This document shows, one piece after another, positions 1 to 64,000 of a stretch of DNA of 64,000 bases. The stretch comes from Dehalococcoidia bacterium (GTDB lineage Bacteria > Chloroflexota > Dehalococcoidia > Lucifugimonadales > VXLM01): the NCBI GenBank assembly GCA_965242665.1, contig OZ251484.1, positions 935,064 to 999,063 on the forward strand. Reading direction: 5' to 3'. The position numbers were made by a program, and so were the translations under genes. The notes beneath the pieces were generated by a model that saw nothing but the letters and a program-made list of their open reading frames with translations, made no database searches and had not been told where the DNA came from. Numbering within the stretch: the stretch's first letter is position 1; every line of letters starts with the position of its first letter.

Positions 1-47
1 CGACAGAAGATTCAAAATAGGATGCGAATCCAAGTAGGAAGGATACC

Positions 48-1376
48 ATGACGAACACTGCATCCCTCAACCGCACCCTCTTCCTCGAAGACAACCTGCC
101 AGTACTGCGGGGGTTGGATTCCAAGAGCGTCGACCTCATCGCGACCGACCCGCCGTTCAACAAGGGGGTGCCCGCGTTCGAGGGTACGACGAAGGCCGGC
201 GTCAACGTCGAGTTCAAGGATGTCTGGAACTGGGACGACGATGTCCAGGGAGAGTGGATCGAGCAGATTCGGAAGAAGCATCCGTCGTTGTTCAACGTGA
301 TCCACTATACAAATGAGGCGGCCGGCGACGATATGGGAGCGTTCCTGTGCTTCATGGCCGTGCGGATGTTGGAGATGCACCGAGTGTTGAAGGATACGGG
401 GAGCATCTACCTTCATTGTGACCCGACCGCATCGCACTACCTGAAGGCCATGATGGACGCCATCTTCGGACGGAGGAACTTCCGCAACGAAATCGTCTGG
501 GGGTATCCTGCAAGCCCATCAGCGGCTAAACGGGACTTCCCGCGCAAACATGACACGATCCTCCGCTACTCGAAGGGCACGAAGTGGACATTCAACGCAG
601 ATGATGTGCGGATTCCCTACTCCGACAGCAGTATGCACCGGATACAGTACGACGCAAACGCTTCGACGGTCATGCACGGAAAGAAGATCAAGCTGCATGA
701 CAAGGGGAAAATCCCCCCGACGGTTTGGACAGACATTCAGCAGGCCTACCGCTATCGGTCGGAGCACACGGGTTACCCGACGCAGAAGCCGTTGGCGTTG
801 TACAAGCGCATGGTTGCAGCGTCGTCGAATCCCGGCGATATGGTACTCGACCCGTTCGCAGGCTGCGCGACGACGTGCGTTGCGGCCGAACAGCTAGGCC
901 GCCAGTGGATAGGGATAGACATCCGAGAAGAGGCGGGGGAGGTAATCTTCGATCGGTTGCAGAACGAGGTCATCAACGGGAGCATGGCGTGGAACGACAT
1001 CGTCCGCGTTCTGACGGAGCCCCCCGAGCGAACGGACGACGGGGAGTATGCCGCGCCAGAGCTGCTACTCGAGTCGCCGGGGCCGCAGGAGCCGAAGTTG
1101 TCCACGGCGGAAGCGAAGGCGCAGTTGCTGAAGATGGACGGCATGGTGTGCTTGGGCTGCGGGTGGGAGCCGCCCTATGCGGACTATCTGCAAGTCGACC
1201 ACAAGAAGCCGAAGGACAAGAAGGGGCGAGAGGTTCTGACGAATTTCGGGTTGTTGTGCGGGCCGTGCAACCTGAAGAAGGGGCGGAAGTGGTCGCTGCG
1301 GGAGTTGCAGGAGCAGCGGATTGCGGAGGAGCGGATGAACATGAAGTGGTACGAAGAGGACGGGAAATGGAAGTAG
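48..1376 (+). CDS. DNA methyltransferase (N4-C/N6-A, PF01555-like, beta-class motif order) fused to a C-terminal HNH nuclease domain
   Basis: 442-aa ORF with an AGGAAGGA ribosome-binding site just upstream of the ATG. Catalytic motif 'DPPFN' lies near aa 34. The AdoMet-binding region 'GYPTQKPLALYKRMV..MVLDPFAGCATTCVAAEQLGRQWIGID' lies further downstream. The last ~80 aa, 'CLGCGW..LQVDHKKP..NFGLLCGPCNLKKG', show a CxxC..H..N..CxxC HNH pattern. Confidence 0.85.
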   Translation: MTNTASLNRTLFLEDNLPVLRGLDSKSVDLIATDPPFNKGVPAFEGTTKAGVNVEFKDVWNWDDDVQGEWIEQIRKKHPSLFNVIHYTNEAAGDDMGAFLCFMAVRMLEMHRVLKDTGSIYLHCDPTASHYLKAMMDAIFGRRNFRNEIVWGYPASPSAAKRDFPRKHDTILRYSKGTKWTFNADDVRIPYSDSSMHRIQYDANASTVMHGKKIKLHDKGKIPPTVWTDIQQAYRYRSEHTGYPTQKPLALYKRMVAASSNPGDMVLDPFAGCATTCVAAEQLGRQWIGIDIREEAGEVIFDRLQNEVINGSMAWNDIVRVLTEPPERTDDGEYAAPELLLESPGPQEPKLSTAEAKAQLLKMDGMVCLGCGWEPPYADYLQVDHKKPKDKKGREVLTNFGLLCGPCNLKKGRKWSLRELQEQRIAEERMNMKWYEEDGKWK

Positions 1377-1386
1377 GGGACGGACG

Positions 1387-2265
1387 ATGGATAGAGGAAA
1401 CACTATGACCGCAGGGGCTAATCCCGCGTCCGATGGCAAATTTGGCGGACCGTGGACTACCGAGAAGCTGGAAATTCTGGAGAAATACCTAGACGCCTAC
1501 ACTACCGCGCTGAAGAACCAACCCTTCAATCTCATGTACATCGACGCCTTTGCGGGTACAGGAGACATCAGCATACAACAAGAACACAACGGCCCGCGAG
1601 CCATCATAGACGGTTCCTCCAGACGGGCGATCAAGATCAAAGACAAGCCGTTCGACCGATTGATCTTGATTGAGAAGGACTATGAGAGATATAGAAAGCT
1701 GGTACACCTGAAAACAGAAAATCCCATCAGGGACATTCAGATTGAGAACTGCGACGCCAACTCATTCCTGCGAAACATGAGCGAAGACTGGAAAATATGG
1801 CGTGGCGTACTCATTCTTGACCCATTCGCTACCGAGGTTGAGTGGGCAACGATTGAGAAGGTGGCTCAGTTCAATGCGCTCGATACCTGGATCCTGTTTC
1901 CTGTGTCTGCAATTACGAGAATGCTCCCGAAATCACGATTACCGGACGATGTCTCGAGGAAGTGGGCCAACAAACTGACTCGAATCTTTGGCGATGACAG
2001 TTGGAATGAGCTGTATCATCCTAATCCTCAAAAATCCTTCTGGGAAGACGAACTGTATCACAGAGATACCGGCACCGATGGAATCATCAGGCTATACAAG
2101 AACAATCTAAAAAGTCTATTCGGGCGAAGATTCATGGAACAATCCCAGTCTCTCTTGAATTCAACTGACGTACACTTGTTTGAGTTCATTTTCTGCGTTG
2201 GCAACGAGAATGGAGTGAGCCTCGCCAAGAAAATAGCCAAGTCCATTGTAGACGCTAGCGAGTAA
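1387..2265 (+). CDS. TcmP-like protein (three-Cys-motif partner protein family, TIGR04474-like)
   Basis: 292-aa ORF starting 10 nt after the MTase-HNH stop. The N-terminus 'GGPWTTEKLEILEKYLDAYTTAL..NLMYIDAFAGTG' matches my recollection of the TcmP family, whose members sit next to PF07505 proteins. 'DAFAGTG' resembles a SAM-binding glycine loop. The assignment is from recall, not a search. Confidence 0.6.
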   Translation: MDRGNTMTAGANPASDGKFGGPWTTEKLEILEKYLDAYTTALKNQPFNLMYIDAFAGTGDISIQQEHNGPRAIIDGSSRRAIKIKDKPFDRLILIEKDYERYRKLVHLKTENPIRDIQIENCDANSFLRNMSEDWKIWRGVLILDPFATEVEWATIEKVAQFNALDTWILFPVSAITRMLPKSRLPDDVSRKWANKLTRIFGDDSWNELYHPNPQKSFWEDELYHRDTGTDGIIRLYKNNLKSLFGRRFMEQSQSLLNSTDVHLFEFIFCVGNENGVSLAKKIAKSIVDASE

Positions 2266-2269
2266 AGCC

Positions 2270-3001
2270 ATGTCCACGCTCTCGAAAATCGAATGGACGG
2301 AGACCACTTGGAACCCCGTCACCGGATGCACCAAGATCAGCCACGGGTGCAAGCACTGCTACGCCGAGCGCATGACCAAGCGGCTCCAGGCTATGGGGAT
2401 GCCCAAATATCGGCGCGGGTTCGATGTCGCCATTCACGAATCCGTGCTCCAAGACCCCTTGAAGTGGAAGAAGCCGAGTATCGTCTTCGTGAACTCCATG
2501 AGCGACCTCTTCCACGAAGACGTCCCCGCGGAGTTCGTGCAATCGGTATTCGACGTCATGAATCGAGCGCAGATGCACACGTTCCAAGTGCTCACCAAGC
2601 GGCCCGGCAGGGTGAGCGCACTCGACGCGCGGCTCGACTGGGCCCCCAACATCTGGCTAGGCACAAGCATAGAGTCCGCGAGGTGGTTGGATCGGCTGGA
2701 CGCCTTGAAGTCCACGAGCGCCGCCACCAAGTTCCTCTCCCTGGAGCCGCTGCTCGGCCCTCTGCCCGGCCTTGACTTGTCGGGTATCGATTGGGTTATC
2801 GTAGGGGGAGAATCCGGACCCGGCGCGCGGCCCATAGACGCCGATTGGGTACGGGAAATTCGAGACAACTGCATTGACAGCGGCGTCCCGTTCTTCTTCA
2901 AGCAGTGGGGAGGCGTATTCAAGAAACGGACCGGCCGCATCCTAGACGGCCGCACGTGGGATCAGATGCCGCGCGCAGTCGAACGCCAAAACCCAGGATA
3001 G
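2270..3001 (+). CDS. DUF5131 / phage Gp37-Gp68 family protein (PF07505-like, three-Cys motif)
   Basis: 243-aa ORF starting 4 nt after the previous stop. The N-terminus 'IEWTETTWNPVTGCTKISHGCKHCYAERM' (C-x6-C-x2-C) is the signature start of the family. 'WVIVGGESGPGARP' and 'PFFFKQWGG' are also typical. Confidence 0.8.
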   Translation: MSTLSKIEWTETTWNPVTGCTKISHGCKHCYAERMTKRLQAMGMPKYRRGFDVAIHESVLQDPLKWKKPSIVFVNSMSDLFHEDVPAEFVQSVFDVMNRAQMHTFQVLTKRPGRVSALDARLDWAPNIWLGTSIESARWLDRLDALKSTSAATKFLSLEPLLGPLPGLDLSGIDWVIVGGESGPGARPIDADWVREIRDNCIDSGVPFFFKQWGGVFKKRTGRILDGRTWDQMPRAVERQNPG

Positions 3002-3126
3002 TCCATATCGAGCGCATCAGTGACCAAACCCTGCCTTCCTGCACAAATCTCCAGATCCCTCATTCGGAAGCGCCCACGCAACCATCGATCCGATGATCCC
3101 AATGCCGCCATCATGGAGGACGAATC

Positions 3127-4473
3127 ATGACCGAACCATATAACCTGACCATAGCCGAGGCAGCGGTCGAGATGCGACGCGGCCGCCTTTCGCCGAGAGA
3201 GTTGACCGAGTCGTTGTTGGCGCGCAGCCGCGAACTCGAACCGCGCCTCGATGTGTGGGCTACCCTCGATGAAGAAGCCGCCCTCGACGCAGCCGACCGC
3301 AGATCGGAAGAGCTCGCGATAGAAGCCCCAGAGAACCCGCTGCACGGCATCCCGTTCGGAGTCAAGGACATCTTCTACACCAAGGGCGTCGAAACGGCGG
3401 GAGGATCGAAGGTCTACGCCGGCTTCGTGCCGGACTACGACGCCACAGCCGTCGCGCTGCTCCGGCGCGAAGGCGCCATCATGCTCGGAAAGACGGTCAC
3501 TACCGAGTTCGCCATGTTCGAATCGCCTCCCACGAAGAATCCATGGAACCCAGACCGCACCCCGGGCGGATCGAGCAGCGGATCGGCCGTCGGTACTGCC
3601 GCGCGCATGTTCCCCATGGCCCTCGGCTCCCAAACCGCCGGGTCGGTGCTCCGGCCCGCTGCATACAACGGCGTCGTCGGAGTCAAGCCAACGTTCGGCC
3701 TGATTAGCCGATACGGCGTAATGCCAGTTGCCTCGTCACTCGATACCGTGGGATACTTCACGCGCACAGTGGAGGATGCCGCTATCGTCCTCCGCGCGCT
3801 CGCACGACACGACCCAAACGACGACGTCTCGCTCACCGCGTCGACAACCGGCTACTCGACGCCCCCGAAACGCGCCGCCCGCCCAAGGATCGGCTTCATC
3901 CGCCAGTATTTCGACGATGTCACCACCTCGGAAGTGCGGCACCACACCAATACCGCCCTCCAGATCTTTTCCGCAGAAGGCGCGATCGTCCAACAGGTGC
4001 GCGTCCCAATCGACATGCACGCCGCAAGAGAAGCCCATGCCGTCGTGCAGTCCGCCGAAGCGGCACACGCCCACGACTCCGACTTCGCCGCACGCAAGAG
4101 CGACTACATGCCCTCCACGCAGCGCGTCATCATGAGAGGCATAAACACCTCCGCCTCCGAGTATATCCGGGCGCAAGAGATCAGACGCGACCTGCGGCGA
4201 GAGCTCCTCAAAGTTGTGAATCGCTTCGACGTAGTCGTGACCCCGTCGGCGCCGGCCCCGGCCCCCGACACGACGACCACCGGCGACCCCGCGTGCCAAT
4301 GGCCATGGACGACGGTCGGCTTTCCCGCCATCTCCATTCCTTCCGGTCTGAGCGTGGACGAGATGCCGCTCGGCGTCCAACTCGCAGCCGCTCCTCTGCA
4401 AGAAGAGACCCTGTTCTCGGTCGCAAAATGGTGCGAGCAGATCTTGGACGCGCGCCTCTCGCCGCCGCTGTGA
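3127..4473 (+). CDS. amidase (amidase-signature family, GatA-like)
   Basis: 448-aa ORF with the amidase signature 'GGSSSGSAVGTAA' and 'GSQTAGSVLRPAAYNGVVGVKPTFGLISRYG'. Confidence 0.85.
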   Translation: MTEPYNLTIAEAAVEMRRGRLSPRELTESLLARSRELEPRLDVWATLDEEAALDAADRRSEELAIEAPENPLHGIPFGVKDIFYTKGVETAGGSKVYAGFVPDYDATAVALLRREGAIMLGKTVTTEFAMFESPPTKNPWNPDRTPGGSSSGSAVGTAARMFPMALGSQTAGSVLRPAAYNGVVGVKPTFGLISRYGVMPVASSLDTVGYFTRTVEDAAIVLRALARHDPNDDVSLTASTTGYSTPPKRAARPRIGFIRQYFDDVTTSEVRHHTNTALQIFSAEGAIVQQVRVPIDMHAAREAHAVVQSAEAAHAHDSDFAARKSDYMPSTQRVIMRGINTSASEYIRAQEIRRDLRRELLKVVNRFDVVVTPSAPAPAPDTTTTGDPACQWPWTTVGFPAISIPSGLSVDEMPLGVQLAAAPLQEETLFSVAKWCEQILDARLSPPL

Positions 4474-4490
4474 CGGCCGTGCGCCGGCCC

Positions 4491-5507
4491 CTACAACCCA
4501 TTCTCGGCGAGGAAGCCGGCCAGGTCGGCCGTGCGGCATGAGTAGCCCCACTCGTTGTCGTACCACCCAACGACCTTGACCATGTTCCCCTCCATCGACA
4601 TCGTCGAGAGGCCGTCGATGATGCTGCTGTGCGGGTTCCTCACGATGTCGCTGCCGACGATGGGCTCTTCCGTATACTCGACGATGCCCGCCATCCTTCC
4701 ATCGGCCGCAGCCCGGTACGCGTCGTTGACATCCTCCGCAGAGGCGCTGGTATCGATCTCCGCAACGAAGTCCGTCACCGATCCCGTCGGCGTCGGCACC
4801 CGGAAAGCCATGCCGTGTATCTTGCCGGCCAGCTCCGGCAGCACGAGTCCGACTGCCTTCGCCGCCCCCGTGGTCGTCGGAATGATGTTGACCGCCGCTG
4901 ACCGAGCGCGGCGGAGATCGCTATGCACCTGGTCGAGTATCTTCTGATCGTTCGTGTACGAGTGCACCGTCGTCATCAAGCCGCGCCGCACCCCAAACGC
5001 GTCGTGGAGCGCGCGCGTCATGGTAGCGATGCAATTGGTCGTGCACGAGGCATTGGATATGACGTGGTGGACGCCGGGATCGTAGACGTCCTCGTTGACG
5101 CCCAGCACGATGGTCGCGTCCTCTCCAGTCGCAGGCGCGGATATGATGACCTTCTTCGCCCCGCCGGCCTTGTGCCCCGCAGCCGCGGAAGCATCCGTGA
5201 AGAACCCAGTCGACTCGACGACGATCTCCACCCCGTGCTCCGACCAGGGCAACTGGGAAGGGTCACGCTCCGCCATCACCTTGATCTCGTCGCCGTCTAT
5301 GACGATGGTATCATCGGAAGCGGCATCCACGGAGCCGGGGTATATCCCATAGTTCGAGTCGTACTTGAACAGATGGGCGTTCGTCCGAGTATCCGTCAGA
5401 TCGTTGACGGCGACGACCTGAAGCGTATCCGCGCGGCGCTCCCTGATAGCGCGCAGCACCTGCCGCCCGATCCGCCCAAATCCGTTGATCCCTACCCGAG
5501 TCACCAT
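4491..5507 (-). CDS. gap: type I glyceraldehyde-3-phosphate dehydrogenase
   Basis: 338-aa ORF. It has the '[15 protein letters not shown]' NAD-binding N-terminus, the active site 'SNASCTTNC' and 'WYDNEWGYS' near the C-terminus. Confidence 0.95.
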
Positions 5508-5614
5508 ACGCTCGTCTCCTCATACTCATGATGCTTTCCTAGAACGTCTACCAAGAGCATAGCCTACCACCCACGCACATTCAACCAATACCCGACTGCC
5601 CTGCCCCCGACCCC

Positions 5615-6023
5615 GTCACTCCCGCACCCTCCCACGTCATTCCCGTGAAGGCGGGAATCTCCCCCTCACGTCACTCACCCACCCATCATTCCCACAACCC
5701 TTTCGTCACTCCCGCAACCTCCCACGTCATTCCCGTGAAGGCGGGAATCTCCCCCTCACGTCACTCACCCACCCATCATTCCCACAACCCTTTCGTCACT
5801 CCCGCAACCTCCCACGTCATTCCCGCGAAGGCGGGAATCTCCCCCTCACGTCACTCACCCACCCATCATTCCCACAACCCTTTCGTCACTCCCGCAACCT
5901 CCCACGTCATTCCCGCGAAGGCGGGAATCTCCCCCTCACGTCACTCACCCACCCATCATTCCCACAACCCTTTCGTCACTCCCGCAACCTCCCACGTCAT
6001 TCCCGCGAAGGCGGGAATCTCCC
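5615..6023. repeat. 90-bp tandem repeat (about 4.5 copies), each unit carrying one REP-like hairpin
   Basis: Units start at 5615, 5705, 5795, 5885 and 5975 and are near-identical. Each contains GTCATTCCCG(T/C)GAAGGCGGGAATC (hairpins at 5636, 5726, 5816, 5906, 5996). The 201-aa ORF 5645..6250 is simply the translation of this array. Confidence 0.95.
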
Positions 6024-6029
6024 GAGCAT

Positions 6030-6227
6030 CGTATTTGACAAAACAGAACCCCCGTACTATCCTGAACCTAAAGACGACCCCGTCGAAGCCACAACCCAAG
6101 GAGACAATCATGCAATCCACAATCATCAATTCCCCGACTCGCCGTCGACGGAAATCGACACAATTCGACAGAACTCTACAAGACTCTACAGAAACTCGTG
6201 CCCGCCCGCGCGCGCGAGGCGAAGCAA
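6030..6227 (+). repeat. promoter-bearing repeated element, copy A (candidate small RNA)
   Basis: TTGACA (6035-6040), a 17-nt spacer and TATCCT (6058-6063). AAGGAG follows at 6098 with an ATG at 6110, then CAATC-type and CGACA-type short motifs. The element is homologous to 54794-54935 and 55003-55200. A REP hairpin lies immediately upstream and an inverted REP at 6228-6251. Confidence 0.6.
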
Positions 6228-6251
6228 GATTCCCGCCTTCGCGGGAATGAC
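6228..6251. repeat. REP-like palindromic element (inverted orientation)
   Basis: GATTCCCGCCTTCGCGGGAATGAC, with an 8-bp stem ATTCCCGC/GCGGGAAT and a 4-nt loop. Confidence 0.9.
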
Positions 6252-6332
6252 GTGGGTGGGCGGGGGAATGACGGAGGCGATCCGCGCCAGGTCTGTGTCA
6301 ATGAATCGGACGGAAGGCGCGCAGATAGGAAG

Positions 6333-6362
6333 TTGACAAGTCAACCGCGATTCTGATATAAA
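6333..6362 (+). promoter_or_regulatory. sigma70-type promoter of the FG-GAP gene (copy 1)
   Basis: TTGACA (6333-6338), an 18-nt spacer and TATAAA (6357-6362). The same sequence recurs upstream of the paralog at 13009-13039. Confidence 0.6.
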
Positions 6363-6370
6363 TGAACGTC

Positions 6371-6540
6371 AGTAAGGCCTAGTAAGGCCTAGTAAGGCCT
6401 AGTAAGGCCTAGTAAGGCCTAGTAAGGCCTAGTAAGGCCTAGTAAGGCCTAGTAAGGCCTAGTAAGGCCTAGTAAGGCCTAGTAAGGCCTAGTAAGGCCT
6501 AGTAAGGCCTAGTAAGGCCTAGTAAGGCCTAGTAAGGCCT
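6371..6540. repeat. 10-bp tandem repeat AGTAAGGCCT x17 between promoter and ribosome-binding site
   Basis: 17 perfect head-to-tail copies. Each unit contains the palindrome AGGCCT and TAA/TAG stops. The repeat is followed by ACAGCGAGGGGCAAGGAAAA-ATG (start at 6561). Confidence 0.98.
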
Positions 6541-6560
6541 ACAGCGAGGGGCAAGGAAAA

Positions 6561-9407
6561 ATGTCTACGACGTTCATTCGTTTGCGGTCGGTGGTTGCGC
6601 TGGGCGTTCTCGGAGTGGTTGCGTTGGTCGCGGGCTTCGCGACGGACGGGCTCGGGGGCGTCTTTTGGGCGTCGTCCTCAGGCGGCGCGGGCTCTGGTCC
6701 GTGGGCGAACTCGTTAGGGCCGCCAATCATCAATGGCCAAGGAGTCTCGTTGTCGAGCTCTGGCACCAACGACGGGTTTGGATATTCGATGGCCGTGAGT
6801 GCGGACGAAAGCACGATAGTCGTTGGAGCGCCCCTCGACGACGCGCGAGGGACTAACGCGGGCGCAGTGTACGTGTTCACGAAGCCGGCCACAGGATGGG
6901 GCAGCGGAACGGCGCCGACGGGCGTCAAACTCACCGCGTCCGGCAGCGCAACGGGGGACAATTTCGGGTTTTCGGTAGCGGTGAGCGGAGACGGAAGCAT
7001 GATCGTCGTCGGTGCGCCGGATGCCAACGTCCATCCTGTAACAGACGCCGGGAGGGCGTATGTGTTCACGAAGCCGGCCACAGGATGGGCGTCGTCGGCC
7101 GCGCAGGCAAATTTTAGAATGCACTCACAGGATCGGGACGATGACTTCGGGAGATCAGTAGCGGTGAGCGGAGACGGAAACACGATCTTCATCGGGGTGC
7201 CAGGAAGAGCTGTCGACAACCGTGGCTTGGTGTGTTTGCGAGGGAAGCCGTCAGGGGGGGCATGGACAAGTTTGAGTTGCGGTAGCTCCCACTTGCTAGG
7301 TCCTCGGATTGGCGGGCAGGAATTTGGGCACTCGTTGTCGATGAGCCCAGACGGAGACACGCTCGTCGTGGGAACGATTGCCGAGGCGGCGTATGTGTAC
7401 ACGAAGCCGGCCACAGGATGGTCGACGTCGGCCGCGTACGCAACACTCACCAAGGAGAGCTCGGTTGGAACCGATGAATTCGGGATGAGCGTGACGACGA
7501 GCGGGGACGGAGGCACTGTCGTCGTGGGAGCGGATGGGGTCGACTCGAACGGGGCGGCGTATGTGTTCACGAAGCCGGCCACAGGATGGGCGACGACATC
7601 GTCGGCAACGTCGACGGCGGCCAAGCTGACTGCGTCCGACGGGGCGGCAGGCAATGCTTTCGGGAAGTCGGTGTCGGCGAACGCAGACGGGAGCATGGTT
7701 GCAATAGGAGAGCCGGGCAGAGACAGCGGCCACACTAGCGGGACTGACACGGGCGCCGTGCATTTGTTCGCGGTGCCGCAGGGAGGGAAGTGGATCACTA
7801 CGACCACGGCGGATCCCCTGTCCGTAACGCTTCCCACGGAGACGATGCAAGGCGAGCGGGGACGCGAGGGTTCCATTGGCATTGGCGGAAATGTGGTGGT
7901 AACGGGTGCTTACCACAGCGGGGGGAGGACAGGCGCGTGGGTCTACAACACGATGGCTACGCCTCCGCCGACGCCGACACCCACGGTGACGCCCATACCG
8001 ACGGCAACATCCATACCGCCGACACCAACAGGCGGAGATGGCGGAGAAGTCACGCCGCCGCCGACACCAACGCCAACGCCCACGGCGACGCCGGACGTGA
8101 TACGACCGGAGGTCGGACTGTCGACGAACTTCCTCACGTTCACAGCCGCCCAAGGTGGAGACGGTCCGCCGGCGCAGACGTTCACGGTATGGAACACGGT
8201 GCGGCAGACAGACATGCCGTTCACCCTGTCGTCGAACGCGAGCTGGCTGTCGTTCTCGCCGAGGACGGCGTCGTCGAACAGTCCGCAGGCGCGGGTGTCC
8301 GTGAGAGTGTCCGCGAACGCTTCCGGGCTGGCTGCTGGAACGCACAGGGGCCGGATATCCATCAGCGCGCCGGGCGCGGAGAATACGCCGCGGTCGGTGT
8401 TCGTCACGCTCATCATAACATCGCCGACGTCCGCGAGGGCGGCAGTGACGGCGAACGAGACGACGGAGATCACGACCGGCGATTTGACCTTGCAGGTGGT
8501 AGTGCCGGCTGGGGCCGCGCCGTCGAACGTGGATATACAAGTGACGAAGTTGGACGTCTCATCGCCCGGCGCGCCGCCGGCCGATGATGAGCGGGTGACG
8601 CTCGCCGCGGAGGTTGAGACGTTCGCGTCTGGCAGCACCACGCCGACGCCGATGACGTACTCGCCGGGGGTGGATCTGCGGTTTGCGCTGCCGGCGGCCG
8701 ATGCGACGGCGTGCGCCGAAGGGCGCGTGCGAGTGTATCGGGTGGACGGCGATGAGTGGATGCTGCTGGAGCATCGGTGCGAGACGGACGCTGCCGGCAC
8801 GGTGTGGGCGGTATCCACGCTGACGAACTTCAGCACGTACGTCATGACGATAGACGATACCCCTGCAACGCCGACGCCGGCACCGACCGCGCCTCCGATT
8901 ACGACGCCGGTACCGACGGCCACATCCGCGCCAACGGCCATACCCACGGCCACGCCCGTACCGGCAACCGCGACGCCAGTACCGACGGCGACACCTGTGC
9001 CAGCAACCGCTACTCCTGTGCCCACGGCGACACCTGTGCCAGCAACCGCTACTACTGTGCCCACGGCGACATCCAGGCCAACGGCCATACCGACGTCTAC
9101 GCCCAGGCCGGCAACCGCGACGCCTGTGCCGACGGCCACATCCGCGCCGACAGCCGTGCCGACTGCGACGCCGGTGCCTGCGACCGCGACGCCTATGCCC
9201 GCGGCGACGTTCACGCCTGTGCCTCCGGCGACTGCGGTGACCCAGGCGGTTCCCGATCCGACGTCGACGCCGGTGGCTCAGCCGGAAGTTGAAGACGACG
9301 GCGGGTTGAACATGGTCGTGATCCTCGCGGTGGTTCTCGTAGTGGTGATTGCCGGTGCGGTCGCTGCCGGCGTGTACGTGCGGAGGGGCGGACTCGGCGG
9401 GGGGTAG
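6561..9407 (+). CDS. FG-GAP repeat (integrin-alpha-like beta-propeller) surface protein with Pro/Thr linkers, an Ig/BACON-like module and a C-terminal membrane anchor
   Basis: 948 aa. N-terminal hydrophobic segment 'VVALGVLGVVALVAGFA'. At least 7 repeats of 'FG.SVAVSGDG.T.VVGAP...GAAYVFTKPATGW'. PTPTPT linkers. Module 'LSTNFLTFTAAQGG..WLSFSP..VSVRVSANASGLAAGTHRGRISISAPG'. C-terminal TM segment 'MVVILAVVLVVVIAGAVAAGVYV' followed by RRGG. Confidence 0.8.
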   Translation: MSTTFIRLRSVVALGVLGVVALVAGFATDGLGGVFWASSSGGAGSGPWANSLGPPIINGQGVSLSSSGTNDGFGYSMAVSADESTIVVGAPLDDARGTNAGAVYVFTKPATGWGSGTAPTGVKLTASGSATGDNFGFSVAVSGDGSMIVVGAPDANVHPVTDAGRAYVFTKPATGWASSAAQANFRMHSQDRDDDFGRSVAVSGDGNTIFIGVPGRAVDNRGLVCLRGKPSGGAWTSLSCGSSHLLGPRIGGQEFGHSLSMSPDGDTLVVGTIAEAAYVYTKPATGWSTSAAYATLTKESSVGTDEFGMSVTTSGDGGTVVVGADGVDSNGAAYVFTKPATGWATTSSATSTAAKLTASDGAAGNAFGKSVSANADGSMVAIGEPGRDSGHTSGTDTGAVHLFAVPQGGKWITTTTADPLSVTLPTETMQGERGREGSIGIGGNVVVTGAYHSGGRTGAWVYNTMATPPPTPTPTVTPIPTATSIPPTPTGGDGGEVTPPPTPTPTPTATPDVIRPEVGLSTNFLTFTAAQGGDGPPAQTFTVWNTVRQTDMPFTLSSNASWLSFSPRTASSNSPQARVSVRVSANASGLAAGTHRGRISISAPGAENTPRSVFVTLIITSPTSARAAVTANETTEITTGDLTLQVVVPAGAAPSNVDIQVTKLDVSSPGAPPADDERVTLAAEVETFASGSTTPTPMTYSPGVDLRFALPAADATACAEGRVRVYRVDGDEWMLLEHRCETDAAGTVWAVSTLTNFSTYVMTIDDTPATPTPAPTAPPITTPVPTATSAPTAIPTATPVPATATPVPTATPVPATATPVPTATPVPATATTVPTATSRPTAIPTSTPRPATATPVPTATSAPTAVPTATPVPATATPMPAATFTPVPPATAVTQAVPDPTSTPVAQPEVEDDGGLNMVVILAVVLVVVIAGAVAAGVYVRRGGLGGG

Positions 9408-9420
9408 GTTCGCGCGTAGG

Positions 9421-9560
9421 GGGGAATGACGGGGCAGGTTGACCGACCGCAACTCCGTCACTCCCCCACCCATGCCCAGGATGGATTCCCGCCTACGCGG
9501 GAATGACGGAGGCAGGTGTGGGAATGACGTGGGAGGGTGCGGGAATGGCTGGGGCGGTCG
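9421..9560. repeat. REP-like cluster (one full hairpin plus GGGAATGAC half-sites)
   Basis: Full hairpin GATTCCCGCCTACGCGGGAATGAC at 9484-9507. It is flanked by repeated GGGAATGACG(G/T) half-sites. Confidence 0.9.
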
Positions 9561-9568
9561 ATTCGCAG

Positions 9569-10447
9569 CTAGAGGGCGCCGCGCTTTCTGTGGGTGTTCG
9601 ATTCCCTCGGGACTGCTTTGCGCTTTCGGGGGGAGAGGCGGAGGGCGCTGCGGATGGAGGTGTAGGTCAGCACTATGAAGAATACGGCGGCAGAGAAGAG
9701 CACGACGGAGGGGCCTGAGGATACGTCGACGTAGAAGCTGGCGTAGAGGCCGCCGAGTCCGCAGAATGCGCCGATGGAGACGGATAGGAGGAGCATCTTG
9801 CCGAAGTCGTTCGTGAGGAGGCGCGCGGATACGGGGGGGATGACGATGGCGGCGGCAATCATGGTAACGCCGAGCACTTGGAGAGATACGACGATGACGG
9901 CTGCGAGCATGAGGGCGAAGCCGGTGTCTACCCATCCTGTGGGCACTCCATAGAATCGGGCGACCTCGGGCTCGAATGTGGTAAAGAGTAGGTATTTGTA
10001 GCCGACGAATACGGCGGCGGCGGCGGCGGCGCCCACTATGAGGATCGCGGCGACGTCTGCATTGTCGACGGCGAGGATGTTGCCGAAGAGTGCGGCGTCG
10101 AAGCTGCGGGTGAAGCTCTTGAATCTGCTTATCAGGGCGATGCCGAGCGCAAAGCTGGACGTGGTGACGATTCCGATGGCGGCGTCTTCGCCTATGCTGC
10201 GCTTTCGAGTTGCAAGGTTTATGAGCATGGCGGATACGAAGCCCCAGACGCTTGCGCCAACGAAGAAGTTGATGGACATGACGTAGCTGGCGACTGCGCC
10301 GCCGAAGATGGCGTGGGAGAGTCCGTGCCCGATGTAGGCCATGCGGCGGAGGACGATGTAGACGCCGATGAGTCCGCAGAGGGCGCCGGCGAGGGAGGCG
10401 ACGATCAGGCCTCTGACGAAGAATTCGTATTCGAAGGGTGCGAGCAT
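9569..10447 (-). CDS. metal (Zn/Mn-type) ABC transporter permease
   Basis: 292-aa polytopic membrane ORF, last gene of the regulator/SBP/ATPase/permease operon. It resembles the ZnuB/MntB family (for example 'GHGLSHAIFGG' and 'DAAIGIVTTSSFALG'). The last ~30 aa run into a REP cluster and may be an over-extension. Confidence 0.8.
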   Translation of the reverse strand: MLAPFEYEFFVRGLIVASLAGALCGLIGVYIVLRRMAYIGHGLSHAIFGGAVASYVMSINFFVGASVWGFVSAMLINLATRKRSIGEDAAIGIVTTSSFALGIALISRFKSFTRSFDAALFGNILAVDNADVAAILIVGAAAAAAVFVGYKYLLFTTFEPEVARFYGVPTGWVDTGFALMLAAVIVVSLQVLGVTMIAAAIVIPPVSARLLTNDFGKMLLLSVSIGAFCGLGGLYASFYVDVSSGPSVVLFSAAVFFIVLTYTSIRSALRLSPRKRKAVPRESNTHRKRGAL

Positions 10448-10449
10448 TT

Positions 10450-11280
10450 CTACTGCCCTTCGTTCTCGCGTCCGTTGCGCCCGAAGAAGTGGGGGGTTTC
10501 AGCGACGAGTGTCATACCTTGGTATTGGGTTACGTGGAGGTCGGCGCCGTAGGTGAGCTTGAGGTTAGCTGGGGTGAAGACGTCGTTGGGCGCGCCCTCC
10601 GCGACGATGCTGCCGTTCATGCAGACGACCCAGGGCAGGTGCGCGGCCACCGCATTGATTTCGTGGGTGGTCATGACTATGGTCACGTCTTGGTGGTTGA
10701 GTTCGTCGAGGAGGTGCATGACTTCGTCGCGGGTCTTGATGTCGACGCCCATGGTGGGTTCGTCGAGTAGCAGCAGCTTTGGGCTGCTGACGAGCGCTCT
10801 GGCGAGGAATGCGCGCTGCTGCTGTCCGCCGGACAGGTCACGGATGTGTCGTTTGGCGAGGCGGGCGATGCCGAGGCGCTGCATGATTTCTTCGGCATTT
10901 TCCTTGTCCGCGCGCCGATGCCAGGGAAATGCCCAGTTTTCGGAGGTTCGCCCCATCATGACGACCTGCTCGACGGTGACTGGGAAGTTCCAGTCTATAG
11001 TTTCGAGTTGGGGGACGTAGCCCACGATGGGTTTGCTGTGTGCGATGGATCGTCCATCGACGCGAATTTCGCCGTCGAACAGGCTGGCTGCGCCAAGGAT
11101 GGCTCTGAGCAGCGTGGTCTTTCCGGAGCCGCTGGGTCCGAGGATGCCGACGAAGTCGCCGTGGTTGACGGTGAGGTCGATGTTTTGGAGGATTGGCTCG
11201 CCGTCGTAGCCGCACGTTACGTCTATCATCTGGACGATGAGCTCTTCTCTGTCGTATTGGTGAGGAGTGGGGTGAAGCAT
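10450..11280 (-). CDS. metal ABC transporter ATP-binding protein
   Basis: Walker A 'GPSGSGKTTLL', ABC signature 'LSGGQQQRAFLARAL' and Walker B 'LLLLDEP'. Its start overlaps the upstream SBP stop by 1 nt. Confidence 0.9.
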   Translation of the reverse strand: MLHPTPHQYDREELIVQMIDVTCGYDGEPILQNIDLTVNHGDFVGILGPSGSGKTTLLRAILGAASLFDGEIRVDGRSIAHSKPIVGYVPQLETIDWNFPVTVEQVVMMGRTSENWAFPWHRRADKENAEEIMQRLGIARLAKRHIRDLSGGQQQRAFLARALVSSPKLLLLDEPTMGVDIKTRDEVMHLLDELNHQDVTIVMTTHEINAVAAHLPWVVCMNGSIVAEGAPNDVFTPANLKLTYGADLHVTQYQGMTLVAETPHFFGRNGRENEGQ

Positions 11281-12287
11281 TATTCTGGGTAGTTGGCGTT
11301 GCTGTCGTCTTCGAATACGGGGCCGGAGTCGAAGCCTTCGAGGGGAGCGACGCTGCCTCCGAGGGCTGGGGCGATGATCTCCATATTCGAGACCATGAGT
11401 CCCATGTAGGTGTGGCGCGGGTTGCCGTGGGAGCCTGGCAGGTCGTCATCGCGGAGTTCGTCTATGAACTGTGCGCCGCTTTCTCTGGCGATTTGCTCCA
11501 TGACGGGGCTGGGGAAGACTTCGGAGCCGAATACGGCGGGAACTTTGGCTGCGCGTATTTGGTCTATGAGGTTGGCGACTTCGCGGGCGGAGGGTTCGGT
11601 GAAGTCGGAGGGTTGGACGGCGCCGATTATCTCCATTCCGTACCGCTCGGCGAAGAAGGGGAAGGAGTCATGGTAGGTTAGTAGCTTGCGGTTTTCCGGG
11701 GGTATGGTTGCGATTACGTCGGCTATCCTCCTGTCGAGATCGACGATGCGCGCCTCGAGTTTCTCATAGTTTGCGGCGTAGTAGGCGGCATTGTCGGGGT
11801 CGAGGGCGGAGAGCTCGCCGCGGATGAGGTCGGCGTACTCTAGGGCGAGGATGGGGTCGGTCCAGAGGTGCGGGTTGGGGTGTCCGCCGGATTCCGGGAA
11901 GGAGACGTCGAATACCCACTCGGCGCGGGTGATGGTGTTGTCTCCGAGGGTTAGGATGACGGCGTCCGACTTCTTGTTTGCCTCGGCCATTTCTCGGAAG
12001 GGTTCTTCGAGGAAGAGTCCGTTCAAGACTATCAGATCTGCCTGCGATACGATTCTGGCGACGGATGGGGGAGGCTCGAAGGTGTGAGAATTCACGCCCT
12101 CGGGGACTATCCCATCTAGGCGGATTCTAGGGCCGCCGACGTTCTCTACCAGGCTGGTAATCGGCGAGACCGTGGAGACCACCCGCAGGATGTCTGGGGG
12201 AGAATCGTCGCTGCCGCCGTCGATCGAGCAGGCGACGAGAGCCAGCGCGGCAACCAAGAGCACGGCGGAAATCAAGGACGGGTTCAC
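11280..12287 (-). CDS. metal ABC transporter substrate-binding lipoprotein (ZnuA/TroA cluster-9 family)
   Basis: Lipobox 'LALVACS'. Typical 'VVSTVSPITSLVENVGG', 'NPHLWTDP' and 'LLTYHDSFPFFAERYG' segments. Confidence 0.85.
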   Translation of the reverse strand: MNPSLISAVLLVAALALVACSIDGGSDDSPPDILRVVSTVSPITSLVENVGGPRIRLDGIVPEGVNSHTFEPPPSVARIVSQADLIVLNGLFLEEPFREMAEANKKSDAVILTLGDNTITRAEWVFDVSFPESGGHPNPHLWTDPILALEYADLIRGELSALDPDNAAYYAANYEKLEARIVDLDRRIADVIATIPPENRKLLTYHDSFPFFAERYGMEIIGAVQPSDFTEPSAREVANLIDQIRAAKVPAVFGSEVFPSPVMEQIARESGAQFIDELRDDDLPGSHGNPRHTYMGLMVSNMEIIAPALGGSVAPLEGFDSGPVFEDDSNANYPE

Positions 12288-12315
12288 GATGGCCGGAGGG
12301 GGGCGGGACGCTGGA

Positions 12316-12822
12316 TCATCGATTCATCTCCACCTTGACGCGCGGCCATCTTCCATCCCTACCCTGCTCATTCGAAATGCCATCTACCGTGGAGACGCTC
12401 GTCGGAGCGCAGTCCGCGCACCTGCCAAATACGGCGATATGGTCGACGTCTGCCTCGAAGCCGTAGTCGTCCAGGATCTCTGCGCCGAGGCTGGCCATAT
12501 AGGCATGGTCCAGCTTGGTGAGGCTGCCGCAGTCGCGGCAAATCAGGTGATGGTGCCGGTCTTGGCGCAGCCATTCGTAGATCATTTCGCCTGCGCCGAC
12601 GTCGGTCTCGGAGATCAAGCGCAGCTTCTTGAGCACGCTCAGGGTGCGGTACACCGTCGAGGAGTCGATGTACGGATATGATTCACGGACGCGGTCGAGT
12701 ATTTCGGATGCAGTCATGTGACCGTCCGCGTGTCGGAGGGACGAGAGTATGAGAACGCGCTGGGGGGTCAAGCGGCGCCCGGAATCACGGAGGGTTTGGA
12801 CGGAGTGGTCTTCGCAGCTCAT
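12316..12822 (-). CDS. Fur-family metalloregulator (Zur-like by context)
   Basis: 'LTPQRVLILSSL..HMTASEILDRV' winged helix, 'HHHLICRDCG' and 'CADC' zinc sites. I prefer the ATG at 12822 over the TTG at 12849 that opens the tracked ORF. Confidence 0.8.
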   Translation of the reverse strand: MSCEDHSVQTLRDSGRRLTPQRVLILSSLRHADGHMTASEILDRVRESYPYIDSSTVYRTLSVLKKLRLISETDVGAGEMIYEWLRQDRHHHLICRDCGSLTKLDHAYMASLGAEILDDYGFEADVDHIAVFGRCADCAPTSVSTVDGISNEQGRDGRWPRVKVEMNR

Positions 12823-12970
12823 CGTTATTGCAAGTGGTTGCAGAAGCAAGGATACAGCATCGGCTGAGTAGTGTCAATAGCACGTCGGGGGTGGTTGTTC
12901 TCCCGGGGCAGTTCTGCGTTGGTCGATCGCGGCGCGGGTATGCGTGTGGATGCGGGGACGTCGGGCGCTG

Positions 12971-12994
12971 GATTCCCGCCTGCGCGGGAATGAC
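12971..12994. repeat. REP-like palindromic element
   Basis: GATTCCCGCCTGCGCGGGAATGAC. Confidence 0.9.
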
Positions 12995-13008
12995 GTAGAC
13001 AAAGGAAG

Positions 13009-13039
13009 TTGACAAAGTCAACCGCGATTCTGATATAAA
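13009..13039 (+). promoter_or_regulatory. sigma70-type promoter of the FG-GAP gene (copy 2)
   Basis: TTGACA (13009-13014), a 19-nt spacer and TATAAA (13034-13039). It is almost identical to 6333-6362. Confidence 0.6.
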
Positions 13040-13047
13040 GGAACGTC

Positions 13048-13067
13048 AGTAAGGCCTAGTAAGGCCT
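13048..13067. repeat. 10-bp repeat AGTAAGGCCT x2 (short allele of the 6371-6540 array)
   Basis: Two copies followed by the same ACAGCGAGGGGCAAGGAAAA-ATG leader as the paralog. Confidence 0.95.
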
Positions 13068-13087
13068 ACAGCGAGGGGCAAGGAAAA

Positions 13088-15913
13088 ATGTCTACCAGGT
13101 TCGTTCGTTTGCGGTCGGTCGTTGCGCTGGGCCTTCTCGGAGTGGTTGTCGCGCTGGCTGCGGGTTTCGCGACGGACGGGCTGGGGGCGTCGTCCTCAGG
13201 CGGCGGCGCGGGCTCTGGTTCGTGGGAGAACTCGTACGGGCCGCCAATCATTGAGGGCGCCGGACTCTTTCTGTCGAACTCTGCCGGCAGGTTTGGAACT
13301 TCGGCGGCCGTGAGTGCGGACGGAAGCACTATCGCCGTTGGAGCGCCCAATAACCCGAATCCCGGGGTATACGTGTTCACGAGGCCGTCCGGCGGATGGG
13401 GCGACGGAACGACGCCGACGGTCGTCAGAATCGCCGGGTCCGACACCGTATCGGGGCACGGTTTCGGGAGATCGGTAGCGGTGAGTAGAGACGGAAGCAC
13501 GATCGTCGTCGGGGCACCGGAGGTCGGTACTTTGGGCTCATGGAACCGGGGCGCGGCGTATGTGTTCACGAAGCCGTCCGGGGGATGGTCGACGTCGGCG
13601 ACATCCGCAAAATTTGCTCATTCGAACCCGAATCAGCACGATAGGTTTGGAAACTCGGTAGCGGTGAGCGCAGACGGAAACACGGTCGTCGTCGGGATAA
13701 AAGGGAGAGACCAAAGCGGCGTAACCAACCCCGGTGAGGCGTATGTGTTCACGAAGCCGTCCGGGGGATGGGTGGATGCGAATCAGACGGCGGGTGTCAG
13801 GCTAACTCGCAGTACTGCGAACCAGGAATTTGGGAAATCGGTGTCGATGAGCGAGGACGGCGACACGATCGTCGTGGGAACGGTTGCCGGGGCGGCGTAT
13901 GTGTACACGAAACCGGATGGAGGATGGTCGACGTCGGCCGCGTTCGCAACACTTACACAGAGAGACGCGACTGGAAACGATCGATTTGGGGAGAGCGCGA
14001 CGATGAGTGGGGACGGAGGCACTGTCGTCGTGGGAGCGTTTCAGGCCGACGGCAACGCGGCCACAAGCGGGGCGGCATATGTGTTCACGAAGCCGGCCTC
14101 AGGGTGGATGGCGACGTCGACGTCGGCCAAGCTGACGGCGGGCGACGGGGCGACAGGCAATCAATTCGGTCGGTCGCTGTCGGCGAACGCAGACGGGAGC
14201 ATGATTGCAATTGGAGAGCCGAACAGAGGCAGCGGGGCGGACAGGGGCGCCGTGCATCTGTTCGCGGTGCCGCAGGGGGGAAAGTGGATCACTACAACCA
14301 CGTCGGATCCCCTGTCCGTAACACTTCCCACGGAGACGGTGCTAGGCGAGCGAGGGGCCGAGGGATCCACCATTGGCATTGGCGGAAATGTGGTCGTAGT
14401 GGGAGCTCACAGCTCCGGGGTGGGGGGGAGGACCGGCGCGTGGGTCTACAACACGAAGCCTACGCCACCACCACCGACGGCAACACCCACACCGACGCCC
14501 ATACCGACGGCAACATCCATACCGCCGACACCAACAGGCGGAGAAGTCGCGCCGACACCAACACCAACGCCCACAGCGACGCCGGACGTGATACGACCGG
14601 AGGTCGGCCTGTCGACGAACTTCCTGACGTTCACGGCCGCGCAGGGCGGAGATGCGCCGGCGGCGCAGACGTTCACGGTGTGGAACACGATGCGGGATAC
14701 GGACATGCCGTTCACGCTGTCGTCGGACGCGAGCTGGCTGTCGTTCTCTCCGAGGACGGCGTCGTCGAACAGTCCGCAGGCGCGGGTGTCCGTGAGGGTA
14801 TCGGCGAACGCTTCCGGGCTCGCTGCGGGGACGCATAGGGGCAGTATCGCCATCAGCGCGCCAGGAGCGGAGAATACGCCGCGGATGGTGTTCGTCACGC
14901 TTGTCGTGACATCGCCGACGTCCGCGAGGGCGGCGGTGACGACGAACGAGGAGACGGAGATCACGACAGGGGATTCGACCGTTCAGCTGGTAGTGCCGGC
15001 TGGGGCCGCGCCGTCGAACGTGGATATACAAGTGACCAAGTTGGACGCCGCATCACCTGGCGCGCCGCCGGCCGATGCGGAGCGGGTGACACTCGCTGCG
15101 GAAGTGGAGACGTTCGCGTCCGGCAGTACCACGCCGACGCCGATGACCTACCCGCGCGGAGTTGATCTGCGGTTTGCGCTGCCGGCGGCCGATGCGTCTG
15201 CGTGCGTGGAGGGGCGCGTGCGGGTGTACTGGGTGAACGACGGCGAATGGACGCTGCTGGAGCATCGGTGCGAGACGGACGCTGCCGGCACGGTGTGGGC
15301 GGTGTCCACGCTGACACACTTCAGCACGTACGTCATGACGATAGACGACGCGCTTCCGACGCCGACGCCAGAGCCGACAGCGCCTCCGACGGCTACGCCA
15401 GTACCGACGGCCACATCCGCGCCGACAGCCGTGCCCACGGCAACGCCAGTGCCGGCAACCGCTACGCCAGTGCCGGCAACCGCTACGCCAGTGCCGACGG
15501 CCATACCGACGGCGACGCCTCGACCGGCAACCGCTACTCCCATACCGACGGCGACGCCTCGACCGGCAACCGCTACTCCCATACCAACGGCCAGGCCAAC
15601 GGCGACGCCCAGGCCTCCGACGTCTACGCCGGTGCCGACGGCCACATCCGTGCCAACGGCTGTGCCCACGGCAACGCCAGTGCCTCCAACTGCGACGCCC
15701 ATGCCCGCGGCGACGTTCACGCCTGTGCCTCCGGCGACTGCGGTGACTCAGGCCGTTCCCGAGCCGACGTCGACGCCGGTCGCTGAACCGGAGGTTGAAG
15801 ACGGCGGCGGGTTGAACATGGTCGTGATCATTGCGGTGGTTGTCGTGGTGGTGATTGCGGGTGCGGTGGCGGCCGCTGTGTACGTGCGGAGGGGCGGACT
15901 CGGCGGGGGGTAG
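13088..15913 (+). CDS. FG-GAP repeat surface protein, paralog of 6561..9407
   Basis: 941 aa with the same architecture as the paralog. The C-terminal two-thirds are nearly identical to the paralog, and the N-terminal propeller is clearly more diverged. Confidence 0.8.
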   Translation: MSTRFVRLRSVVALGLLGVVVALAAGFATDGLGASSSGGGAGSGSWENSYGPPIIEGAGLFLSNSAGRFGTSAAVSADGSTIAVGAPNNPNPGVYVFTRPSGGWGDGTTPTVVRIAGSDTVSGHGFGRSVAVSRDGSTIVVGAPEVGTLGSWNRGAAYVFTKPSGGWSTSATSAKFAHSNPNQHDRFGNSVAVSADGNTVVVGIKGRDQSGVTNPGEAYVFTKPSGGWVDANQTAGVRLTRSTANQEFGKSVSMSEDGDTIVVGTVAGAAYVYTKPDGGWSTSAAFATLTQRDATGNDRFGESATMSGDGGTVVVGAFQADGNAATSGAAYVFTKPASGWMATSTSAKLTAGDGATGNQFGRSLSANADGSMIAIGEPNRGSGADRGAVHLFAVPQGGKWITTTTSDPLSVTLPTETVLGERGAEGSTIGIGGNVVVVGAHSSGVGGRTGAWVYNTKPTPPPPTATPTPTPIPTATSIPPTPTGGEVAPTPTPTPTATPDVIRPEVGLSTNFLTFTAAQGGDAPAAQTFTVWNTMRDTDMPFTLSSDASWLSFSPRTASSNSPQARVSVRVSANASGLAAGTHRGSIAISAPGAENTPRMVFVTLVVTSPTSARAAVTTNEETEITTGDSTVQLVVPAGAAPSNVDIQVTKLDAASPGAPPADAERVTLAAEVETFASGSTTPTPMTYPRGVDLRFALPAADASACVEGRVRVYWVNDGEWTLLEHRCETDAAGTVWAVSTLTHFSTYVMTIDDALPTPTPEPTAPPTATPVPTATSAPTAVPTATPVPATATPVPATATPVPTAIPTATPRPATATPIPTATPRPATATPIPTARPTATPRPPTSTPVPTATSVPTAVPTATPVPPTATPMPAATFTPVPPATAVTQAVPEPTSTPVAEPEVEDGGGLNMVVIIAVVVVVVIAGAVAAAVYVRRGGLGGG

Positions 15914-15914
15914 G

Positions 15915-16360
15915 TTGCCCGCGTAGGGGGGAATGCCTCGCTCCTGCGCCTTTGCGGAGAGGTAGCCCGTAGGTTCGCGCGCGTATGGGGGAATGACGGG
16001 GCAGGGCTTAGACCGCACCCACTCCGTCACTCCCCCGCCCAATAACCGCGGTGGATTCCCGCCTACGCGGGAATGACGGGAACAGGGGCGGGAATGTAGA
16101 CAGACAGGCATGACGGTAGACAGGGTAGATCGTACACCCCTACCCCCGTCATTCCCCCATCCATGCCCACGATGGATTCCCGCCTACGCGGGAATGACGG
16201 GAACAGGGACGACCGCACTCCTACTACCGTCACTCCCGCACCCGGTCTACGTCATGCCTGCACCCAACCACGTCACTCCCGCACCCGGTCTACGTCATGC
16301 CTGCACCCAACCACGTCACTCCCACAGCCACCCACGTCATTCCCGCGAAGGCGGGAATCT
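15915..16360. repeat. REP-like cluster with a 43-bp direct duplication
   Basis: Hairpins at 16054-16077 and 16175-16198 (CTAC loop) and at 16336-16359 (GAAG loop, opposite orientation). The 43-bp unit GTCACTCCCGCACCCGGTCTACGTCATGCCTGCACCCAACCAC is repeated at 16229 and 16272. Confidence 0.9.
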
Positions 16361-16517
16361 CCTCCTCGCGGCACGCGTTGCCCCCAACTCGCAGCAGATT
16401 CGACGCACCACTTGGAACCACCCTCCCCGAACCCCCATCAATACATCGAACTGCCGCTTGTCGATTCACGACCGGGCGGCTATCATTGAAGAGTATCCTT
16501 GACACAATGGGTGATGT

Positions 16518-17357
16518 ATGGAACTTGACGAAACACTTCGGCGTCTCAATATGGATGGGTTCTGCGTCATCGACGGCGTGATTCCGTCCGACGATGTGGA
16601 TCGAACGCGCGGCGAGGTCGAGCAAGCGGTCATGCGGAGCCGCCAGACGAGCGAAGAGATGCAGACGAAGATCCGCTCGCAGGGCCATCGCGTCGGGGCG
16701 GTCGGGGTCGCATCGGTCGGGGGGCTGATCAATCATGTGCCGACCTTTGGGAAGTACCTGGCCGATCCCCGCATCACCGCTCCGTGCGAGAGCATCTTCG
16801 GGCCGTACGTGCGCGTATCGTCCGTCGGGGCAGTCATGAATTTTCCCGGCAACGCGCGCGGGTACTGGCATTCGGACTGGCCGTTCAATCAAACGGTCGC
16901 CTCTCACATTCCCGCGCCGTACGCGGACGCGGTGTTGCACGTTACCGCCATCTTCATGCTGTCCACCTTCAACGAGGAAACAGGCGGAACATTGGTCGTG
17001 CCAGGTAGTCACAGATCCAGCACGAATCCCTCCGGCGATACCACAATCGACCGCGACTCCCCCTATCCGACGGAGATCAACGCGACCGGAACCGCAGGCA
17101 GCGTCCTGTTGTTCGACAGCCGTCTATGGCACTCCGTGGCCACGAATACCAGCGACCGACCCCGCACAGCGGTCATCGCACGGTATGCCCCATGGTGGCT
17201 AAACCTTACCGTCCAGCAGCCCGGCACGCCAGACCATACTCAGATCGTAGCGGAGACCGGAGGCAAGCCAAGCGAATCTCCGCTCGTCCAACGACAGGTG
17301 TTCGACATCTTGCCAGACGCGGCAAAGCAGCTGTTCCGCCACTGGGTCGAAGCATGA
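16518..17357 (+). CDS. phytanoyl-CoA dioxygenase (PhyH) family Fe(II)/2-oxoglutarate oxygenase
   Basis: 'MDGFCVIDGVIP', H-x-D in 'GYWHSDWP', 'GGTLVVPGSH' and the distal His in 'FDSRLWHSVATNTSDRPR'. Confidence 0.7.
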   Translation: MELDETLRRLNMDGFCVIDGVIPSDDVDRTRGEVEQAVMRSRQTSEEMQTKIRSQGHRVGAVGVASVGGLINHVPTFGKYLADPRITAPCESIFGPYVRVSSVGAVMNFPGNARGYWHSDWPFNQTVASHIPAPYADAVLHVTAIFMLSTFNEETGGTLVVPGSHRSSTNPSGDTTIDRDSPYPTEINATGTAGSVLLFDSRLWHSVATNTSDRPRTAVIARYAPWWLNLTVQQPGTPDHTQIVAETGGKPSESPLVQRQVFDILPDAAKQLFRHWVEA

Positions 17358-17400
17358 ATGCAACGCAATCACGGAACATCCCCCAGCAACTCGAGACTGT

Positions 17401-17838
17401 ATGATCAGCTTCGCATTCGACTATTACCTCATGGTCGTCGTGGCTGCCGGCGGCGTCTTGCAGATCGCCGCTTCAATCGGTGAACTCGACGCACTCCTCT
17501 TCTTCAAGTCCAAGATCCGCGCCCGCGCCCTGGGCACAGCCTTGGCGGCGGCGGGACTAATCCTGTTCTTCGGAACCGCCGAACGAAATATCAATGATTA
17601 CGACGGCGGATTGGACGGCAACTTCCAACTGATGCTCTTCCTGCTGGGAACTATCACCGCCCTAGCCTTGACGGCGGCAGCGACCTCGCTCGTCAATATG
17701 GACATGAACGGCCCGTCGCGCATCGAACAAGGCATCCACTCCCTCAAACGGACCACCTACGCCAGATCGCTGGCTCATAACCTTCTCCACGTACGAAATC
17801 ACTGGCGGACATGGACGAAACCATACTTCTTTGGTTGA
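17401..17838 (+). CDS. hypothetical membrane protein
   Basis: 145-aa ORF with 3-4 hydrophobic helices. I recognise no motif. Confidence 0.5.
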   Translation: MISFAFDYYLMVVVAAGGVLQIAASIGELDALLFFKSKIRARALGTALAAAGLILFFGTAERNINDYDGGLDGNFQLMLFLLGTITALALTAAATSLVNMDMNGPSRIEQGIHSLKRTTYARSLAHNLLHVRNHWRTWTKPYFFG

Positions 17839-18380
17839 ACGGCTTCGTTGGCAAAGCCCCCGCATTCGACGCCGTCATGAAACTCGTCGTAAGCGACTAC
17901 CTCATCCCAGTCATGCTAGCGCTCGCCCTGCTGACACTGTGGTTCGGAGGCGACTCGACCAACCGCCAAAAGTACCAACTCGGAGTCATCGCAGCCGCGA
18001 TCTCGATTGCCATCAGCAACGGCTCGGTCGAGCTGCTGAACAACTTCTACTTCCGCGACAGACCATTCGTCGATCATCAGGTATCGCTACTCTTCTATGA
18101 GCCCACCGATTCCTCGTTTCCAGCGAACTCGGCGGCGCTGGCGCTGGCCATTGCAACGTCGGTGTGGATAATCAACCGACGCGCAGGCACGGCGCTGTGG
18201 TGCCTCTCGTGGCTGTACGCCTTCTCGCGGGTCTACGCAGGAGTGCACTACCCTATCGACGTGGTCGCAGGCGGACTAATAGGCATCGCCGCCGCATGGA
18301 CAGCGCACGGAGTAGCAAAGCTGCTCCGCCCAATGTTCGAGGTCGTACTAAAGGCTGCGCGCGTCGTCCTGCTGGCCTAG
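17811..18380 (+). CDS. PAP2-family phosphatase
   Basis: PAP2 motifs 'SFPANSAA' and 'SRVYAGVHYPIDVVAGGLIG' in a polytopic membrane protein. It overlaps the preceding ORF by 28 nt, so the start is uncertain. Confidence 0.8.
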   Translation: MDETILLWLNGFVGKAPAFDAVMKLVVSDYLIPVMLALALLTLWFGGDSTNRQKYQLGVIAAAISIAISNGSVELLNNFYFRDRPFVDHQVSLLFYEPTDSSFPANSAALALAIATSVWIINRRAGTALWCLSWLYAFSRVYAGVHYPIDVVAGGLIGIAAAWTAHGVAKLLRPMFEVVLKAARVVLLA

Positions 18381-18450
18381 GTATTCTCTCCCCCACTCTA
18401 TGATATGATTGAACTCGGTCGGAGCAAGCGCAATGAACTAGGGGGACCGA

Positions 18451-19389
18451 GTGGCTCATATCGTGAATAGGCGGTTGCGCTGCATTGCTCTCGCCGCTCT
18501 CTGTATCGCCGCCATGGGATGCGGAGACACCGGAGTTGGATCGTCGGTGCCGCCAGCCTCTCCGACCGTACCGCAGCCAACCGTTACGCCCCTGGCATCT
18601 CCGACTGTACCGCAGCCAACCGTTGCACCGGTGGCCTCCCCTGCAGCCATGCCAACGGCCTCCCCCGCTCCCGCCTCAACGAACGACGGCGCGGCGGACG
18701 GCGATCCACCAACCGCGCAGGAATACTACGAAGCCGGCTCTGCATACGCGGACGCAGGCGAAAACGAGTTCGCACTCGAACTGTTCGCACGCGCCATTGA
18801 GATCGACCCCAATCTTAGCGACGCATACAACGACCGCGGCGCAGCCTATATCGCCATGGGTCGGTACGACCTGGCCGAAGCAGACTTCAATAAGGCCGTC
18901 GAACTCGTTCCAGACGATCCCGACTACTACAACAACCGCGGTGTCGCCCGCATGTCCATGTTCGACGTCGACGCCGCGATCGACGACTTTACTTCCGCAA
19001 TCGAACTCGACCCCGCAATGGTGGACGCGCACCTAAACCGCGCAATGGTCTACGCGAGACTCCAGCGCTACGACGAAGCGCTCACCGACCTGGGCAGGAT
19101 ATTGGAGATCGATTCCGAGTACGAAGAGATCCACAGCTATCGGGCAAGCATATTCATGGCGCTCGGACAGCCTGCGGATGCAGTCGAGGAGCTAGATCTG
19201 CTCATCGCATCCACGCCCCCCAACGTCGACGCCTACGCGAACCGCGCCATCGCGCTCGTAGCGCTCGGCGAGGATGAACGCGCACAGATAGACTTCGACA
19301 ACGCCGTCCAACTGGGCGCAGACCCACAACGCCTCCAAACAACGCTCGACCGGGTACGCCTCGATCGCGACTCTTCGACCGAGCCGTAG
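18451..19389 (+). CDS. tetratricopeptide-repeat lipoprotein
   Basis: Lipobox 'IAAMGCG', a Pro/Thr-rich linker with a duplicated 'SPTVPQPTV', then about 6 TPR units ('AYNDRGAAYIAMGRYDLAEADFNKAVEL' and similar). Confidence 0.8.
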   Translation: MAHIVNRRLRCIALAALCIAAMGCGDTGVGSSVPPASPTVPQPTVTPLASPTVPQPTVAPVASPAAMPTASPAPASTNDGAADGDPPTAQEYYEAGSAYADAGENEFALELFARAIEIDPNLSDAYNDRGAAYIAMGRYDLAEADFNKAVELVPDDPDYYNNRGVARMSMFDVDAAIDDFTSAIELDPAMVDAHLNRAMVYARLQRYDEALTDLGRILEIDSEYEEIHSYRASIFMALGQPADAVEELDLLIASTPPNVDAYANRAIALVALGEDERAQIDFDNAVQLGADPQRLQTTLDRVRLDRDSSTEP

Positions 19390-19449
19390 CATCCCCGAAG
19401 GGTTGCCCAGGCATCACGGCAAACGACCGACGAAAGGGAAGTCTGCCTC

Positions 19450-20583
19450 ATGACTCACACCGCCGCGTTCGTGTACGAAGACGCGATGTCTCGGCACACG
19501 TTGGGCGAGACGCATCCGATGAAGCCGATCCGCCTGCGGTACACGCACGACCTCTCCAATGCCTACGGGATGTTCCACGCGGAGGGGGCGGCGCTGTCGA
19601 AGCCGCGCATGGCCACCGTCGAGGAAGTCGCAACCTTCCACACGCCAGAGTATATCCGCGCAATCAGAGCAATCGGCGAAGGAGACCGTGTGTTGAACAC
19701 AGCTGCGTTCAACATAGGCCCGGGAGACAACCCTGCATACGAGGGCATGTACGACGCCGCGATGCTATCGACGGGCGGATCCATGCGGTGCGTCGAGCTG
19801 CTGTTGGACGAAGGCTTCGACGCCGCCTTCAACATATCCGGCGGCCTGCATCACGCCATGCCCGGCCACGCCTACGGATTCTGCGTCTTCAACGACCCCG
19901 TCATGGCTATCAACGAGTTGCTGCGGCGCGGACTGCGCGTCGCCTACGTCGATATCGACTGCCATCACGGCGACGGCGTACAGCTCGCCTACTACGATAC
20001 CGACCAAGTATTGACGATCTCGATGCACGAGTCCGGCCAATTCCTATTCCCCGGCACGGGACACGTCCAAGAGATGGGCACGGGGAGGGGACGAGGTTAC
20101 TCCGTCAACGTTCCCTTGTACCCCTACACCGGCGACGACCTATACTACTGGGCATTAGAGCAAGTCACGATGCCGCTGCTCGACGCCTTCCAACCGGACG
20201 CGCTCGTCTCCCAACTCGGAATTGACACGCACTACCTCGACCCAATCACGCACTTGGCTCTGACGACACAGGGCTTCGGCAAGGTGGTCGCCAAATTTGC
20301 GGGGGTGGCGCCAAAGTGGTTGGCGCTCGGCGGAGGAGGCTATGATGTGCATGCAGTCGCCCGCTCATGGACGCTCGCCTACGGCGTGATGGCCGGACAG
20401 GATCTGGCGGACGAAATCCCTGATTCGTACCGCCGCCAACACGGAATCGAGACCATCACCGACCGCGCGCCGCTGCCGGGGGCGATTCGGTCGGCAGAAA
20501 AGGACGCGCGGACATTCGCCGAGGCCACCGTCCGCGCAGTTCAGCGCATGATCTTCCCGCTGCACGGAATCAGACCGGGATAG
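19450..20583 (+). CDS. histone-deacetylase-family enzyme (AcuC / acetylpolyamine amidohydrolase-like)
   Basis: 'SGGLHHAMPGHAYGFCVFND', 'DIDCHHGDGVQ' and 'GGGGY' motifs. Confidence 0.85.
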   Translation: MTHTAAFVYEDAMSRHTLGETHPMKPIRLRYTHDLSNAYGMFHAEGAALSKPRMATVEEVATFHTPEYIRAIRAIGEGDRVLNTAAFNIGPGDNPAYEGMYDAAMLSTGGSMRCVELLLDEGFDAAFNISGGLHHAMPGHAYGFCVFNDPVMAINELLRRGLRVAYVDIDCHHGDGVQLAYYDTDQVLTISMHESGQFLFPGTGHVQEMGTGRGRGYSVNVPLYPYTGDDLYYWALEQVTMPLLDAFQPDALVSQLGIDTHYLDPITHLALTTQGFGKVVAKFAGVAPKWLALGGGGYDVHAVARSWTLAYGVMAGQDLADEIPDSYRRQHGIETITDRAPLPGAIRSAEKDARTFAEATVRAVQRMIFPLHGIRPG

Positions 20584-20608
20584 GGCGTCCATCCTGCACA
20601 GGACGCCC
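20583..20608. terminator. inverted repeat between convergent acuC-like and dnaK genes (possible terminator)
   Basis: GGGCGTCC-N10-GGACGCCC perfect 8-bp stem directly after the stop at 20583. There is no clear U-tract. Confidence 0.35.
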
Positions 20609-20711
20609 TGCTCGAACTCGACGCCGTCATGGGAACCCCGCCGCCAGTGTCCGATGGCGTACTCATGAGGATACCCGCACGCGATAAATCGAACGGGCCC
20701 CAGATGTCCTC

Positions 20712-22622
20712 TCATTTCACCTCGCGGAACTCTCCCTCCACAGTGCGCTCGTCGTCACCGTCGGCGGACGCGCCGCTGGACGAGTCGGCCCCGTCGCCGG
20801 CGGACGCCTCCGCCCCATCCTGGCTGTAGATGGCCTGGCCCACCGCCTGGAGCGCGGTGTTCAGATCGTCCATAGCCGTCTTGATCTTGTCCGCGTCGTC
20901 TTCTGCGACGGCGGCGCGCACGGCTGCGACCTTCCCCTCGATGTCCGTCTTCATCTCCGCGGGAATCTTGCCCTCATTGTCTGCGATGAGCTTCTCCGCG
21001 GCAAACGCGGCGTTCTCCGCGGCGTTCCGGACTTCCACTTTCTCGCGCTGCTTCCTATCTTCCTCGGCGTGCTCCTCTGCGTCTCGAACCATCCGATCGA
21101 CCTCTTGGTCGCTGAGCCCGGAGCTTGCGGTTATGGTGATCTTCTGCTCCTTGCCAGTGCCTTTGTCCTTGGCAGAAACGTTGAGGATGCCGTTCGCGTC
21201 GATGTCGAACGTAACCTCGATCTGTGGAACGCCGCGCGGGGCAGGAAGGATCCCACCCAGCATGAAGCGTCCGATGCTCTTGTTGTCGGCCGCCATATCA
21301 CGCTCGCCTTGCAGCACGTGCACCTCGACGCTGGTTTGACCGTCGGCGGCAGTAGTGAACGTCTCCGTCTTGGCGGTTGGAATGGTCGTGTTGCGGGGGA
21401 TGAGTGACGTCGACACGCCGCCAAGCGTCTCTATGCCCAGGGTCAGGGGGGTCACGTCCAGCAGCAGGAGGTCTTGCACGTCGCCTTGGAGAATGCCAGC
21501 TTGAATAGCCGCTCCGATGGATACGACCTCATCGGGGTTCACGCCTTGGTGCGCCTCCTTGCCAAAGAGGCCTTCCACGGCCTTTTGCACCGCCGGCATC
21601 CGAGTCATGCCGCCGACGAGGATCACCTCGTCCACCCCGTTGGCCTCGACCTCCGCGTCTTCCAGCGCCTGCCTGCAGGGGCCAATCGACTTCTCGACAA
21701 GGTCTCCAACGAGCTGCTCCAGCTTGGATCTCGACAGGCTCATCACCAAGTGCTTCGGGCCGGACGCGTCTGCGGTGATGAACGGCAGGTTGATTTCCGT
21801 CTCCATAAGCGAGGACAGCTCGATCTTGGCCTTCTCTGCGGCCTCTCGCAGACGCTGGATGGCCATGCGGTCGTTGGCGAGGTCGATCGCTTGGTCGCGC
21901 TTGAATTCGGCGACGATCCAATCCATGATCCGCTGGTCGAAGTCGTCCCCACCAAGGTGCGTGTCGCCGTTGGTGGAGCGCACCTCGAAGACTCCGTCCC
22001 CAATCTGGAGGATGGTGATGTCGAACGTTCCGCCGCCCAAGTCGTAAACCGCGATGGTTTCCTCATTCTTCTTGTCGAGTCCATACGCCAGAGACGCCGC
22101 GGTCGGTTCGTTGATGATGCGCAGCACTTCCAAACCGGCGATGCGCCCGGCATCCTTGGTGGCGTTCCGTTGGCTATCGTTGAAGTACGCAGGCACAGTG
22201 ATGACCGCCTGCGTAATCCTCTCACCAAGCTTGGCCTCCGCGTCTTGCTTGAGCTTCTGCAAGACCATCGCAGACACTTCCGGCGGCGCGTAGCCCTTCC
22301 CCCCCATGGAGACATAGGCGTCGCCGTTGCCGTGTCTCTCCACTTTGAACGGGACGAGCTTGACGTCCCTCTGCACGCTGTCCTCGTCGTACCTGCGACC
22401 CATGAATCGCTTGACCGAGAAGATCGTATTCTCGGGGTTCGTCACGGCCTGCCGTTTGGCGGTGGTGCCAACGTAGCGCTCGCCGCTCTTCGGATTCAGC
22501 GCTACGACCGATGGGGTGGTGCGACCGCCTTCGGCGTTCTCTACGACGCGCGGCTCACCTCCTTCGATGACCGCCATGCACGAGTTGGTCGTGCCAAGAT
22601 CGATTCCCAATACCTTCGCCAT
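20712..22622 (-). CDS. dnaK: molecular chaperone DnaK
   Basis: '[12 protein letters not shown]', 'DLGGGTFD' and '[11 protein letters not shown]'. 636 aa. Confidence 0.98.
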
Positions 22623-23185
22623 TATCTTGTCTCCTTGTCATTGTTCGATTCGGTGGATTCTGGTTGCTCCGGGCGTCTGGCCACTACAACCTGCGCGGCT
22701 CGAAGCACGCGATTCCGGTACATGTATCCTTCCTGATAAACCTCCACGACTGTTCCTTCGTCACCGTCGTCGGTCTCGCGAAACTGAATTGCAGTCGCAT
22801 ACTCAGGGTCGTAAGGCTTGCCGAGGGTGGGGAGCTGTGTCACCCCCTCGGCGTCCAACACATTGACGACGTTTCGCCGCACGAGTTCGATCCCCTCGCT
22901 CCAGCCGGACGGTTGATCGCCGGGAATCATCGCCAGCGCGCGGTCTAGGTCATCGACGGTCGAGAGTATCTTCAGAAGCAGAGACGACTTGGCGTTCAGA
23001 CGGATCTCTTCTTTCTCCTCTTCTGCCCGTCTGCGGTAGTTGACTAGATCCGCCTGCGCGCGGGCGGCAATGTTCTTGAACTGCTCCCGCTCCCGCTCCG
23101 CCTCTTCCAAGCGCGCTTGCAAATCACCGCACTCGCCGCCGTCGCGCTCACCTCCCAAGTCAGCCTCCTGTTGTCGTTCGGTCAT
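22622..23185 (-). CDS. grpE: nucleotide exchange factor GrpE
   Basis: 187 aa. Coiled-coil N-terminus, then '[23 protein letters not shown]' and a C-terminal beta domain. Its stop overlaps the dnaK ATG (TAATG). Confidence 0.9.
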
Positions 23186-23272
23186 TGGCCGCCACCTCTC
23201 ACCAGAGTTTTGCGAATCGAGAATACAGAAGAACCGGACTCGCAGACCGCTCGCTCTACATTTACCATAGCC

Positions 23273-23758
23273 CTAGCTCCGCCGAGAGTACAACGTCGAG
23301 ATTATGTCATCGAGCCTATCGTCGAGCGCTTGCCTGGCGTCCACGATGTCCGCCCGCCCTATCTCCGCCTTGGCCGCAAGCAGCTTGGTGAACACCTCCA
23401 ACACGAGTTGGACGCCCGCGAGATTCAAGCCCAGGTCTCCTACGAGATGCTTGATGAGGCGGAGGCGCGCAATGTCGAGCTCGGAGTAGAGACGAAGCAT
23501 CCCGGCCGTGCGAGTCGGTCTGACGAGTCCGACCCGCTCGTACTTGCGGAGCGTCTGCGGGTGCATCTCGAGAATGCGCGCTGCGACGCTGATGATGTAC
23601 ACGCCGTCCAAGCCGCCGTGCGTCTCGCGAGAACGAACCGACCCGCCGCCGGCCGTCTCCGCAGCAGCGTCCTGAAGCATCCCCGCTAACCTAGAAGAGG
23701 CCATCCGCGTTCTATTGACAAAGCCGCGGCGGCGGGAACTATCCGAATCGAACACCAT
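23273..23758 (-). CDS. hspR: MerR-family heat-shock regulator HspR
   Basis: 'YIISVAARILEMHPQTLRKYERVGLVRPTRTAGMLRLYSELDIARLRLIKHLV' is a MerR helix-turn-helix of HspR type. It is the first gene of the grpE-dnaK operon. Confidence 0.8.
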   Translation of the reverse strand: MVFDSDSSRRRGFVNRTRMASSRLAGMLQDAAAETAGGGSVRSRETHGGLDGVYIISVAARILEMHPQTLRKYERVGLVRPTRTAGMLRLYSELDIARLRLIKHLVGDLGLNLAGVQLVLEVFTKLLAAKAEIGRADIVDARQALDDRLDDIISTLYSRRS

Positions 23759-23799
23759 GCTAACTCCACCACTCCAGAAACGTTATAGAGCATGAATCT

Positions 23800-23828
23800 A
23801 TTGTAAAACTTGATACGACCCATGTCAA
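23800..23828 (-). promoter_or_regulatory. sigma70-type promoter of hspR-grpE-dnaK with an overlapping HAIR-like inverted repeat
   Basis: On the minus strand: TTGACA (23828-23823), a 17-nt spacer and TACAAT (23805-23800), about 42 nt upstream of the hspR ATG. The inverted repeat CTTGATA-N7-TGTCAAC overlaps the -35. Confidence 0.6.
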
Positions 23829-23920
23829 CCCGACCAACCAAAGGACGCATTGGGGTTGCCCCGAAGGTATCTATCGAAACATCAGAATCGGACGGACGCG
23901 AACGGAAAGGAGACCTTGCA

Positions 23921-24130
23921 ATGGTTATGTTCAAGGCTTGCCCAAGGTGCATGGGCGACATGCACGTAAACAAGGACATGTACGGCGAATACCGCGAGTG
24001 CCTCATGTGCGGCTTCATGGCAGACATCGCCAAGCAGAGCGCGATCGGAATCGACCTCGCAGCCGCCGCGAACGAGAAGAAGACGAAGCCGCGCGCCCGA
24101 ACGCGCAAAGTGGCGGTGAAGGCGGCGTAG
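23921..24130 (+). CDS. small zinc-ribbon protein (hypothetical)
   Basis: I prefer the ATG at 23921, which has GGAGA 7 nt upstream, over the TTG at 23810. 69 aa: 'CPRCMGDM..18 aa..CLMCGF' with a Lys/Arg-rich tail. A strong terminator follows. Confidence 0.55.
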   Translation: MVMFKACPRCMGDMHVNKDMYGEYRECLMCGFMADIAKQSAIGIDLAAAANEKKTKPRARTRKVAVKAA

Positions 24131-24174
24131 AGAACGCAGCGGACACACACAGCGCCCCCACCCGGCGCAGAACG

Positions 24175-24217
24175 AAAGTCCCCTCCGCGCAACTCGTGCG
24201 GAGGGGACTTTTCTCTT
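24175..24217. terminator. bidirectional Rho-independent terminator
   Basis: AAAGTCCCCTCCGC (24175-24188), a 9-nt loop and GCGGAGGGGACTTT (24198-24211), followed by TCTCTT. It lies between convergent genes and the complementary strand also ends T-rich. Confidence 0.75.
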
Positions 24218-24269
24218 CGCCATGACACGGAAACTCGCTTGCGCGCAACCGTTCAGGAAAGGTAGCGGG

Positions 24270-24878
24270 TTACCCATTTCCCCCGCGGCGCAGGACTTCC
24301 AACACCTCCTCACAGCGGCTCCGTTCGTCAAAGAGGATGTTTACCGCGGCCAAATACTCGCCATGGATGCTTTCAGATTCTTTTGCAATGTCAGAGATCC
24401 GCCAATCGGCACCGTTGGTCAGAACGGCATAGCCGGACTTGAGTTCCAGTTGTTCTACATAACCCTTGACCTGTTCGAGATCCGCCGTCAGATCCCTCCA
24501 TATTGCAATGACCGGGGGAGGGTTGGGGATTTCTTCACCGCGTTGAAATTTCTCCCAGGCGCCCTTCATTCTGGCTCTGTCTTCTGCCCTATTCGCCTTG
24601 TGGATACCCACATACTCCCTGGGTAGTGGCTTTGCTTCCACAAGGATCACGGGCTTCTCACCGGAGAAGAGCGCGTAGTCAACCCGATAGGGGTTGGGCA
24701 GGTCCGTGGTCTCATGCTCGATCTTAACTTGCGATGGATCCTCAAGATCCCACCCAAGCGCTTGGAGTATCGGGTCGATGAGCGTGTACCGAGTGCGAAT
24801 CTCCATGGATGCTATGTAATCCTCTTCATCCTCCACGACGTGTTTGCGCGCTCGGCCGATTGCATCCCTCAACGACAT
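24270..24878 (-). CDS. stand-alone HsdR-N-terminal-like (PD-(D/E)xK) domain protein
   Basis: 'EIRTRYTLIDPILQALGWDLEDPSQVKIEHET..YRVDYALFSGEKPVILVEAKPL' fits the Type I restriction enzyme R N-terminal domain pattern (PF13588-like). C-terminal 'GYAVLTNGADWRI'. Confidence 0.6.
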   Translation of the reverse strand: MSLRDAIGRARKHVVEDEEDYIASMEIRTRYTLIDPILQALGWDLEDPSQVKIEHETTDLPNPYRVDYALFSGEKPVILVEAKPLPREYVGIHKANRAEDRARMKGAWEKFQRGEEIPNPPPVIAIWRDLTADLEQVKGYVEQLELKSGYAVLTNGADWRISDIAKESESIHGEYLAAVNILFDERSRCEEVLEVLRRGGNG

Positions 24879-25008
24879 TGCAAACCCCCTTCCTGCGTCA
24901 AGTTCACCAGTAGGTAGGCACTATAGCACGAATTGGGGCGCGTGTCTACACGCCGCCTACAGGATGAAGCGCGCGGACGCCGCCGGGAACCTCAACTACC
25001 AGTTCACT

Positions 25009-26112
25009 CTAATGGAAGCACCCGCGGCCGGGAATATCCCACACGCCCTCGACGAGACCGTCTCGGACGGCCACGAACCGGTCCCAACGGTTCACCAACC
25101 CGTCGGCGTATCCCGGTATGAGGGTTACCACGTCGCCTACTTGGAGACTCATCTCTTGGTCGCTGGTCAACACGAGGTGTTCGTCCGCGATTTGGGACAC
25201 GGCGACACCGGGCATTCCCTCGACGTCCGGGCCGAACTCGTTGGAGATCAAACAGAGCTGCCGCGCGCCAATATCCACGACCGCAGCGCCCGGCCGCGGC
25301 CTACTCACGACGCCGGCGAGGAGCTTGGCGGCATACCTGAACTCGGACATGAAGCCAAGCATCGTATCCATGAGCGCGTATGTGCCGCCTTCGACCTCGG
25401 TGACGCCGGGCATCCGAGCAGCCAGCTTGTACGAAAACGTCTCGCCGCTGGAGACCATCTCCACCGGAACGCCTTCCGCCTCGATCGCATCCTTTACGTC
25501 CAAGCACATGCGAATGTGCCGAGTCCCAGACTCCGTATACTCCTCGACAGACGGCCAGCCCTCTACGTGCTGGTGACTCATGACGCCCATGAAGCGAACG
25601 CCCGGCAGATCGGCGGCCAGCTTGGCGATCTCTACCCCCTGCTGCGCGTTCCGCACCCCGGCGCGTCCCATGGACGTATCGACCTCGATGAGGATTCCGA
25701 TTGTGACGCCGTTGGATTCGGCAGCGGCGGAGACGGCGCGAACATTGTCAGGATCGTCGACGCAAACCTTGATGTCCCCCCGCCGCGCGAGCGCACACAG
25801 GCGGACGAGCTTGTCGCTAGTGACTATCTGGTTTGGGATGAGTATGTCGTCGATCCCGTTCTGCAGCATCACCTCGGCCTCCGAAACCTTCGCGGCGCAT
25901 ACCCCCCCGACCGTGCCTCCCATCTCTATCTGCATCCGCGCCAGAAACGGACTCTTGAGGTTCTTCGTGTGCGCCCGCATCTTCGTCCGCGTGTCACGGT
26001 ACGTCTCCGCCACCACCCGCAAGTTACTCTCATACGCATCCATATCCACGATCAGACACGGCGTATCGAGATACTCGACGGGGGAGCCGGGCTGTGGCGT
26101 GTAATAGTCCAA
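25009..26112 (-). CDS. PLP-dependent D-serine/D-threonine aldolase-dehydratase-like enzyme (alanine racemase N-terminal domain family)
   Basis: 'LDTPCLIVDMDAYESNL', the PLP lysine context 'MRAHTKNLKSP', 'GVCAAKVSEAE' and a C-terminal beta-barrel domain. Confidence 0.7.
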   Translation of the reverse strand: MDYYTPQPGSPVEYLDTPCLIVDMDAYESNLRVVAETYRDTRTKMRAHTKNLKSPFLARMQIEMGGTVGGVCAAKVSEAEVMLQNGIDDILIPNQIVTSDKLVRLCALARRGDIKVCVDDPDNVRAVSAAAESNGVTIGILIEVDTSMGRAGVRNAQQGVEIAKLAADLPGVRFMGVMSHQHVEGWPSVEEYTESGTRHIRMCLDVKDAIEAEGVPVEMVSSGETFSYKLAARMPGVTEVEGGTYALMDTMLGFMSEFRYAAKLLAGVVSRPRPGAAVVDIGARQLCLISNEFGPDVEGMPGVAVSQIADEHLVLTSDQEMSLQVGDVVTLIPGYADGLVNRWDRFVAVRDGLVEGVWDIPGRGCFH

Positions 26113-26234
26113 AACGATGCCTCCACGTTGTTCGATGTGCGATAGTATACATTGTCGAGTGGCTGCTTGTGCGGGTCGTACCGCAAGCGCTCGAACCAGT
26201 ACTGAGGCGGTAAGCGGAGAAAACTCGAACGACC

Positions 26235-27266
26235 ATGTTCCGGACGATCGGACACGACAAAGCGGTCAACACCCTGACTCGCGCGCTCGCAGATGAGCGC
26301 GAGTCTCACGCGTACCTTCTGACAGGCCCGCCGCAGATCGGCAAGATGACTCTGGCAATAGACCTCGCGCGGGCGCTCAACTGCACCGCAGACGAGCAGG
26401 AAAACCTCTTCGGTGAGACCGAAGCCAAGCCGTGCAATGCCTGCAACCAATGCAGCCTCATCGACAAGGGGCTGCACACCGACGTGTTGGTGGTGACCTT
26501 CGGGGAAGACTCGCGGAAACGGACGCAGACGCTCATCTCCATAGATCAAGTCCGAGAAGTACAGCGGAACGCCAACCTGCGCCCATCCAACGGGAAGCAC
26601 CGTATCTTCATCTTCGAGCGCGCCGACTACCTCAGCCCAGGCGCGGCAACCGCGCTGCTCAAGACCTTGGAAGAACCGCCCAATCAGGTAGTCATGATTC
26701 TAGTCGCCGCCGACCTCGACCGGCTCCTGCCAACGATCTCGTCTCGATGTCAAACCTTCGCCTTGCGCCCCGTCCGGCAATCCGTGATAGTCGACCACCT
26801 GATTTCCAAGCACGGCATCGAAGTAGAGAACGCCGAGGAGACCGCGAGACTCTCGGAGGGAAGAATCGGCTGGGCCATCGGCGCCGCCCGCGACCCTGCA
26901 GTCCTGCAGGCCATCGACGAGAAGATGAGCGAGGTCGAGTCGATCTCGCGCTCCGGATTGGAAGCGCGCTTCCAGTACGCAGAAGGCTTGGCGCAGGCGT
27001 TCGGCAAGAACCGAGACGACGTGCGAAACGAACTCACCCTCTGGAAAGAGTGGTGGAGGGACATGATGATCGTCAAAGCAGGAGTCCCCAGAGGAGTCAA
27101 GCACTTGGCCAGACTCGATGCGCTCCAAGCAGGAGCCGCCAAGACTGGCGCAGAGGAACTCGTGGAGGCAGTCAACGCAATCGAGCGGACGATGCGCTTC
27201 CTCGACCGAAACGCAAACGCGCGCCTGGCCTTGGATAACATGATGCTCACGATACCTCGATTGTAA
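26235..27266 (+). CDS. holB: DNA polymerase III subunit delta'
   Basis: 'HAYLLTGPPQIGKMTLA', zinc module 'CNACNQC', 'HRIFIFERADYL' and 'LLKTLEEPP'. Confidence 0.85.
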   Translation: MFRTIGHDKAVNTLTRALADERESHAYLLTGPPQIGKMTLAIDLARALNCTADEQENLFGETEAKPCNACNQCSLIDKGLHTDVLVVTFGEDSRKRTQTLISIDQVREVQRNANLRPSNGKHRIFIFERADYLSPGAATALLKTLEEPPNQVVMILVAADLDRLLPTISSRCQTFALRPVRQSVIVDHLISKHGIEVENAEETARLSEGRIGWAIGAARDPAVLQAIDEKMSEVESISRSGLEARFQYAEGLAQAFGKNRDDVRNELTLWKEWWRDMMIVKAGVPRGVKHLARLDALQAGAAKTGAEELVEAVNAIERTMRFLDRNANARLALDNMMLTIPRL

Positions 27267-27306
27267 CGACGCGGGGTCTGCGAAACTCAAATGAGGAAGG
27301 ATCGAT

Positions 27307-27717
27307 ATGAAGGTATACCTGGCGGCGCGGTACTCGCGGAAAGACGAAATGAGGGAGTATGCCGACCGTCTCCAACGCGCTGACCACCACGTCACGTCGC
27401 GATGGGTAGAAGTCAAGCACAACGTAGAAGACATCGACCGCGAGCGAGAGCTCGCAAGCCGATACGCACTGGAAGACTCCGAAGACCTAACCGCGGCTGA
27501 CGCCGTCGTAGTGTTCACCGAGCCCCCGCGGAAGGAATTGACGCGCGGCGGCCGACACGTGGAGTTCGGCATGGCGCTCGCGCTCCAAAAACGCCTGTTC
27601 GTAGTCGGCCCGCCCGAGAATGTGTTCTACGCCCTGCCGCAAGTGGAGGTCTACTCCACCTGGGATCAGTTGTTCGATTCGCGCTTCTCGCCGACGGCGC
27701 AGGAGACCCCGCGATGA
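27307..27717 (+). CDS. nucleoside 2-deoxyribosyltransferase-like small protein (hypothetical)
   Basis: 136 aa. 'MKVYLAARYSRKDEM' Rossmann-like start, 'AADAVVVF' and 'GGRHVEFGMALALQKRLFVVG' resemble the NDT-like/DUF4406 fold. The call is from recall only. Confidence 0.4.
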   Translation: MKVYLAARYSRKDEMREYADRLQRADHHVTSRWVEVKHNVEDIDRERELASRYALEDSEDLTAADAVVVFTEPPRKELTRGGRHVEFGMALALQKRLFVVGPPENVFYALPQVEVYSTWDQLFDSRFSPTAQETPR

Positions 27718-27989
27718 CTGCAACAGACAAGCCGAACGAACCATCGAAGCAGGACGGCTCGACGATGTCCGCAAACCCTCGATCCAGCAAGAAGATCGTA
27801 GGAGTGCGCTTCATACCATCCGGGAAGGTGCACTTCTTCGCGCCGGGAAACGTCGATGTGCGAGTAGGAGATACCGTCGAGGTCGAGACCGACGTCGGTT
27901 ACCGGCAAGGTACGGTCGTCATCGCCCCAGACCAAATATGGTACGCCGACCTGCGCGGCAGCCTCGATGCTGTAGTGCGCAAGCTATAG
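27714..27989 (+). pseudogene. truncated RicT/YaaT (PSP1-family) N-terminal fragment
   Basis: 91 aa. 'IVGVRFIPSGKVHFFAPGNVDVRVGDTVEVETDVGYRQGTVVIAPDQ' aligns by eye with the first ~70 aa of Bacillus YaaT, which follows holB there. The PSP1 C-terminal domain is absent. An ATGA overlap links it to the previous gene. It is followed by 400 bp of non-coding DNA with decayed REP pieces. Confidence 0.5.
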
Positions 27990-28172
27990 GGCGAACGGGT
28001 ATTCTCCCAATCACAATCCAATCAGAAGCGGCGCTCTCCCAGCAGAAGGGCGATGGCGTATTCCAAGCGCGCCTCATCGCGCTACTTAGTGGGCGCCGTT
28101 TCTGCTCTTGGTTCCGTTTGATCTATTGGGGTGGAAGGCATCTCTATGAGTACACACATCGGACGTGCGCTA

Positions 28173-28220
28173 GATTCCCGCCTTCACGAGGATGACGTGA
28201 CCTTCACGAGGATGACGTGA
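28173..28220. repeat. decayed REP element with a duplicated 20-bp arm
   Basis: GATTCCCG followed by CCTTCACGAGGATGACGTGA x2 (28181-28220). Compare the canonical GATTCCCGCCTTCGCGGGAATGAC. Confidence 0.8.
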
Positions 28221-28406
28221 CCTAGGCCGAAATGGACATGACATGGGCGTGGATGACGGCGAGAGGATTTACGGTCTGGAGGCAATCTATCCCCGCAAAA
28301 GCAAACGCGTCGCCGACGTACTCGTGAGACAGGGAAAGATGGAACGTGCACTACCAGAAGGAAGAAATATCTCCTCGTTCGAGCAGTGAGACGCGGGAGG
28401 GGGGGA

Positions 28407-29558
28407 TTACGTCCCCTCGATGAAGCCGCTCGGGGCATCCGCGGTATGCGTCATCTGCGCCGGCTGATAGCGCGGACCGTCGTAGATCACACCGTTGTGG
28501 ATGATGACTTCAGGCAGGATGCGCGCTGCACCCACACGCTTTTCGTGGAGTACGTCGAGGAATTCGAACTCGCCCTGCGCCAACTCGCTGATAGTCACGT
28601 CTGCCATCGCGCCCGGCTTGAGGGTGCCGATGATTCCTTCCTGGCGCAACGCCTTGGCCGGCGCGGTCGTCGACATCTCGATCACCTCGTCGAGCGACAA
28701 GCCGAGCGCGAGCATCTTGGACATCGTCGTTGGCATGTCGTAGGTTGGGCCGTCGACGTTCATTCGGTGGACGTCCGTGCTGATGGTGCTGGGCTTGAGC
28801 CCCTTGTCGAGGGCGCGCTCCATCGTGCGAAATGCGAAGCCGCGCGCGCCGTGCCCGATGTCAAGGTACACGCCCCGCTCTACGGCGTCCCACACCGCAG
28901 GCCAAACCTCGCCGCGGTGGTCCCACAGCGGATAGCGGAACGAAGAGTGGAACGTATGGGTTACGATGTCACCGGGGTTCATATAGTCGAGCAGCTGTGG
29001 GATGGGCGCGCCGTACGCCTCCGCCATCAGAATGCCGCCGGCGAAGTCCGCCGCCTCTCTGGCCAACGGCAGGGTGACATAATGCTGGGAGTGGTGATAC
29101 TTCATACCGATTAGGACGTCGCCGTACTGCTTGATGACGGAAGCAGCTTCTTCGACGGTCGCGGGGTCCGGACCGTAGGGCATCGGCATTCGGATGAGAG
29201 CATAGATGCGCGTCTTGGCGTCCGCGATGTCGGTTTCCCAGAAATGAGGGAACTCGCTCGGCGTCGCGGTTCCGGCATCGAGGACGGTAGTGCAGCCATT
29301 TGCCAGGCTCGTCGAGTCGGCGTCGAGGCTTGGCAGGTTCGGGTTGGAGACGAAGTTGTGGGTATGCAAGTCGATGAACCCGGGCGTCACGTACTTGCCT
29401 GCAGCATCGATAACCCGCGCGGCCTGCGCCTGATCCAAACCCACGCCGACCGCCGCTATCCTGTCACCCGACACCGCCACATCCGCCGCGCCGTGCAACC
29501 CTTGGCTTGGGTCGACGACCGTTCCGTCCTTCACGAGCAAGTCCCACATCGTAACCAA
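28407..29558 (-). CDS. amidohydrolase-family metallohydrolase (dihydroorotase/deacetylase-like)
   Basis: 'LLVKDGTVVDPSQG..ADVAVSGDRIAAVG' followed by 'YVTPGFIDLHTH'. 383 aa. Confidence 0.75.
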   Translation of the reverse strand: MVTMWDLLVKDGTVVDPSQGLHGAADVAVSGDRIAAVGVGLDQAQAARVIDAAGKYVTPGFIDLHTHNFVSNPNLPSLDADSTSLANGCTTVLDAGTATPSEFPHFWETDIADAKTRIYALIRMPMPYGPDPATVEEAASVIKQYGDVLIGMKYHHSQHYVTLPLAREAADFAGGILMAEAYGAPIPQLLDYMNPGDIVTHTFHSSFRYPLWDHRGEVWPAVWDAVERGVYLDIGHGARGFAFRTMERALDKGLKPSTISTDVHRMNVDGPTYDMPTTMSKMLALGLSLDEVIEMSTTAPAKALRQEGIIGTLKPGAMADVTISELAQGEFEFLDVLHEKRVGAARILPEVIIHNGVIYDGPRYQPAQMTHTADAPSGFIEGT

Positions 29559-29790
29559 CCTCCGAACTTGGATCCGCTACCGCCGCGGCCAAGTTGTCTG
29601 CAATGCAATAGAGGAAAGAGAAATCCGCCAAACGGCTCACGCACGCCCCGAAAGCGGCACAAGTGAAACGAACGCATGAAATTCGTAGAGGGCGGACCGG
29701 AGCCCACCCTCTCATCTTGTGCCATGAAGCTTGTTGACAGCACCCTCCCGAATTGAATTATACCCGATGGGAGATCGGGGGTAGTCCCCC

Positions 29791-30585
29791 TCACGCGCCG
29801 TTCAGGACGTCGCCGAGCTTCTGCGCGTTTTCCTTCCACCATTTGAAGAGGATAGCGACATCGGTGCCGAGCGCGAAGTGTCGGATACCTTGGTCGAGAA
29901 AGTGCTTGGCATCCTCGGGGTCGCTGATTTCGGCTCTCGGCTGCACACCCATCTCCAGGGCCTTCTTGTGGACGTAGTCGCGGGTAGCGAGAACGTCCGG
30001 GTCTCGCGCCGCTCCCGGCCTTCCGATGCTCATGGAGTAGTCGCTGCCGCCCCATACGATCATATCTATCCCGGGAACACTAAGTATCTCTTCGAGGTTG
30101 TCGACCGCCTCCTTCTTCTCGATCATCAGGGCGACGACGCTGTCTTCGAGGGCCTGGACGTACTGAGGCGACCCCGACTCGAGGATGTACCCCGCGAAGC
30201 GCCTGTCTCCGGATCCGTGATGCCCTCCCGTCTGCGGCGTTTCCGCGCGCACCGCGCCGACGCACTCCCTCGCTTCGTCCGCGTCATGTACGTCTGCGAA
30301 CAACACGTTTTGGATGCCCGACCCAATGGCGCGGGTGGCAGCGAACGTGCGCGGCTCCTGGTCTACCTTGATCATGGCGGTCATGTGGTCGAACAGGTCG
30401 ACGGCCCGACCAAAGTTCTCCAGGCCTTCGAGGTCGTATGGGGCGTACTCTGCGACGAACTCCACGTAGTCGATGACGCCGGTATGCCCAATGATCTCCA
30501 CCATACCAGGCCAGAACACCATCGTGTGAGTACCGATGCTCGGCTTACCGTCGTTCAACAGATTGCGCAAGGGATTGGGTCGCAT
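29791..30585 (-). CDS. HpcH/HpaI-family aldolase
   Basis: 'RPNPLRNLLNDGKPSIGTH..WPGMVEIIGHTGVIDYVEFVAEY' and 'MIEKKEAVDNLEEILSVPGIDMIVWG'. Confidence 0.75.
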   Translation of the reverse strand: MRPNPLRNLLNDGKPSIGTHTMVFWPGMVEIIGHTGVIDYVEFVAEYAPYDLEGLENFGRAVDLFDHMTAMIKVDQEPRTFAATRAIGSGIQNVLFADVHDADEARECVGAVRAETPQTGGHHGSGDRRFAGYILESGSPQYVQALEDSVVALMIEKKEAVDNLEEILSVPGIDMIVWGGSDYSMSIGRPGAARDPDVLATRDYVHKKALEMGVQPRAEISDPEDAKHFLDQGIRHFALGTDVAILFKWWKENAQKLGDVLNGA

Positions 30586-30712
30586 TTGGGGCCTCCTCTG
30601 TTCCTCTCTCTCGACCGTGCGAACCGTACTCTATGGCCGCGCCCGCACGGTGTCAACTCTGCAAGGCAGGGCTGGGATCCGCACGTCTGGTGGACGGCAT
30701 CGCCAAGACCGC

Positions 30713-31831
30713 CTACTTGGACAGGGCCGTTCGCAGGGCCTCGGCCACGATCTCCGGCTCGCTGTCCGTCAGGTTGTGGGCGACGAATACCAGGGTGTCG
30801 TCTCCATCTGCAACGACGCGGATTCGGGGGTTCATGGCGTCCAACTCATCGGACACCGCCTGAGCATTTCTTCCCAGCGCTTGAGCATCGACCTCGACAT
30901 TCAAGATGATTCCCACGAAGTTGTCTATCGGGGAGATAGAGGCGTTCTTGACCGCGTCGAGTCCCCGCACAGCATCCTGGATGACTCCGAGCCTCTCGCC
31001 TGCCGCCAGGAGGCGCTCTTCGTGATCCATCGCGAACCACTCGCCTACGGCAGTGACCAAGCCCACGATCTCTTGGCGGTCCATCTTCATGCCCCTGCCG
31101 AAGGGTTTGCCCGGCGCTATGAACCCGTGGCCGACGGCAGCCTCGACCAACTCTTTGCGCCCACAGAGGAAACCGGACGAGTGCGGCGCGCCCATGTACT
31201 TGCCACCGAAGCAAGCCAGATCCGCCTTCTGCGCGGACTCGCGGAAGTAGTCGAGAGGATATATCTGGGCGGCGCAATCGGCCAGGAGGGGAACGCCGCG
31301 GTCCTTCGCCAGCTGGATCGCGTCGTCGTACGACACGAACGGGCCAAGCGCTTCCTCCCTGACGTAGTAGACGACGGCGGCGGTTCGCGGCCCGATTGCG
31401 CCGTCGATCTGGTCGACGGTGCACCCATTCTCATCTCCAACGGTCACAAGGCGTCCTCCCGGCACGCTGTACGCCCGGTCGTAGCCATATGCGTGACCCG
31501 CTTGGAAGACGAACTCGTTCTTCATGCCATCGGTATTGGGCAGACGAGCCATCTTTTCCGGGTCAGACCCGGTCATCAAAGACGATGCGCTCAGCACGAG
31601 CGCCGCAAAGCATCCCGCAGTAGGATACGCCGCCTCCACTCCAAGCGCCTCCGCGATTACCTCCCCGGACCGCGCGAGCAGCTCTTCCATCTCGACCCAA
31701 TAGCCGTTCGCCTCGTCCATCGCCCGACGAACCGCAGGCGACGGCGTCGAACCACCCCATATGGTCGTGTTCCCACTGGCGTTGATGACCGGGCGAGCGC
31801 CCAGCCGCGTATAGATGTCGTTCATAGCCAT
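30713..31831 (-). CDS. SelA-like / DgaE-like PLP-dependent enzyme
   Basis: I prefer the start at 31831 (GGAGAAAGG directly upstream), which gives 'MAMNDIYTRLGARPVINASGNTTIWGGS'. That N-terminus is typical of the L-seryl-tRNA selenium transferase-like family. The tracked ORF extends to 31912. Confidence 0.65.
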   Translation of the reverse strand: MAMNDIYTRLGARPVINASGNTTIWGGSTPSPAVRRAMDEANGYWVEMEELLARSGEVIAEALGVEAAYPTAGCFAALVLSASSLMTGSDPEKMARLPNTDGMKNEFVFQAGHAYGYDRAYSVPGGRLVTVGDENGCTVDQIDGAIGPRTAAVVYYVREEALGPFVSYDDAIQLAKDRGVPLLADCAAQIYPLDYFRESAQKADLACFGGKYMGAPHSSGFLCGRKELVEAAVGHGFIAPGKPFGRGMKMDRQEIVGLVTAVGEWFAMDHEERLLAAGERLGVIQDAVRGLDAVKNASISPIDNFVGIILNVEVDAQALGRNAQAVSDELDAMNPRIRVVADGDDTLVFVAHNLTDSEPEIVAEALRTALSK

Positions 31832-31878
31832 CCTTTCTCCATACCAAAGTTTCTCCGCACGCCGTCTGCGCGCCCGCA

Positions 31879-32853
31879 TCACGCGAACGCCGACCCATCC
31901 CAGTCGACCCACTCGCGGATGCCGCTTGCGTCTACCATACGCCGGTAGGCCTCGACGTGCGCTTGAGAGTAGCCGACCTGCGCCGGAAAGTGGGGGCCGG
32001 TATCCATGCCGAGAACACTGAGACGGAGCCGCGCATCCGGACCCTCTCCCATTCCCGGGACAGATAGCTCGCCGGGCCGAACGGCGTTGAGCCGCGGGTC
32101 GATATTCATGCTGAGTTCGAGCTGGTCGAATTCATCCCAACGACGCTGTTCGATCAGCCGCCACCGATGCAGCGACAGACGCGGGGCGACGTTGACCATG
32201 AAGTCGGTAAACCCCCGAGCCCCAAGCCGGTAGCCGATGGACATCACGCTGCCGTTGCTGATGAAGCTAATACGCTCTCCGAACAACCGAATCATGCTCA
32301 TGTAGTGGTGGACGTTCGCGGCAGACCACTTGACCCCCGCAAAGGTCTCGATCCCAGCAAGCCGCTCGATCAACGCCTGCGAGAAGTTGTAGCCGCCAGG
32401 CATTGCCCACGGCGTGTTGTACGCCATGATGCCAATGTCCGCGGCGTCGCCAATGTAGGCGTAGTGAGCGAATATCTCGTCCTCCGTGGGCTGCATATAG
32501 CGCGGCGGAGCGCACTGGATGAAGTCCATTCCAAGATCGGCGGCATACCGAGCCTTGCGCGCCGCCCGCCGAGCGCTCAACTCGAACACTCCAATGCCCG
32601 TGGGCGCCCTGCCGTCGGCCGCCTCCACGAGAGTGTTGGCCATCGCTTCCCACTCATGATCGTCCAGGAAGTACCCCTCCCCCAAGCCGCCGGCGATGAA
32701 TATGACCGCGTTCCCCCTGCCGATGCCCTGATCGAGCAGCCATCGGATATGAGCCTTGGAGCGGTCGAGCCGCAAGTTGTATTCATCGTCGTTGAACGTC
32801 GGCAGCGACACCGCAATGCCCGCGAGTTCGTCCACCCTCGATTTCCTATCCAT
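31879..32853 (-). CDS. dihydrodipicolinate synthase (DapA) family lyase
   Basis: 324 aa. 'GIAVSLPTFNDD..LDRSKAHIRWLLDQGI' and 'VFELSARRAARKARYAADLGMDFIQCAPPRY' have the layout of class I aldolases of the DapA family. Confidence 0.7.
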   Translation of the reverse strand: MDRKSRVDELAGIAVSLPTFNDDEYNLRLDRSKAHIRWLLDQGIGRGNAVIFIAGGLGEGYFLDDHEWEAMANTLVEAADGRAPTGIGVFELSARRAARKARYAADLGMDFIQCAPPRYMQPTEDEIFAHYAYIGDAADIGIMAYNTPWAMPGGYNFSQALIERLAGIETFAGVKWSAANVHHYMSMIRLFGERISFISNGSVMSIGYRLGARGFTDFMVNVAPRLSLHRWRLIEQRRWDEFDQLELSMNIDPRLNAVRPGELSVPGMGEGPDARLRLSVLGMDTGPHFPAQVGYSQAHVEAYRRMVDASGIREWVDWDGSAFA

Positions 32854-32879
32854 CGAAAACCACCTACCTTCTCATCTCA

Positions 32880-33323
32880 AATTCAATCTCCACCCACACC
32901 CCCACGTCATTCCCGCGTAGGCGGGAATCCACACCCACACCATTCCCACACACCCCCACGTCATTCCCGCGTAGGCGGGAATCCACACCCACACCATTCC
33001 CTCCCCCCCTCACGCCATTCCCGCGTAGGCGGGAATCCACACCCACGCCATCTCCGCACACTCCCACGTCATTCCCGCACCACCTCACGTCATTCCCACT
33101 CCCACCAACGTCATTCCCGCACCCTCCCACACCATTCCCACTCCCTCCCACGTCATTCCCGCACCCCCTCACATCATTCCCACTCCCCTCCCCCGTCATT
33201 CCCGCGTAGGCGGGAATCTAACGGCCTGCATGTCGACTGAATCCCAGGCTCCACTCGAACTATACGGAAGTTCCCTCCGCCGTTCAAGTCGCAGGGGGAG
33301 ATTCCCGCCTACGCGGGAATGAC
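32880..33323. repeat. REP-like cluster (5 full hairpins plus many half-sites)
   Basis: Hairpins at 32906-32929, 32960-32983, 33014-33037 and 33195-33218 (GTAG loop), and an inverted one at 33300-33323. CACGTCATTCCC(G/A)C half-site repeats lie between them. Confidence 0.95.
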
Positions 33324-33352
33324 GTAGACAGGGGCGGGAATCCGCCCGCCCC

Positions 33353-36300
33353 CTACCCCTCCGGCGCGTCCGCGTACTGGTTGTACCCCAACCCACGCAC
33401 ATGCGGCTCGCGGTGCAGCAGACGACGCAGACGCCCCAACTCGGCGGCGTCCCATCCCATCGCATCCACCACCGCCTCATCCCACAACCGGCGGACTTCA
33501 CACTCCCCATCGCGGAACTGCGGAACGAGCATGTCCCTCGTCCGCTCCCAGCAGGCAGCGAGGATTTGCAGTATGCGTTCGTCCTTGACGTCGGGGATGC
33601 GGAGATTTTGGGCTTCGGTGGTGCTGTATTGAGGGAACACCAACATTTTGCCCGGATTTCGCATGAGTTGGAGCCGCCCAACTGTCGAGTTGACGAAGAT
33701 AGCGACCGCTTTCGCTTCGGTCTCCGATAGTCCAGTAACGGGCATCCAGCCATTCCCTACGTATCTCTCCCCGGATGCGGTGGAGGTAAGCCGCGCTGAA
33801 CTGTTGCCTTGCCCTGCCGTTATCAGCAGATGCCCCGCCTTCTGAAGCAGATTGTCGGTTTCGGATTGCGCGCCGCTCTTGGGAATCCACCACTCATCGG
33901 GTTCGCTTCGTATAGACGATTGGCTGTCCGCCCCTTTGCCTTTCATTATCGGAAAACTGCCTGAGATTCCGGCTTCCGACCGCTGAAAATTGCCGCGCAG
34001 AACTTGTCCTGTCGCATGTGCCTGCACGCCAGGGGTATCGCCCATGCGTTGCAAGTTTGGATGGTCGGCATATCGCGCGGCAACCTCCGCCAATTCGGGC
34101 GAACGCCAGATCGCCGGCGTCCAATCGCCCGCCTCGATGCGTTCGGCGTCCCAATAGGACACTTCGCCCCAGCCATTGGGTATTTGCCCCCCCGCGACAG
34201 CCTGAAGACAACGATGAAAATCCCCCACCTCGCTGTCGTCTGAAGGCATCTTGTCTAGATTGATGAACCGAGTTGGCGGCTTGGGACCGTCATGCCGCCG
34301 CATCACGATGACGCTTTCATTGAGTCCAGCATTCTGGCTCAAGTTGACGTTGCCCGGCTGGTGACAGGTCAGCACCGTATCGATGTGGTAGCGCTGGGCT
34401 AGGATTCGACGTTCGTCAAGCCCGGAGGGATTTGTCAAAGCAATTGTGGGATGAATCGTGGAGAGAACGCCGTCTTTGTCCCCAACGCATTTGTCCGCCA
34501 GTGCGACGAAGAGGGGCGCGATAGAATTCTTGTCCGCGAACCCAACCAGTTCGTGGTCGGCTTGCGTGAGTTTACTCTCCATTTGGTCCACCCGTTCGCG
34601 CAGTTTCTTCTGCGTATCCGGCGCGAATTTCTCGCCCATCTTCGCGCGGTTGGTAAAGGGCGGGTTCATTATGACGATGCGGGCGTTTCGCGCGGCGTCC
34701 ACCGCGTCTTCCAGTTCGAAGTCCGCGTTTTCGCACATGGCGCGCGAGTCTATGTAGTCGTCCTCGATGTCCAGCTCGGTTCGCTGGGAGACGATTTTCT
34801 TCTGCCCCAGCAGTTCCAGCGTTCCCGCCGATACTTTGGCGGGGTTGTCGCTGTCCGGTCCGTAGGGCATTTGGTAGAGACCCATTCCCCTGTATCGGAC
34901 GGATTGGTTGCCGGCGGTTAGCTGGGATGCGGCGAGCTGGAGCGAGACGGGGTTGATATCCAGTCCCTTGATGGTTTTCTCGACTGCGAGCTTTTGCAGC
35001 GCCGCCAGCGCGTAGTCGTTCGCGCCCGCCTCTTTCGCCCTGCGCTTCATGTCCACGAGCAGGGCGGCGAGGAGCGTCCCGCTGCCGCAGGCGGGATCCA
35101 TGATTTTGTGGTCACGCCACGTTTGCGGTCTCGACCAGTCCACTTCCTCTTCCTCGCAGGCGTCCAGCGTCAGGCGTGCGGCGAGCGCGGCGGCGACGGG
35201 GCGGGTAAAGAATGCGCCGTCGGATGCCTGGTTGCCCATGACACGGTTGAAGAGCGGTCCGGCGTGGTCTGCGCCCATGTCTGCGTAGGTTTCTGCGATG
35301 CGTTCCGCTTCGGCTGCGATGTGGCGCAGGGCGCGCTCCAAGCCGGACAGCTTGCCCGTTCTCTTGACGCTGAAGATGACTTCGATGGCGGGATTCAGCA
35401 CCGCCTCGAAGTCGACGCCCAAGATGACGCTCCACTGAACGATCAGCTGGTCGATGACGTCGACGTCGTTCTTGATGGTAGCCAGGTCTTTGACCCTCGA
35501 CAGCCAGCGTCCGGCGAAGATCCGTTGGTGGAGCATGGCGGCGTTCATCATCAGCAGCGCGGCGATCGTGCAGCCGTCGGCCGCTTTGGATGTCGTCTTG
35601 AGCCTGTCCAAGCCGAAGTGGCGGTTGAGCGCGGGCAGCAGCCCGTCCTCGCGCAGATGTCGGGCGGCGTCCGACACGCTCGCCTCCAGAATGTTCAGAT
35701 CGCGCGTCACGCGGTCGCCGGCGAGTCCTGACTTGGCGAGCAGGTTCATCTTGATGGCGCTTCCATCCTCATCCATGCCGCTCAGCTGGAGCATCCGCTG
35801 GACGGACTCCTTGTCGACATCGTCGTCGGTTCCGCACGGCTTGGGCGGCTTGTCGGTTTCGTTCCGCTTCTTCCGCTCGCCGGGATCGACTTTCCTACCC
35901 GACCCCTTATTGAGCATATCTTTGGCTTTGGATTTCGTCTTTTCGATGTCCACCGCGCCGCGCTCGCCGTCCGCGTTCGGCTTTTCGCGGTACACGGTGT
36001 CCATGCGGATTTCTTGGCTGCCGTCGTCGTTGCGCTTGCCGGCGACGACTATCGTCGGCTCGTCCGCCTTGTAGGGAATCATCGGGGATTCTCCGATTAC
36101 GTTCGCGCCGACGTCCTCGCGGCTTTCGGCGTTTAGCATCCGCTCGATCCCCTCTTCCGGCGCGCCGACGGGGCCTTCGAACTCGGAATACTCGATGAGA
36201 CCGGTTTGGGGGTCGACGACCGCGAGAATGGCGCGCTCCACCGGCGGCGGCTCCGGAAGGTAGAGATAGAGCAGATGCTCCAACTCTTCCTCGATGCGCT

Positions 36301-38389
36301 TGTCGTGGGCGCGCAGGGCAAGCAGGATCTCGCCCAGTTCCTGCCAGCCCTCATCGGCGTCGCTATTTTTCAGCCAGCTTTCCGGGTCTGCGGACAGCGG
36401 TATCACGATGGGGCAGATGATGTATCCGAACTTCTTGTCGGGCGCGGTTCGCATGGCGCGCCCGACCGCCTGCACCACGTCTATCGGGCTCTTGCGCGCT
36501 TCCAGAAACGCCACCGCGCTGAGGGACGGGGAATCCGTCCCCTCGCCGAAGATACCCACGTTGATGATGCCGCGCGGCTCGTCGGAGGAAGCGGCTGCGA
36601 GCCGCGTCTTGGCGGCCTCGCGCTTGGCGGCGTCGCTGGAGGCGTCGAGATGCTCAAGGCTGTAATCGGCAACGTCGCGCCCGACCGCGTTCTCTGCGAG
36701 CCAGTCGGCAACCCACTCTTTCACCGTTTCGGTCTGCAGGTCGCGCGCCATGTTCTTGGACTTGTCCACCGTGTTCATGAAGGCGATGCAGGATTGTATG
36801 TCGACGTGGACGTCGTCGTCCTGAGTCTCGCTGCGCTGAGTCGCGCCGCCCATCGCCAGCGCAAAGGCGAGCCCGCGCAGATAGTGAGTCGTCGTCAGCC
36901 TGCGCCGCCCGACGCTCTGGGTGTTCTGCGCCAAGAAGTTCGACGTGTCGAACGCCGACTGCCCGTTGACGCCGACCGCGATGATGCGGTAGTCCGAAAG
37001 CCAGCTATTGCGGACGGCTTCCACGTAGCTCTTGCGATACAACTCCACGCCGAATGTCGTCTCGTCGTCCATCGAGCGCACAATCCAGTTCTCGTTTCGG
37101 ACGACGCGCTTGCCGTCGTAGATGCGCGGCGTGGCGGTCTGATAGACGCGGTACGTCGTCGGAAATCGGCTCTGGTCGTGGCAGACGGTAAAATCGCGGA
37201 CGCGCTTTTCCTCGCCGCTGGCCTTGGCGGATCCGGAGTTCCTGCGCTTCAGCCCGGCGGTCCGATGCGCCTCGTCCGCTATCAAGACGCGGGCGCGAAC
37301 ATCCGCTTCCAGCAGCGCCTCCGACACCTTGACGCTGCTCTGGTACGTCCCGATGAGAACCTTTATGGAAGACGAATCGAGCGCAGGTTGTAGCATCCAG
37401 TCGGCAATCTCGCCGGCGTCTGTTGTCACCCTGCCCTTGATTTCCGACTCGCTGACGTTGCCGATGTCAAGCGTCGGGTCGAGCGTGGCGTTGCGGCTGC
37501 CCTCTTTCTTGGGGTCGAAACCTCCCTTCGGGTCGAAGCCGGCGGTTTGGTCGGAGCAGACTGCGAGGACGTCCAGCGGGTCTTTGGCGTGTTGCAGATA
37601 CTCGCGCCGTATCTGCGCCACCAGCGCGATGGATGGGCAGAGAACGACGGACACCTCGCCCGGCGACGTCAGTTCTTCGACGATCCGCAGCGAAATGCGC
37701 GTTTTCCCCGTCCCGCACGGCAGGATGATTCTGCCGCGCGACTCGCCGACCGGCGAGCCGCCGCTGTCCGAATCCGCGTGTTCTTGGAGGATGCGGACAC
37801 TCGCGGCAACGGCGTGGTTCTGCATGCAGGTCTTCGTCTGAACGGCATCCTTATCGGCGGGATTGTCGCAGTGGGCGCAAAGCTCGTCGTAAGACGCCCA
37901 GGCGTCCAACTGCCAATTCAGGTCGTTGGTGATGTTGAAGAGCTTGATCGGCTTCCCCCGCGCGCCCGCAACCTGCCGCGCGCCGGGCGACGGCGAGACG
38001 TCGGCGTTGGATACGATCCAGCTCTCATGCCAAATCTCGCCCGAGGACATAGCCGCGAAACTGTCGCTTTCGCCCTTGTCAATCGGATTGCCGCGCCCTT
38101 CGGCGTCCAGCCTGCGCGCCTTGCACTGTATGGCGATATACTTGCGGTCGGAGCGCCGCAACGCGACTATGTCGATGCCGGTGTCTCCCGCCGTTGAACC
38201 CGGCAGATTCGCTTCTCTATACGGCCAGCCGCCCCAGCTCCAAGCTTGTTCAATGTCCCACTCCCGTATGAGCGGAGCGACCCGGACGACAAGGTCTTCA
38301 AGCCACTTCCCTTTCGTCTCTTGCGGACTCATCTCGCGAATCTCGGCGATTGCAGATTCGATGATTTCGCGTTCGTCGTCGGTTGGCAT
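33353..38389 (-). CDS. single-polypeptide Type ISP-like restriction-modification enzyme (Mrr-like nuclease, SF2 helicase motor, gamma-class N6-adenine methyltransferase, target-recognition region)
   Basis: The tracked ORF is 33353..38575 (1740 aa). I prefer the ATG at 38389, which has GAGGA 10 nt upstream (1678 aa). Nuclease: 'GIDIVALRRSDRKYIAIQCK'. Helicase: 'ILPCGTGKT', 'LIADEAHRTAG', 'YQTATPR' and 'GIFGEGTDSPSLSAVAFL..QAVGRAMR'. MTase: 'FFTRP', 'IMDPACGSGTLLAA' and 'VIMNPPFTNR'. A ~480-aa C-terminal region follows. Confidence 0.8.
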   Translation of the reverse strand: MPTDDEREIIESAIAEIREMSPQETKGKWLEDLVVRVAPLIREWDIEQAWSWGGWPYREANLPGSTAGDTGIDIVALRRSDRKYIAIQCKARRLDAEGRGNPIDKGESDSFAAMSSGEIWHESWIVSNADVSPSPGARQVAGARGKPIKLFNITNDLNWQLDAWASYDELCAHCDNPADKDAVQTKTCMQNHAVAASVRILQEHADSDSGGSPVGESRGRIILPCGTGKTRISLRIVEELTSPGEVSVVLCPSIALVAQIRREYLQHAKDPLDVLAVCSDQTAGFDPKGGFDPKKEGSRNATLDPTLDIGNVSESEIKGRVTTDAGEIADWMLQPALDSSSIKVLIGTYQSSVKVSEALLEADVRARVLIADEAHRTAGLKRRNSGSAKASGEEKRVRDFTVCHDQSRFPTTYRVYQTATPRIYDGKRVVRNENWIVRSMDDETTFGVELYRKSYVEAVRNSWLSDYRIIAVGVNGQSAFDTSNFLAQNTQSVGRRRLTTTHYLRGLAFALAMGGATQRSETQDDDVHVDIQSCIAFMNTVDKSKNMARDLQTETVKEWVADWLAENAVGRDVADYSLEHLDASSDAAKREAAKTRLAAASSDEPRGIINVGIFGEGTDSPSLSAVAFLEARKSPIDVVQAVGRAMRTAPDKKFGYIICPIVIPLSADPESWLKNSDADEGWQELGEILLALRAHDKRIEEELEHLLYLYLPEPPPVERAILAVVDPQTGLIEYSEFEGPVGAPEEGIERMLNAESREDVGANVIGESPMIPYKADEPTIVVAGKRNDDGSQEIRMDTVYREKPNADGERGAVDIEKTKSKAKDMLNKGSGRKVDPGERKKRNETDKPPKPCGTDDDVDKESVQRMLQLSGMDEDGSAIKMNLLAKSGLAGDRVTRDLNILEASVSDAARHLREDGLLPALNRHFGLDRLKTTSKAADGCTIAALLMMNAAMLHQRIFAGRWLSRVKDLATIKNDVDVIDQLIVQWSVILGVDFEAVLNPAIEVIFSVKRTGKLSGLERALRHIAAEAERIAETYADMGADHAGPLFNRVMGNQASDGAFFTRPVAAALAARLTLDACEEEEVDWSRPQTWRDHKIMDPACGSGTLLAALLVDMKRRAKEAGANDYALAALQKLAVEKTIKGLDINPVSLQLAASQLTAGNQSVRYRGMGLYQMPYGPDSDNPAKVSAGTLELLGQKKIVSQRTELDIEDDYIDSRAMCENADFELEDAVDAARNARIVIMNPPFTNRAKMGEKFAPDTQKKLRERVDQMESKLTQADHELVGFADKNSIAPLFVALADKCVGDKDGVLSTIHPTIALTNPSGLDERRILAQRYHIDTVLTCHQPGNVNLSQNAGLNESVIVMRRHDGPKPPTRFINLDKMPSDDSEVGDFHRCLQAVAGGQIPNGWGEVSYWDAERIEAGDWTPAIWRSPELAEVAARYADHPNLQRMGDTPGVQAHATGQVLRGNFQRSEAGISGSFPIMKGKGADSQSSIRSEPDEWWIPKSGAQSETDNLLQKAGHLLITAGQGNSSARLTSTASGERYVGNGWMPVTGLSETEAKAVAIFVNSTVGRLQLMRNPGKMLVFPQYSTTEAQNLRIPDVKDERILQILAACWERTRDMLVPQFRDGECEVRRLWDEAVVDAMGWDAAELGRLRRLLHREPHVRGLGYNQYADAPEG

Positions 38390-38462
38390 GAGCGCGTCGT
38401 CCTCTATTGGGATAATCCGGGCGTGATTGTACCACATGAAGGCGCGGACAGGAGCGCCCCCC

Positions 38463-38570
38463 GTCATTCCCCCGGGTCTCGTCATTCCCCCGGGTCTCGT
38501 CATTCCCCCGGGTCTCGTCATTCCCCCGGGTCTCGTCATTCCCCCGGGTCTCGTCATTCCCCCGGGTCTC
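38463..38570. repeat. 18-bp tandem repeat GTCATTCCCCCGGGTCTC x6
   Basis: Six perfect copies, followed by a seventh unit truncated into a canonical REP. It lies 75-180 nt upstream of the preferred start of the Type ISP-like gene. Read on the minus strand, each unit supplies an in-frame ATG, giving (MTRPGG)n. Confidence 0.95.
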
Positions 38571-38589
38571 GTCATTCCCGCCGCATCCC

Positions 38590-38613
38590 GTCATTCCCGC
38601 GTAGGCGGGAATC
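38590..38613. repeat. REP-like palindromic element
   Basis: GTCATTCCCGCGTAGGCGGGAATC. Confidence 0.9.
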
Positions 38614-38681
38614 TATTCTACCCCCTCGCGGACAGGAGCGCAAGCTCCCCAATCCCGCATCGACGCACGGACACCCCCCGT

Positions 38682-39437
38682 TTACGAGACCATCAAGTCG
38701 CCGCCGTTGATGTCGAGGGAGGCCCCGGTGATGTACGCAGCGCGGTCGGACGCGAGGAAGGCGACGAGCTCGGCCACCTCGGACGGATCGCAGATGCGGG
38801 AGATCGGAAAACTGGCCAGGTACGCATCCAGCCGCTCCGGAGAGACGTTCTGCTGCACCATCTCAGTGTTGACGAGTCCAGGGCAGACGGCGTTTACGGT
38901 GATGCCGTAGGGCGCGAACTCTTTCGCGGCTGCCCGGGTAAGGCCAAGTATTCCAGCCTTGGCCGCGGTATAATGGGGGCCGCCAAGCGTGCTGACCGCC
39001 TTGCCGGCCGTCGACGAAAAGTTGACGATCCTCCCCCAACCAGCCTGCTTCATGACTGGCAGCACCGCACGAGTGAACAGATACGTTCCCTTCATGTTCA
39101 CGTCGATGACGAGGTCCCACTCCTCCTCTTCCATGTCCGCGAGCGCGGTCGAGAACAGGATGCCAGCGTTGTTGACGAGGATGCCGATAGATCCAAACGC
39201 ATCCACGGCCAGCCGCACGACGGCATCCACATCCGCCTTGACAGTCACGTCTCCCGGAGCGGCCAGCGCCCCGCTGCCGAGCGCGTCCGCCACCGCCTGG
39301 GCGGCGTCCCCGTTCTTGTCGTTGACGACGACCTTGGCGCCGCCCTCGACGAGCCGCCGCGCCACTGCGCGGCCCATACCCTGCCCGCCGCCAGTAACGA
39401 CCGCAACCTTGCCCGAGAAATCATTGGTAACCTGCAT
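38682..39437 (-). CDS. SDR-family oxidoreductase (FabG-like)
   Basis: 'VAVVTGGGQGMGRA', 'NNAG' and the catalytic 'YTAAKAG'. 251 aa. Confidence 0.9.
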   Translation of the reverse strand: MQVTNDFSGKVAVVTGGGQGMGRAVARRLVEGGAKVVVNDKNGDAAQAVADALGSGALAAPGDVTVKADVDAVVRLAVDAFGSIGILVNNAGILFSTALADMEEEEWDLVIDVNMKGTYLFTRAVLPVMKQAGWGRIVNFSSTAGKAVSTLGGPHYTAAKAGILGLTRAAAKEFAPYGITVNAVCPGLVNTEMVQQNVSPERLDAYLASFPISRICDPSEVAELVAFLASDRAAYITGASLDINGGDLMVS

Positions 39438-39477
39438 CGCTATACTCCGAGGTATCTGCGGACGCGCAAAAGCGCGG

Positions 39478-40668
39478 CTAGGCGATTACGCCCTCTTCCC
39501 GACCCGCCTGCTCGAACACTGCGAGGGCGCGGTCGATCTGCTCCCGCGTGTGCGCCGCGGACATCTGCACGCGAATACGCGCCTCTCCGCGCGGCACCAC
39601 CGGAAAGCTGAACGCTACGACGAACACCCCGCGGGCGTTGACTGCCTGCGCCAGCGCGACGTTCTTCTTCTCGTCCCCGATCATGATGGGCACGATGGGA
39701 TGATCACCCTCCAGGATGTGGAAGCCTAGTTCGTTCATCCTCGAGCGAAAGTACGCGGTATTCTCATGGAGTCTCTCTCGCAGGTCTGGGCGTCGTTGGA
39801 TGATGTCGAGCGCAGTCAACGCGCCGACCACGATCGGCGGCGCTATCGTGTTGGAAAACAGATACGGACGAGAGCGCTGCCGCAGAATATCGACGATCTC
39901 CTTGCGACCCGTCGTAAACCCGCCAGACGCCCCGCCGAGCGCCTTGCCCATGGTGCTCGTAATCACGTCCACCCGATCGATCACCCCCTGCTTGTCGACG
40001 CTCCCACGCCCCGTCGGCCCCAAGAACCCCGTCGCGTGGGAGTCGTCCACCATGACCATCGCGTCGTAGGCATCCGCAAGGTCGCAGATGCTCACGAGGT
40101 CAGCCTCGTCTCCCTGCATGGAGAACACTCCATCCGTGGCGATCATACGAAACCGCGCACCCTGCGCCGCCTTCAACTGATCCTCGAGATCCCCCATGTC
40201 GTTGTGTCGGTAGACCTTTCGCTGTGCCTTGCACAAACGCACTCCGTCGATGATGCTCGCGTGGTTCAGCGCGTCGCTGATGATCGCGTCATCCGGTCCC
40301 AACACCGTCTCGAACAGCCCCGTGTTGGCATCGAAGCAAGACGTGTACAAGATAGTCGCCTCCGTCCCGAACCACGACGTGATCTTCTCCTCGAGCTCCT
40401 TGTGAATGTCCTGCGTCCCGCAGATGAACCGAACCGACGCCATACCAAACCCGTGCGTTCTCAACCCCTCCACTACTGCCTGTTCGATCTCCTCGCTGTC
40501 TGCCAACCCCAGATAGTTGTTGGCGCACATGATGAGTTCATGCCCTGCGGAGGTGTCTACCTCTGCGCCCTGCGGCGTCCTGATGACCTTCTCCTCCTTG
40601 TACAAGCCGCTCTCTCGAATGGAGTCGATCTCCGATTGCAAGAAGTCCTTCACTGCGGCGTATGCCAT
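39478..40668 (-). CDS. kbl: glycine C-acetyltransferase (2-amino-3-ketobutyrate CoA ligase)
   Basis: '[13 protein letters not shown]', 'NNYLGL', '[11 protein letters not shown]' and the PLP lysine context '[10 protein letters not shown]'. 396 aa. Confidence 0.9.
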
Positions 40669-40761
40669 GCGGTTCTCCTTCCGGTGTTAGATTGGGTATG
40701 TATGAGACGCTAGATCGACAGAAGTGGTTCAGAAAACTGTCGATACTTTCCCTTAACGATG

Positions 40762-41526
40762 TTATAGCAAACCACCCGCCGACCATTGAGATTGCAAGTT
40801 CGGCAGGCGTTCATTTGCAAATTGAGTGAATCCCAGCACTCTGGGATTATGAGGGTACTTGGATTTAACCTCATCAAGAACGACTAAATGCAATCTATGC
40901 TCTTCACAGATCCCATTAATGTGACCCTTTGTCACTTTTCGATCAACAGTGACAAGAAAAACGTTGGGAGCGCGCAAGCTGACAAGCTCAGCGACGACTT
41001 GCCGCCAGCGCTCGCGTAGTGTACGTTTTAGTGAGGCTACTGCACACACTGTACTGTTCTCATCAAACGCTGCATGGCTGGGCAGGATGAAATCAGTTCT
41101 ATGTTCGCGGTGCTGTTGTTCAAATGGGAAACAAGCTAACTGCAAGAGGTAAGCGAACTGAGATTCGAAGCTCTTACCTCCACGAGACATCCGGCTCTGT
41201 GATACTGATGAGAATTCTTTGCGCAACTCAGGATATAGGTGAGAAAAAAGAACAAATATACCTTCCTTGAAACCCCGAGTTCTACTAGCATTCTCAGCTA
41301 GATGAAGCTCATCAGGGTTGTTGTCGAGCAAGCGCTTGGGAATATCTACAGAATTAACCTTCTGTTCGTATTGCTCATATAGAGCGAACATATGGACTTC
41401 TATGTTGCGCATGATACAGTCGAATGACTCACGAACATCTTCATGGGACATCCGGTCGTAACCAAGTTCACTGATGACTTCACGCATAAGATCATCAGTA
41501 GATGGAATTTTCTGAATTCTACCCAT
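40762..41526 (-). CDS. putative Type II restriction endonuclease (PD-(D/E)xK-like)
   Basis: 254-aa ORF in the AT-rich island. It overlaps the upstream methyltransferase gene by 8 nt. 'RGGKSFESQFAYLL..TDFILP..ASLKRTLRERWRQ' is compatible with a D..(S/E)xK nuclease core. The call rests mainly on context. Confidence 0.5.
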   Translation of the reverse strand: MGRIQKIPSTDDLMREVISELGYDRMSHEDVRESFDCIMRNIEVHMFALYEQYEQKVNSVDIPKRLLDNNPDELHLAENASRTRGFKEGIFVLFSHLYPELRKEFSSVSQSRMSRGGKSFESQFAYLLQLACFPFEQQHREHRTDFILPSHAAFDENSTVCAVASLKRTLRERWRQVVAELVSLRAPNVFLVTVDRKVTKGHINGICEEHRLHLVVLDEVKSKYPHNPRVLGFTQFANERLPNLQSQWSAGGLL

Positions 41527-42427
41527 TGAAAGGCCGTTGAAAGTCCAGTATATACTCGAAGGTTGTCCCCATCGTGATGTAGTTGCTAGGCCATCCGAAG
41601 ATGCCTATTCGGTTCACGATATTGGTTCTGTCCCAAATGATAATGTTCTTGAACAGGTATCCTGCCTTCTGCATCGCCTGAATTACGATGCTGTGCAAAG
41701 CAATACGTTGATCCTTTTGCCAGAGGTCATTCACGTTGATAACGCAGTGACCTCCCGGCTTGAGTATGGGAAGTAAATCAGCGTATATCTCCTCTATCGA
41801 CTTCCCATAACTGATAGGCTCTAGCGTTCCCAGATCTCGAACGTCTTGAGAATACTGCTCTACTTTCCCGAATTGCGGATTGTGTCTGTCAACACTACGT
41901 CGACTCTTATTGGTGCGCTGACGATTTAGCATGTTCGCATAAGGAGGCGATGCGAAGAAGAGCTTGACAGAATCAGGAGAAAAGTAACTCGAGAGATTTC
42001 TGGCATCTTGGACTATGGCTATCTGCTTGGATTCATGAGACACGGGAAGTCCAAGCCGTTGTTGGCTGAGAGTGATGTAGTCCTCAGAGAGGTCAGCGCC
42101 TACAGCATTCCGATCCAGCTCCCTTGCAGCAACTAGAGTAGTGCCACTGCCAACAAAGGGGTCAACTACGAGTTCCCCCTTATGTGTGAACATCTTGATA
42201 ACCTGGTGTGCTAGGGCAATCGGAAAGGTAGCGGGATGCACACTCTTATCCCGTATATCCTTGCTGCTGTAGCTAAACCTCCATACTCCCACTTGACTCT
42301 TTATCCATTCTTTCGCAGTCATACAGCTGAGATGTTTGGGCGGGCAACTGCAGGTTCGCTGGGAAGCGATGTCTATTGGTAGGTTGGATGGTAGTGTATG
42401 AGTTGATACTTTTGTCGCTAGTGTCAC
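41519..42427 (-). CDS. DNA methyltransferase (N4-C/N6-A type, SPPY motif)
   Basis: 'HPATFPIALAHQVIKMF..LVVDPFVGSGTTLVAA' (AdoMet site) precedes 'LFFASPPYANM' (catalytic). This is the opposite order to ORF 48..1376. The gene is AT-rich. The start may be the internal Met at 42322. Confidence 0.85.
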   Translation of the reverse strand: MTLATKVSTHTLPSNLPIDIASQRTCSCPPKHLSCMTAKEWIKSQVGVWRFSYSSKDIRDKSVHPATFPIALAHQVIKMFTHKGELVVDPFVGSGTTLVAARELDRNAVGADLSEDYITLSQQRLGLPVSHESKQIAIVQDARNLSSYFSPDSVKLFFASPPYANMLNRQRTNKSRRSVDRHNPQFGKVEQYSQDVRDLGTLEPISYGKSIEEIYADLLPILKPGGHCVINVNDLWQKDQRIALHSIVIQAMQKAGYLFKNIIIWDRTNIVNRIGIFGWPSNYITMGTTFEYILDFQRPFNG

Positions 42428-42697
42428 GATTTTCCTTCTATGTGTCGTTCAATAGCAGGGTAAATCTATTTGAGTCGAAATTTCAATGCGGGCCACCTTG
42501 CCATCCGGCCCGCCGTGTGTTGCTCACTTGTGCGCTCCAAGGATATCTCTGCCCCGCAGTATACCATATCCGGCCGATGCGTGTCATCCAGCTCCAACAA
42601 TGTTCCCCCATAGAGTAGTATGCCCAAAGCAGGATTTCAACGGGCCGCCCCTCGCTTGGGCATATGAAGCCCCCTGTCGTTCCCGCGCAGATCGAGG

Positions 42698-45196
42698 TCA
42701 GCTCATCTCGGCCGTGACCGTCTTTTCGTATTCTGCCAGGCGTTTTGCGAGTTTCCGGTGCTGCTCTTTGACAAGGCCAGGGTCGAGGCGCAGAATATTC
42801 TCGCACTCGGACCGTGAACGCTTGGCAGTCTCCTGGTCGGTGAGCTTTGCTATCTTCATATCAGGAGCGCCGCTCTGCCGAGTGCCGAGATAATCGCCGG
42901 CCCCGCGAAGCTCCAGGTCTTTATCGGCCAGCTTGAACCCGTCCCTGAAATTCTCGATCAGCTTGAGACGTTTCAAGGCGGATTTGCCCGGTTCGTCGGC
43001 GAGCAAGATGCAGTAGCTCTCGTGCCGGCCTCGCCCCACACGCCCCCGAAACTGATGGAGTTGCGCAAGCCCGAAACGGTCCGCCCCGTCGATCACCATG
43101 ACCGTCGCGTTCGGCACGTCGATCCCAACCTCCACGACCGGCGTCGATACGAGAATGTCGAGTTCGCCGCCCTGGAACTTGTCCATTACATCCTCCTTCT
43201 CCCGCAAGGACATTAACCCATGCAGCAGGCCAAGCCGCAGTTCCGGAAACACCTCCTTGGACAACCGCTCGTACTCGTTGACCGCCCCTCTAACGAACTT
43301 CGTCCGCCGCTCCTGCTCGCCCTCCGTCAAGCGGGCCTGACCACCCTTGTCACGAATCGGACCGCCAACCTTTATCTCCGACTCCTCAATGAAGGGAACG
43401 ACCATGAACGCCTGCCGCCCTGCCTCGACCTGCGACCTGACGAATTTGTACACGACGCCCCTCCGTTCGGGCCGCTCGTACCGCGTGACGATCTGCGGAC
43501 GACCCGCAGGCATCTCGTCGATGATCGACACGTCCAACTCCCCATACACCGTGAGCGCGAGGGAGCGCGGTATCGGCGTAGCGGACATGACCAGCATATG
43601 CGGCCGCGTTCCTCTGCTGCGGAGCGCAAAGCGCTGCATGACTCCGAACCGGTGCAGCTCGTCGACGACCGCGAGCGCGAGCTTGGGGATATCCACACTC
43701 TCTTGAATCAGCGCGTGCGTTCCAATGACGATGTCGATCTGCCCGGCCGCAAGCATCAGGCGAGTGTCGTCCTTCACGCGCTTCGATAGGCTCCCCAGCA
43801 GCAAACCGACCGTCACCTCACGTTCTCCAAGTTGGATGTTGGCGATGTATTGGCTGCCGTCTTTGGAACCTCCTCCCCGGAGCAGGCGCGTGATCGTGAG
43901 GAAGTGCTGCTCGGCCAGGATCTCCGTCGGCGCAAGGATGGCCGCTTGGTATCCGTTCAGCACCGCAGCAAGCATGGCGACCGCAGCCACGACAGTCTTG
44001 CCGCTCCCGACGTCGCCCTCCAACATCCTGTTCATAGGCCTCGCAGTTTGGATGTCCGACAGGATCTCGTCTGTTGCCCGCTTCTGCGCGTCCGTAAACG
44101 AGAACGGAAGCGAGTCGACGAATGTGTCGACTCCGGGGAGCCCAACGTCCAACGCAATGCCGCCCTCCAGTTCCTGCCATGCCTGCCTGCGGCGCAAGAC
44201 CTCCATCTGGAGCAAGAACAACTCGTCGAAGGCCAACCGCTGTCGCGCGGCCTCTGCCGCGGCGAAAGAATCGGGGTAGTGTATCTGCGAGAAGGCCGAT
44301 TCGATACCGAGAAGTCCGTTCCGGTGCAAAACATCCTCAGGCAAGTATTCCTCGATCTGCGACTTGCAGTCGTCAATAGCGCGCTTGACGATGCTCTGCA
44401 TCGTCCGTTGGTAGAGACCCTCCACGAGGGGATACACGGGCACGAGGCGGCCGGTGTGCACCAAATCGCCTTGCCCCCGCAAGGTCTCGTATTCATCATA
44501 TGCAGGGTTCTCGAACTGTAGGAGGTTGGAGCTGAACTCGGTAACCTTTCCGCCGACGGACAATTTCGTGCCAGGCCGAAACCTGTTGGCCAAGTAGCCT
44601 TGGTTGATCCAGGTCACCCATACCCTGCCAGTGCTGTCGCTGAGCACCGCATGCGCGGACGAATTCTTGGATCCAAACGCGCGCTCCGATATCTGGCTGA
44701 CGGTGCCCAGAACGGTCTGTTCCTTGCCGATCTCCAAATCCTCGATCTGGCGAATGTCCGATAAGTCCTCATATCGGATTCGAAAGTGACTCAGCAGATC
44801 TCTGACCGTCTCAAGTCCGAGACGCCGGAGTTTTGGTCGGTTCCACGTGGTGACGCCCCGTACCTTTGAAACATCGTCGTCGATCTGCAGGGGAGGCGGC
44901 GCAGGTGAAACCCGCCTGAATTCCTTCTTTCGAGGCTCCGCCTTTCGAGGCTCCGCCTTCCGAGGCTCGGGCGCAGGAAGTCGACCCAGCACATCCGCGA
45001 CCCAGCGCTGTCGCTCCTCCCGCGGCATGGACGAGTAATTCGGGGGGCTGCCAATGATCGACGACAGCTGGGCCGACCACTGATCCAGAAATCGATCCAA
45101 CCCTCCAATGACGACCCTATCCTCGAATCCCTGTTCTCGTTCGAGTCCGAGGATCCGGCGAAATGCGGCAATACGTTGAAAATCACTATCTTCCAT
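42698..45196 (-). CDS. recG: ATP-dependent DNA helicase RecG (with N-terminal extension)
   Basis: 'MLEGDVGSGKT', 'VVDELHRFGV', 'MSATPIPRS' and 'LHQFRGRVGRG', with the wedge/OB region upstream. The N-terminal extension contains (EPRKA)x3. Confidence 0.95.
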   Translation of the reverse strand: MEDSDFQRIAAFRRILGLEREQGFEDRVVIGGLDRFLDQWSAQLSSIIGSPPNYSSMPREERQRWVADVLGRLPAPEPRKAEPRKAEPRKKEFRRVSPAPPPLQIDDDVSKVRGVTTWNRPKLRRLGLETVRDLLSHFRIRYEDLSDIRQIEDLEIGKEQTVLGTVSQISERAFGSKNSSAHAVLSDSTGRVWVTWINQGYLANRFRPGTKLSVGGKVTEFSSNLLQFENPAYDEYETLRGQGDLVHTGRLVPVYPLVEGLYQRTMQSIVKRAIDDCKSQIEEYLPEDVLHRNGLLGIESAFSQIHYPDSFAAAEAARQRLAFDELFLLQMEVLRRRQAWQELEGGIALDVGLPGVDTFVDSLPFSFTDAQKRATDEILSDIQTARPMNRMLEGDVGSGKTVVAAVAMLAAVLNGYQAAILAPTEILAEQHFLTITRLLRGGGSKDGSQYIANIQLGEREVTVGLLLGSLSKRVKDDTRLMLAAGQIDIVIGTHALIQESVDIPKLALAVVDELHRFGVMQRFALRSRGTRPHMLVMSATPIPRSLALTVYGELDVSIIDEMPAGRPQIVTRYERPERRGVVYKFVRSQVEAGRQAFMVVPFIEESEIKVGGPIRDKGGQARLTEGEQERRTKFVRGAVNEYERLSKEVFPELRLGLLHGLMSLREKEDVMDKFQGGELDILVSTPVVEVGIDVPNATVMVIDGADRFGLAQLHQFRGRVGRGRHESYCILLADEPGKSALKRLKLIENFRDGFKLADKDLELRGAGDYLGTRQSGAPDMKIAKLTDQETAKRSRSECENILRLDPGLVKEQHRKLAKRLAEYEKTVTAEMS

Positions 45197-45353
45197 GTCT
45201 ACGCATTAGAGTACCGAACTCCCCATAGACTTGCCAACCGGTGACGGCGAAAGCCTGCCGGAGTGGATATTCGCCCTGGGCGGCGCTATTGCATCCTCTT
45301 TACCCCCCAACTCCGATGTGGCACACTCTTTCTATACGCGGAGGCATACGAGA

Positions 45354-46757
45354 ATGACAAGTCCCTACCTGTTCATCGACAACCTATGGATCGACGAAAT
45401 GCAAGGCGTCAGCAGAACTTTGAACCAGCCGGCCAAGTACGCAGGCAACCCGATCATGATCCCGCTGTACCCCTGGGAAGGACGCCTCGCCCTCTACGGC
45501 ACCGTATGGAACGACGGAGAGGACGGACGCTTCCGCATGTGGTACCAAGGCTACGCAGGAATGGGCGTCCCCAGCATGGGGGCCGACCTGCAAAGCTCTC
45601 CATGGAAGGGATTCGACGCAGCGAACCTGCTCTACACTATCGGCTACGCCACATCGAACGACGGCATCTTCTGGAATCGCCCCAACCTAGGACTGATCGA
45701 ATACGACGGGTCGAAAGACAACAACCTCGTCCTCCTGGACGCCGCGTTCGCCAACATCATCAAGGACGACCGAGACCCCAACCCTGACCGACTCTACAAG
45801 TCCCTCTTCTTTGAGGCGCGCGACCCCGCGGGTACGCCAAACATAGGAGACGGCGTGTCCGTCGCGTTCTCCCCGGACGGACTGCACTGGACCAAGTACC
45901 ATGGAAACCCCGTCATCACACAGTCGAGCGACTCGCATACCCTCCTCGGCTGGGACGACCTGCACGGAAAGTACGTCTCCTACTGCCGTCCATCCGTCCA
46001 TGAAGGCAATATGACCAGGAGGATCGGACGCTCGGTCAGCGACGACTTCGTCACATGGACCATCCCCGAGGACGTCTTGGTCCCAGACGATGACGATCCT
46101 CCGGGCCTCGAATTCTACGGGATGCCCGTCTTCAAGTATCACGACATCTATATCGGCCAGCTCCTCGCCTACCACACGCCCCCGGAAGAGCCCCAGATCA
46201 GATTCGCCGGCACGGTAGACGTCCAACTCGCCGTCAGCCGCGACGGCATCGACTGGACGCGAGCAGGAGGACGGAAGCCCTTCCTCCCAAACGGGCCTCC
46301 GGGCAGCCTGGATGCGGGCGAGATATACATGGCAAGAGGACCCGTCACAGTCGGCGACGAGCTATGGTTCTACTACTCGGCGTGCCCAGTCGAGCACGGA
46401 ATCACCGGGCGGAGCGGACCCATCTGCCTGGCCAAGCTCAGAATCGACGGGTTCGCTTCGATCGACGCAGGACAAGAGACCGGCGCGCTCATCACCAAAC
46501 CCTTCCGTGCGGACGGAGAACGGCTCTCCTTGAATGCCGCCGCGCGCGGCGGCGCAGTCTCCGTGGCCGTCCTCGATGAACACGGCGTCCAACACGACGG
46601 GTTCCAAAGGGCAGACTGCGCCCTATTCGACGGCGACGCGGTCGACCACATCGTTACATGGCGAGCCAAATCATCCCTCGCCGAACTCCGCGGACGCCCC
46701 ATCCGGCTCAAGTTCTACCTCCGAAACGCCGCTCTATACTCCTTCACCATACGGTAG
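45354..46757 (+). CDS. hypothetical five-bladed beta-propeller glycoside-hydrolase-like protein
   Basis: I prefer the ATG at 45354, which has GGAGG 9 nt upstream. Repeated propeller-like segments ('GYATSNDGIFWNRP', 'AFSPDGLHWTKYHGNPV', 'GRSVSDDFVTWT', 'AVSRDGIDWTR') resemble the GH32/43/130 clan. No family is assigned. Confidence 0.5.
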   Translation: MTSPYLFIDNLWIDEMQGVSRTLNQPAKYAGNPIMIPLYPWEGRLALYGTVWNDGEDGRFRMWYQGYAGMGVPSMGADLQSSPWKGFDAANLLYTIGYATSNDGIFWNRPNLGLIEYDGSKDNNLVLLDAAFANIIKDDRDPNPDRLYKSLFFEARDPAGTPNIGDGVSVAFSPDGLHWTKYHGNPVITQSSDSHTLLGWDDLHGKYVSYCRPSVHEGNMTRRIGRSVSDDFVTWTIPEDVLVPDDDDPPGLEFYGMPVFKYHDIYIGQLLAYHTPPEEPQIRFAGTVDVQLAVSRDGIDWTRAGGRKPFLPNGPPGSLDAGEIYMARGPVTVGDELWFYYSACPVEHGITGRSGPICLAKLRIDGFASIDAGQETGALITKPFRADGERLSLNAAARGGAVSVAVLDEHGVQHDGFQRADCALFDGDAVDHIVTWRAKSSLAELRGRPIRLKFYLRNAALYSFTIR

Positions 46758-46768
46758 AGAATCGACAA

Positions 46769-47788
46769 GTGGCGCGCTACGTCTACATCCCCTTGACGCA
46801 GGAGCGGAAGTTCCTCGTCTTCGACATGGACGGAGCATCAGGAAAGCTCTCCCTGACTCGAGAAATCGACATCCCAGCGCAGCCATGGCAGCTATGCGCG
46901 TCTCCCGACGGAGGACGCCTGTACCAGCAGGTCAGAGACAGCGGCTACAGCGGCATCATGAGCTTTCGGATAGACCGCGCAACCGGACACGTCTCACAGA
47001 TCGGCGAATTGGAGTTGGAAGCGGACGCATGTTACGTATCCACAGACAGAACGGGAAGATTCCTCCTGGCCGCCTATCTCTTTCCGGGCATGGTGACCGT
47101 CCACCCCATTGACGCAAACGGCGCCGTGCGCGGCCCCGCGCTCGAAAGACGAGAAACCGCACTCTACGCCCACTGCATCGCCGCAGACCGCTCGAACCAG
47201 TTCGCCTTCGTGCCGCATGTCACACCCACCGACGCGATCTACCAATTCCAGTTCGACCAGACCACAGGCAGGCTCACTCCGTGCGCGCCCCCGAAAATCG
47301 AAACCCCGCCCGGACACGGCCCCCGCCACATCGCATTCCATCCAACCATAGACATCATATACGCAAACGCAGAACAGGCCTCCCGTGCAGCCGTCTACCG
47401 CATCGATCCCGCACGCGGCGCATTGGAACCGATCCAATCCCTGTCCACGCTTCCCGATGATTCCTTCGAAGGGAAGAACAGCACGGGAACCATCCGCGTC
47501 CACCCTTCCGGAGCCGCCGTGTACGTCTCGAACCGAGGACATGACAGCATCGCCTCGTTCACCGCCGATCCCGGAACTGGACTCCTCTCTCCATCCGGCC
47601 GCGAGCCAACCGGACCATGTCCAAGAACGCTGGGCATCGATCCAGATGGAAGATTCCTCCTCGCGGGCAGCGACCATGCAGGCCAAGTCTCGTCGTACCA
47701 AATCGACCAGACGACCCGTCTCCATCCCCAGGAAACCTACGACATCGGCATGTGGCCGTCGTGGATACTCCCCGCGAATGTCACGTAA
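46769..47788 (+). CDS. lactonase, seven-bladed beta-propeller family (6-phosphogluconolactonase-like)
   Basis: I prefer the GTG at 46769, just after the previous stop. 'YVYIP..FLVFDMD..GKL', 'SPDGGRLY', 'TDRTGRFLLAAY', 'HPSGAAVYVSNRGHDSIASF' and 'IDPDGRFLLAG' fit the PF10282-like repeat pattern. Confidence 0.7.
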   Translation: MARYVYIPLTQERKFLVFDMDGASGKLSLTREIDIPAQPWQLCASPDGGRLYQQVRDSGYSGIMSFRIDRATGHVSQIGELELEADACYVSTDRTGRFLLAAYLFPGMVTVHPIDANGAVRGPALERRETALYAHCIAADRSNQFAFVPHVTPTDAIYQFQFDQTTGRLTPCAPPKIETPPGHGPRHIAFHPTIDIIYANAEQASRAAVYRIDPARGALEPIQSLSTLPDDSFEGKNSTGTIRVHPSGAAVYVSNRGHDSIASFTADPGTGLLSPSGREPTGPCPRTLGIDPDGRFLLAGSDHAGQVSSYQIDQTTRLHPQETYDIGMWPSWILPANVT

Positions 47789-47837
47789 CCCCTAAACCCG
47801 TGTACACTACGCAGTACGACCACACGGAGGCCAGACA

Positions 47838-48644
47838 TTGAAAATCACAGAACTGACCGTCCGCGCCCTCGGCGAACAGATCACCTGCTGGCTTGCGTCG
47901 CCCGACCCTTCCAAACTGCACGAACGGTCGTCCATTCTCTTGAACATAAGCGCCACGAGACAAGACGCGCTCCTCGATCCTCGACAAAACCACCCAACCA
48001 AGCCCTTCCTCGATGCAGGCCATCACGTCTTGAGCTTCGACCTGCCGCACCACGGCGACCGAATAGACCCCGGCGCACTGGAAAGCGTGCCCCCGGGCGC
48101 GGCGAACGGCCACCTCCGCGCAATGAGCAAAGCGCTAGCGGCCGGCAACGATCCCTTCGAGCAGTTCGTAGCGGACGGCAAGGCCGCACTGGATGCCAGC
48201 ATCGAGCGGGTAGACGGCATCGCCGGCACGGTCGTCGGATACGGCGTATCCCGCGCGGCCTATTGCCTCCTGCGCCTCGCCGCAGCCGACCGACGCATCA
48301 GCGCAGTCGCAGGACCATCCCCGGTAACCGACTGGGCTCAAATCGGAGAATTCGCCGACCACATCGACCCATCGGAGACCAAGCGGCTCCACATCGAGAA
48401 CTGGGCGGCGCAGATTGCGGATCGCGCCGTATACCTCTGCATCGGCAGCCAAGATGACATCGTGGGAACCAAGTCCTGCGTGCAGTTTGCCATGAACCTC
48501 TTCGAGCGGCAGAGAGCAGCGCTCCCGGAAGGCATGCTCCGCAACCAACTCCACGTCGTCGACTCCCCGTCCCACTCTCCAACCGAATACTGGCGCCTCG
48601 ACGCTACCCGATTCTTGCTCCAAGCATGTCGAGACGCGGACTAA
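47838..48644 (+). CDS. alpha/beta-hydrolase-fold protein
   Basis: 268 aa with a TTG start. Nucleophile-elbow-like 'GYGVSRAAY', and late 'GSQDDIV' and 'SPSHSP' segments. Weak. Confidence 0.45.
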   Translation: MKITELTVRALGEQITCWLASPDPSKLHERSSILLNISATRQDALLDPRQNHPTKPFLDAGHHVLSFDLPHHGDRIDPGALESVPPGAANGHLRAMSKALAAGNDPFEQFVADGKAALDASIERVDGIAGTVVGYGVSRAAYCLLRLAAADRRISAVAGPSPVTDWAQIGEFADHIDPSETKRLHIENWAAQIADRAVYLCIGSQDDIVGTKSCVQFAMNLFERQRAALPEGMLRNQLHVVDSPSHSPTEYWRLDATRFLLQACRDAD

Positions 48645-48647
48645 TCG

Positions 48648-50576
48648 ATGACGACTAGCCGGATACCGGACCTCCGCATCCCTCCCGCCATGACCAAGCT
48701 GGCAGCGTGGATACGCCCGACGACCGACGACGCGCGCGAACTGCCGCTGACGCACCGACTGGCCATAGCCTACCTCATGCTGCCCGTGGTCATCTGGCTA
48801 GTCGGCTGGTTCGAGTGGTGGGTCGGTATTCCAGCCGTGATCCTCCTAATCGCAGCCTTCTGGCATGTGGTATCCGGCACGTGGCGCAAGAAGCTGCCCG
48901 CCACCGCGGCCGCAGTGATTGCAACGGCCGCCTGCTGGGTAATGGTGACGGCCGCAGGCGGCGTGTTCGACACACAGAACGGAGATTGGGCGCACCATCG
49001 CACGACGCACCTCGATCTCGGCCGCTATCCCTGGCCTACCTTCCTGCCGTCCCCTCTTGCCGAATTCACATCAGACGAAGACTACTCCCCCCCTCTCCTG
49101 CGTTACTATCTCGGCTACTACATAGCGCCGGCCCTGGCCGCGCAGTGGCTGGGACTCGGCGCCATGAATTGGGCCGTGCCCCTCTGGACATGGATCGGAG
49201 TCGCCCTCATCCTCCTCTTGTTCACGCGCGAACGGCGCGGCTGGGGCATCGCACTGGCCACAGTGTTCTTCATCCTCTTCAGCGGCATGGACATCCTCAG
49301 AGTATTAGTGTGGGAAGGGTGGGGCTGGATCGACCTAGACATCAAACGAGGAGGATTGCCCGGTCTCAGCGTCGGGAGCGACCACATCGAATGGGAATGG
49401 CTCTGGGGCAAGACGCAATACCCGTCCAACATGACGAGCCTGATGTGGGCTCCTCAGCACTTCATCCCGGCCGGACTGTACGTCCTATTGATGCTGCAAC
49501 TTCGCCGGCATCGGCGCTTCTTGGCGGTGAGCGGCGTCCTCGCGGCAGCCGGCCTGTTCTGGTCCGCATTCGTCCCCATCGGACTACTCCCCCTGATAGC
49601 AGCGCTGCTCTGGGAAAACGGCATCCGCCCATTCCTCCGCTGGCCAAACCTCCTGCTCGCAGCGCCCCTGGCCGCCCTCATCACGTTGTACCTGACCAGC
49701 GGATCGACAGACTTCCCAAGCGGCTGGATATGGGAAGGGAACGATTGGGCGTCCATGATCCGGTGGGTGCCATCGTTCTATCTGTCTGAGTTCCTCCTGC
49801 TCGTCATCCTGCTACTGATTGTACGACCCGAGTTGCGCCGTGAACCATTCTTCATCGCGTCCGCCGCAACCCTAATCCTCCTCCCCGTATACCATTTCGG
49901 CATCGCCAACGACTTGACGACACGCGCCTCCTTGCCCTCCCTCATCCTGCTCTGCTGGTACTGCGCGGAGACCATCATAGAGCACTTGCGTACAAGAACG
50001 TATCTCCAGTGGAGGTACTCCATCGCCATCGCCTGCATCGTCGCTATCCTGGCCATCGGCTCAGTCACCGCGTTCATCGAACTCACGCGCGCTCAGCGAA
50101 ATGACGGCTGGAGGTTCCTGCACGAGAAGGCCAACAATACCGCCATGCTCGACCTATCTGAGGAGTGGCTAGCGGTGAAAACCGCCTACGACATCCCTGC
50201 ATCCCTCCGGCTCCTCTTGGAGGACGTCGCCCCTCAACCAAGGTACGAAAGATGGGATTTGATCATCCAATCCAAATTCGACATCTATCTCGTCGAGAAT
50301 AGATTGATGTACGTCAAGGAACCATGCACGAGAGCGGATACCGAGCCCCGCTTCTTCTTGCACGTCATCCCAGTCGACCAAGCAGACCTCCCAGGAGACC
50401 GCAAACAGCACGGCTTCGATAACCTCGACTTCGGATTCGGGGACAGATTCCTATCCGACGGCCTATGCTTCTTGCCTAAGGATCTCCCATACTATGGGGT
50501 TGCTAGAATCGTAACCGGGCAATTCACGAGCGACGGACGAATATGGAGCGGCGAGGCAATTCTCAACGACGAGTAG
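48648..50576 (+). CDS. large polytopic membrane protein (hypothetical)
   Basis: 642 aa with about 12 hydrophobic helices followed by a ~160-aa soluble C-terminal domain. I recognise no motif. Confidence 0.6.
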   Translation: MTTSRIPDLRIPPAMTKLAAWIRPTTDDARELPLTHRLAIAYLMLPVVIWLVGWFEWWVGIPAVILLIAAFWHVVSGTWRKKLPATAAAVIATAACWVMVTAAGGVFDTQNGDWAHHRTTHLDLGRYPWPTFLPSPLAEFTSDEDYSPPLLRYYLGYYIAPALAAQWLGLGAMNWAVPLWTWIGVALILLLFTRERRGWGIALATVFFILFSGMDILRVLVWEGWGWIDLDIKRGGLPGLSVGSDHIEWEWLWGKTQYPSNMTSLMWAPQHFIPAGLYVLLMLQLRRHRRFLAVSGVLAAAGLFWSAFVPIGLLPLIAALLWENGIRPFLRWPNLLLAAPLAALITLYLTSGSTDFPSGWIWEGNDWASMIRWVPSFYLSEFLLLVILLLIVRPELRREPFFIASAATLILLPVYHFGIANDLTTRASLPSLILLCWYCAETIIEHLRTRTYLQWRYSIAIACIVAILAIGSVTAFIELTRAQRNDGWRFLHEKANNTAMLDLSEEWLAVKTAYDIPASLRLLLEDVAPQPRYERWDLIIQSKFDIYLVENRLMYVKEPCTRADTEPRFFLHVIPVDQADLPGDRKQHGFDNLDFGFGDRFLSDGLCFLPKDLPYYGVARIVTGQFTSDGRIWSGEAILNDE

Positions 50577-50722
50577 CCGCAGCCTGAAGCTGCCCATACC
50601 CTCCTGAGTCTCGGCCGCTCCCTCACCAACCTTTGAATCTCCGAATCGAGTACAATAGCCCCTACCTTCCAAAGACGAACCGAAACCCATCGACCAACGA
50701 GTCGACCACAAGGAGCACTGAC

Positions 50723-52291
50723 ATGCCGTCCCAACCCCAACCCCTGCCGCTGATATTCACCGACGACGCCTGGATCATGAGCGAGAAGCCTCCCGTGACC
50801 CCGGAAACGATCCGCGAAAAGATGATCCGCCCCCTCGAAGGAATGTCCGCCGCCCTCTGGTGGTCGGTCGGCGACCACGAAGTCTACCACCACGAAACCC
50901 AGATCGGAGAGATCATGGGAGACGGATACGACCTATCCGACCTCGAAGAACGCTCCCGTTGGAAAGCGCAAAACGTCCGCAGCCTCATGGAAACCGACGA
51001 GGGGCCGGTGACCGTCATCGCCTCCCTCTGCCGCGAAGCAGGCATCGAGTTCATCCCCCGCGTCCGCATGAACAGCCACTACGCATACTTCATGCCGCCC
51101 TATGCAAAATCCTACAGCCCAGAATACGGCAAGTTCCGACAAGAACACCCAAACCTCCTCATCGGACGACCAGACGAAGACATCCCAAAGGGAACGATCG
51201 ACTGGGACATCCGAACAGGCAAGGACTACGCCTATCCCGCCGTCCGCGACTACATGTACTCCATCATCACCGAGCTGTTCGAACGCTTCGACGTCGACGG
51301 CGTAGAGATGGACTTCAACCGGCATCCCGCCATGTTTCGCCGCGAGGAAGCCTACCAAAACCGCTATCTGATGACCGACCTCGTGAGCCGCGTGCGAACA
51401 CGGATGAACGAAGTAGGCGCAGAGCGCGGGCGCACCCTCAAGCTGGGCGTCCGCGTTCCCCCGACCCTCGCAGACTCGGCCAGAATCGGCCTGGACGTCC
51501 GCAGATGGATCGCAGACGGACTAGTCGACGTCGTTGCCGCCGGAGTCGGCTGGATCCCCTTCGAGATGCCCATTGCCGAATTCGTAGAAGCCGCGCGCGG
51601 AACCAATACCAGCGTCTACGGATGCCTCGAATCCCTACGCCCACTCATAGACGACAACGCACTCAAAGCCGCCGCATACCGCTACTGGCGCGCAGGCGTA
51701 GACGGAATCTACCTCTACAACTACTTCACCATGTCCCCACAATGGATCCACCGCACCCTCCCGCAACTGGCCAACCCCAACGCCCTCGCACGCGCAGACA
51801 AACGCTACGAAGCCGACCACGCAGACCGCATCGGATACGGCGGACACGGCGGCGCCTTCAGAAACGCCGTCCCCGCAGCGCAACTCCCCATCACCCTAGC
51901 GCAGACCGCCTCCGACCGCGGACCAGTCGTGCGCATCGAAATCGCAGACGACCTCGACCGCGCGACAGCAGAGGAAACCCTCGGGCGCTGCACCTTGGGA
52001 ATCACCATCGCCCGCACCGTACCCGACGACGAATTCGACGTCCTCCTGAACGGAACCGTCCTCCCATGGGGAACCGGACGCACCGTATCCACCGAAACCG
52101 GGCCCACATGGCCCACCTTCGCCCGAACCATCGGCCTCCAATACGACATCGAAAGCCCCCCCCTGCGGCAAGGCATCAACGAAGTGGAAATCCGCCGCAC
52201 GACGCCCGCCGCCAACCACCAAGAACCCCCAACCCTCACAAACGTCGAAATCACCATAACCTACCTCGACCCGGAGCCCCCTCGACCATGA
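50723..52291 (+). CDS. hypothetical TIM-barrel glycoside-hydrolase-like protein
   Basis: I prefer the ATG at 50723, which has AAGGAG 7 nt upstream. 'FDVDGVEMDFNRHP' and 'GVDGIYLYNYF' resemble GHL10-type barrels. Low certainty. Confidence 0.45.
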   Translation: MPSQPQPLPLIFTDDAWIMSEKPPVTPETIREKMIRPLEGMSAALWWSVGDHEVYHHETQIGEIMGDGYDLSDLEERSRWKAQNVRSLMETDEGPVTVIASLCREAGIEFIPRVRMNSHYAYFMPPYAKSYSPEYGKFRQEHPNLLIGRPDEDIPKGTIDWDIRTGKDYAYPAVRDYMYSIITELFERFDVDGVEMDFNRHPAMFRREEAYQNRYLMTDLVSRVRTRMNEVGAERGRTLKLGVRVPPTLADSARIGLDVRRWIADGLVDVVAAGVGWIPFEMPIAEFVEAARGTNTSVYGCLESLRPLIDDNALKAAAYRYWRAGVDGIYLYNYFTMSPQWIHRTLPQLANPNALARADKRYEADHADRIGYGGHGGAFRNAVPAAQLPITLAQTASDRGPVVRIEIADDLDRATAEETLGRCTLGITIARTVPDDEFDVLLNGTVLPWGTGRTVSTETGPTWPTFARTIGLQYDIESPPLRQGINEVEIRRTTPAANHQEPPTLTNVEITITYLDPEPPRP

Positions 52292-52299
52292 GCCACCTC

Positions 52300-52575
52300 C
52301 CCGGGGTATCGTCATTCCCACCCTACCTACGTCATCCCCCGGGGGCTCGTCATTCCCACCCCGCCTACGTCATTCCCGCGTAGGCGGGAATCTCCCTACA
52401 GGCCTAGTCCAAGCTCAGTGTCACCCACGTCACTCCCGCACCCTCCCACGTCATTCCCGCGTAGGCGGGAATCTCCCTACAGGCCTAGTCCAAGCTCAGT
52501 GTCACCCACATCACTCCCACACCCTCCCACGTCATTCCCGCACCCTCCCACGTCATTCCCGCGTAGGCGGGAATC
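52300..52575. repeat. REP-like cluster including an 81-bp tandem duplication
   Basis: Hairpins at 52369-52392, 52450-52473 and 52552-52575. The unit GTCATTCCCGCGTAGGCGGGAATCTCCCTACAGGCCTAGTCCAAGCTCAGTGTCACCCAC... is repeated with an 81-bp period. Confidence 0.95.
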
Positions 52576-52665
52576 CCCCACAGCAAACGAAACCCGCACC
52601 CCCTTGACACGCCTCCCCATGATGTGTATCATACATACACATACCCACTCCCAAAGGACACTCCA

Positions 52666-52941
52666 ATGGCCAGGGTTCAACTCATAATCCCCGACGAAGA
52701 CCGCGACCGCTTCGCACATCAGGCGCGCAGCGAAGGCCTAACCTTCAGCGCTTGGATGCGCACCGCCGCACGACAACGCCTCGAAGAACGCCAACTCGCA
52801 CAACGATTCGACTCCCCACAAGACCTCCACCAATTCCTCGATGAATGCGCCGCACGACGAGGCCCAGGCATCGAACCAGATTGGGAAGAGCACAAGCGCG
52901 CAATCGGCGAATCACGCCTCCACGGCCTCCCCAGCGTATGA
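52666..52941 (+). CDS. vapB: ribbon-helix-helix antitoxin (VapB/CopG-like)
   Basis: 'MARVQLIIPDEDRDRFAHQARSEGLTFSAWMRTAA' is an RHH pattern. AGGA lies upstream. Its stop overlaps the next ATG (ATGA). Confidence 0.75.
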   Translation: MARVQLIIPDEDRDRFAHQARSEGLTFSAWMRTAARQRLEERQLAQRFDSPQDLHQFLDECAARRGPGIEPDWEEHKRAIGESRLHGLPSV

Positions 52942-53336
52942 TCTTCGTCGACTCCAACGTCTTCATGTACGCAGTCGGAAAACCCCACGCGCTCCGATCC
53001 CCAGCCGTGCAGTTCTTCACCGACGCCATCCACAGACGCAAACCCCTCGCCACATCCGCAGAAGTCCTCCAAGAACTGACCCACGTCTACCTCCGCGCAG
53101 GAAGAACCGACACCCTAGACGACGCCCTCACCCTCATCTCCAGAGCAGGCGTGGAAGTATGGCCCCTAGAAGAAGCAGACGTCACCCTCGCACGCCAACT
53201 CCACGACCGCTACCCCGCACTAGAAGCCAGAGACCTCTGCCACCTCGCCAGCTGCCGACGCAGAGGCATCCAAGAAATCATGACATTCGACCAAGCCCTC
53301 GCAAACGCATCCCCAACGACCAACCCCCGGCCATGA
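52938..53336 (+). CDS. vapC: PIN-domain toxin VapC
   Basis: 132 aa. 'MIFVDSNVFMY' (first Asp), 'SAEVLQEL', 'EARDLCHLA' and 'IMTFD' give the four acidic PIN positions. Its stop overlaps the hsdS ATG (ATGA). Confidence 0.85.
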   Translation: MIFVDSNVFMYAVGKPHALRSPAVQFFTDAIHRRKPLATSAEVLQELTHVYLRAGRTDTLDDALTLISRAGVEVWPLEEADVTLARQLHDRYPALEARDLCHLASCRRRGIQEIMTFDQALANASPTTNPRP

Positions 53337-54640
53337 CCGACCGCCCCCCTCTCCTCCCGTCATACCCCGAATACAAACCCTCCGGCATCCCATGGCTCGA
53401 CGAAATCCCCGTGCACTGGGAAGCGTGGCGGCTGAAAACAGTCTGCCGGTTGGCCTACGGAAATACCCTTACGGCAGAGATGCGGGTAGAAGGGCCGGTG
53501 CCCGTATACGGATCGAACGGACAGATTGGGGTTCATTCATCGGCAAATACAAACGCCCCGTGCATAATTGTTGGACGCAAAGGATCATTCGGTAAAGTCA
53601 ACTATTCGGAGGAGCCTGTTTTCGCAATTGACACAGCGTTCTTCGTAGATGACCGTTATACCAATGCCGATTTGCGATGGCTGTATTACTATCTCGTCTG
53701 GTTGAAACTCGATGCCGCCTCCCGTGATTCGGCGATACCCGGTCTCAACCGTCAGGAAGCATATCGGAGAGTAGGGCCAATCCCGCCCCCCGAAGAACAA
53801 GCCGCTATCGCCCGCTACCTCACCCACAAAGACGCCCTCATCCAACGCTTCCTCAAGGGCAAACAGCGGATGCTCGACCTACTCAAACAACTCCGCAAAT
53901 CCACCATCCACTACGCAGTCATACACGGACTCGACCCCAAGAATACGCCGATGAAGCCCTCCGGCATCCAATGGATCGACGAAATCCCCGCGCACTGGCA
54001 AACGATTCCACTGAAGTTCTGGGTGCGAATTAATCAAGCAGTACTGTCAGAAAACACCGATCCAAACTATGAATTTCGATACATCGACATAGGTTCGATT
54101 GGCACAGGAGTCAGGGTGGAAGAACCGGAGAAAATGCGCTTTGCGACCGCGCCCTCACGCGCAAGGCGTATCGTCCGCAACGGCGACACGATATTCTCCA
54201 CTGTGCGGACATACTTGAAGGCAGTCTGGTTCGCTGACGATCCTGGCGACGACCTCATATGCTCGACCGGATTTGCAGTGTTTACTCCTCGTCAAAATAG
54301 CTCCCCAAAGTTCGTGAGTTACGTAGCTCAAAGCGACGCATTTATCAACCGGGTAACTGCCAATTCTGTTGGAGTAACATACCCTGCAATCTCCAAGTCT
54401 CGATTGGGATCGCTTCGCATCCCGGTCCCACCCATCGAGGAGCAGGAAGCCATCGCCGAATACCTCGACGATAAGATCGCCAAGATAGACGCCGCCATCG
54501 CCGGCACCAGCCGCCTCATCGACCTAATGCGACAGTACCGCAAGAGCCTCATCCACGAAGTCGTCACTGGCGTCCGCGACGTCCGCAAAGCCGCCGCCGC
54601 CATCCCCCCCGCCCCCCCTCCCGACCCACCCACCTCCTAG
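53333..54640 (+). CDS. hsdS: Type I restriction-modification specificity subunit HsdS (two target-recognition domains)
   Basis: 435 aa from the ATG at 53333. The 599-aa tracked ORF is an upstream over-extension. It has two half-repeats, 'IPWLDEIPVHWEAWRLK..' and 'IQWIDEIPAHWQTIPLK..'. Each is followed by a conserved helix: 'PPPEEQAAIARYLTHKDALIQRFL..LLKQLRKSTIHYAV' and 'PPIEEQEAIAEYLDDKIAKIDAAI..LMRQYRKSLIHEVV'. Confidence 0.9.
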   Translation: MTDRPPLLPSYPEYKPSGIPWLDEIPVHWEAWRLKTVCRLAYGNTLTAEMRVEGPVPVYGSNGQIGVHSSANTNAPCIIVGRKGSFGKVNYSEEPVFAIDTAFFVDDRYTNADLRWLYYYLVWLKLDAASRDSAIPGLNRQEAYRRVGPIPPPEEQAAIARYLTHKDALIQRFLKGKQRMLDLLKQLRKSTIHYAVIHGLDPKNTPMKPSGIQWIDEIPAHWQTIPLKFWVRINQAVLSENTDPNYEFRYIDIGSIGTGVRVEEPEKMRFATAPSRARRIVRNGDTIFSTVRTYLKAVWFADDPGDDLICSTGFAVFTPRQNSSPKFVSYVAQSDAFINRVTANSVGVTYPAISKSRLGSLRIPVPPIEEQEAIAEYLDDKIAKIDAAIAGTSRLIDLMRQYRKSLIHEVVTGVRDVRKAAAAIPPAPPPDPPTS

Positions 54641-54793
54641 CCCCCGCCCCCCCCGTCACTCTCACTCTGTCCCCGTCACTCCCACCCCGTCTACGTCATT
54701 CCCGTACCCTCCCACCTTATTCCCGCCCCGTCTACGTCATTCCCGCACCCTCCTAACGTCATTCCCGCGTAGGCGGGAATCTCATCCCCGCAT

Positions 54794-54935
54794 CGCATTT
54801 GACAAAACAGAACCCACGTACTATCCTAGACCCATGGCCACTCCAACCAAACTACAGCCCAAGGAGAACATCTTGCAATCCCCAATCCCCAATCCCCAAT
54901 CATCAATCCACAATCATCAATTCCCAATCTCTCCC
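54794..54935 (+). repeat. promoter-bearing repeated element, copy B (3'-truncated)
   Basis: TTGACA at 54799-54804 with the same -10 region, AAGGAG and a CAATC(C/A)N repeat run as copies A and C. It ends in a REP half-site. Confidence 0.6.
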
Positions 54936-55002
54936 ACGTCATTCTCGCACCCTCCTACGTCATTCCCGCGTAGGCGGGAATCTCCCCCGTCTCGCATTTG
55001 AC

Positions 55003-55200
55003 AAAACAGAACCCACGTACTATCCTAGACCCATGGCCACTCCAACCAAACCACACCCCAAGGAGGACACCTTGCAATCCCCAATCTGCAATCATCAATT
55101 CCCCAACTCGCCGTCTACAAAATTCGACAGAATACGACAAAATGCGACAGAAACTCGTGCGCGCGCGTACCCTAATCCACGCGCACGCACGCGCGAGGCT
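55003..55200 (+). repeat. promoter-bearing repeated element, copy C (candidate small RNA)
   Basis: TTGACA at 55008-55013, 209 bp after copy B. The AAGGAGG, CAATC-run, (A/T)TCGACAGAA-type motifs and CGACAGAAACTCGTGCGCGC tail are shared with copy A. Confidence 0.6.
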
Positions 55201-55681
55201 TGGAACCCCCTTGCCCCCACATCACTCCCGCACCCACGTCATTCCCGCACCCTCCCACGCCATTCCCGCCCTACCCACGTCACTCCCGCACCCTCCCACG
55301 TCATTCCCGCACCCTCCCACGTCATTCCCGCACCCTCCCACGTCATTCCCGCGTAGGCGGGAATCCAGACGCCGCGCCCACCCAGCGAACCTCTACAATG
55401 GAAGAACCCAAAACATGGCACAATGAACTCTACGCGGCCCGCGCACTGGTCGAAGCCGCTGCCGAACGAAGCAACCCAGGGGAAGAACGACCATTTCTAC
55501 GATTCGCCGCATCCGAAAAGCATGGCCAATCGCCGCGCTCTCCCTCGCGTCGATCTTCCTGTCCGCAAACGACACGTTCTCGCCAAACCCGGCACAGCGC
55601 GCCGCCTTCCAATACCGATACAGCATCACCGCCTGGGAGTTCCAAAACCTGCCGGACAAGTGGCTCCACAAACTGACGTCC

Positions 55682-57787
55682 ATGCTCCCCTGGAACCGCA
55701 AGACACAGGCGCAGAAGATCGCGGACACCGTGCGCTATTTCACCCTCGGCAGAGAACTGGCCGCGGCGAACGCCGCCCTCGACCGCTCGATGTCCAATCG
55801 AACCGCGGACGAAAGCGCCCGCCTCCATGCCGAAGTAGACCGTATCGCAGCAGAGAGAATGTCCATCAGGGACGGCGTGGAGGAGACGATGGAGAGCGCA
55901 ATCAGCGCGGTCGTTCAGGAAATTGGACTTGGCTGGCGCGCAGACATCGTCTTCCCCCCGGTAGATATCCGACTCGGCAGCGCCCCCGCCGTCCTATTGA
56001 CCTCCCCCCGCAGCCGCATCGAACGGCAGCACGAAGCGCTCCTAGAACCAGGCGTCACCCTAGCCGTCCGCGAACGCCTCGAAAACCAACTCATGGCCCA
56101 AGACGACTCCACCTCCGCGGCAACCTTCCAAATATCAGGCCTCGCAACCTATCCCGCGTCCGTCATAGACACCATTCCCCTAGCCGACGCCTTCCGAGTA
56201 GCCGGCCACGAATGGACGCACCACTATATGGCCTTCCGTCCCCTCGGAAGGAAGATGTTTACCTCGCCAGAGATGGTCGCATTGAACGAAACCACGGCAG
56301 ACATCATAGGCAGGGAACTCGGCGACAGAGCGCACGAATTCCTACTCGACAGCGCCGAACTTCCACCAGCCCCGATCCCGCCGCCACCGGCCCCCGCAGC
56401 CGACGCCGACGAAAGACAAGAGCATTTCGACTTCACCGCCGAGATGCGAACGACCCGCCTCCGAGTGGACGATCTGTTGTCCGAGGGCAAAGTCGACGAG
56501 GCAGAAGAGTACATGGAAGAACGCCGCCTCCTCTTCGTGCGGAACGGGTTCCCAATTAGACGGCTGAACCAAGCATACTTCGCCTTCCACGGCACATACG
56601 CCGGAAGCGCGGCGTCATCCAGCCCCATCGGAGGACAACTGTCCCGCTTCCGCGAACTGACGCCCGACCTCCGCGCATTCGCAGTCGAAATGTCCCAGAT
56701 AGGAAGCTACCGGCAGTTCCTCGACGAACTGCAAGCTTGGGAATCGGAGAGCGAAGCGGTAGGCGCGAATATCGCAGGCGCGTCTCACCCCATCGCCCGC
56801 CCAATCGCAAGCCCCCCGAACGCCGCCAACAACCCGACAGCGACACTCGCCCCAAGATTCAGGCCTGCACGCCCAAAATCACCGCCCTCGATCCCCTGGG
56901 TCACCGCCACGGCGAGCGTCGAAAACGTCGTGTACGACCCAAGAAACCCGACAGCGAGGAACAACTTGTACTCGAATGGAAAATCTGGACGCGACTCCCA
57001 AAGCCCAAGCAGCACGCCCAAGAGCAGAGACCCGGTGACATTGGCGGCGAACGTGCCGACCAGAGACGACCCGATGAATTTCACGACTGCAAGATTCACC
57101 GCATGGCGGGCCACCGCCCCAAGCGCGCCGCCGCCGGCAACGAACACCCACTCGAGCACGAACGTTCCTCCCAATATCAACGCACGGTCCGAACGCGGCC
57201 GCCAAAGCTGCCGGCTATCCGATAACGTCCTTCGTACTTGGAATGCCCCCCGCCCTGCGCGGGTCGCGCTCGGAAGCCGCCCGCAAAGCGCGAGCCAAAG
57301 CCTTGAAGACCGCCTCGGCCTTATGATGGTTGTTGGCGCCGTACAACAGCCTGACGTGAAGGTTGAACTTGCCCTCATGGGCAAAGCTCTCCAAGAAGTG
57401 CCCGATCAAGCTCCCCGAAAGCCCTCCGAGATCCGCTTCCCCAATGTCCGCATCGATCACCGCATACCCCCGCCCTCCGAGATCGACCGCAGCGAACGCA
57501 AGCGTCTCATCGAGAGGAACGAAGGCGTGCGCAGTGCGGGTTATCCCCCGTGCATCACCGAGCGCATCCCGCAAGACCCTGCCCAAGGAAATCGCAGTGT
57601 CCTCAACCAAGTGATGCCAACCAACATGCGAATCTCCCTCGGCCGCGACCTCCAGATCGATCAGCCCATGCCTCGAAATCTGAGCAAGCAGATGATCGAA
57701 CATCCCGCAGCCCGTCTCGATGCGGTATTCACCCGTCCCGTCGAGGTCGACCGACACCGAAACCCGCGTCTCGGACGTCTCGCGTGA
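55682..57787 (+). CDS. hypothetical HExxH (zinc-metallopeptidase-like) protein; both ends of the reading frame are unresolved
   Basis: The first ~360 aa look genuine ('VAGHEWTHHYMAF', 'LNQAYFAFHGTYAG'). The last ~340 aa of the 701-aa ORF are antisense to crcB and hisB and are probably not real. An in-frame TM-like segment lies upstream of the first ATG. See findings. Confidence 0.4.
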   Translation: MLPWNRKTQAQKIADTVRYFTLGRELAAANAALDRSMSNRTADESARLHAEVDRIAAERMSIRDGVEETMESAISAVVQEIGLGWRADIVFPPVDIRLGSAPAVLLTSPRSRIERQHEALLEPGVTLAVRERLENQLMAQDDSTSAATFQISGLATYPASVIDTIPLADAFRVAGHEWTHHYMAFRPLGRKMFTSPEMVALNETTADIIGRELGDRAHEFLLDSAELPPAPIPPPPAPAADADERQEHFDFTAEMRTTRLRVDDLLSEGKVDEAEEYMEERRLLFVRNGFPIRRLNQAYFAFHGTYAGSAASSSPIGGQLSRFRELTPDLRAFAVEMSQIGSYRQFLDELQAWESESEAVGANIAGASHPIARPIASPPNAANNPTATLAPRFRPARPKSPPSIPWVTATASVENVVYDPRNPTARNNLYSNGKSGRDSQSPSSTPKSRDPVTLAANVPTRDDPMNFTTARFTAWRATAPSAPPPATNTHSSTNVPPNINARSERGRQSCRLSDNVLRTWNAPRPARVALGSRPQSASQSLEDRLGLMMVVGAVQQPDVKVELALMGKALQEVPDQAPRKPSEIRFPNVRIDHRIPPPSEIDRSERKRLIERNEGVRSAGYPPCITERIPQDPAQGNRSVLNQVMPTNMRISLGRDLQIDQPMPRNLSKQMIEHPAARLDAVFTRPVEVDRHRNPRLGRLA
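56785..57159 (-). CDS. crcB: fluoride ion channel CrcB
   Basis: I prefer the GTG at 57159, which has GGGAGG 7 nt upstream (124 aa). 'GGGALGAVARH', 'GTFAANVTGSLLLG' and 'GFLGSYTTFSTL'. Confidence 0.85.
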   Translation of the reverse strand: MLEWVFVAGGGALGAVARHAVNLAVVKFIGSSLVGTFAANVTGSLLLGVLLGLWESRPDFPFEYKLFLAVGFLGSYTTFSTLAVAVTQGIEGGDFGRAGLNLGASVAVGLLAAFGGLAIGRAMG

Positions 57788-57811
57788 TACACTGCCCTTT
57801 CTCTGTTCCAA
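57215..57811 (-). CDS. hisB: imidazoleglycerol-phosphate dehydratase
   Basis: 'SRETSETRVSVSVDLDG', 'GMFDHLLAQISRHG', 'DSHVGWHHLVEDTAI' and 'NNHHKAEAVFKALARAL'. I prefer the TTG at 57811, downstream of the hisC stop. The tracked ORF extends to 58048. Confidence 0.9.
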   Translation of the reverse strand: MEQRKGSVSRETSETRVSVSVDLDGTGEYRIETGCGMFDHLLAQISRHGLIDLEVAAEGDSHVGWHHLVEDTAISLGRVLRDALGDARGITRTAHAFVPLDETLAFAAVDLGGRGYAVIDADIGEADLGGLSGSLIGHFLESFAHEGKFNLHVRLLYGANNHHKAEAVFKALARALRAASERDPRRAGGIPSTKDVIG

Positions 57812-57879
57812 CGCTTGAAGAACCTCTCTTTGGATCGCGCCCCGGCGACGCACACCCCGGAGCGAATGGGACAGGAGAC

Positions 57880-58968
57880 TCAGACGAACTCCTGAAGCGC
57901 GGCAACGACCGCGTCGGTGTCGCTGGGTGTCCCGACCGATATTCGGAAGAAATTCTCGAGACGGCGCGATCCAAACTTCCGAAGGAAGATCCCCCGCAGA
58001 GCCATCTTGTCGAATATCTCCGGCGCGCGCCCCGGCTCGAACCCGCAAAGAACGAAGTTGCCCCCAGACGGAAACGGCGTTACCCCGGGAATACGACTCA
58101 ACAACTCGGTCATTCGCTCCCGCTCGTCTACGATCAAATCACGGTTGGCGTTCAGATAGTCCGCATCTTCGAGCGTCGCCACAAGCGCAGCCTCCGCCGC
58201 CGTAGTGACATTGTACGGCTGCTTGATGTCCATGATGTGCTCGACCAGCACCGGCGACATGATGCCGTACCCAATCCGCAGCCCGGCAATGCCCGCCCAC
58301 TTGCTCATGGTTCGCAGGACGATCAAGTTCTCGTGGCTGCGGGTCATCGGCGCCGCAGTCCGCCCAGAGAACTCCCAGTACGCCTCGTCGATGACGACGA
58401 GTAGACCAGTAGCCAGCAAACCCTCGATTTGCTCACAAGTCGCCACGTTGCCAGTCGGATTGTTGGGAGAGCACAAGAATATCATCTTTGCGCTGTCGTC
58501 GACTGCCTCCCGCACCGCGTCTACGTCCACGTCGAACGCAGCGTCCCGTTGCACCATGACGGTACGAGCGCCGTTGACCCGCGCATCGAACGAATACATG
58601 CCAAAAGTCGGCTCGCTGTCGATGATAGTATCTCCAGGTTCGATCACCAACCGAAAGACCAAGTCGATGATCTCATCGCTGCCCGCCCCGGCCACGATGG
58701 TCTCGGCCGGCAAGCCGGTGAACTCGGACAGCGCGGCGCGCACCCGGCGCTGGAAGGGGTCAGGATAGATGTTGTATGGAACGTTTGCCACCGCCTCCAC
58801 AACCTTGGGAGAGAATCCATATGGGTTCTCATTGGCGTTGAGCCGAACGACCTCCTCCTGCGGGATGCCGGCTCTCGTCGCCTGCAACTCGGGTGGATCC
58901 GCAGGACTAAAAGCCTCCATGTCCCGGAGGTGAGGACGGATAAACGTCTTGAGATCGATACCGCTCAT
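57880..58968 (-). CDS. hisC: histidinol-phosphate aminotransferase
   Basis: 'VRLNANENPYG', 'LCSPNNPTG' and the PLP lysine context 'RTMSKWAGIAGLRIGY'. Confidence 0.9.
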   Translation of the reverse strand: MSGIDLKTFIRPHLRDMEAFSPADPPELQATRAGIPQEEVVRLNANENPYGFSPKVVEAVANVPYNIYPDPFQRRVRAALSEFTGLPAETIVAGAGSDEIIDLVFRLVIEPGDTIIDSEPTFGMYSFDARVNGARTVMVQRDAAFDVDVDAVREAVDDSAKMIFLCSPNNPTGNVATCEQIEGLLATGLLVVIDEAYWEFSGRTAAPMTRSHENLIVLRTMSKWAGIAGLRIGYGIMSPVLVEHIMDIKQPYNVTTAAEAALVATLEDADYLNANRDLIVDERERMTELLSRIPGVTPFPSGGNFVLCGFEPGRAPEIFDKMALRGIFLRKFGSRRLENFFRISVGTPSDTDAVVAALQEFV

Positions 58969-58970
58969 CG

Positions 58971-60299
58971 CTAATCGTTCCGCAATTCTCTTCTGATCTC
59001 CGCAGCCTCTGCGTGGGCAGTGAGGCCCTCGGCTCTGCCCAATATAGATGCCGCATCGCCCAGTTGGGCCGCCTGTTCTTCGCTCATGCCAATGATCGGG
59101 CTGAACTTCAGGAACGAACGCACGTTCAAGCCAGACCCGAACCGCGCCGTCCCGCCGGTGGGCATCACATGGCTCGGCCCCGCCGCGTAGTCCCCCAGCA
59201 CCTCATGCGAGAACTCTCCGAGGAAGACTGCCCCAGCGTTCTCGACCTTGCGGAGATGCGCCCATGGGTCTCGAATCATCAACGACACGTGCTCAGGAGC
59301 GAAATCGTTGACCAACGCAAACCCCTCGTCCAAGTTGGCGACGACCGCGATGACCCCATGATCTTCGACGGATCGAACCGCTGTTTCCGCGCGGTCGATG
59401 CCCCGTACTCGTCCCATCACCTCCGAGTGTACACGCTCCGCAAGAATTCCAGAAGGCGTTATCAGCACTGGTTTTGCCAAAATGTCATGTTCGGCCTGCG
59501 CCAGCAGGTCGGCAGCGCACAACGTGGGATTGGCGGACTCATCCGCCAACACGAGGGTCTCAGTGGGACCGTACAACCCATCGACGCCGACATCGCCAAA
59601 CACCACCTTCTTGGCGAGCGTGGTAAAGAGGCCGCCCGGCCCGCATATCATATCGACTCTCGGCACAGTCTCCGTCCCATACGCCATCGCCGCGACAGCC
59701 TGAGGGCCGCCTACCTGGAAGACGCGATCCACCCCAGCAATATCCGCAGCGACCAATACCGACGGATGCACCCCGCGATCGACGCCGGGGTTCGTCGTAA
59801 CCACAACCTCCCGCGCCCCCGCCACCCGCGCAGGAATGACTGACATCAATACGGTCGAAGGAAACCTAGCAGTCCCGCCAGGAACATACACGCCAACCCG
59901 CTCGACCGGATTGACCAACTCGCCGTACCCTTCACGGAAGTCGACCCAACTCTCTGGACGCGTTCTCTCATGGAACCGACGAATACGCTCCGCCGCCAGA
60001 CGCAGGGCATCGACGACCTCCATGTTGATTGCGTCATACGCCTTACGAACCGCGTGTTCGGACAATTCCAAGTCGAGCAGCTCGATGCCGTCCAAGCGAC
60101 GGGTTATGCTCCGTATAGCATCGTCCCCGCCCTCGCGCACGCGGCCGACGATATATTCCGCGGTCTGAACTGGCGTCATCGCCTTCCCGAGCGCAGACTC
60201 GGTATGACGCAGAATACTCGGAGGCGCAGAGTCGAGACCCAACCCGCGCCCGGTCAGCAGAGCTTCCCTCGACCGTTCGACTCCCCTGACGATTCTCAT
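58971..60299 (-). CDS. hisD: histidinol dehydrogenase
   Basis: 'VGVYVPGGTARFPSTVLM', 'GPQAVAAMAYGTE', 'LLAQAEHD' and 'EFAPEHV'. 442 aa. Confidence 0.92.
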   Translation of the reverse strand: MRIVRGVERSREALLTGRGLGLDSAPPSILRHTESALGKAMTPVQTAEYIVGRVREGGDDAIRSITRRLDGIELLDLELSEHAVRKAYDAINMEVVDALRLAAERIRRFHERTRPESWVDFREGYGELVNPVERVGVYVPGGTARFPSTVLMSVIPARVAGAREVVVTTNPGVDRGVHPSVLVAADIAGVDRVFQVGGPQAVAAMAYGTETVPRVDMICGPGGLFTTLAKKVVFGDVGVDGLYGPTETLVLADESANPTLCAADLLAQAEHDILAKPVLITPSGILAERVHSEVMGRVRGIDRAETAVRSVEDHGVIAVVANLDEGFALVNDFAPEHVSLMIRDPWAHLRKVENAGAVFLGEFSHEVLGDYAAGPSHVMPTGGTARFGSGLNVRSFLKFSPIIGMSEEQAAQLGDAASILGRAEGLTAHAEAAEIRRELRND

Positions 60300-61036
60300 G
60301 CCAAATGCTCCGCAACGCGGGCGGCCATCTCGTCGATGGCTGTGCGTTCGAATTCTCGAAGTGTACTCTCTGGTATCAACCGATGCAGCTCATCCAGGGT
60401 ATCAGGCATCCCCCGAATGAACTCGTCGGCGATACGGTGGGCGGCATGTGACTCGTCGCCCCGTGAAATTCGCCGCGCCATGAACCGCAGACGGTCCCAA
60501 GAGAACTCTTGCCCGAGGAAGTTGGTCACCCACTCGCGCCAATCCACTAGGACGCCCCGATCGATGAACGGTATATGGACTCTGCCATCGAAGCCCGCTA
60601 AACGCGTCCTCAAGCCGTCGATTTCTCGCATAGCGATACAGTCGAGGTGCATCTGCATGACCCGATCCATAACCGCGCCGTCCTGTTCGGTCTCGAAGAT
60701 CCCTCCCGCGCCAAAGAAGGGCCGATACATCTTCGTGATCCAGGTCTCGTCGAGAACGAGGTGGGTAATGTACCCTGCCACGAAGGAGCGGGTAGGGTCG
60801 TGCGAGACCGTCCGCAGCTCGGGATACTGGCCAAACATGCCCGCGACTCCCGCCCCTGCGGCCTCGAAGTCCAACGACGCGAAATGATAGAGTTCCCTAC
60901 CTTGTCCAGTAATCACGCGAACATCCGGGGCGGTGGAACCAACGAGGTAACACCCCATGTTTTCCGTCAAAATCGGCGCGTCCACTTTCTGAGCGGCGCG
61001 GTATGCCATCTGGATATGGGTTGCAGGATTGGGCAT
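60296..61036 (-). CDS. hypothetical protein, zinc-dependent phospholipase C-like fold (weak)
   Basis: I prefer the ATG at 61036 ('MPNPATHIQMAY..'). 'VAGYITHLVLDETW' is a His/Asp-rich pattern. It overlaps the hisD start by 4 nt. Confidence 0.4.
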   Translation of the reverse strand: MPNPATHIQMAYRAAQKVDAPILTENMGCYLVGSTAPDVRVITGQGRELYHFASLDFEAAGAGVAGMFGQYPELRTVSHDPTRSFVAGYITHLVLDETWITKMYRPFFGAGGIFETEQDGAVMDRVMQMHLDCIAMREIDGLRTRLAGFDGRVHIPFIDRGVLVDWREWVTNFLGQEFSWDRLRFMARRISRGDESHAAHRIADEFIRGMPDTLDELHRLIPESTLREFERTAIDEMAARVAEHLA

Positions 61037-61297
61037 GGTCGGCTCTAGGAGTCTGTCGAAGAACGGGTGAAGTCCATAAGGTTGATGATACCACGAACGG
61101 GGGGAAGGACGTCGTGTCGTCGAAATTCTCCCCACGCGCATATGGTGCCAGAGAGGACAAGCGCCCCAACATGGATGAGACAAACAATCTCTCCCCGCGC
61201 ATGTGATGCAGGAATCCAGGGAGTTCCTTCCTCTTGAGATACAACCTGCCCATGGAGGAATGCAGTGTCGTCGATGAGTATGCGACGGCGGACGACC

Positions 61298-61732
61298 CTA
61301 GGATCCGTCCCCGACTACCTCGAAGGATGTAGTAATGGATGCAGTGCCCTTGAGAGTCGCCCCAACAGAGCAGTACTTCCCCTCCGAGAGGTGGATCGAT
61401 CTGTCAACGGCATTCGGATCCACTCCACGCCCCTTGACAACGTAATGGACATTGAAGGACGTCCATGCTTTCGGCCAATCCTCCTCCTGGGAGCCAGTCA
61501 CCTGTACTTCCAAACCTGTGACGTCCTGCCGCTTCTTCTGTAGAATACTCACCACATCGATCCCCGTGCACCCGCCGAGCGCAGCGAGCATAAGATGGGT
61601 TGGCTTGAAACCACCGACCTCGTCTCCATCCTGCATCGGCGCCTGGATAGAGACCGTATGGCCGTCCGCGTCTGCGGCAGTGAATTTCCATTCGCCTTCC
61701 CAGTTCAAGTCGACAACTGCTCGATTCGACAC
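61298..61732 (-). CDS. OsmC/Ohr-family peroxiredoxin-like protein
   Basis: I prefer the GTG at 61732, which has AGGAGG 7 nt upstream (144 aa). 'FKPTHLMLAALGGCTGIDVVSIL' and 'SEGKYCSVGATL' carry the two conserved Cys. Confidence 0.8.
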   Translation of the reverse strand: MSNRAVVDLNWEGEWKFTAADADGHTVSIQAPMQDGDEVGGFKPTHLMLAALGGCTGIDVVSILQKKRQDVTGLEVQVTGSQEEDWPKAWTSFNVHYVVKGRGVDPNAVDRSIHLSEGKYCSVGATLKGTASITTSFEVVGDGS

Positions 61733-61852
61733 GTTCAATCCTCCTGCGATGGATATGTCGTTCGTCTTCGATGATAGCGAATTCTCGCCGACGGCGTACA
61801 GGCGGGGTCGTCCGTGCGGGCTTGGGGTCTTGTCTGGTATCATGAGGAGGAC

Positions 61853-62557
61853 ATGATTCGAGCGGTGTTATTCGACGTATACGGCACGATTGCGGGGTGG
61901 AGTCCATCCCGCTATCAGCTGCAGAAGCGTGCGTGGGCGCAATTCGGTCAGGCGGACGCGATCACGCCCGAAGGCGTCCTGCGGGGGTATGCAAACGCCG
62001 ACGCATTCATGACCGCGGAGAATGCCGTCCGTCCAATACGCGAGCGGGACCAGCGGGATAGAGAGACTTTCTTCGGAGAGTACGAACGTCTCGTCCTCGA
62101 AGGGTGCGGCATCATCACAACTCAAGAGCGCGCGCTGGCAGTATTCAAGCGGCTGCAACAGATTTCATACGGTCTGCACCCATTCGACGACGCGGCTCCG
62201 GCGCTCGCCGTTCTACGGCGACGGGGGCTCACACTCGGCCTGATATCGAACATCGAGCAACGCGGGGTCGAGTTGATCGACTCGCTCGGGTTGGGAGGCT
62301 GCGTCGATTTCGCAGTCACTTCGGGCGAGACGGGGCTCCAGAAACCGGATCCGGCCGTATTCCGTGCGGCTCTGAGGAAGGCCAACGCCGCTCCGAACGA
62401 AGCGATCATGGTCGGCGATCAACCAGAGTCCGACATCGTCGGGGCCATTCGAGTCGGCATCACACCCATCCTCATAGACCGCGACGGCAATCACCCGCGA
62501 TATGACGCCTGCGCTCGTATAACGTCACTCGACCAGCTGCCGCCGCTCATCGAGTGA
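61853..62557 (+). CDS. HAD-superfamily hydrolase (subfamily IA)
   Basis: 'MIRAVLFDVYGTI' (DxxGT motif I), 'LGLISNIE' (motif II) and 'MVGDQPESDIVGA' (motif IV). Confidence 0.85.
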   Translation: MIRAVLFDVYGTIAGWSPSRYQLQKRAWAQFGQADAITPEGVLRGYANADAFMTAENAVRPIRERDQRDRETFFGEYERLVLEGCGIITTQERALAVFKRLQQISYGLHPFDDAAPALAVLRRRGLTLGLISNIEQRGVELIDSLGLGGCVDFAVTSGETGLQKPDPAVFRAALRKANAAPNEAIMVGDQPESDIVGAIRVGITPILIDRDGNHPRYDACARITSLDQLPPLIE

Positions 62558-62588
62558 TCCAACCCGCGTAGGAGAGCAGCGCCGGCGT

Positions 62589-64000
62589 TCACTCCAAAGA
62601 CGGCGGCGGTGGGGAACCTGAGACAGGCTGAAGAATCATAGGTGGATCATCCGGGACTCGCGATACTTTGATAACGTCGGAGACGCCCTCGATCTTGTTG
62701 AGCAGACGGCTGAGTTGTTCGATACTCTCAATCGTAATGCTGAGGGTGATGATGCTGATACCATCCTCTGGGATGGTGGAAGAGCGAACGATGTTCACCC
62801 CTTCGTCCGCCACGAGAGAGGTGACGTCGCCGAGTAACCCAACGCGGTCCCATGACTCGACGCAAATGCGTACTGGGTAGAGACCCTTCGTTTCGTCCCA
62901 ATATACATCGTCGCGCAAGTATTCCCTTACGTTCTCTCCAGTAACGTTTGTGCAGATACGGCGGTGAACGCTGACCCAATTATTGCGTGTGACGTAGCCA
63001 ATGATTGCGTCGCCGGCGACGGGGTTGCAACAGGTTGCTATCCGCTTGGACAGGCCTCCGGCGCCCAACACCTCTGTGACGGATATGGGTTCTGGGAACT
63101 CCATGTTCGCCTCGTGGTCTGCCTCTGGCTCGGTGTCGGGGAGCACCATCTTCCGCACTCGTCGAATCGAGAGCGATCCGTCACCCAACGCGGCGAAGAA
63201 CTCTTCGAGGCTGTCGTATGCCATCAGATCGGCCACTTCCTGCGCGCTCATCGTCCAACCAAGCCTACGGAACTCCTTGGTAAAGAAGTCGCGTCCGATT
63301 TGGATGTTGGCGCGGCGCTCCTGCCTGTTGAACCATCGGCGGACCAATGACCGCGCGTGGCTAGTCTTGAGATACCCTAAGTTCTCATTCAGCCAGTCTC
63401 GGCTCGGCCCTCGAAGAGTCTTGGCCGTTATGATATGGACCGTATCCGCCATCTTTAGCTGATGATTCAGGGGAACGAGCCTCTCGTTCACCTCGGCCAC
63501 AAGGCTGTGATGGCCGAGGTCGGAATGAATACGGTAGGCGAAATCCAGCGGCGTCGATCCAGCGGGCATCTCCATGAGGTCGCCGCGGGGAGTATAGACG
63601 AAAATCTTTTCATCCAAGGTCTCCGTCTCGGCCGCCTCCACATACTCCTCTGCACCGAAGACATCTCGTTGCCAATCCAAGAGCTGGCGTATCCACGTCA
63701 TCTTGCGGTCGTAGGCTTCGTCGAACTCTACGCCTCCTTCTCCTTTGTAGAGCCAGTGTGCGGCCACGCCGTATTCGGCGAGACGGTGCATTTCGACAGT
63801 GCGTATTTGGACCTCCACAGGCGAGGTGCCCTCACACTTGACCGCGGTGTGCAAGGACTTATACATGTTGTCTTTTGGATTGGCTATGTAGTCGTCGAAC
63901 TCCCCTGGCAAGGGTGGCCATTTGGCGTGGACGGCGCCCAAGGCGGCATAGCAATCGTCGACGGTGTCTACGATGACCCGCAGGGCGAACAGGTCGTAGA
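62589..64000 (-). CDS. relA: RelA/SpoT-family (p)ppGpp synthetase/hydrolase, 5'-truncated by the window edge
   Basis: 'DYIANPKDNMYKSLHTAV', 'VEVQIRTVEMHRLAEYGVAAHWLYK', a TGS region and a C-terminal ACT-like domain. The frame stays open to position 64000 ('YDLFALRVIVDTVDDCYAALGAVH'). Confidence 0.92.
   Translation of the reverse strand, partial: YDLFALRVIVDTVDDCYAALGAVHAKWPPLPGEFDDYIANPKDNMYKSLHTAVKCEGTSPVEVQIRTVEMHRLAEYGVAAHWLYKGEGGVEFDEAYDRKMTWIRQLLDWQRDVFGAEEYVEAAETETLDEKIFVYTPRGDLMEMPAGSTPLDFAYRIHSDLGHHSLVAEVNERLVPLNHQLKMADTVHIITAKTLRGPSRDWLNENLGYLKTSHARSLVRRWFNRQERRANIQIGRDFFTKEFRRLGWTMSAQEVADLMAYDSLEEFFAALGDGSLSIRRVRKMVLPDTEPEADHEANMEFPEPISVTEVLGAGGLSKRIATCCNPVAGDAIIGYVTRNNWVSVHRRICTNVTGENVREYLRDDVYWDETKGLYPVRICVESWDRVGLLGDVTSLVADEGVNIVRSSTIPEDGISIITLSITIESIEQLSRLLNKIEGVSDVIKVSRVPDDPPMILQPVSGSPPPPSLE

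Follow-up and report, generated by a model that had tools for sequence, protein, structure and literature searches.

The element and its copies in the window

A short intergenic element with a complete predicted promoter recurs in the window (the whole 64-kb stretch of DNA that was analysed), raising the question of whether it specifies a small RNA, supplies transcription to the genes beside it, or is only the remnant of something else. An earlier note had described it as a three-copy family and a candidate small RNA, namely a promoter-driven sponge, or alternatively as a mobile promoter cassette. The count of three holds for the window, where the promoter core TTGACAAAACAGAACCCNCGTACTATCCT (28 specified bases) is matched without mismatches at 6035, 54799 and 54998, always on the + strand, with no match expected by chance and none in shuffled sequences (0/100); it does not hold for the genome, as at least nine members are present in the source genome and many more in its relatives. 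A profile built from the copies delimited them at 6019-6227 (copy A), 54785-54921 (copy B, truncated) and 54982-55199 (copy C).

Sequence reading, alignment and dissection by anchors recovered all the parts previously listed for the element, in the same order. In the window copies a hairpin, ATTCCCGCG(A/T)AGGCGGGAAT, lies upstream of the promoter, at a measured distance of 15-17 nt instead of the ~12 nt given before. The promoter (TTGACA, 17-nt spacer, TATCCT) is followed by 33-34 nt, AAGGAG, 6 nt and then a start codon, ATG in copy A (6110) and TTG in copies B and C. Next come heptamers of the form CAATCNN, indeed expanded in copy B (8 units vs 3 in A and 4 in C; Tandem Repeats Finder, period 7, 7.7 copies, 54876-54929), and 10-nt units (K)ACANAANTC, five in copy A and four in copy C. 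The 10-nt tract is followed by the block ACAGAAACTCGTGC(C/G)CGC (ACAGAAACTCGTGCSCGC), with which the element closes.

Copy A, on the + strand throughout, has its promoter at 6035-6063 (-35 TTGACA, 6035-6040; spacer AAACAGAACCCCCGTAC; -10 TATCCT, 6058-6063), with 10/12 consensus positions matched. The leader (6064-6112) comprises 34 nt, the Shine-Dalgarno AAGGAG (6098-6103), 6 nt and the ATG (6110-6112). From this ATG the short ORF noted before can be read, an open frame of 46 aa (6110-6250; MQSTIINSPTRRRRK...) with its TGA within the downstream hairpin; the protein is not conserved, and the exact peptide is absent from the protein collection. The heptamer tract (6113-6135) consists of three units, CAATCCA CAATCAT CAATTCC, and a final CC, and the decamer tract (6147-6209) of five units, GACGGAAATC GACACAATTC GACAGAACTC TACAAGACTC TACAGAAACT, carrying TCGACA or TCTACA, which resemble the -35 box, and then the block CGTGCCCGCCCGC.

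Copy B (54799-54931, +) is the 5' half only: promoter TTGACA-17-TATCCT (54799-54827), AAGGAG, TTG and the eight heptamers, truncated at ...CAATTCCCAATC, where it is joined to a half-hairpin and then a full hairpin. Copy C (54998-55215, +) is full length, with its promoter at 54998-55026, AAGGAG, the TTG at ~55072, four heptamers, four decamers and the block GAAACTCGTGCGCGC. It carries an additional G+C-rich hairpin of 14 pairs (55156-55191), found in this copy only; past it, reading along the minus strand, comes the decamer tract as its T-rich complement. A terminator for minus-strand transcripts (hairpin and T-rich tail, 55191-55156) was considered and set aside, there being no minus-strand gene upstream and the hairpin being specific to copy C.

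Flanking hairpins and repeat arrays

What had been called a REP hairpin is the published NTS/dRS3 (Ssn-related) hairpin, and fits ATTCCC-N8-GGGAAT exactly. NTS, described in Neisseria, was shown in 2025 to be the target of SsnA, a widespread GIY-YIG single-strand nuclease; it is itself widespread across bacteria, and an NTS-ssnA-NTS arrangement has been reported for the Ssn family (PMC11893778). The window holds no ssnA-like gene and 14 matches to the NTS consensus CGTCATTCCCGCGMAVGCGGGAATCYRG at up to 2 mismatches, one of them exact (12968-12995, -), against 0 expected. The exact 26-mer, ACGTCATTCCCGCG(A/T)AGGCGGGAATC, recurs in >115 stretches of DNA that span many phyla, frequently in inverted pairs separated by 20-40 nt; none of these >115 scanned hairpin-bearing loci contained the promoter element.

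Upstream of copy A the hairpin lies at 5995-6022 (+), with two mismatches to the consensus, both in the 3' tail, and is the last unit of a tandem array of 90 nt x 4.6 (5614-6023). An inverted hairpin with one mismatch (6225-6252, -) closes the copy, which is thus bracketed by inverted hairpins, 210 nt apart. On the + strand, further hairpins lie upstream of copy B (54757-54781) and between copies B and C (54958-54982), and copy C is followed by an array of half-sites (55216-55368) in which a 21-nt unit of the hairpin 5' half is repeated 5.8 times before a full NTS hairpin (55341-55368). The 20-bp dRS3 repeat ATTCCCNNNNNNNNGGGAAT is found on both sides of copy A (5999-6018 and 6229-6248), copy B (54761-54780 and 54962-54981) and copy C (54962-54981 and 55345-55364).

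Tandem arrays stand beside full hairpins at 5614-6023, 32895-33078, 38462-38598, 52348-52541 and 55233-55352. Some consist of the hairpin 5' half only, CGTCATTCCCGC..., in 21-nt (x 5.8) and 18-nt (x 7.6) units, others of 54-, 81- and 90-nt units each including a whole hairpin; no description of hairpin half-site arrays was found in the literature examined. Two paralogous genes with FG-GAP repeats (6561-9407 and 13088-15913), 6.5 kb apart, are each bracketed by hairpin arrays. Ahead of the first, a perfect 10-nt repeat, AGTAAGGCCT, is present 17 times (6371-6541) between a TTGACA-18-TATAAA promoter and the Shine-Dalgarno; the second has the same promoter and leader with two units only (13049-13068). 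The repeat, with TAA and TAG in every unit, is a variable-number repeat in a 5' leader. In scaffold L116, which comes from a relative (GAPDH 98% identical), a 95-aa GIY-YIG gene (240-527, -) is bracketed by inverted NTS hairpins, which is the arrangement known from the Ssn family.

Family size, relatives and module types

Exact scans of public genome and metagenome DNA collections with the promoter core returned no copy. Relatives of the neighbouring GAPDH gene, at 98% identity, were found in ENA metagenome scaffolds, their contigs being ~87% DNA-identical to positions 1-5650 of the window, and one of them (L119) carries a fourth copy, D. The element was also translated as if it were a protein and searched against 1.84 billion representatives; a profile of the translation found 35 ORF cluster representatives and a second, word-indexed search, made with an alignment of these, found 72 ORFs. 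Six of the 72 lie on a 3,476,543-bp NCBI/ENA contig that also bears the exact GAPDH, amidase and HisC of the window and is for this reason taken to be the source genome; it is from these six that the count for that genome follows. Further copies are represented by DNA in scaffolds L125 (F and H), L126 (G), L127 (I) and L128 (J1 and J2). Conservation was analysed on ten promoter-bearing DNA copies, three from the window and seven from the related metagenome scaffolds.

Three leader types, two middle types and several 3' types could be distinguished. The heptamer middle (MQS...) occurs in copies A, B, C, F, J1 and J2, and the other middle (MRET...PAGPPHDHT), in which an in-frame 12-nt insertion starts after the ATG, in copies D, G, H and I. 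Copy I has the leader and 3' part of A with the middle of D, and the heptamer module is also found alone between two hairpins (L116, 1195-1240). Judged from such combinations, the modules of the element recombine. Upstream of GAPDH the element is absent in L116, L118 and L120, and in L119 it is present and inverted relative to the gene. Copies A and D, opposite-facing beside GAPDH and both within inverted hairpins, were examined as a candidate invertible promoter switch, which is suggestive but was not adopted, as their contents also differ. The promoter half is tandem-duplicated at two unrelated loci: copies B and C form one pair in the window, and J1 and J2 another in L128, where a further related promoter (2792) makes three in tandem ahead of a 956-aa gene.

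The order element, hairpin, module 2, second promoter recurs in copies G, H and I. In the window, a remnant of module 2 follows copy A at 6262-6353 (+), with the core CAATGAATCGGACGGAAG at 6299-6316 and then a second promoter, TTGACA-18-TATAAA (6324-6353). This module, with the general core CCAAT(A/G)(A/G)ATC(G/A)AACGGAACC, often stands after the element and a hairpin and before a second promoter; besides 6299-6316 (+), sites were recorded at 28111-28128 (-) in the window, at 3806-3935 of L126, 10246-10345 of L127, and 5590-5700 and 5060-5100 (-) of L125, and it had no match in Rfam. Among the ORFs of the source genome and close relatives, P0169 and P0221 share >90% identity with P0222 and are set apart from it by a 51-nt insertion; this lies midway in an MRET-type element and includes an NTS hairpin, which suggests that a hairpin was recently gained or lost there. 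Inside copy H, the loop of an NTS hairpin is occupied by a 120-nt element (L125, 5320-5445) with perfect 16-nt terminal inverted repeats (GAGACCTTTGAATAAC...) and GAAGG duplicated on both sides.

Conservation of the promoter

The near-consensus promoter claimed before is present and is the most constrained part of the element. Over the ten copies, mean pairwise identity is 0.90 in the 29-nt promoter, as compared with 0.65 in the 15 nt upstream, 0.66 in the leader, 0.72 from the Shine-Dalgarno to the start codon and 0.75 in the 3' block. The -35 box is TTGACA in 10/10 copies, 22 of the 29 promoter positions are invariant, and the spacer, AAACAGAAC(C/T)(C/T)NCGTAC, is nearly so. The -10 box occurs as TATCCT, TACCCT, TACTCT, TATTAT, TATTCT, TAACAT and TACCAT, only T1, A2 and T6 being fixed. 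Such a profile, in which the promoter is conserved far above its flanks and variation is confined to the tolerant positions of the -10 box, is in keeping with selection for promoter function.

Sites of the form TTGACA-N16-18-TAnnnT number 7 in the window, vs 0.39 expected, and three of the four that lie outside the element are placed just upstream of co-oriented ORFs (52604+, 12877- and 23828-). As far as this placement can tell, the lineage uses the TTGACA-TAnnnT promoter type for other genes in the window.

Conservation of the spacer goes far beyond what a plain promoter needs, hinting at some other constraint such as a bound factor; together with the likeness of the decamer units to the -35 region (TCGACAGAAT vs TTGACAAAAC), this leaves room for a shared DNA-binding factor. 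It is conceivable, if quite improbable, that the cassette is a regulated, frame-switchable gene-start module, in which the spacer (AAACAGAAC..CGTAC) and the 10-nt-phased TCGACA-like boxes would bind one protein and unit changes in the 7-nt and 10-nt tracts would turn fused frames on and off. The leading candidate for the binder may be a terminase-small-subunit-like HTH protein, the gene of which starts inside a copy of the element (see below). Were this so, genes otherwise unrelated would have come under one regulon as the cassette dispersed.

Start signals and reading frames

A Shine-Dalgarno sequence (AAGGAG, or GAGGAG in one copy) stands 5-9 nt before an ATG or TTG in 10/10 copies. This constancy speaks in favour of a family of small proteins translated from these signals (the MQS... 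or MRET... peptides), as do the likeness of the first codons within each of the two middle types and the fact that the two types differ by an in-frame 12-nt insertion. The earlier note had excluded coding on the ground that a 7-nt insertion and a 10-nt deletion put copies A and C in different frames. This argument fails: each change amounts to one repeat unit, the net change is -3, and the frame is regained at the 3' block, whose distance from the start, 82 nt (A) or 79 nt (C), is 1 mod 3 in either copy. The A/C pair alone is thus no proof of non-coding conservation, and a coding reading of their shared segment, FDR..Q..TETRAR, was entertained until eight copies showed all three frames.

Indeed, counted modulo 3, the start codon and the 3' block are separated by 1 in copies A and C, by 0 in D, G and J2, and by 2 in F, H and I. 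A protein family would keep its conserved blocks in one frame from the conserved start codon, but here all three frames are used, and the conclusion that conservation acts on nucleotides and not on protein stands, now on eight copies. The ORFs, moreover, measure 20, 33, 42, 46, 60, 86, 94, 127 and 176 aa, with unrelated C-termini running into hairpins or unrelated sequence, and no Pfam domain was detected among the 72 ORFs. A small-protein family is therefore very hard to sustain, and we regard it as highly improbable.

RNA structure

The small-RNA explanation holds that each copy yields a discrete RNA of ~150-200 nt, the single-stranded CAAUCNN and ACAGAAU repeats of which would titrate a protein or an RNA, with a 3' end fixed by either the G+C-rich block or the NTS hairpin that comes next. 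Several features speak for it: the element has its own strong predicted promoter, little pairing is predicted for its G-poor transcribed part, conservation of the 3' block is in nucleotides and not in reading frame, copies A, D, H and I each have a stable hairpin after them, and copies H and E aim at the 3' ends of genes, where there is nothing for a promoter cassette to drive.

An Rfam search, as proposed in the earlier note, gave no family match, with no hit at gathering scores and only chance-level matches (E >1) on the element. The predicted transcripts of copies A (z = -0.69) and D (z = -0.12) fold no better than shuffled sequences; that of copy C does, only because of its copy-specific G+C hairpin. 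Compensatory changes, also proposed as a check, did not appear: for seven copies RNAalifold returned a weak consensus fold of -6.99 kcal/mol with a covariation term of +2.02, and 0/17 pairs were changed on both sides. The sole small invariant pairing in the seven copies, of CUCC with the GGAG of the Shine-Dalgarno, shows no covariation. The repeat tracts, which would be the working part of the RNA, are the least conserved of the element, with unrelated sequence in place of the heptamers in D, G, H and I and 3-8 units where they are present, and no intrinsic terminator is found on the + strand. A sponge RNA, finally, has no need of a Shine-Dalgarno and a start codon at working distance, and their retention in 10/10 copies counts against it. 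The dedicated non-coding RNA or sponge that had been put forward first is, in our judgement, unlikely.

Downstream genes and the HTH fusion

The downstream gene is co-oriented with the element at 7/9 loci (A, B/C, D, F, G, I and J) and convergent at H and E, a proportion not significant against an expectation of 50%. Four of the downstream genes, those at loci A, D, G and I, have a promoter-like site of their own nearer by, so that the element is not needed there. Between copy C and the ATG of the next gene (55399) the scan found no other promoter. This gene (55399-55700) seems to contain a frameshift: a plausible N-terminus begins with the ATG at 55399 and meets a stop at 55676, and the continuation, with a membrane segment and then a HEWTHH metalloprotease-like motif, lies in another frame, open from 55427 and without a start codon before 55682; the shift is probably near an A-run at 55510-55520.

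In scaffold L125 (10001-10516) a helix-turn-helix (HTH) domain has no ATG, GTG or TTG in frame ahead of it other than the ATG of the element; the domain scores 3e-6 with Pfam HTH_Tnp_1_2, just below the Pfam cut-off, and 9e-8 with a PHROG terminase small subunit family. The fusion is intact in four alleles, P0123, P0164, P0178 (from the source genome) and P0220; the last two are 6 nt different, and the first two likewise keep the frame. The four alleles include no on/off pair, although sampling based on ORFs would miss those out of frame.

A proposed dispersed promoter and gene-start cassette

Conservation of the promoter, retention of the Shine-Dalgarno and start codon, tandem duplication of the 5' half and the HTH fusion make a cassette the best reading. 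We therefore favour, at about even chances, the view that the element is a promoter and gene-start cassette that is dispersed and recombines as part of an NTS-based mosaic system. The mobile promoter cassette named earlier as the alternative is accordingly the better fit, with co-orientation at 7/9 loci, two tandem duplications and the HTH start behind it; as for the rest of that proposal, we infer from sequence the activity of the promoter, read-through into downstream genes and the mechanism of spread.

The element would then be a ~200-nt module of a mosaic intergenic repeat system built around NTS/dRS3-type hairpins. Its first part would be a sigma-70-type promoter (TTGACA, 17 nt, TAnnnT), its second a G-poor leader of ~35-45 nt followed by AAGGAG and an ATG or TTG start, and its later parts the putatively slippage-prone 7-nt and 10-nt tracts and a G+C-rich end, ...AAACTCGTGCSCGC...CGCGAGG. 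Copies would spread and be reshuffled as the flanking hairpins and repeats undergo recombination or duplication, a mechanism suggested by the mosaic combinations of leader, middle and 3' part, by presence and absence at the same locus in relatives, by inversion beside the same gene and by the two independent tandem duplications; neither a transposase nor a target-site duplication was found with the element. A copy upstream of a co-oriented gene may supply or add transcription into that gene, and at one conserved locus it also provides the start codon and first 47-50 residues of the terminase-small-subunit-like HTH protein. Orphan copies would give rise to short, poorly structured, CA-rich transcripts with incidental short ORFs, and it is from these that the unstructured small RNA judged unlikely above would come.

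The same HTH gene could be turned around, taking the copies for its dead 5' fragments, promoter and first codons, scattered by error-prone recombination in the hairpin arrays. It is the only copy joined to a real domain, all other ORFs are without a Pfam hit, hairpins and a small inverted-repeat element break into copies, and in the arrays of Neisseria, too, the RS elements have come under suspicion of being mostly inert (PMC1797815). Inert debris, however, would hardly keep a promoter at 90% identity while its flanks drift to ~65%, nor vary in the -10 box at exactly the tolerant positions. The 5' half is tandem-duplicated at two loci upstream of genes, and in every other copy homology stops before the HTH-coding part, unlike what random fragments of a gene would show. 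Debris with no function of its own is for these reasons a doubtful explanation.

Comparison with known systems

Both the hairpin and, as a kind, promoter-bearing dispersed repeats are already known (PMC3575422 for the latter). As regards the hairpin, the likeness to the NTS/Ssn-related motif concerns the flanking hairpin only, which matches CGTCATTCCCGCGMAVGCGGGAATCYRG, and does not cover the promoter module; it extends to the GIY-YIG gene found between inverted hairpins in the relative (L116, 240-527).

The closest architecture is that of the NIMEs of Neisseria, in which dRS3 hairpins flank families of RS repeats (~50-150 bp, range 19-214 bp) in mosaic arrays that were long held specific to this genus and that bracket genes for variable surface proteins (PMC1797815). 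Here too dRS3 stands on both sides of the modules and encloses a multi-copy family, with 210 nt between hairpins and at least nine copies in the genome; arrays with other modules lie next to surface-type genes (the two FG-GAP paralogs), and syntenic arrays vary among relatives. The host, however, is not Neisseria: the G+C content of the window is 61%, and of the hairpin-bearing loci that were scanned just one gave an extended DNA match (646 nt, 72%), to a Dehalococcoidia MAG, and for this we call the element NIME-like and not a NIME. A further difference lies in the module itself, of ~210 nt and with a promoter, ribosome-binding site and start codon, an anatomy not described for RS elements, and another in the long tandem arrays of hairpin 5' half-sites.

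With respect to slippage, simple-sequence contingency loci undergo phase variation through repeats in the 5' coding region, and the 7-nt and 10-nt tandem units are similarly placed between the start codon and the rest of the ORF and vary in number. They are imperfect, however, with at most three identical units, and the four alleles of the HTH locus are all in frame.

The Correia elements of Neisseria and putative mobile promoters are likewise short, dispersed intergenic repeats, with outward promoters that can overlap gene starts (PMC3575422), and the element described here is also short, dispersed, intergenic, promoter-bearing and overlapping a gene start. It differs in showing neither a target duplication nor terminal inverted repeats that belong to it, and the Correia terminal inverted repeat had no match at up to 3 mismatches. 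Putative mobile promoters have been defined as stretches of 50 nt or more that are at least 80% identical in front of non-paralogous genes, at -150 to -50 of the start codon (Matus-Garcia et al. 2012; PMC3575422). The 29-nt promoter core is on average 90% identical and lies upstream of unrelated genes, but at 180-540 nt from the downstream starts the copies fall outside the range of positions.

The promoter module is absent from Rfam, and no description of it was found in the literature searched. These comparisons place a NIME-like architecture in an unrelated, uncultured and probably Chloroflexota-like lineage, where one module of the array has a legible putative function, with a complete predicted promoter, ribosome-binding site and start codon. 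Should the promoter prove active, such arrays would do more than promote recombination near surface-protein genes: they would move ready-made expression signals around the genome, a concrete route by which gene expression could be rewired and ORFs lacking a start could be given one.

Follow-up and report, generated by a model that had tools for sequence, protein, structure and literature searches.

A variable-number decamer repeat in the predicted 5' leaders of a paralogous FG-GAP surface-protein family: a candidate expression dial

To our knowledge, nearly all repeat-driven contingency loci described so far belong to host-adapted pathogens, and most have units of 1-7 bases. In the vlhA family of Mycoplasma gallisepticum, a multigene family of variable surface proteins, each paralog carries an upstream (GAA)n array, the length of which decides the paralog that is expressed. 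The closest known cases to the locus described herein are hmw1A/hmw2A of Haemophilus influenzae and uspA2 of Moraxella catarrhalis. The hmw array, (ATCTTTC)n, is part of the transcribed 5'UTR, where its RNA adopts a long hairpin and is cleaved by RNase III, and hmw expression is inversely related to repeat number (PMC12721329); repeat number differs between hmw1A and hmw2A and between strains, spanning 9-28 (PMC2424069). The uspA2 (AGAT) repeat also resides in the 5'UTR, is present in 6-23 copies depending on the strain, and tunes expression without switching it off (Attia and Hansen 2006, via PMC4679880). Repeat length is likewise reported to grade expression in Helicobacter pylori, in the poly-T rheostat of sabA and the G-repeat of tlpB targeted by the sRNA RepG (PMC4081817, PMC8295292). 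Lastly, TAACTGA heptamer repeats occur in marine Beggiatoaceae, cyanobacteria and Bacteroidetes, for which a translational or post-transcriptional role has been proposed from sequence alone (PMC4679880).

The array examined here lies within a window of 64 kb, by which is meant the whole stretch of DNA analyzed, from an uncultured marine bacterium, probably a sponge associate and probably a member of the Chloroflexota with a relationship to the SAR202 type. Literature searches on the repeat sequence and on FG-GAP proteins in sponge Chloroflexi yielded no matches. Six related metagenome loci (L007, L008, L009, L010, L013 and L014), found by protein search and contig look-ups, serve for comparison, and the relevant features of the window are as follows.

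6229..6252, no strand assigned: REP-like hairpin ATTCCCGC-CTTC-GCGGGAAT, then GACG, approximately 80 bp upstream of the copy-1 promoter
6332..6345, plus strand: palindrome GTTGACAAGTCAAC, containing the -35 hexamer TTGACA (6333-6338)
6354..6362, plus strand: extended -10 element TG-a-TATAAA of copy 1 (hexamer 6357-6362), 18 bp after the -35
6368..6371, plus strand: predicted transcription start, 6-9 nt after the -10, placed by promoter geometry
6371..6540, plus strand: copy-1 array, 17 perfect copies of AGTAAGGCCT, the unit having AGGCCT as its palindromic core
6541..6560, plus strand: copy-1 leader end, ACAGCGAGGGGCAAGGAAAA, then ATG
6546-6551 and 6553-6557, plus strand: candidate Shine-Dalgarno elements of copy 1, GAGGGG and AAGGA
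6561..9407, plus strand: FG-GAP surface protein, copy 1 (948 aa)
13008..13022, plus strand: palindrome GTTGACAAAGTCAAC of copy 2, with the -35 hexamer TTGACA at 13009-13014
13031..13039, plus strand: extended -10 element TG-a-TATAAA of copy 2 (hexamer 13034-13039), with a 19-bp spacer
13048..13067, plus strand: copy-2 array of 2 AGTAAGGCCT units, predicted to suffice for one hairpin
13068..13087, plus strand: copy-2 leader end, identical to that of copy 1
13088..15913, plus strand: FG-GAP surface protein, copy 2 (941 aa)

An earlier note on this DNA, made from its letters, had counted 17 and 2 perfect units in the leaders of the two paralogs, and both counts and their coordinates are borne out by direct reading and by TRF, which gives the copy-1 array a period of 10, 17.1 copies, 100% matches and a score of 342. 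With at most one mismatch, AGTAAGGCCT is matched 19 times in the 64 kb against 1.35 expected, a number reached in none of 100 shuffles; the decamer is absent from the window other than in the two leaders and from the flanks of all related loci, where it is likewise confined to the leaders. The array is non-coding, as the note had held, with TAG or TAA closing all six reading frames. Alignment confirms that ACAGCGAGGGGCAAGGAAAA and the ensuing ATG are identical in the two copies and, given 17 units in one and 2 in the other, the leaders differ by exactly 150 nt, again in agreement with the note. Between the two candidate Shine-Dalgarno elements, the first is more likely to be the ribosome-binding site (RBS), since its counterpart in L007 reads GAGGTGA, a strong anti-Shine-Dalgarno match.

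Both promoters are sigma-70-like (TTGACA, 18 or 19 bp, TGnTATAAA), and their common block begins, by alignment, at AGGAAGTTGAC, upstream of which copies 1 and 2 do not align. Their description as identical holds for the -35 and -10 hexamers but not strictly throughout: the -35 palindrome reads GTTGAC-AA-GTCAAC in copy 1 and GTTGAC-AAA-GTCAAC in copy 2, hence the spacers of 18 versus 19 bp, and TATAAA is followed by T in copy 1 and by G in copy 2. TTGACA and TGnTATAAA are conserved at four loci, including L010, which has no array, and the -10 hexamer is invariant among the four, while spacer and flanks diverge. The palindrome over the -35, which is kept in copy 2 and L007 and, with one mismatch, in L010, could be an operator. 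The final T of the -10 hexamer is usually invariant and is absent from TATAAA; a consensus promoter scanner did not call the promoter because position 6 of the -10 is A where its rule requires T, and the putative promoter is accepted here on cross-locus conservation rather than on the scanner. The array follows the conserved -35 and extended -10 at a distance of 8 bp and, as the predicted start falls at approximately 6368-6371, it would occupy the extreme 5' end of the predicted mRNA. Farther upstream, the REP-like hairpin at 6229..6252 belongs to the abundant CGTCATTCCCGC repeat family of the window and has counterparts ahead of copy 2 (12972-12995) and ahead of the promoters of L007 and L010.

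The assignment of both genes to the FG-GAP family is corroborated by Pfam FG-GAP_2 matches (E = 6e-41 for copy 1 and 3e-41 for copy 2), and the two proteins are 71% identical by BLAST, or 78% over aligned columns. The copy-1 protein has a signal or anchor at its N-terminus, a transmembrane helix and an RRGG tail at its C-terminus and, in between, an integrin-alpha-like beta-propeller and Pro/Thr-rich linkers; its predicted structure has pLDDT values mostly of 60-90 over residues 55-465 and a helix at 919-941, and integrin alpha chains rank first among its PDB matches (E = 4e-13). In protein comparisons, the propeller blades are the hypervariable part, at 50-67% identity as opposed to 86-91% in the rest. 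At least three paralogs are present per genome, P0001 being the third in the source genome, and, judging from their sequences, the paralogs clearly exchange sequence among themselves. A surface-exposed integrin-like protein with a variable propeller, encoded by a paralog family, fits a contingency locus, for which a surface product under diversifying pressure is expected; the FG-GAP_2 matches, propeller, signal, transmembrane anchor and variable blades all agree with that expectation. A Fur-family gene adjacent to the locus belongs with the znu operon.

Two further hallmarks of a contingency locus, a perfect, homogeneous tandem repeat and a copy number that differs between strains at the same locus, are found in the array itself. 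The 17 units match at 100% and the related arrays are also perfect, the unit being identical at all six 10-bp arrays (copies 1 and 2, L007, L008, L009 and L013). A comparison of copy number in relatives, which the earlier note had proposed, gives 2, 3, at least 5 (three contigs) and 17 at homologous loci. L007 has 3 units and an intact promoter, while L008, L009 and L013 have at least 5 each, their contigs starting with 51-56 nt of pure array, as read directly from the contigs. The downstream flank of L008 is 97% identical to window positions 16424-21689, so that L008 corresponds to the locus with 2 units; L013 encodes a protein with 93% identity to copy 2, again with at least 5 units versus 2, and one sample contains two paralogs with 3 and at least 5 units. 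The array is a true variable-number repeat. The view that slipped-strand variation affects one paralog thus stands as to variability but not as to scope: every examined paralog in the repeat-bearing lineage has an array of its own, and the array is therefore a family-wide device. Contig breaks inside arrays are compatible with, but no proof of, rapid length change in a clonal population, and they could also stem from sequence common to the paralogs.

More distant relatives indicate which property of the unit is retained. L014 bears an array of at least four copies of a 14-bp unit, CAGTAAGGCCTAGG, which has its core in common with the 10-bp unit, and a 13-nt core, CAGTAAGGCCTAG, is identical there despite divergence of the remaining leader. 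L010 keeps the promoter and has a single degenerate, non-palindromic homologue of the unit and no array. From these comparisons, what persists across relatives is the self-complementarity of the unit and not its 10-bp period. Gene conversion among the paralogs may account for conservation of the unit. When GTDB representative genomes and JGI metagenomes were scanned for two units in tandem, no relatives came up and the matches were all unrelated, namely a Porticoccaceae intergenic site and low-GC, ORF-free satellites.

Since AGGCCT is a palindrome, the earlier note had reasoned that units could pair with one another in RNA, and such pairing was seen in the predicted folds when its suggestion to fold the leaders was followed. 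The 17-unit leader is predicted to fold at -101.3 kcal/mol (z = -4.0 relative to dinucleotide shuffles) through AGGCCU:AGGCCU helices, and its minimum-energy structure is an imperfect double-stranded rod; the ensemble is nevertheless highly degenerate, with a centroid that has no array pairs. Two 10-nt units are predicted to form a 6-bp hairpin (-10.3 kcal/mol) and two 14-nt units an 8-bp hairpin (-16.3 kcal/mol), and hairpins are also predicted in top-strand DNA, at -6.1 kcal/mol per unit pair. By prediction, then, the repeat RNA contributes to a stable structure in the leader, as would be expected of a 5'UTR dial. Graded masking of the RBS by the array was considered and rejected, as predicted accessibility is flat at two or more units bar an odd/even alternation. 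This alternation appears in most contexts, switches sign with the length of downstream sequence folded, and nearly vanishes in the copy-2 context; without robust copy-number dependence of predicted RBS accessibility, a translational mechanism is unsupported.

Several other readings and element classes were set aside. Helical phasing, which the note had derived from the match between the 10-bp period and the helical repeat, with factors bound on one face, is undercut by the 14-bp unit built on the same core in L014 and by the 10.5-bp helical repeat, which drifts almost one full turn across 17 units of 10 bp. The octamer AGGCCTAG does recur in the 81-bp repeat, at 52400 and 52481, as had been pointed out, but both sites lie in two copies of one tandem unit and constitute one independent event against 0.72 expected by chance, so the link is a coincidence rather than a meaningful one. 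AGGCCT was rejected as a restriction-modification target, as it is not avoided elsewhere (14 observed, 10.5 expected). Nor is the array a dispersed palindrome of the REP/BIME type, the decamer being restricted to two leaders within 64 kb; the real dispersed family of the window is CGTCATTCCCGC...GCGGGAATGACG. Rfam covariance models at gathering score gave no matches across the whole window, and a tRNA search found none. An intrinsic terminator or attenuator does not fit hairpins that are followed by AGUA or ACAGCG and lack U runs, and a terminator scanner found none in 6300-6600. Finally, the on/off phase variation that the note had entertained is unlikely for a non-coding leader array, for which a graded dial is the better analogy.

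The favored explanation, to which a probability of roughly 0.55 is assigned, is that the array, located in the transcribed leader, is a contingency locus prone to slippage and serves as an expression dial. The array would be a hypermutable minisatellite, with a 10-bp unit and a palindromic core (AGGCCT), in the 5' leader of a small family of genes for integrin-like, membrane-anchored surface proteins. Perfect, hairpin-capable direct repeats would misalign during replication, and the resulting gain and loss of units would leave every paralog of every strain with a separate copy number; that copy number varies among loci and strains is itself observed. Beginning at the predicted transcription start or a few bases from it, the array is probably transcribed, whereupon it is predicted to form AGGCCU:AGGCCU helices, arranged in a row of hairpins or in one long, imperfect rod. 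Copy number would then set leader length and the amount of double-stranded RNA, which in turn may have graded effects on the yield, processing or stability of the mRNA, in the manner of a dial and not an on/off switch; this tuning step is proposed by analogy with hmw1A/hmw2A and uspA2. That long arrays would lower expression, as in hmw, is a guess from the same analogy. The anticipated result is cell-to-cell diversity in the level at which each variable surface protein is displayed.

The foremost alternative, which is somewhat unlikely, is that the array is a neutral by-product whose function amounts at most to one two-unit leader hairpin, conceivably a stem-loop at the 5' end, with slippage-prone drift in length and no meaningful effect on expression. 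A 2-unit leader is indeed predicted to form exactly one hairpin, predicted RBS accessibility is essentially independent of copy number at two or more units, L010 keeps promoter and gene in the absence of an array, which is consequently dispensable, and a hairpin-forming direct repeat could expand neutrally, the predicted top-strand DNA hairpins favoring slippage. However, five of the seven repeat-bearing loci (window copy 1, L008, L009, L013 and L014) have long arrays, defined as at least 5 units or, for the 14-bp unit of L014, at least 4; another lineage, that of L014, evolved an array of a second type from the same core; the core is perfectly conserved where the remaining leader has diverged; and the best-studied comparable leader arrays, those of hmw and uspA2, do change expression.

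A more elaborate proposal, and a long shot, is that the self-pairing RNA minisatellite acts as a digital counter, wherein copy number would set the length of the rod, parity would leave or remove one free unit, and the outcome would be read by nuclease or decay. The imperfect double-stranded rod would stand at the extreme 5' end of the mRNA, where a double-strand-specific nuclease or 5'-end-dependent decay may serve as reader, and repeat instability might in turn be affected by transcription and RNA processing, as has lately been argued for hmw. If true, this counter would provide a heritable, reversible, per-paralog dial for a symbiont's display of integrin-like proteins to its host.

It is improbable that the array operates at the DNA level, each unit binding a regulator as a roadblock or within a nucleoprotein filament such that copy number sets the strength of repression. 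Dimeric DNA-binding sites typically have a palindromic core such as AGGCCT, the array begins directly after the -10, its 10-bp period is near one helical turn, and a second palindrome overlaps the -35. On the other hand, the 14-bp period in L014 breaks helical phasing, no regulon is visible because the decamer is absent elsewhere in the 64 kb and in related flanks, AGGCCT is neither enriched nor avoided elsewhere at the frequency given above, and the locus has no linked candidate regulator, its Fur-family neighbor going with znu. Very improbable is a switch in which even arrays pair fully with themselves and odd arrays leave one unit free, so that a single slip toggles the fold, or in which a long array becomes a substrate of RNase III. 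The odd/even alternation in predicted RBS accessibility, the double-stranded rod of the 17-unit minimum-energy structure, and the RNase III precedent in hmw speak for it; yet the direction and size of the parity effect vary with an arbitrary 3' cut-off and the effect is almost lost in the copy-2 context, the degenerate ensemble and pair-free centroid tell against the switch, and 6-bp helices split by 4x4 internal loops make a poor classical RNase III substrate. That the count of 17 is a mis-assembly of a short repeat is hardly credible: short-read assemblies do fail at the array, with four related contigs (L008, L009, L013 and L014) ending inside it, but the exact GAPDH protein of the window lies on a contig of 3,476,543 bp, which suggests a long-read assembly with single reads spanning the 170-bp array, long arrays (at least 5 units, or at least 4 in L014) are independently present in four other assemblies, and at worst the exact count would be off, with the existence and variability of the array unaffected.

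The locus extends the logic of a repeat dial to an uncultured marine lineage and to integrin-like proteins that have a hypervariable, ligand-facing propeller and cassettes that move between loci. Should the dial work, it would offer a concrete, testable mechanism by which a symbiont population diversifies its display to host cells or phages, and the self-complementary unit of 10 or 14 bases would constitute a new leader-RNA architecture for such control. Moreover, because short-read assemblies break at the arrays, loci of this kind are systematically truncated in metagenome-assembled genomes.

Compared with the systems introduced at the outset, the array differs from that of vlhA, a trinucleotide repeat upstream of the promoter with a strict on-state at one length. 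In H. pylori sabA and tlpB, which are surface or host-interaction genes, the repeat is likewise located close to the promoter or within the mRNA leader, but their repeats are homopolymeric tracts that act by promoter geometry and sRNA pairing. The TAACTGA heptamers are likewise perfect direct repeats with forward-frame stop codons, placed just upstream of start codons in environmental non-pathogens, and contigs of relatives often end inside those arrays as well; they occupy approximately 170 loci per genome, however, and overlap the RBS, whereas the decamer serves one gene family and lies upstream of a normal RBS. As in uspA2, a tandem repeat is situated between the transcription start (predicted here) and the start codon of a surface-protein gene, although the uspA2 unit is a non-palindromic tetranucleotide at a single gene, in contrast to a palindromic core throughout a paralog family, and its effect on expression was measured experimentally where ours is argued by analogy. 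From hmw, the present arrays differ in their unit (10 bp, or 14 bp in a relative, versus 7 bp, with unrelated sequences), in being self-complementary and pairing with themselves rather than with a separate G-rich arm, in counts that reach down to 2-3 as opposed to a natural minimum of 11, in the product (an FG-GAP propeller protein with a C-terminal membrane anchor versus a two-partner-secreted adhesin), and in the host, an uncultured marine bacterium versus a human pathogen; RNase III cleavage and an expression effect are reported for hmw, while the present array is known from its sequence and predicted folds. The resemblance to hmw1A/hmw2A is otherwise close: in both, each of the paralogous genes for large surface proteins has its own array ahead of the start codon, paralogs and strains differ in copy number, and part of the surface protein is polymorphic, namely the receptor-binding part in hmw and the propeller here.

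The leader arrays of the two paralogous FG-GAP surface-protein genes in the window (copy 1 and copy 2) are read as a slippage-prone minisatellite that would serve as an expression dial for each paralog. The elements concerned are as follows.

6333-6338, putative -35 hexamer of copy 1 (TTGACA)
6354-6362, putative extended -10 of copy 1 (TG-a-TATAAA), at a spacing of 18 bp from the -35
6371-6540, copy-1 array, 17 perfect AGTAAGGCCT units head-to-tail (TRF: period 10, 17.1 copies, 100% matches)
6561-9407, copy-1 ORF, 948 aa, paralogous to the copy-2 ORF
13048-13067, copy-2 array, two AGTAAGGCCT units
13088-15913, copy-2 ORF, 941 aa

The counts of 17 and 2 units claimed in an earlier note are borne out by TRF and by the sequence itself, as are the identical leader end (20 nt, ACAGCGAGGGGCAAGGAAAA, directly 3' of either array and followed by ATG) and the leader length difference of exactly 150 nt; the array is also non-coding, as had been supposed, with stop codons closing all six frames when read straight from the sequence. 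At no more than one mismatch, the decamer has 19 matches within the window, all inside the two arrays, versus 1.35 expected. A supposed link between AGGCCTAG and the 81-bp repeat fell away: its sites at 52400 and 52481 are real but are judged to be chance, since they fall in the two repeats of a single 81-bp tandem and so represent one event versus 0.72 expected.

Upstream similarity between the two copies starts, by pairwise comparison, precisely at a common block, AGGAAGTTGAC..GTCAACCGCGATTCTGATATAAA, which reads as a sigma-70-type promoter upstream of both arrays. The promoters had been called identical, which holds except for the palindrome's A-run (AA in copy 1, AAA in copy 2) and the base after TATAAA (T and G, respectively). 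A consensus promoter scan did not list the site in either copy because it requires T at the final -10 position; the promoter is accepted on comparative grounds, as both hexamers are invariant in an alignment of four loci, including the array-less contig L010, while spacer and upstream sequence drift. The palindrome enclosing the -35, GTTGAC-AA-GTCAAC, could be an operator. Its central A-run (6339-6340 in copy 1, 13015-13017 in copy 2) is also AA in L007 and L010, and the AAA of copy 2 lengthens the spacer by one base (18 to 19 bp); this further small difference in length could influence promoter strength. Transcription is predicted to start at 6368-6371 (6-9 nt past the -10), i.e., at the array's first base, so that the mRNA would begin with the array. 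Two Shine-Dalgarno candidates lie in the leader end, GAGGGG and AAGGA, the latter nearly abutting the ATG; the L007 counterpart, GAGGTGA, suggests that GAGGGG is the real one. Between the FG-GAP genes (9569-12849, minus strand) lie a znuA/ABC ATPase/ABC-3 permease operon and a Fur-family regulator gene (12316-12849, minus strand) divergent from the copy-2 promoter, and L010 carries a znu operon and Fur gene a few kb 5' of its FG-GAP gene; inspection of the FG-GAP promoter revealed nothing resembling a Fur/Zur box.

A search for two tandem units in GTDB representative genomes and JGI metagenomes gave unrelated matches only. Two JGI contigs matched in the repeat scan (L004 and L006; Ga0209278_1010370 and Ga0209175_10018418) are ORF-free, have 35-38% GC and carry several long degenerate 10-bp satellites, one with consensus AGTAAGG(C/T)CT in about 77 copies; this satellite is probably eukaryotic and seems to resemble the decamer by coincidence. 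Homologues were instead found by protein search, twelve of them full-length at 62-83% identity, and DNA was then taken from their contigs, with the following leaders (identities to copy 1).

L007 (P0002, 83%), same promoter, 3 units
L008 (P0003, 77%), contig starts within array, 5 full units visible
L009 (P0006, 73%), contig starts within array, 5 full units visible
L013 (P0004, 74%), contig starts within array, 5 full units visible
L014 (P0011, 66%), contig starts within an array of a 14-bp unit, CAGTAAGGCCTAGG, in at least 4 copies, then a degenerate 10-mer
L010 (P0007, 69%), promoter retained, without array

Comparison of copy number in related strains, proposed earlier as a check, thus gives differing counts: 3 in L007, none in L010 and at least 5 in L008, L009 and L013, lower bounds from 51-56 nt of pure array at the contig start. 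The L010 leader aligns to a single degenerate unit (AACAA-GCCA against AGTAAGGCCT), its AGGCCT palindrome gone. The downstream 5.3 kb of L008 are 97% identical to window 16424-21689, and on sequence comparison L008 corresponds, in a close relative, to the chromosomal site of the window's 2-unit copy, yet has at least 5 units; L013, also with at least 5, encodes a protein 93% identical to that of copy 2. L007 and L013 share a sample of origin, as do L010 and L014, so paralogs within one community differ in array length. From this comparison of loci, the array truly varies in repeat number and is carried by all paralogs of the repeat-bearing lineage, and the earlier claim of such a repeat holds, with 2 versus at least 5 units between close relatives; judging from the aligned leaders, the same segment has been expanded with two different unit lengths (10 and 14 bp). 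Assembly artefact is a minor rival. The related ENA assemblies labelled PANK22 are presumably the sponge metagenomes of Pankey et al. 2022. Among close relatives of the DnaK protein, a SAR202-cluster MAG (78% identity) is the only one with a name, which tentatively suggests that the organism belongs to the Chloroflexota.

The self-complementarity of the unit, pointed out earlier, is preserved, and is stronger in the 14-mer, which holds an 8-bp palindrome (GCCTAGGC); two 14-nt units are predicted to fold at -16.3 kcal/mol and two 10-nt units at -10.3 kcal/mol. The sole leader lacking the palindrome (L010) is the one lacking the array, and L014 keeps a 13-nt core (CAGTAAGGCCTAG) unchanged despite divergence of the remaining leader; there are hints that the unit sequence is under constraint, with gene conversion among paralogs as a confounder. 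Leader folding, another proposed check, predicts that units pair in the RNA, giving a single hairpin at 2 units and, at 17 units, a rod of 6-bp AGGCCU:AGGCCU helices with 4x4 loops between them (-101.3 kcal/mol, z = -4.0), in an extremely degenerate ensemble whose centroid lacks the array pairs.

An array of DNA-binding sites is a minor rival; the helical phasing once seen in the 10-bp period, which would line up bound factors on one face, is contradicted by the 14-bp period of L014 and by the 10.5-bp helical repeat, which shifts 17 units by most of a turn. Also minor is a parity switch: in one folding setting, predicted ribosome-binding-site accessibility was 0.78 (open) for even arrays and 0.3-0.4 for odd, but the effect flips or disappears in the context of copy 2 or when a different downstream length is folded, so that a modelled odd/even effect has low probability and a graded translational mask was rejected. 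Array hairpins were rejected as terminators because a U-tract is absent after them, and Rfam families gave zero matches across the whole window. Elsewhere in the window AGGCCT shows no avoidance, and thus no sign of being a restriction target. ATGCAT is wholly absent from the window (0 observed versus 7.9 expected), and GGTACC, GCATGC and TGCGCA are depleted; restriction-modification-type genes are as follows.

48-1376, N6/N4 methylase with HNH domain
2270-3001, DUF5131
33353-38575, 1740-aa Mrr_cat_2/ResIII helicase
52841-54640, type I specificity subunit

A REP-type element was rejected for the decamer, as the window's actual dispersed repeat family has another sequence. This REP-like family, very abundant intergenically, comprises the hairpin ATTCCCGC-N4-GCGGGAAT with flanks CGTCA/TGACG, plus 18-21-bp arrays (e.g., CCCACGTCATTCCCGCACCCT), and flanks each FG-GAP gene, a single copy lying just 5' of either promoter, as in L007 and L010.

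5614-6023, 9497-9547, 16228-16346, 32895-33205, 38462-38598, 52299-52562, 54654-54967 and 55233-55352, intergenic stretches of the REP-like family
6229-6252 and 12972-12995, single REP-like hairpins

Another dispersed module lies at 6035-6250 (plus strand) and about 54990-55200, as well as in L010 (about 13060-13300) and in L011, a related contig with a GAPDH-mfd junction (about 9527-9682), in the order promoter-like TTGACA-17-TATCCT, AAGGAGACAATC, ATG (TTG in L010) and CAATCC/CAATCATCAATTCCCC; in the window it opens an arginine-rich 46-codon ORF ending in a REP hairpin. Oriented toward copy 1, the module at 6035 could supply it with an additional promoter further upstream, or could instead be a small gene or a mobile module.

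The products of both genes have FG-GAP_2 matches in Pfam (E about 1e-41). A structure model built with 13 family members, confident for residues 55-465 only, predicts an all-beta propeller, as well as a C-terminal helix at 919-941, and in the PDB it most resembles integrin alpha chains (E = 4e-13). Given this model and copy 1's signal-like N-terminal segment, Pro/Thr-rich linkers and hydrophobic C-terminal helix with RRGG tail, the predicted product is an integrin-like, membrane-anchored protein facing outward. A 3,476,543-bp contig with the exact GAPDH protein of window 4491-5507 also encodes copy 2 (P0005) and, as third paralog, P0001, whose identity to copy 1 is 83%. Variation in the family (both window copies, L007, L008, L009, L013, L014 and L010) falls mainly in the propeller blades, which show 50-67% identity over alignment columns 120-300, versus 86-91% for the signal peptide, stalk, anchor and C-terminal domains. 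Gene and locus do not go together: the L008 protein reaches only 81% identity to copy 2 despite its 97% flank, and the downstream genes of L013 differ despite its close protein, which suggests that cassettes are exchanged between paralogous loci. In L011 (87% nucleotide identity over the GAPDH region), GAPDH is followed by mfd with the FG-GAP gene absent between them; in L014, an FG-GAP gene is immediately 5' of mfd; and in the window (5508-16400), FG-GAP, znu and second FG-GAP blocks follow GAPDH. From these arrangements, cassettes appear to have been gained, lost or moved at this junction.

Observed are perfect arrays, copy number differing among close relatives and paralogs, recurrent expansion, a conserved promoter just upstream and a surface-protein product that varies chiefly in its propeller blades. 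In the proposed dial, the array would be transcribed within the leader, its structure or length would change mRNA yield, processing or stability, and copy-number tuning would benefit the population. The main rival, in which a hairpin-forming direct repeat expands neutrally, is considered less likely. Contingency-locus logic would thereby extend to the integrin-like surface proteins of an uncultured symbiont, in a directly testable system.

The nearest known system is hmw1A/hmw2A of Haemophilus influenzae, in which each paralogous adhesin gene has its own (ATCTTTC)n array, with counts varying by paralog and strain (PMC2424069), and the array is transcribed in the 5'UTR and forms a long hairpin that RNase III cleaves, more repeats giving less expression (PMC12721329). 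The uspA2 (AGAT)n repeat of Moraxella is likewise a 5'UTR dial (PMC4679880), and expression of Helicobacter sabA and tlpB is graded by repeat length near promoters or in leaders (PMC4081817, PMC8295292); the TAACTGA heptamer repeats of Beggiatoaceae offer an environmental parallel known from sequence alone (PMC4679880). Bacterial repeats with 6-9-nt units are already termed rarely reported (PMC4692102). Compared with known dials, the unit here is 10 or 14 bp and self-pairing, the predicted transcript begins with the array, counts down to 2-3 are viable, and the protein type and host lineage differ.

Follow-up and report, generated by a model that had tools for sequence, protein, structure and literature searches.

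The hsdS gene that we describe here is the third gene of a compact vapB-vapC-hsdS array and, outside the canonical hsdM-hsdS-hsdR arrangement, adjoins neither an hsdM nor an hsdR gene. In the reading that we prefer, to which we assign a probability of roughly 0.6, this orphan hsdS encodes an auxiliary specificity subunit for HsdM and HsdR proteins that are encoded at a distance, and probably owes its expression to the vapBC promoter, which would be autoregulated: the array would supply an extra HsdS, with hsdM, hsdR and the primary hsdS located elsewhere on the 3.48-Mb chromosome. The host lineage is probably an uncultured, sponge-associated member of the Chloroflexota, and the case is one of known biology, i.e. 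orphan hsdS genes and the swapping of recognition domains, and not a new system.

The predicted vapBC-hsdS operon and its flanks

Our analysis is centred on a 64-kb stretch of DNA, which we refer to as the window; the features of the operon and of its flanks are the following:

52299..52579, + strand: upstream REP-like array, with repeat units of 21, 38 and 81 nt and the terminal hairpin TTCCCGCGTAGGCGGGAAT
52604..52632, + strand: sigma-70-like promoter TTGACA-17-TATCAT (11/12 matches), predicted to drive vapB-vapC-hsdS
52622..52642, + strand: perfect inverted repeat ATGTGTAT-N5-ATACACAT with 8-nt arms, overlapping the -10 box
52666..52941, + strand: vapB, encoding a 91-aa antitoxin with a putative RHH-like N-terminal DNA-binding part
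52938..53336, + strand: vapC, encoding a 132-aa PIN-domain toxin
53333..54640, + strand: hsdS, encoding the 435-aa orphan, full-length Type I specificity subunit (identical to P0001)
54651..55365, + strand: downstream REP-like arrays and a 199-nt tandem duplication

The coordinates of the open reading frames have confirmed that the three genes overlap in the way that the original prediction had described: the stop codon of vapB and the start codon of vapC are joined in an ATGA at 52938-52941, and the stop codon of vapC and the start codon of hsdS are joined in a second ATGA at 53333-53336. Only vapB is preceded by an SD-like AAGGA (read by eye), while hsdS has neither an SD nor a promoter of its own; from vapB to the end of hsdS there is no further promoter match of 10/12 or better, the sole 9/12 match being located inside the first target recognition domain (TRD1), at 53540. 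The promoter is conserved in the related strains L001 and L002, and the block of homology between the window and L001 begins at 52599, i.e. at the promoter. With this layout, the three genes would be co-transcribed, and the orphan hsdS is apparently expressed from the vapBC promoter. The contribution of vapBC to hsdS would consist of a strong, probably autoregulated promoter, of translational coupling, and possibly of some protection of the segment from deletion.

The inverted repeat at the -10 box is a candidate operator for VapB or VapBC. The region upstream of a vapB homologue in locus L022 has 13 invariant positions in common with window positions 52624-52637; autoregulation through the conserved inverted repeat is suggested only. 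Other loci of the family have in-frame upstream peptides such as MYHIYT and MYKLYT, where inspection by eye, at the peptide level, has suggested a similar sequence. An Rfam search of the window has found no known RNA.

The flanking repeats are not a distinguishing mark of the operon. REP-like arrays do bracket it on both sides, as had been observed, but the bracketing is not special: the hairpin is a general feature of intergenic DNA in this genome, with at least nine other such sites in the window, and for this reason we have rejected the bracketing as the mark of a mobile cassette. The REPs have also been rejected as the boundary of a cassette, because the polymorphic boundary that is seen in strains L168 and L169 is located near the start of hsdS, away from the REPs. 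The upstream array varies in length between strains, with a different spacing in L001 and L002. Downstream, the two copies of the tandem duplication (54786-54900 and 54985-55099) each contain a TTGACA-17-TATCCT; in the related strain L003, an element homologous to this one is found after the hsdS of the main locus, and the folding of the repeated element is marginal (z=-1.98).

VapC, the toxin of the toxin-antitoxin (TA) pair, belongs to the PIN family (Pfam PF01850, E=1e-18), and its residues D5, E42, D99 and D118, to which a catalytic role has been assigned by eye, are invariant in 15 homologues; no relative was found in the PDB at the sequence level. VapB matches RHH_1 at E=0.003, which is below the Pfam threshold for the window protein, and gives weak matches to PDB profiles; among 21 homologues, the matches are to RHH-type families only, NikA-like being matched by 13 and RHH_1 by nine, and the other three families being RHH_5, DUF6290 and PSK_trans_fac. 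Neither protein matches a PADLOC model. The family is widespread, occurring in Chloroflexi MAGs and in many metagenomes, and in our survey of 80 loci with VapC homologues (52-70% identity) a VapB homologue is located upstream of vapC in 76; in the window, too, a small antitoxin gene is located directly upstream, with a 4-nt overlap, and is kept as a pair with the toxin. We regard vapBC as a type II TA pair of the ordinary kind, complete in itself and resident at this chromosomal site.

An hsd gene is near the homologous vapBC in none of the 80 loci, and a Chloroflexi MAG whose vapBC is 76% identical likewise has no hsdS beside it. The adjacency of vapC and hsdS, for which a database survey had been proposed, is found in related strains; given these counts, it is lineage-specific, and a role of vapBC beyond the supply of a promoter is unsupported. 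We consider it unlikely that the vapBC promoter and operator gate specificity, or that the TA pair makes methylation specificity “addictive”. With such a gate, VapB-VapC would normally repress the operon and leave little orphan HsdS; upon degradation of VapB under stress or phage attack, derepression would release a burst of VapC and of the coupled HsdS, and the Type I enzyme would be conditionally retargeted.

The same survey bears on the suggestion that the operon acts as a PrrC-like abortive infection device, where HsdS or a Type I complex restrains VapC, or senses on its behalf, until phage attack frees the PIN RNase. The tight overlap of the three genes, which is found in three lineages, is in its favour, but VapC has its own antitoxin, conserved across the surveyed loci, which are free of nearby hsd genes; moreover, vapBC occurs at the same site without hsdS, both proteins are outside the PADLOC defence models, and a PIN gene is located upstream of hsdS in only two of the 76 surveyed hsdS loci that have an upstream open reading frame on the same strand. 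We regard this explanation as very improbable. The latter count, together with one DUF4411 gene, has also led us to reject the idea that PIN genes are unusually frequent before hsdS, as it is not clearly above the chance expectation from the abundance of vapBC, which was judged and not computed.

The specificity subunit and its probable distant partners

The domains of HsdS, as delimited in our analysis, are the following:

53333..53425, + strand: N-terminal conserved region (aa 1-31), of host-like composition
53426..53776, + strand: TRD1, “type A” (aa 32-148), GC 0.52, foreign codon style
53777..53998, + strand: central conserved region (aa 149-222), of host-like composition
53999..54424, + strand: TRD2, “type B” (aa 223-364), GC 0.51, foreign codon style
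54425..54640, + strand: C-terminal conserved region (aa 365-435), with a proline-rich tail

That HsdS is full length and has two TRDs is borne out by its alignment with homologues over the whole length and by two matched stretches of PF01420 (E=8e-22); the protein also matches the PADLOC model Specificity_I (E=8e-91, residues 8-422 on profile positions 3-444 of 448) and the HsdS chains 3okg and 5ybb of the PDB (E about 1e-32). The TRDs are indeed richer in AT than the conserved parts, where GC amounts to 0.59-0.67, and the line 53581-53640 has a GC content of exactly 45%. Third-position T reaches 0.21-0.22 in the TRDs, as opposed to 0.00-0.05 in vapB, vapC, the conserved parts of HsdS and one flanking gene (0.03-0.09 over three flanking genes); both TRDs are compositionally foreign. 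A 51-nt repeat is located ahead of each TRD: the first copy (53375-53425) is within the N-terminal conserved region and recurs, with 88% identity, at 53954-54004, in the 3' part of the central conserved region. This placement makes the repeat a possible substrate for moves of TRDs between positions.

The probable partners of the orphan subunit are encoded outside the window: a phmmer comparison with all six-frame open reading frames of the 64 kb has found no homologue of HsdM or HsdR at E<=1e-4, as had been observed. The wider genome check that had been proposed has been positive for hsdM, hsdR and a further hsdS: an HsdM (P0267, 694 aa), an HsdR (P0270, 1000 aa) and a second HsdS (P0005) are each recorded on a contig of 3,476,543 bp, and a contig of this length is likewise recorded for VapB (P0307), VapC (P0294) and the HsdS of the window (NCBI, ENA). 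By the identical length and source, all six would share one contig. In strain L003, a gene of the P0005 type is part of the arrangement hsdM-TIR-PDC-M50A-hsdS-M78-DUF4411-hsdR; by analogy, hsdM, hsdS and hsdR would also be neighbours in the genome of the window.

At the amino acid level, the two HsdS proteins of this genome, P0001 and P0005, are 97% identical in the N-terminal conserved region, 98% in TRD1, 89% in the central and 85% in the C-terminal conserved region, but only 17% in TRD2, which is of a third type, type C, in P0005. Since the conserved, HsdM-contacting regions and TRD1 are the same as those of the primary HsdS (types A+C), the orphan (types A+B) should join the same HsdM2 and HsdR2. 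Its assembly with the distant HsdM and HsdR would add a second bipartite target that has one half-site in common with the first, and, together with HsdM, the orphan HsdS would direct sequence-specific m6A methylation; Lactococcus, with its stand-alone hsdS genes, offers the same logic.

The first 672 nt of the window hsdS are 95.5% identical, at the nucleotide level, to the main-locus hsdS of L003, and the orphan gene is likely to have arisen by duplication of the main-locus hsdS. We propose that, since its duplication from the primary gene, it has continued to trade TRDs with a common pool; the conserved regions and the 51-nt repeat before each TRD would be the places of recombination, and the outcome a specificity locus that varies between strains.

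We have considered whether one hsdS copy of the genome has recently converted the other, and have rejected this, given that the central and C-terminal regions of P0005 resemble those of its ortholog P0121 more closely than those of P0001. A separate observation is that, in these two regions, the divergence of the orphan from the primary HsdS amounts to 11-15%, which could weaken the assembly with HsdM.

A second survey, of 80 HsdS loci obtained by a contig scan (the best match being 57% identical), provides a background: in nearly all of the loci, HsdM, HsdR or both are encoded less than 10 kb away, and only four (L024, L030, L050 and L083) are without a recognisable hsdM or hsdR, while L023 and L046 have kept only fragments of hsdM.

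Selection and domain turnover among related strains

The orphan operon is syntenic in strains L001, L002, L167 and L170, and its flanks consist of housekeeping genes in conserved synteny (L001 and L002). Between the window and L001, dN/dS is 0.17 for vapB, 0.28 for vapC and 0.22 for hsdS (0.13-0.16 for its TRDs), as compared with 0.12-0.35 for the neighbouring genes. By this measure the operon is under purifying selection, and the gene reads as functional and not as decaying. The original prediction was to be abandoned if relaxed selection were found together with the lack of any hsdM; what has been found is a recorded HsdM and dN/dS values of 0.17-0.28 over the operon. Its suggestion of a spare specificity gene has consequently fared well in its main part, through the hsdM, hsdR and second hsdS elsewhere, the near-identical conserved regions and TRD1, and the purifying selection; the stabilisation of hsdS by the TA pair, which was the other part, is conjectural.

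At the same time, the TRDs of the site are being replaced. The sets A+B, C+B, D+B and C+A are found at the orphan locus across strains, and the same TRD types occur at either position and at either locus. In L002, the flanks are 96-99% identical to the window, yet TRD1 has been replaced by type C; this TRD1 is 87.5% identical to TRD2 of L003 over 519 nt, i.e. a swap of position. The vapC-hsdS pair of L166 has a fourth TRD, type D, as TRD1, and L167 has the set C+A, with type A at position 2. A TRD2 of type B is common to the orphan alleles of L001, L002 and L166, and occurs also in an HsdS from L165, in a different upstream context. The coupling through ATGA is not universal, as vapC and hsdS are separated by a 9-nt gap in L167. 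In L168 and L169, vapBC is located at the site without hsdS, the homology with the window stopping 12 nt past the ATG of hsdS; at least one strain can thus do without hsdS at this site. Together with the set A+C of the main locus, these alleles show, over two loci, how TRDs have been replaced and have changed position in nature (A+B, C+B, D+B, C+A, A+C).

In an alternative reading, the orphan hsdS is mainly a reservoir of TRDs, a donor and acceptor for the primary hsdS in the manner of the silent hsdS' copies of phase-variable systems, with its own expression incidental. The pool of types A, B and C that is common to both loci, the 672 nt that are about 95% identical to the hsdS of the main locus, the 51-nt repeat and the variation of TRD combinations among strains are all consistent with this explanation, but the reading frame is complete and intact, the gene is coupled to an operon that looks expressed, and the two hsdS copies of the genome have not been homogenised. 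The low dN/dS of the TRDs is expected for an expressed protein, although it would also fit a reservoir in use; no recombinase family was found among those neighbours in L001 and L002 that have Pfam hits, several neighbours being without hits. On balance, we consider such a reservoir rather unlikely.

An inert remnant of a Type I locus with an embedded vapBC, kept only because vapBC resists deletion, is in our view improbable. Comparable loci do exist: vapBC or a PIN gene is located directly upstream of hsdS in the Type I loci L048 (hsdM-vapB-vapC-hsdS) and L029, a DUF4411 gene occupies this place in L004, and the complete locus L022 has a 62%-identical VapB homologue just before hsdS. The window, however, has intact open reading frames under purifying selection, ongoing TRD replacement and housekeeping flanks in conserved synteny, and there are no fragments of hsdM or hsdR in the whole 64 kb. 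The proposal of a disrupted locus finds no support as an account of the present state, where hsdS evolves at a dN/dS of 0.22 and its TRDs are turning over. The auxiliary specificity subunit is the reading that we retain.

Comparison with known systems

The window vapBC resembles the canonical VapBC systems in its overlapping gene pair, in its PIN toxin, where four acidic residues are invariant, and in the palindrome over the promoter, and probably also in an antitoxin of the RHH type; it differs from them in that an unrelated third gene, hsdS, is translationally coupled downstream in the lineage of the window.

In the PrrC/RloC type, a protein that combines an ABC-ATPase with an anticodon nuclease is embedded between hsd genes, and the toxin family is regularly tied to Type I loci. 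VapC is instead a 132-aa PIN protein with its own antitoxin and no PADLOC match, from a family that was near hsd genes in 0/80 loci. Embedded genes are common in Type I loci, where they have been interpreted through “guilt by embedding” (Payne et al. 2024, 10.1101/2024.01.29.577857), and TgvAB of Vibrio cholerae is an example (PMC11411939); the upstream neighbours in our 80 HsdS loci include, among others, PIN, DUF4411, Fic/Doc, HicA, AbiEii and TIR. The operon has in common with the embedded cassettes (those of Payne et al., TgvAB and PrrC) a small cassette of toxin or defence type directly beside hsdS, but those cassettes are located inside complete hsdM-hsdS-hsdR loci, whereas here the TA pair is accompanied by hsdS only and belongs to a family that, as a rule, occurs away from hsd genes.

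Specificity is switched by recombination in Type I systems whose hsdS genes are duplicated and variable (Atack et al. 2020, as cited in PMC12418389). With multi-hsdS systems such as ivr and tvr (PMC6265443), our case shares hsdS copies in which conserved repeats flank exchangeable TRDs, and TRD sets that are polymorphic in the population. Phase-variable systems of the shufflon or inversion type have adjacent hsdS copies, inverted or direct repeats and a site-specific recombinase; our case differs in that the copies are far apart and the variation is seen between strains: the window contains a single hsdS, the exchange of TRDs is seen only between strains, and the neighbours with Pfam hits include no dedicated recombinase, nor is there an inverted-repeat architecture among them. 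The pneumococcal tvr locus also has TA homologues (phd-doc, tvrAT; PMC6265443), which regulate the recombinase there, while here the TA pair precedes hsdS itself.

[quoted passage not shown] As far as these genes are described there, the likeness extends to a complete hsdS without adjacent hsdM or hsdR, conserved regions that fit the resident system, the addition of a new specificity and the shuffling of TRDs between hsdS copies; they are located on plasmids, whereas the gene of the window is chromosomal, the third cistron after vapBC in a conserved housekeeping neighbourhood, and would be active by analogy.

If the TA promoter controls hsdS, the operon would offer a simple regulation of the number of specificities used by a single Type I enzyme; otherwise, its value is mainly one of annotation, in that a lone hsdS is to be counted with a distant system, and neither as a pseudogene nor as a new defence system. 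Each of the elements has been documented before, i.e. the orphan hsdS gene, the shuffling of TRDs and the presence of TA genes close to Type I loci; the present case joins all three, in an auxiliary specificity gene on the chromosome for which a TA pair apparently provides the promoter.

Cassette structure, expression and flanking repeats

The cassette consists of three genes on the same strand, as read from the map of open reading frames (ORFs) and the sequence, with a near-consensus promoter in front of them:

52604-52632, promoter TTGACA-17-TATCAT, 5' of vapB
52666-52941, vapB, 91-aa ORF, same strand as vapC and hsdS
52938-53336, vapC, 132-aa ORF, same strand as vapB and hsdS
53333-54640, hsdS, 435-aa ORF, same strand as vapB and vapC

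The original prediction described this cassette correctly: the ORF map and the sequence contain the ATGA overlap at the vapB/vapC and vapC/hsdS junctions alike, and HsdS is indeed of full length, being covered end to end by the Type I specificity profile of PADLOC and matched in two stretches by that of Pfam (E=8e-22). VapC has a PIN domain (Pfam, E=1e-18), while VapB scores marginally below the Pfam threshold for RHH families; all families matched by the 21 members of the VapB family are of the RHH type. The claimed absence of hsdM and hsdR from the 64-kb window also holds, since no homologues turned up there when HsdM and HsdR from another, related locus were compared by phmmer with all six-frame ORFs. 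The target-recognition domains (TRDs), described as AT-richer, are compositionally distinct, with a GC content of 0.51-0.52 and a third-position T of 0.21-0.22, against 0.00-0.05 in vapB, vapC, the conserved HsdS segments and one flanking gene. Host-style genes across the window have an extreme third-position bias, measured at 48648-57787 (C3 ~0.5-0.7, T3 ~0.00-0.09, G3 well under C3), so that the coding strand is strongly skewed towards negative GC skew values and horizontally acquired segments, e.g. both TRDs, are conspicuous. Elsewhere in the window, which is otherwise roughly 60% GC, the stretch 41001-42000 (GC 0.456; 0.55 and 0.54 in the adjoining kilobases) overlaps the minus-strand ORFs 40762-41526 and 41519-42427 and is possibly horizontally acquired.

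Homology with L001, an orphan hsdS locus of another strain, starts at the vapB promoter, whose -10 box overlaps with a perfect inverted repeat, ATGTGTAT-N5-ATACACAT; the repeat is conserved in L001 and in L002, a second such locus, and 13 positions in 52624-52637 are invariant even in L022, a Binatia locus. In-frame upstream peptides, read by eye, hint at similar operator-region sequence in other vapBC-family loci. The cassette interior contains no further promoter match of at least 10/12, the sole one (9/12) lying inside TRD1, and among the three genes an SD-like motif, judged by eye, precedes vapB only. From these features we infer a single transcript of vapB-vapC-hsdS, which VapB or VapBC would autoregulate, and on which vapC and hsdS would be translated through termination-reinitiation.

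REP-like arrays flank the cassette on both sides, as had been claimed, but the same hairpin is found at at least nine other intergenic sites, and the bracketing is therefore generic. The family is genome-wide, with C-rich units of ~21 nt (CCCACGTCATTCCCGCACCCT) that end in the hairpin TTCCCGCGTAGGCGGGAAT and often form tandem arrays with a period of 18-90 nt; its sites in the window include:

5614-6023 (90-nt unit, 4.6 copies, 99% identity)
9409-9530
12972-12996
15916-16358
32895-33325
38462-38612
52299-52579
54651-55365

Next to a REP array, the intergenic stretch 6371-6541 is made up of 17.1 tandem copies of the 10-mer AGTAAGGCCT at 100% identity. Related REPs occur in L003, the main Type I locus of a related strain, and in L165, which carries a further hsdS; in L022, different REP-like repeats lie next to an IS200/RAYT-like ORF (8641-9225) with, by eye, the HUH motif 'PNHMHGII'. 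A 199-nt tandem duplication spans 54786-55099 (copies 54786-54900 and 54985-55099), each copy having a sigma-70-like TTGACA-17-TATCCT at its start, then a CAATCCC-type 14-nt microrepeat, and a REP hairpin at its end. The element has no Rfam match and folds only marginally better than shuffles (z=-1.98); it may represent either a small transcript or a mobile unit associated with REPs.

TRD exchange among related strains

The cassette occupies the same housekeeping neighbourhood (recG … lactonase … GHL10-like, then vapB-vapC-hsdS, … hisB, hisC, hisD) in L001, L002 and L167; in L170 the upstream neighbours match and the contig ends within hsdS.

TRD types (A-D) at positions 1+2 of HsdS
Window: orphan; A+B
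L001: orphan, about 88-90% nt identical to the window; A+B
L002: orphan, flanks 96-99% identical to the window; C+B
L166: 3' end of vapC, then hsdS; D+B
L167: orphan; C+A
P0005 (second HsdS), L003: main locus; A+C

Between 53436 and 53783, L002 loses its homology to the window, which indicates that its TRD1 has been replaced; this type C TRD1 is 87.5% identical over 519 nt to TRD2 of the L003 main-locus hsdS, so the same TRD is found at either position and in either locus. In L167, type A stands at position 2, and vapC and hsdS, instead of overlapping by ATGA, are 9 nt apart; the swapped orders A+C and C+A should leave the double-stranded target unchanged, given the pseudo-symmetry of HsdS. 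At the same chromosomal site, L168 and L169 encode a VapC identical to that of L167, and their homology to the window ends 12 nt beyond the hsdS ATG, with unrelated sequence after it; vapBC is thus resident at the site, and hsdS a variable addition to it. In L168 (6400-6836, identical in L169), the unrelated sequence beyond the vapC stop encodes a 63-aa ORF with many Glu, Lys and Gln residues and with GGAGG ahead of it; the contig stops ~440 nt beyond vapC. In L165 (100-2240), a further HsdS allele combines a new TRD1 with a TRD2 of type B, and in place of vapBC the PADLOC candidate pair PDC-M32A/PDC-M32B stands before it; the slot 5' of closely related hsdS genes thus takes different small cassettes.

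Judged by dN/dS between the window and L001 (vapB 0.17, vapC 0.28, hsdS 0.22, TRDs 0.13-0.16; neighbouring genes 0.12-0.35), the orphan hsdS is maintained by selection. The view of the cassette as a remnant of a disrupted Type I locus may account for its origin, but not for its present state.

Partner genes and the origin of the orphan hsdS

The search beyond the window for hsdM, hsdR and other hsdS genes has found all three. The window HsdS is 100% identical to P0001, recorded on a 3,476,543-bp contig (NCBI and ENA); a contig of this length is likewise recorded for P0005 (67% identical to P0001), VapC P0294, VapB P0307, HsdM P0267 (694 aa) and HsdR P0270 (1000 aa), the last two falling in the 90% clusters of L003 HsdM and HsdR. 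HsdM, HsdR and the second HsdS are thus probably encoded on the same chromosome as the cassette. The P0005-type hsdS of L003 lies within a full Type I locus (239-14636: hsdM, ThsB-TIR, PDC-M50A, hsdS, M78 peptidase, DUF4411, hsdR, then cas3, cse1), a small defence island in itself, which suggests that hsdM, the second hsdS and hsdR are adjacent in the window genome as well. None of the 90% clusters to which the L003 TIR, PDC-M50A, M78 and DUF4411 proteins belong is represented on the contig of that genome, and the embedded cargo there is probably different.

Amino acid identity of P0001 and P0005
N-terminal conserved region: 97%
TRD1: 98%
Central conserved region: 89%
TRD2: 17%
C-terminal conserved region: 85%

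At the DNA level, identity between the window hsdS and the L003 main-locus hsdS is 95.5% over nt 1-672 and 87.5% in the C-terminal conserved part. A 51-nt repeat precedes each TRD (gene nt 43-93 and 622-672, 88% identical), and a homologous non-coding element, the 199-nt duplication element, lies 3' of both genes (in L003 at about 4719-5022, just 3' of hsdS). This pattern is consistent with an origin in which the primary hsdS was duplicated and TRD2 was then replaced; the orphan and the primary HsdS would then have one half-site in common.

The vapBC-hsdS association and its reading

VapC belongs to a large family, with 1,797 proteins at E<=1e-5; many of these are 65-76% identical, and some are annotated as Chloroflexi VapC. 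In metagenome loci with VapC homologues (52-70% identity), a VapB homologue is kept upstream in 76 of 80, and HsdS, HsdM or HsdR occurs in the flanks of none of the 80, 58 of which have at least 600 nt downstream; a Chloroflexi MAG with a 76%-identical vapBC pair likewise has no hsdS there. Such modules are dense in these genomes: in L171, from a Chloroflexi MAG, no more than 4 kb separates the vapBC homologue from a second PIN gene (128 aa), a 306-aa ORF and one more 91-aa ORF (8454-10151). Conversely, HsdM and/or HsdR lies within 10 kb in nearly all of 80 diverse HsdS loci; about four have an orphan hsdS, and two more keep hsdM fragments only. The 43 upstream neighbours shorter than 351 aa include PIN proteins (L029 and L048), DUF4411 (L004), Fic/Doc, HicA, AbiEii, TIR, RhuM and PD-(D/E)XK; L048 has the order hsdM-vapB(AbrB-type)-vapC-hsdS, with overlap, and in L022, a complete Type I locus, hsdS directly follows a VapB homologue of 62% identity. 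Match annotations and the sponge-associated taxa among related HsdS loci suggest that the host is a sponge-associated Chloroflexota.

A toxin-antitoxin pair beside hsdS thus recurs without being specific, in keeping with published work on genes embedded in Type I loci. The vapC-hsdS adjacency is found in related strains, but not in the 80 homologous vapBC loci outside the lineage; on the loci surveyed, this vapBC family accompanies hsdS in that lineage alone, save for the vapB remnant adjoining hsdS in L022. This confinement argues against a PrrC-like mechanism, in which the Type I complex would modulate VapC, and such coupling is unlikely. The best-supported reading is that the orphan hsdS would act as a spare specificity gene for an hsdMR encoded far away, as the original prediction had proposed first, with HsdM and HsdR recorded on a contig of the same length.

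Novel here is the organisation itself, in which a vapBC operon carries a chromosomal orphan hsdS as its third cistron; the TRD swaps, which form a clear natural series, are of use as well. Known parallels are the lactococcal orphan hsdS genes (PMC12418389), the systems that shuffle several hsdS genes, among them the pneumococcal tvr locus with its phd-doc homologues (PMC6265443), and the genes found embedded within Type I loci (10.1101/2024.01.29.577857; PMC11411939).
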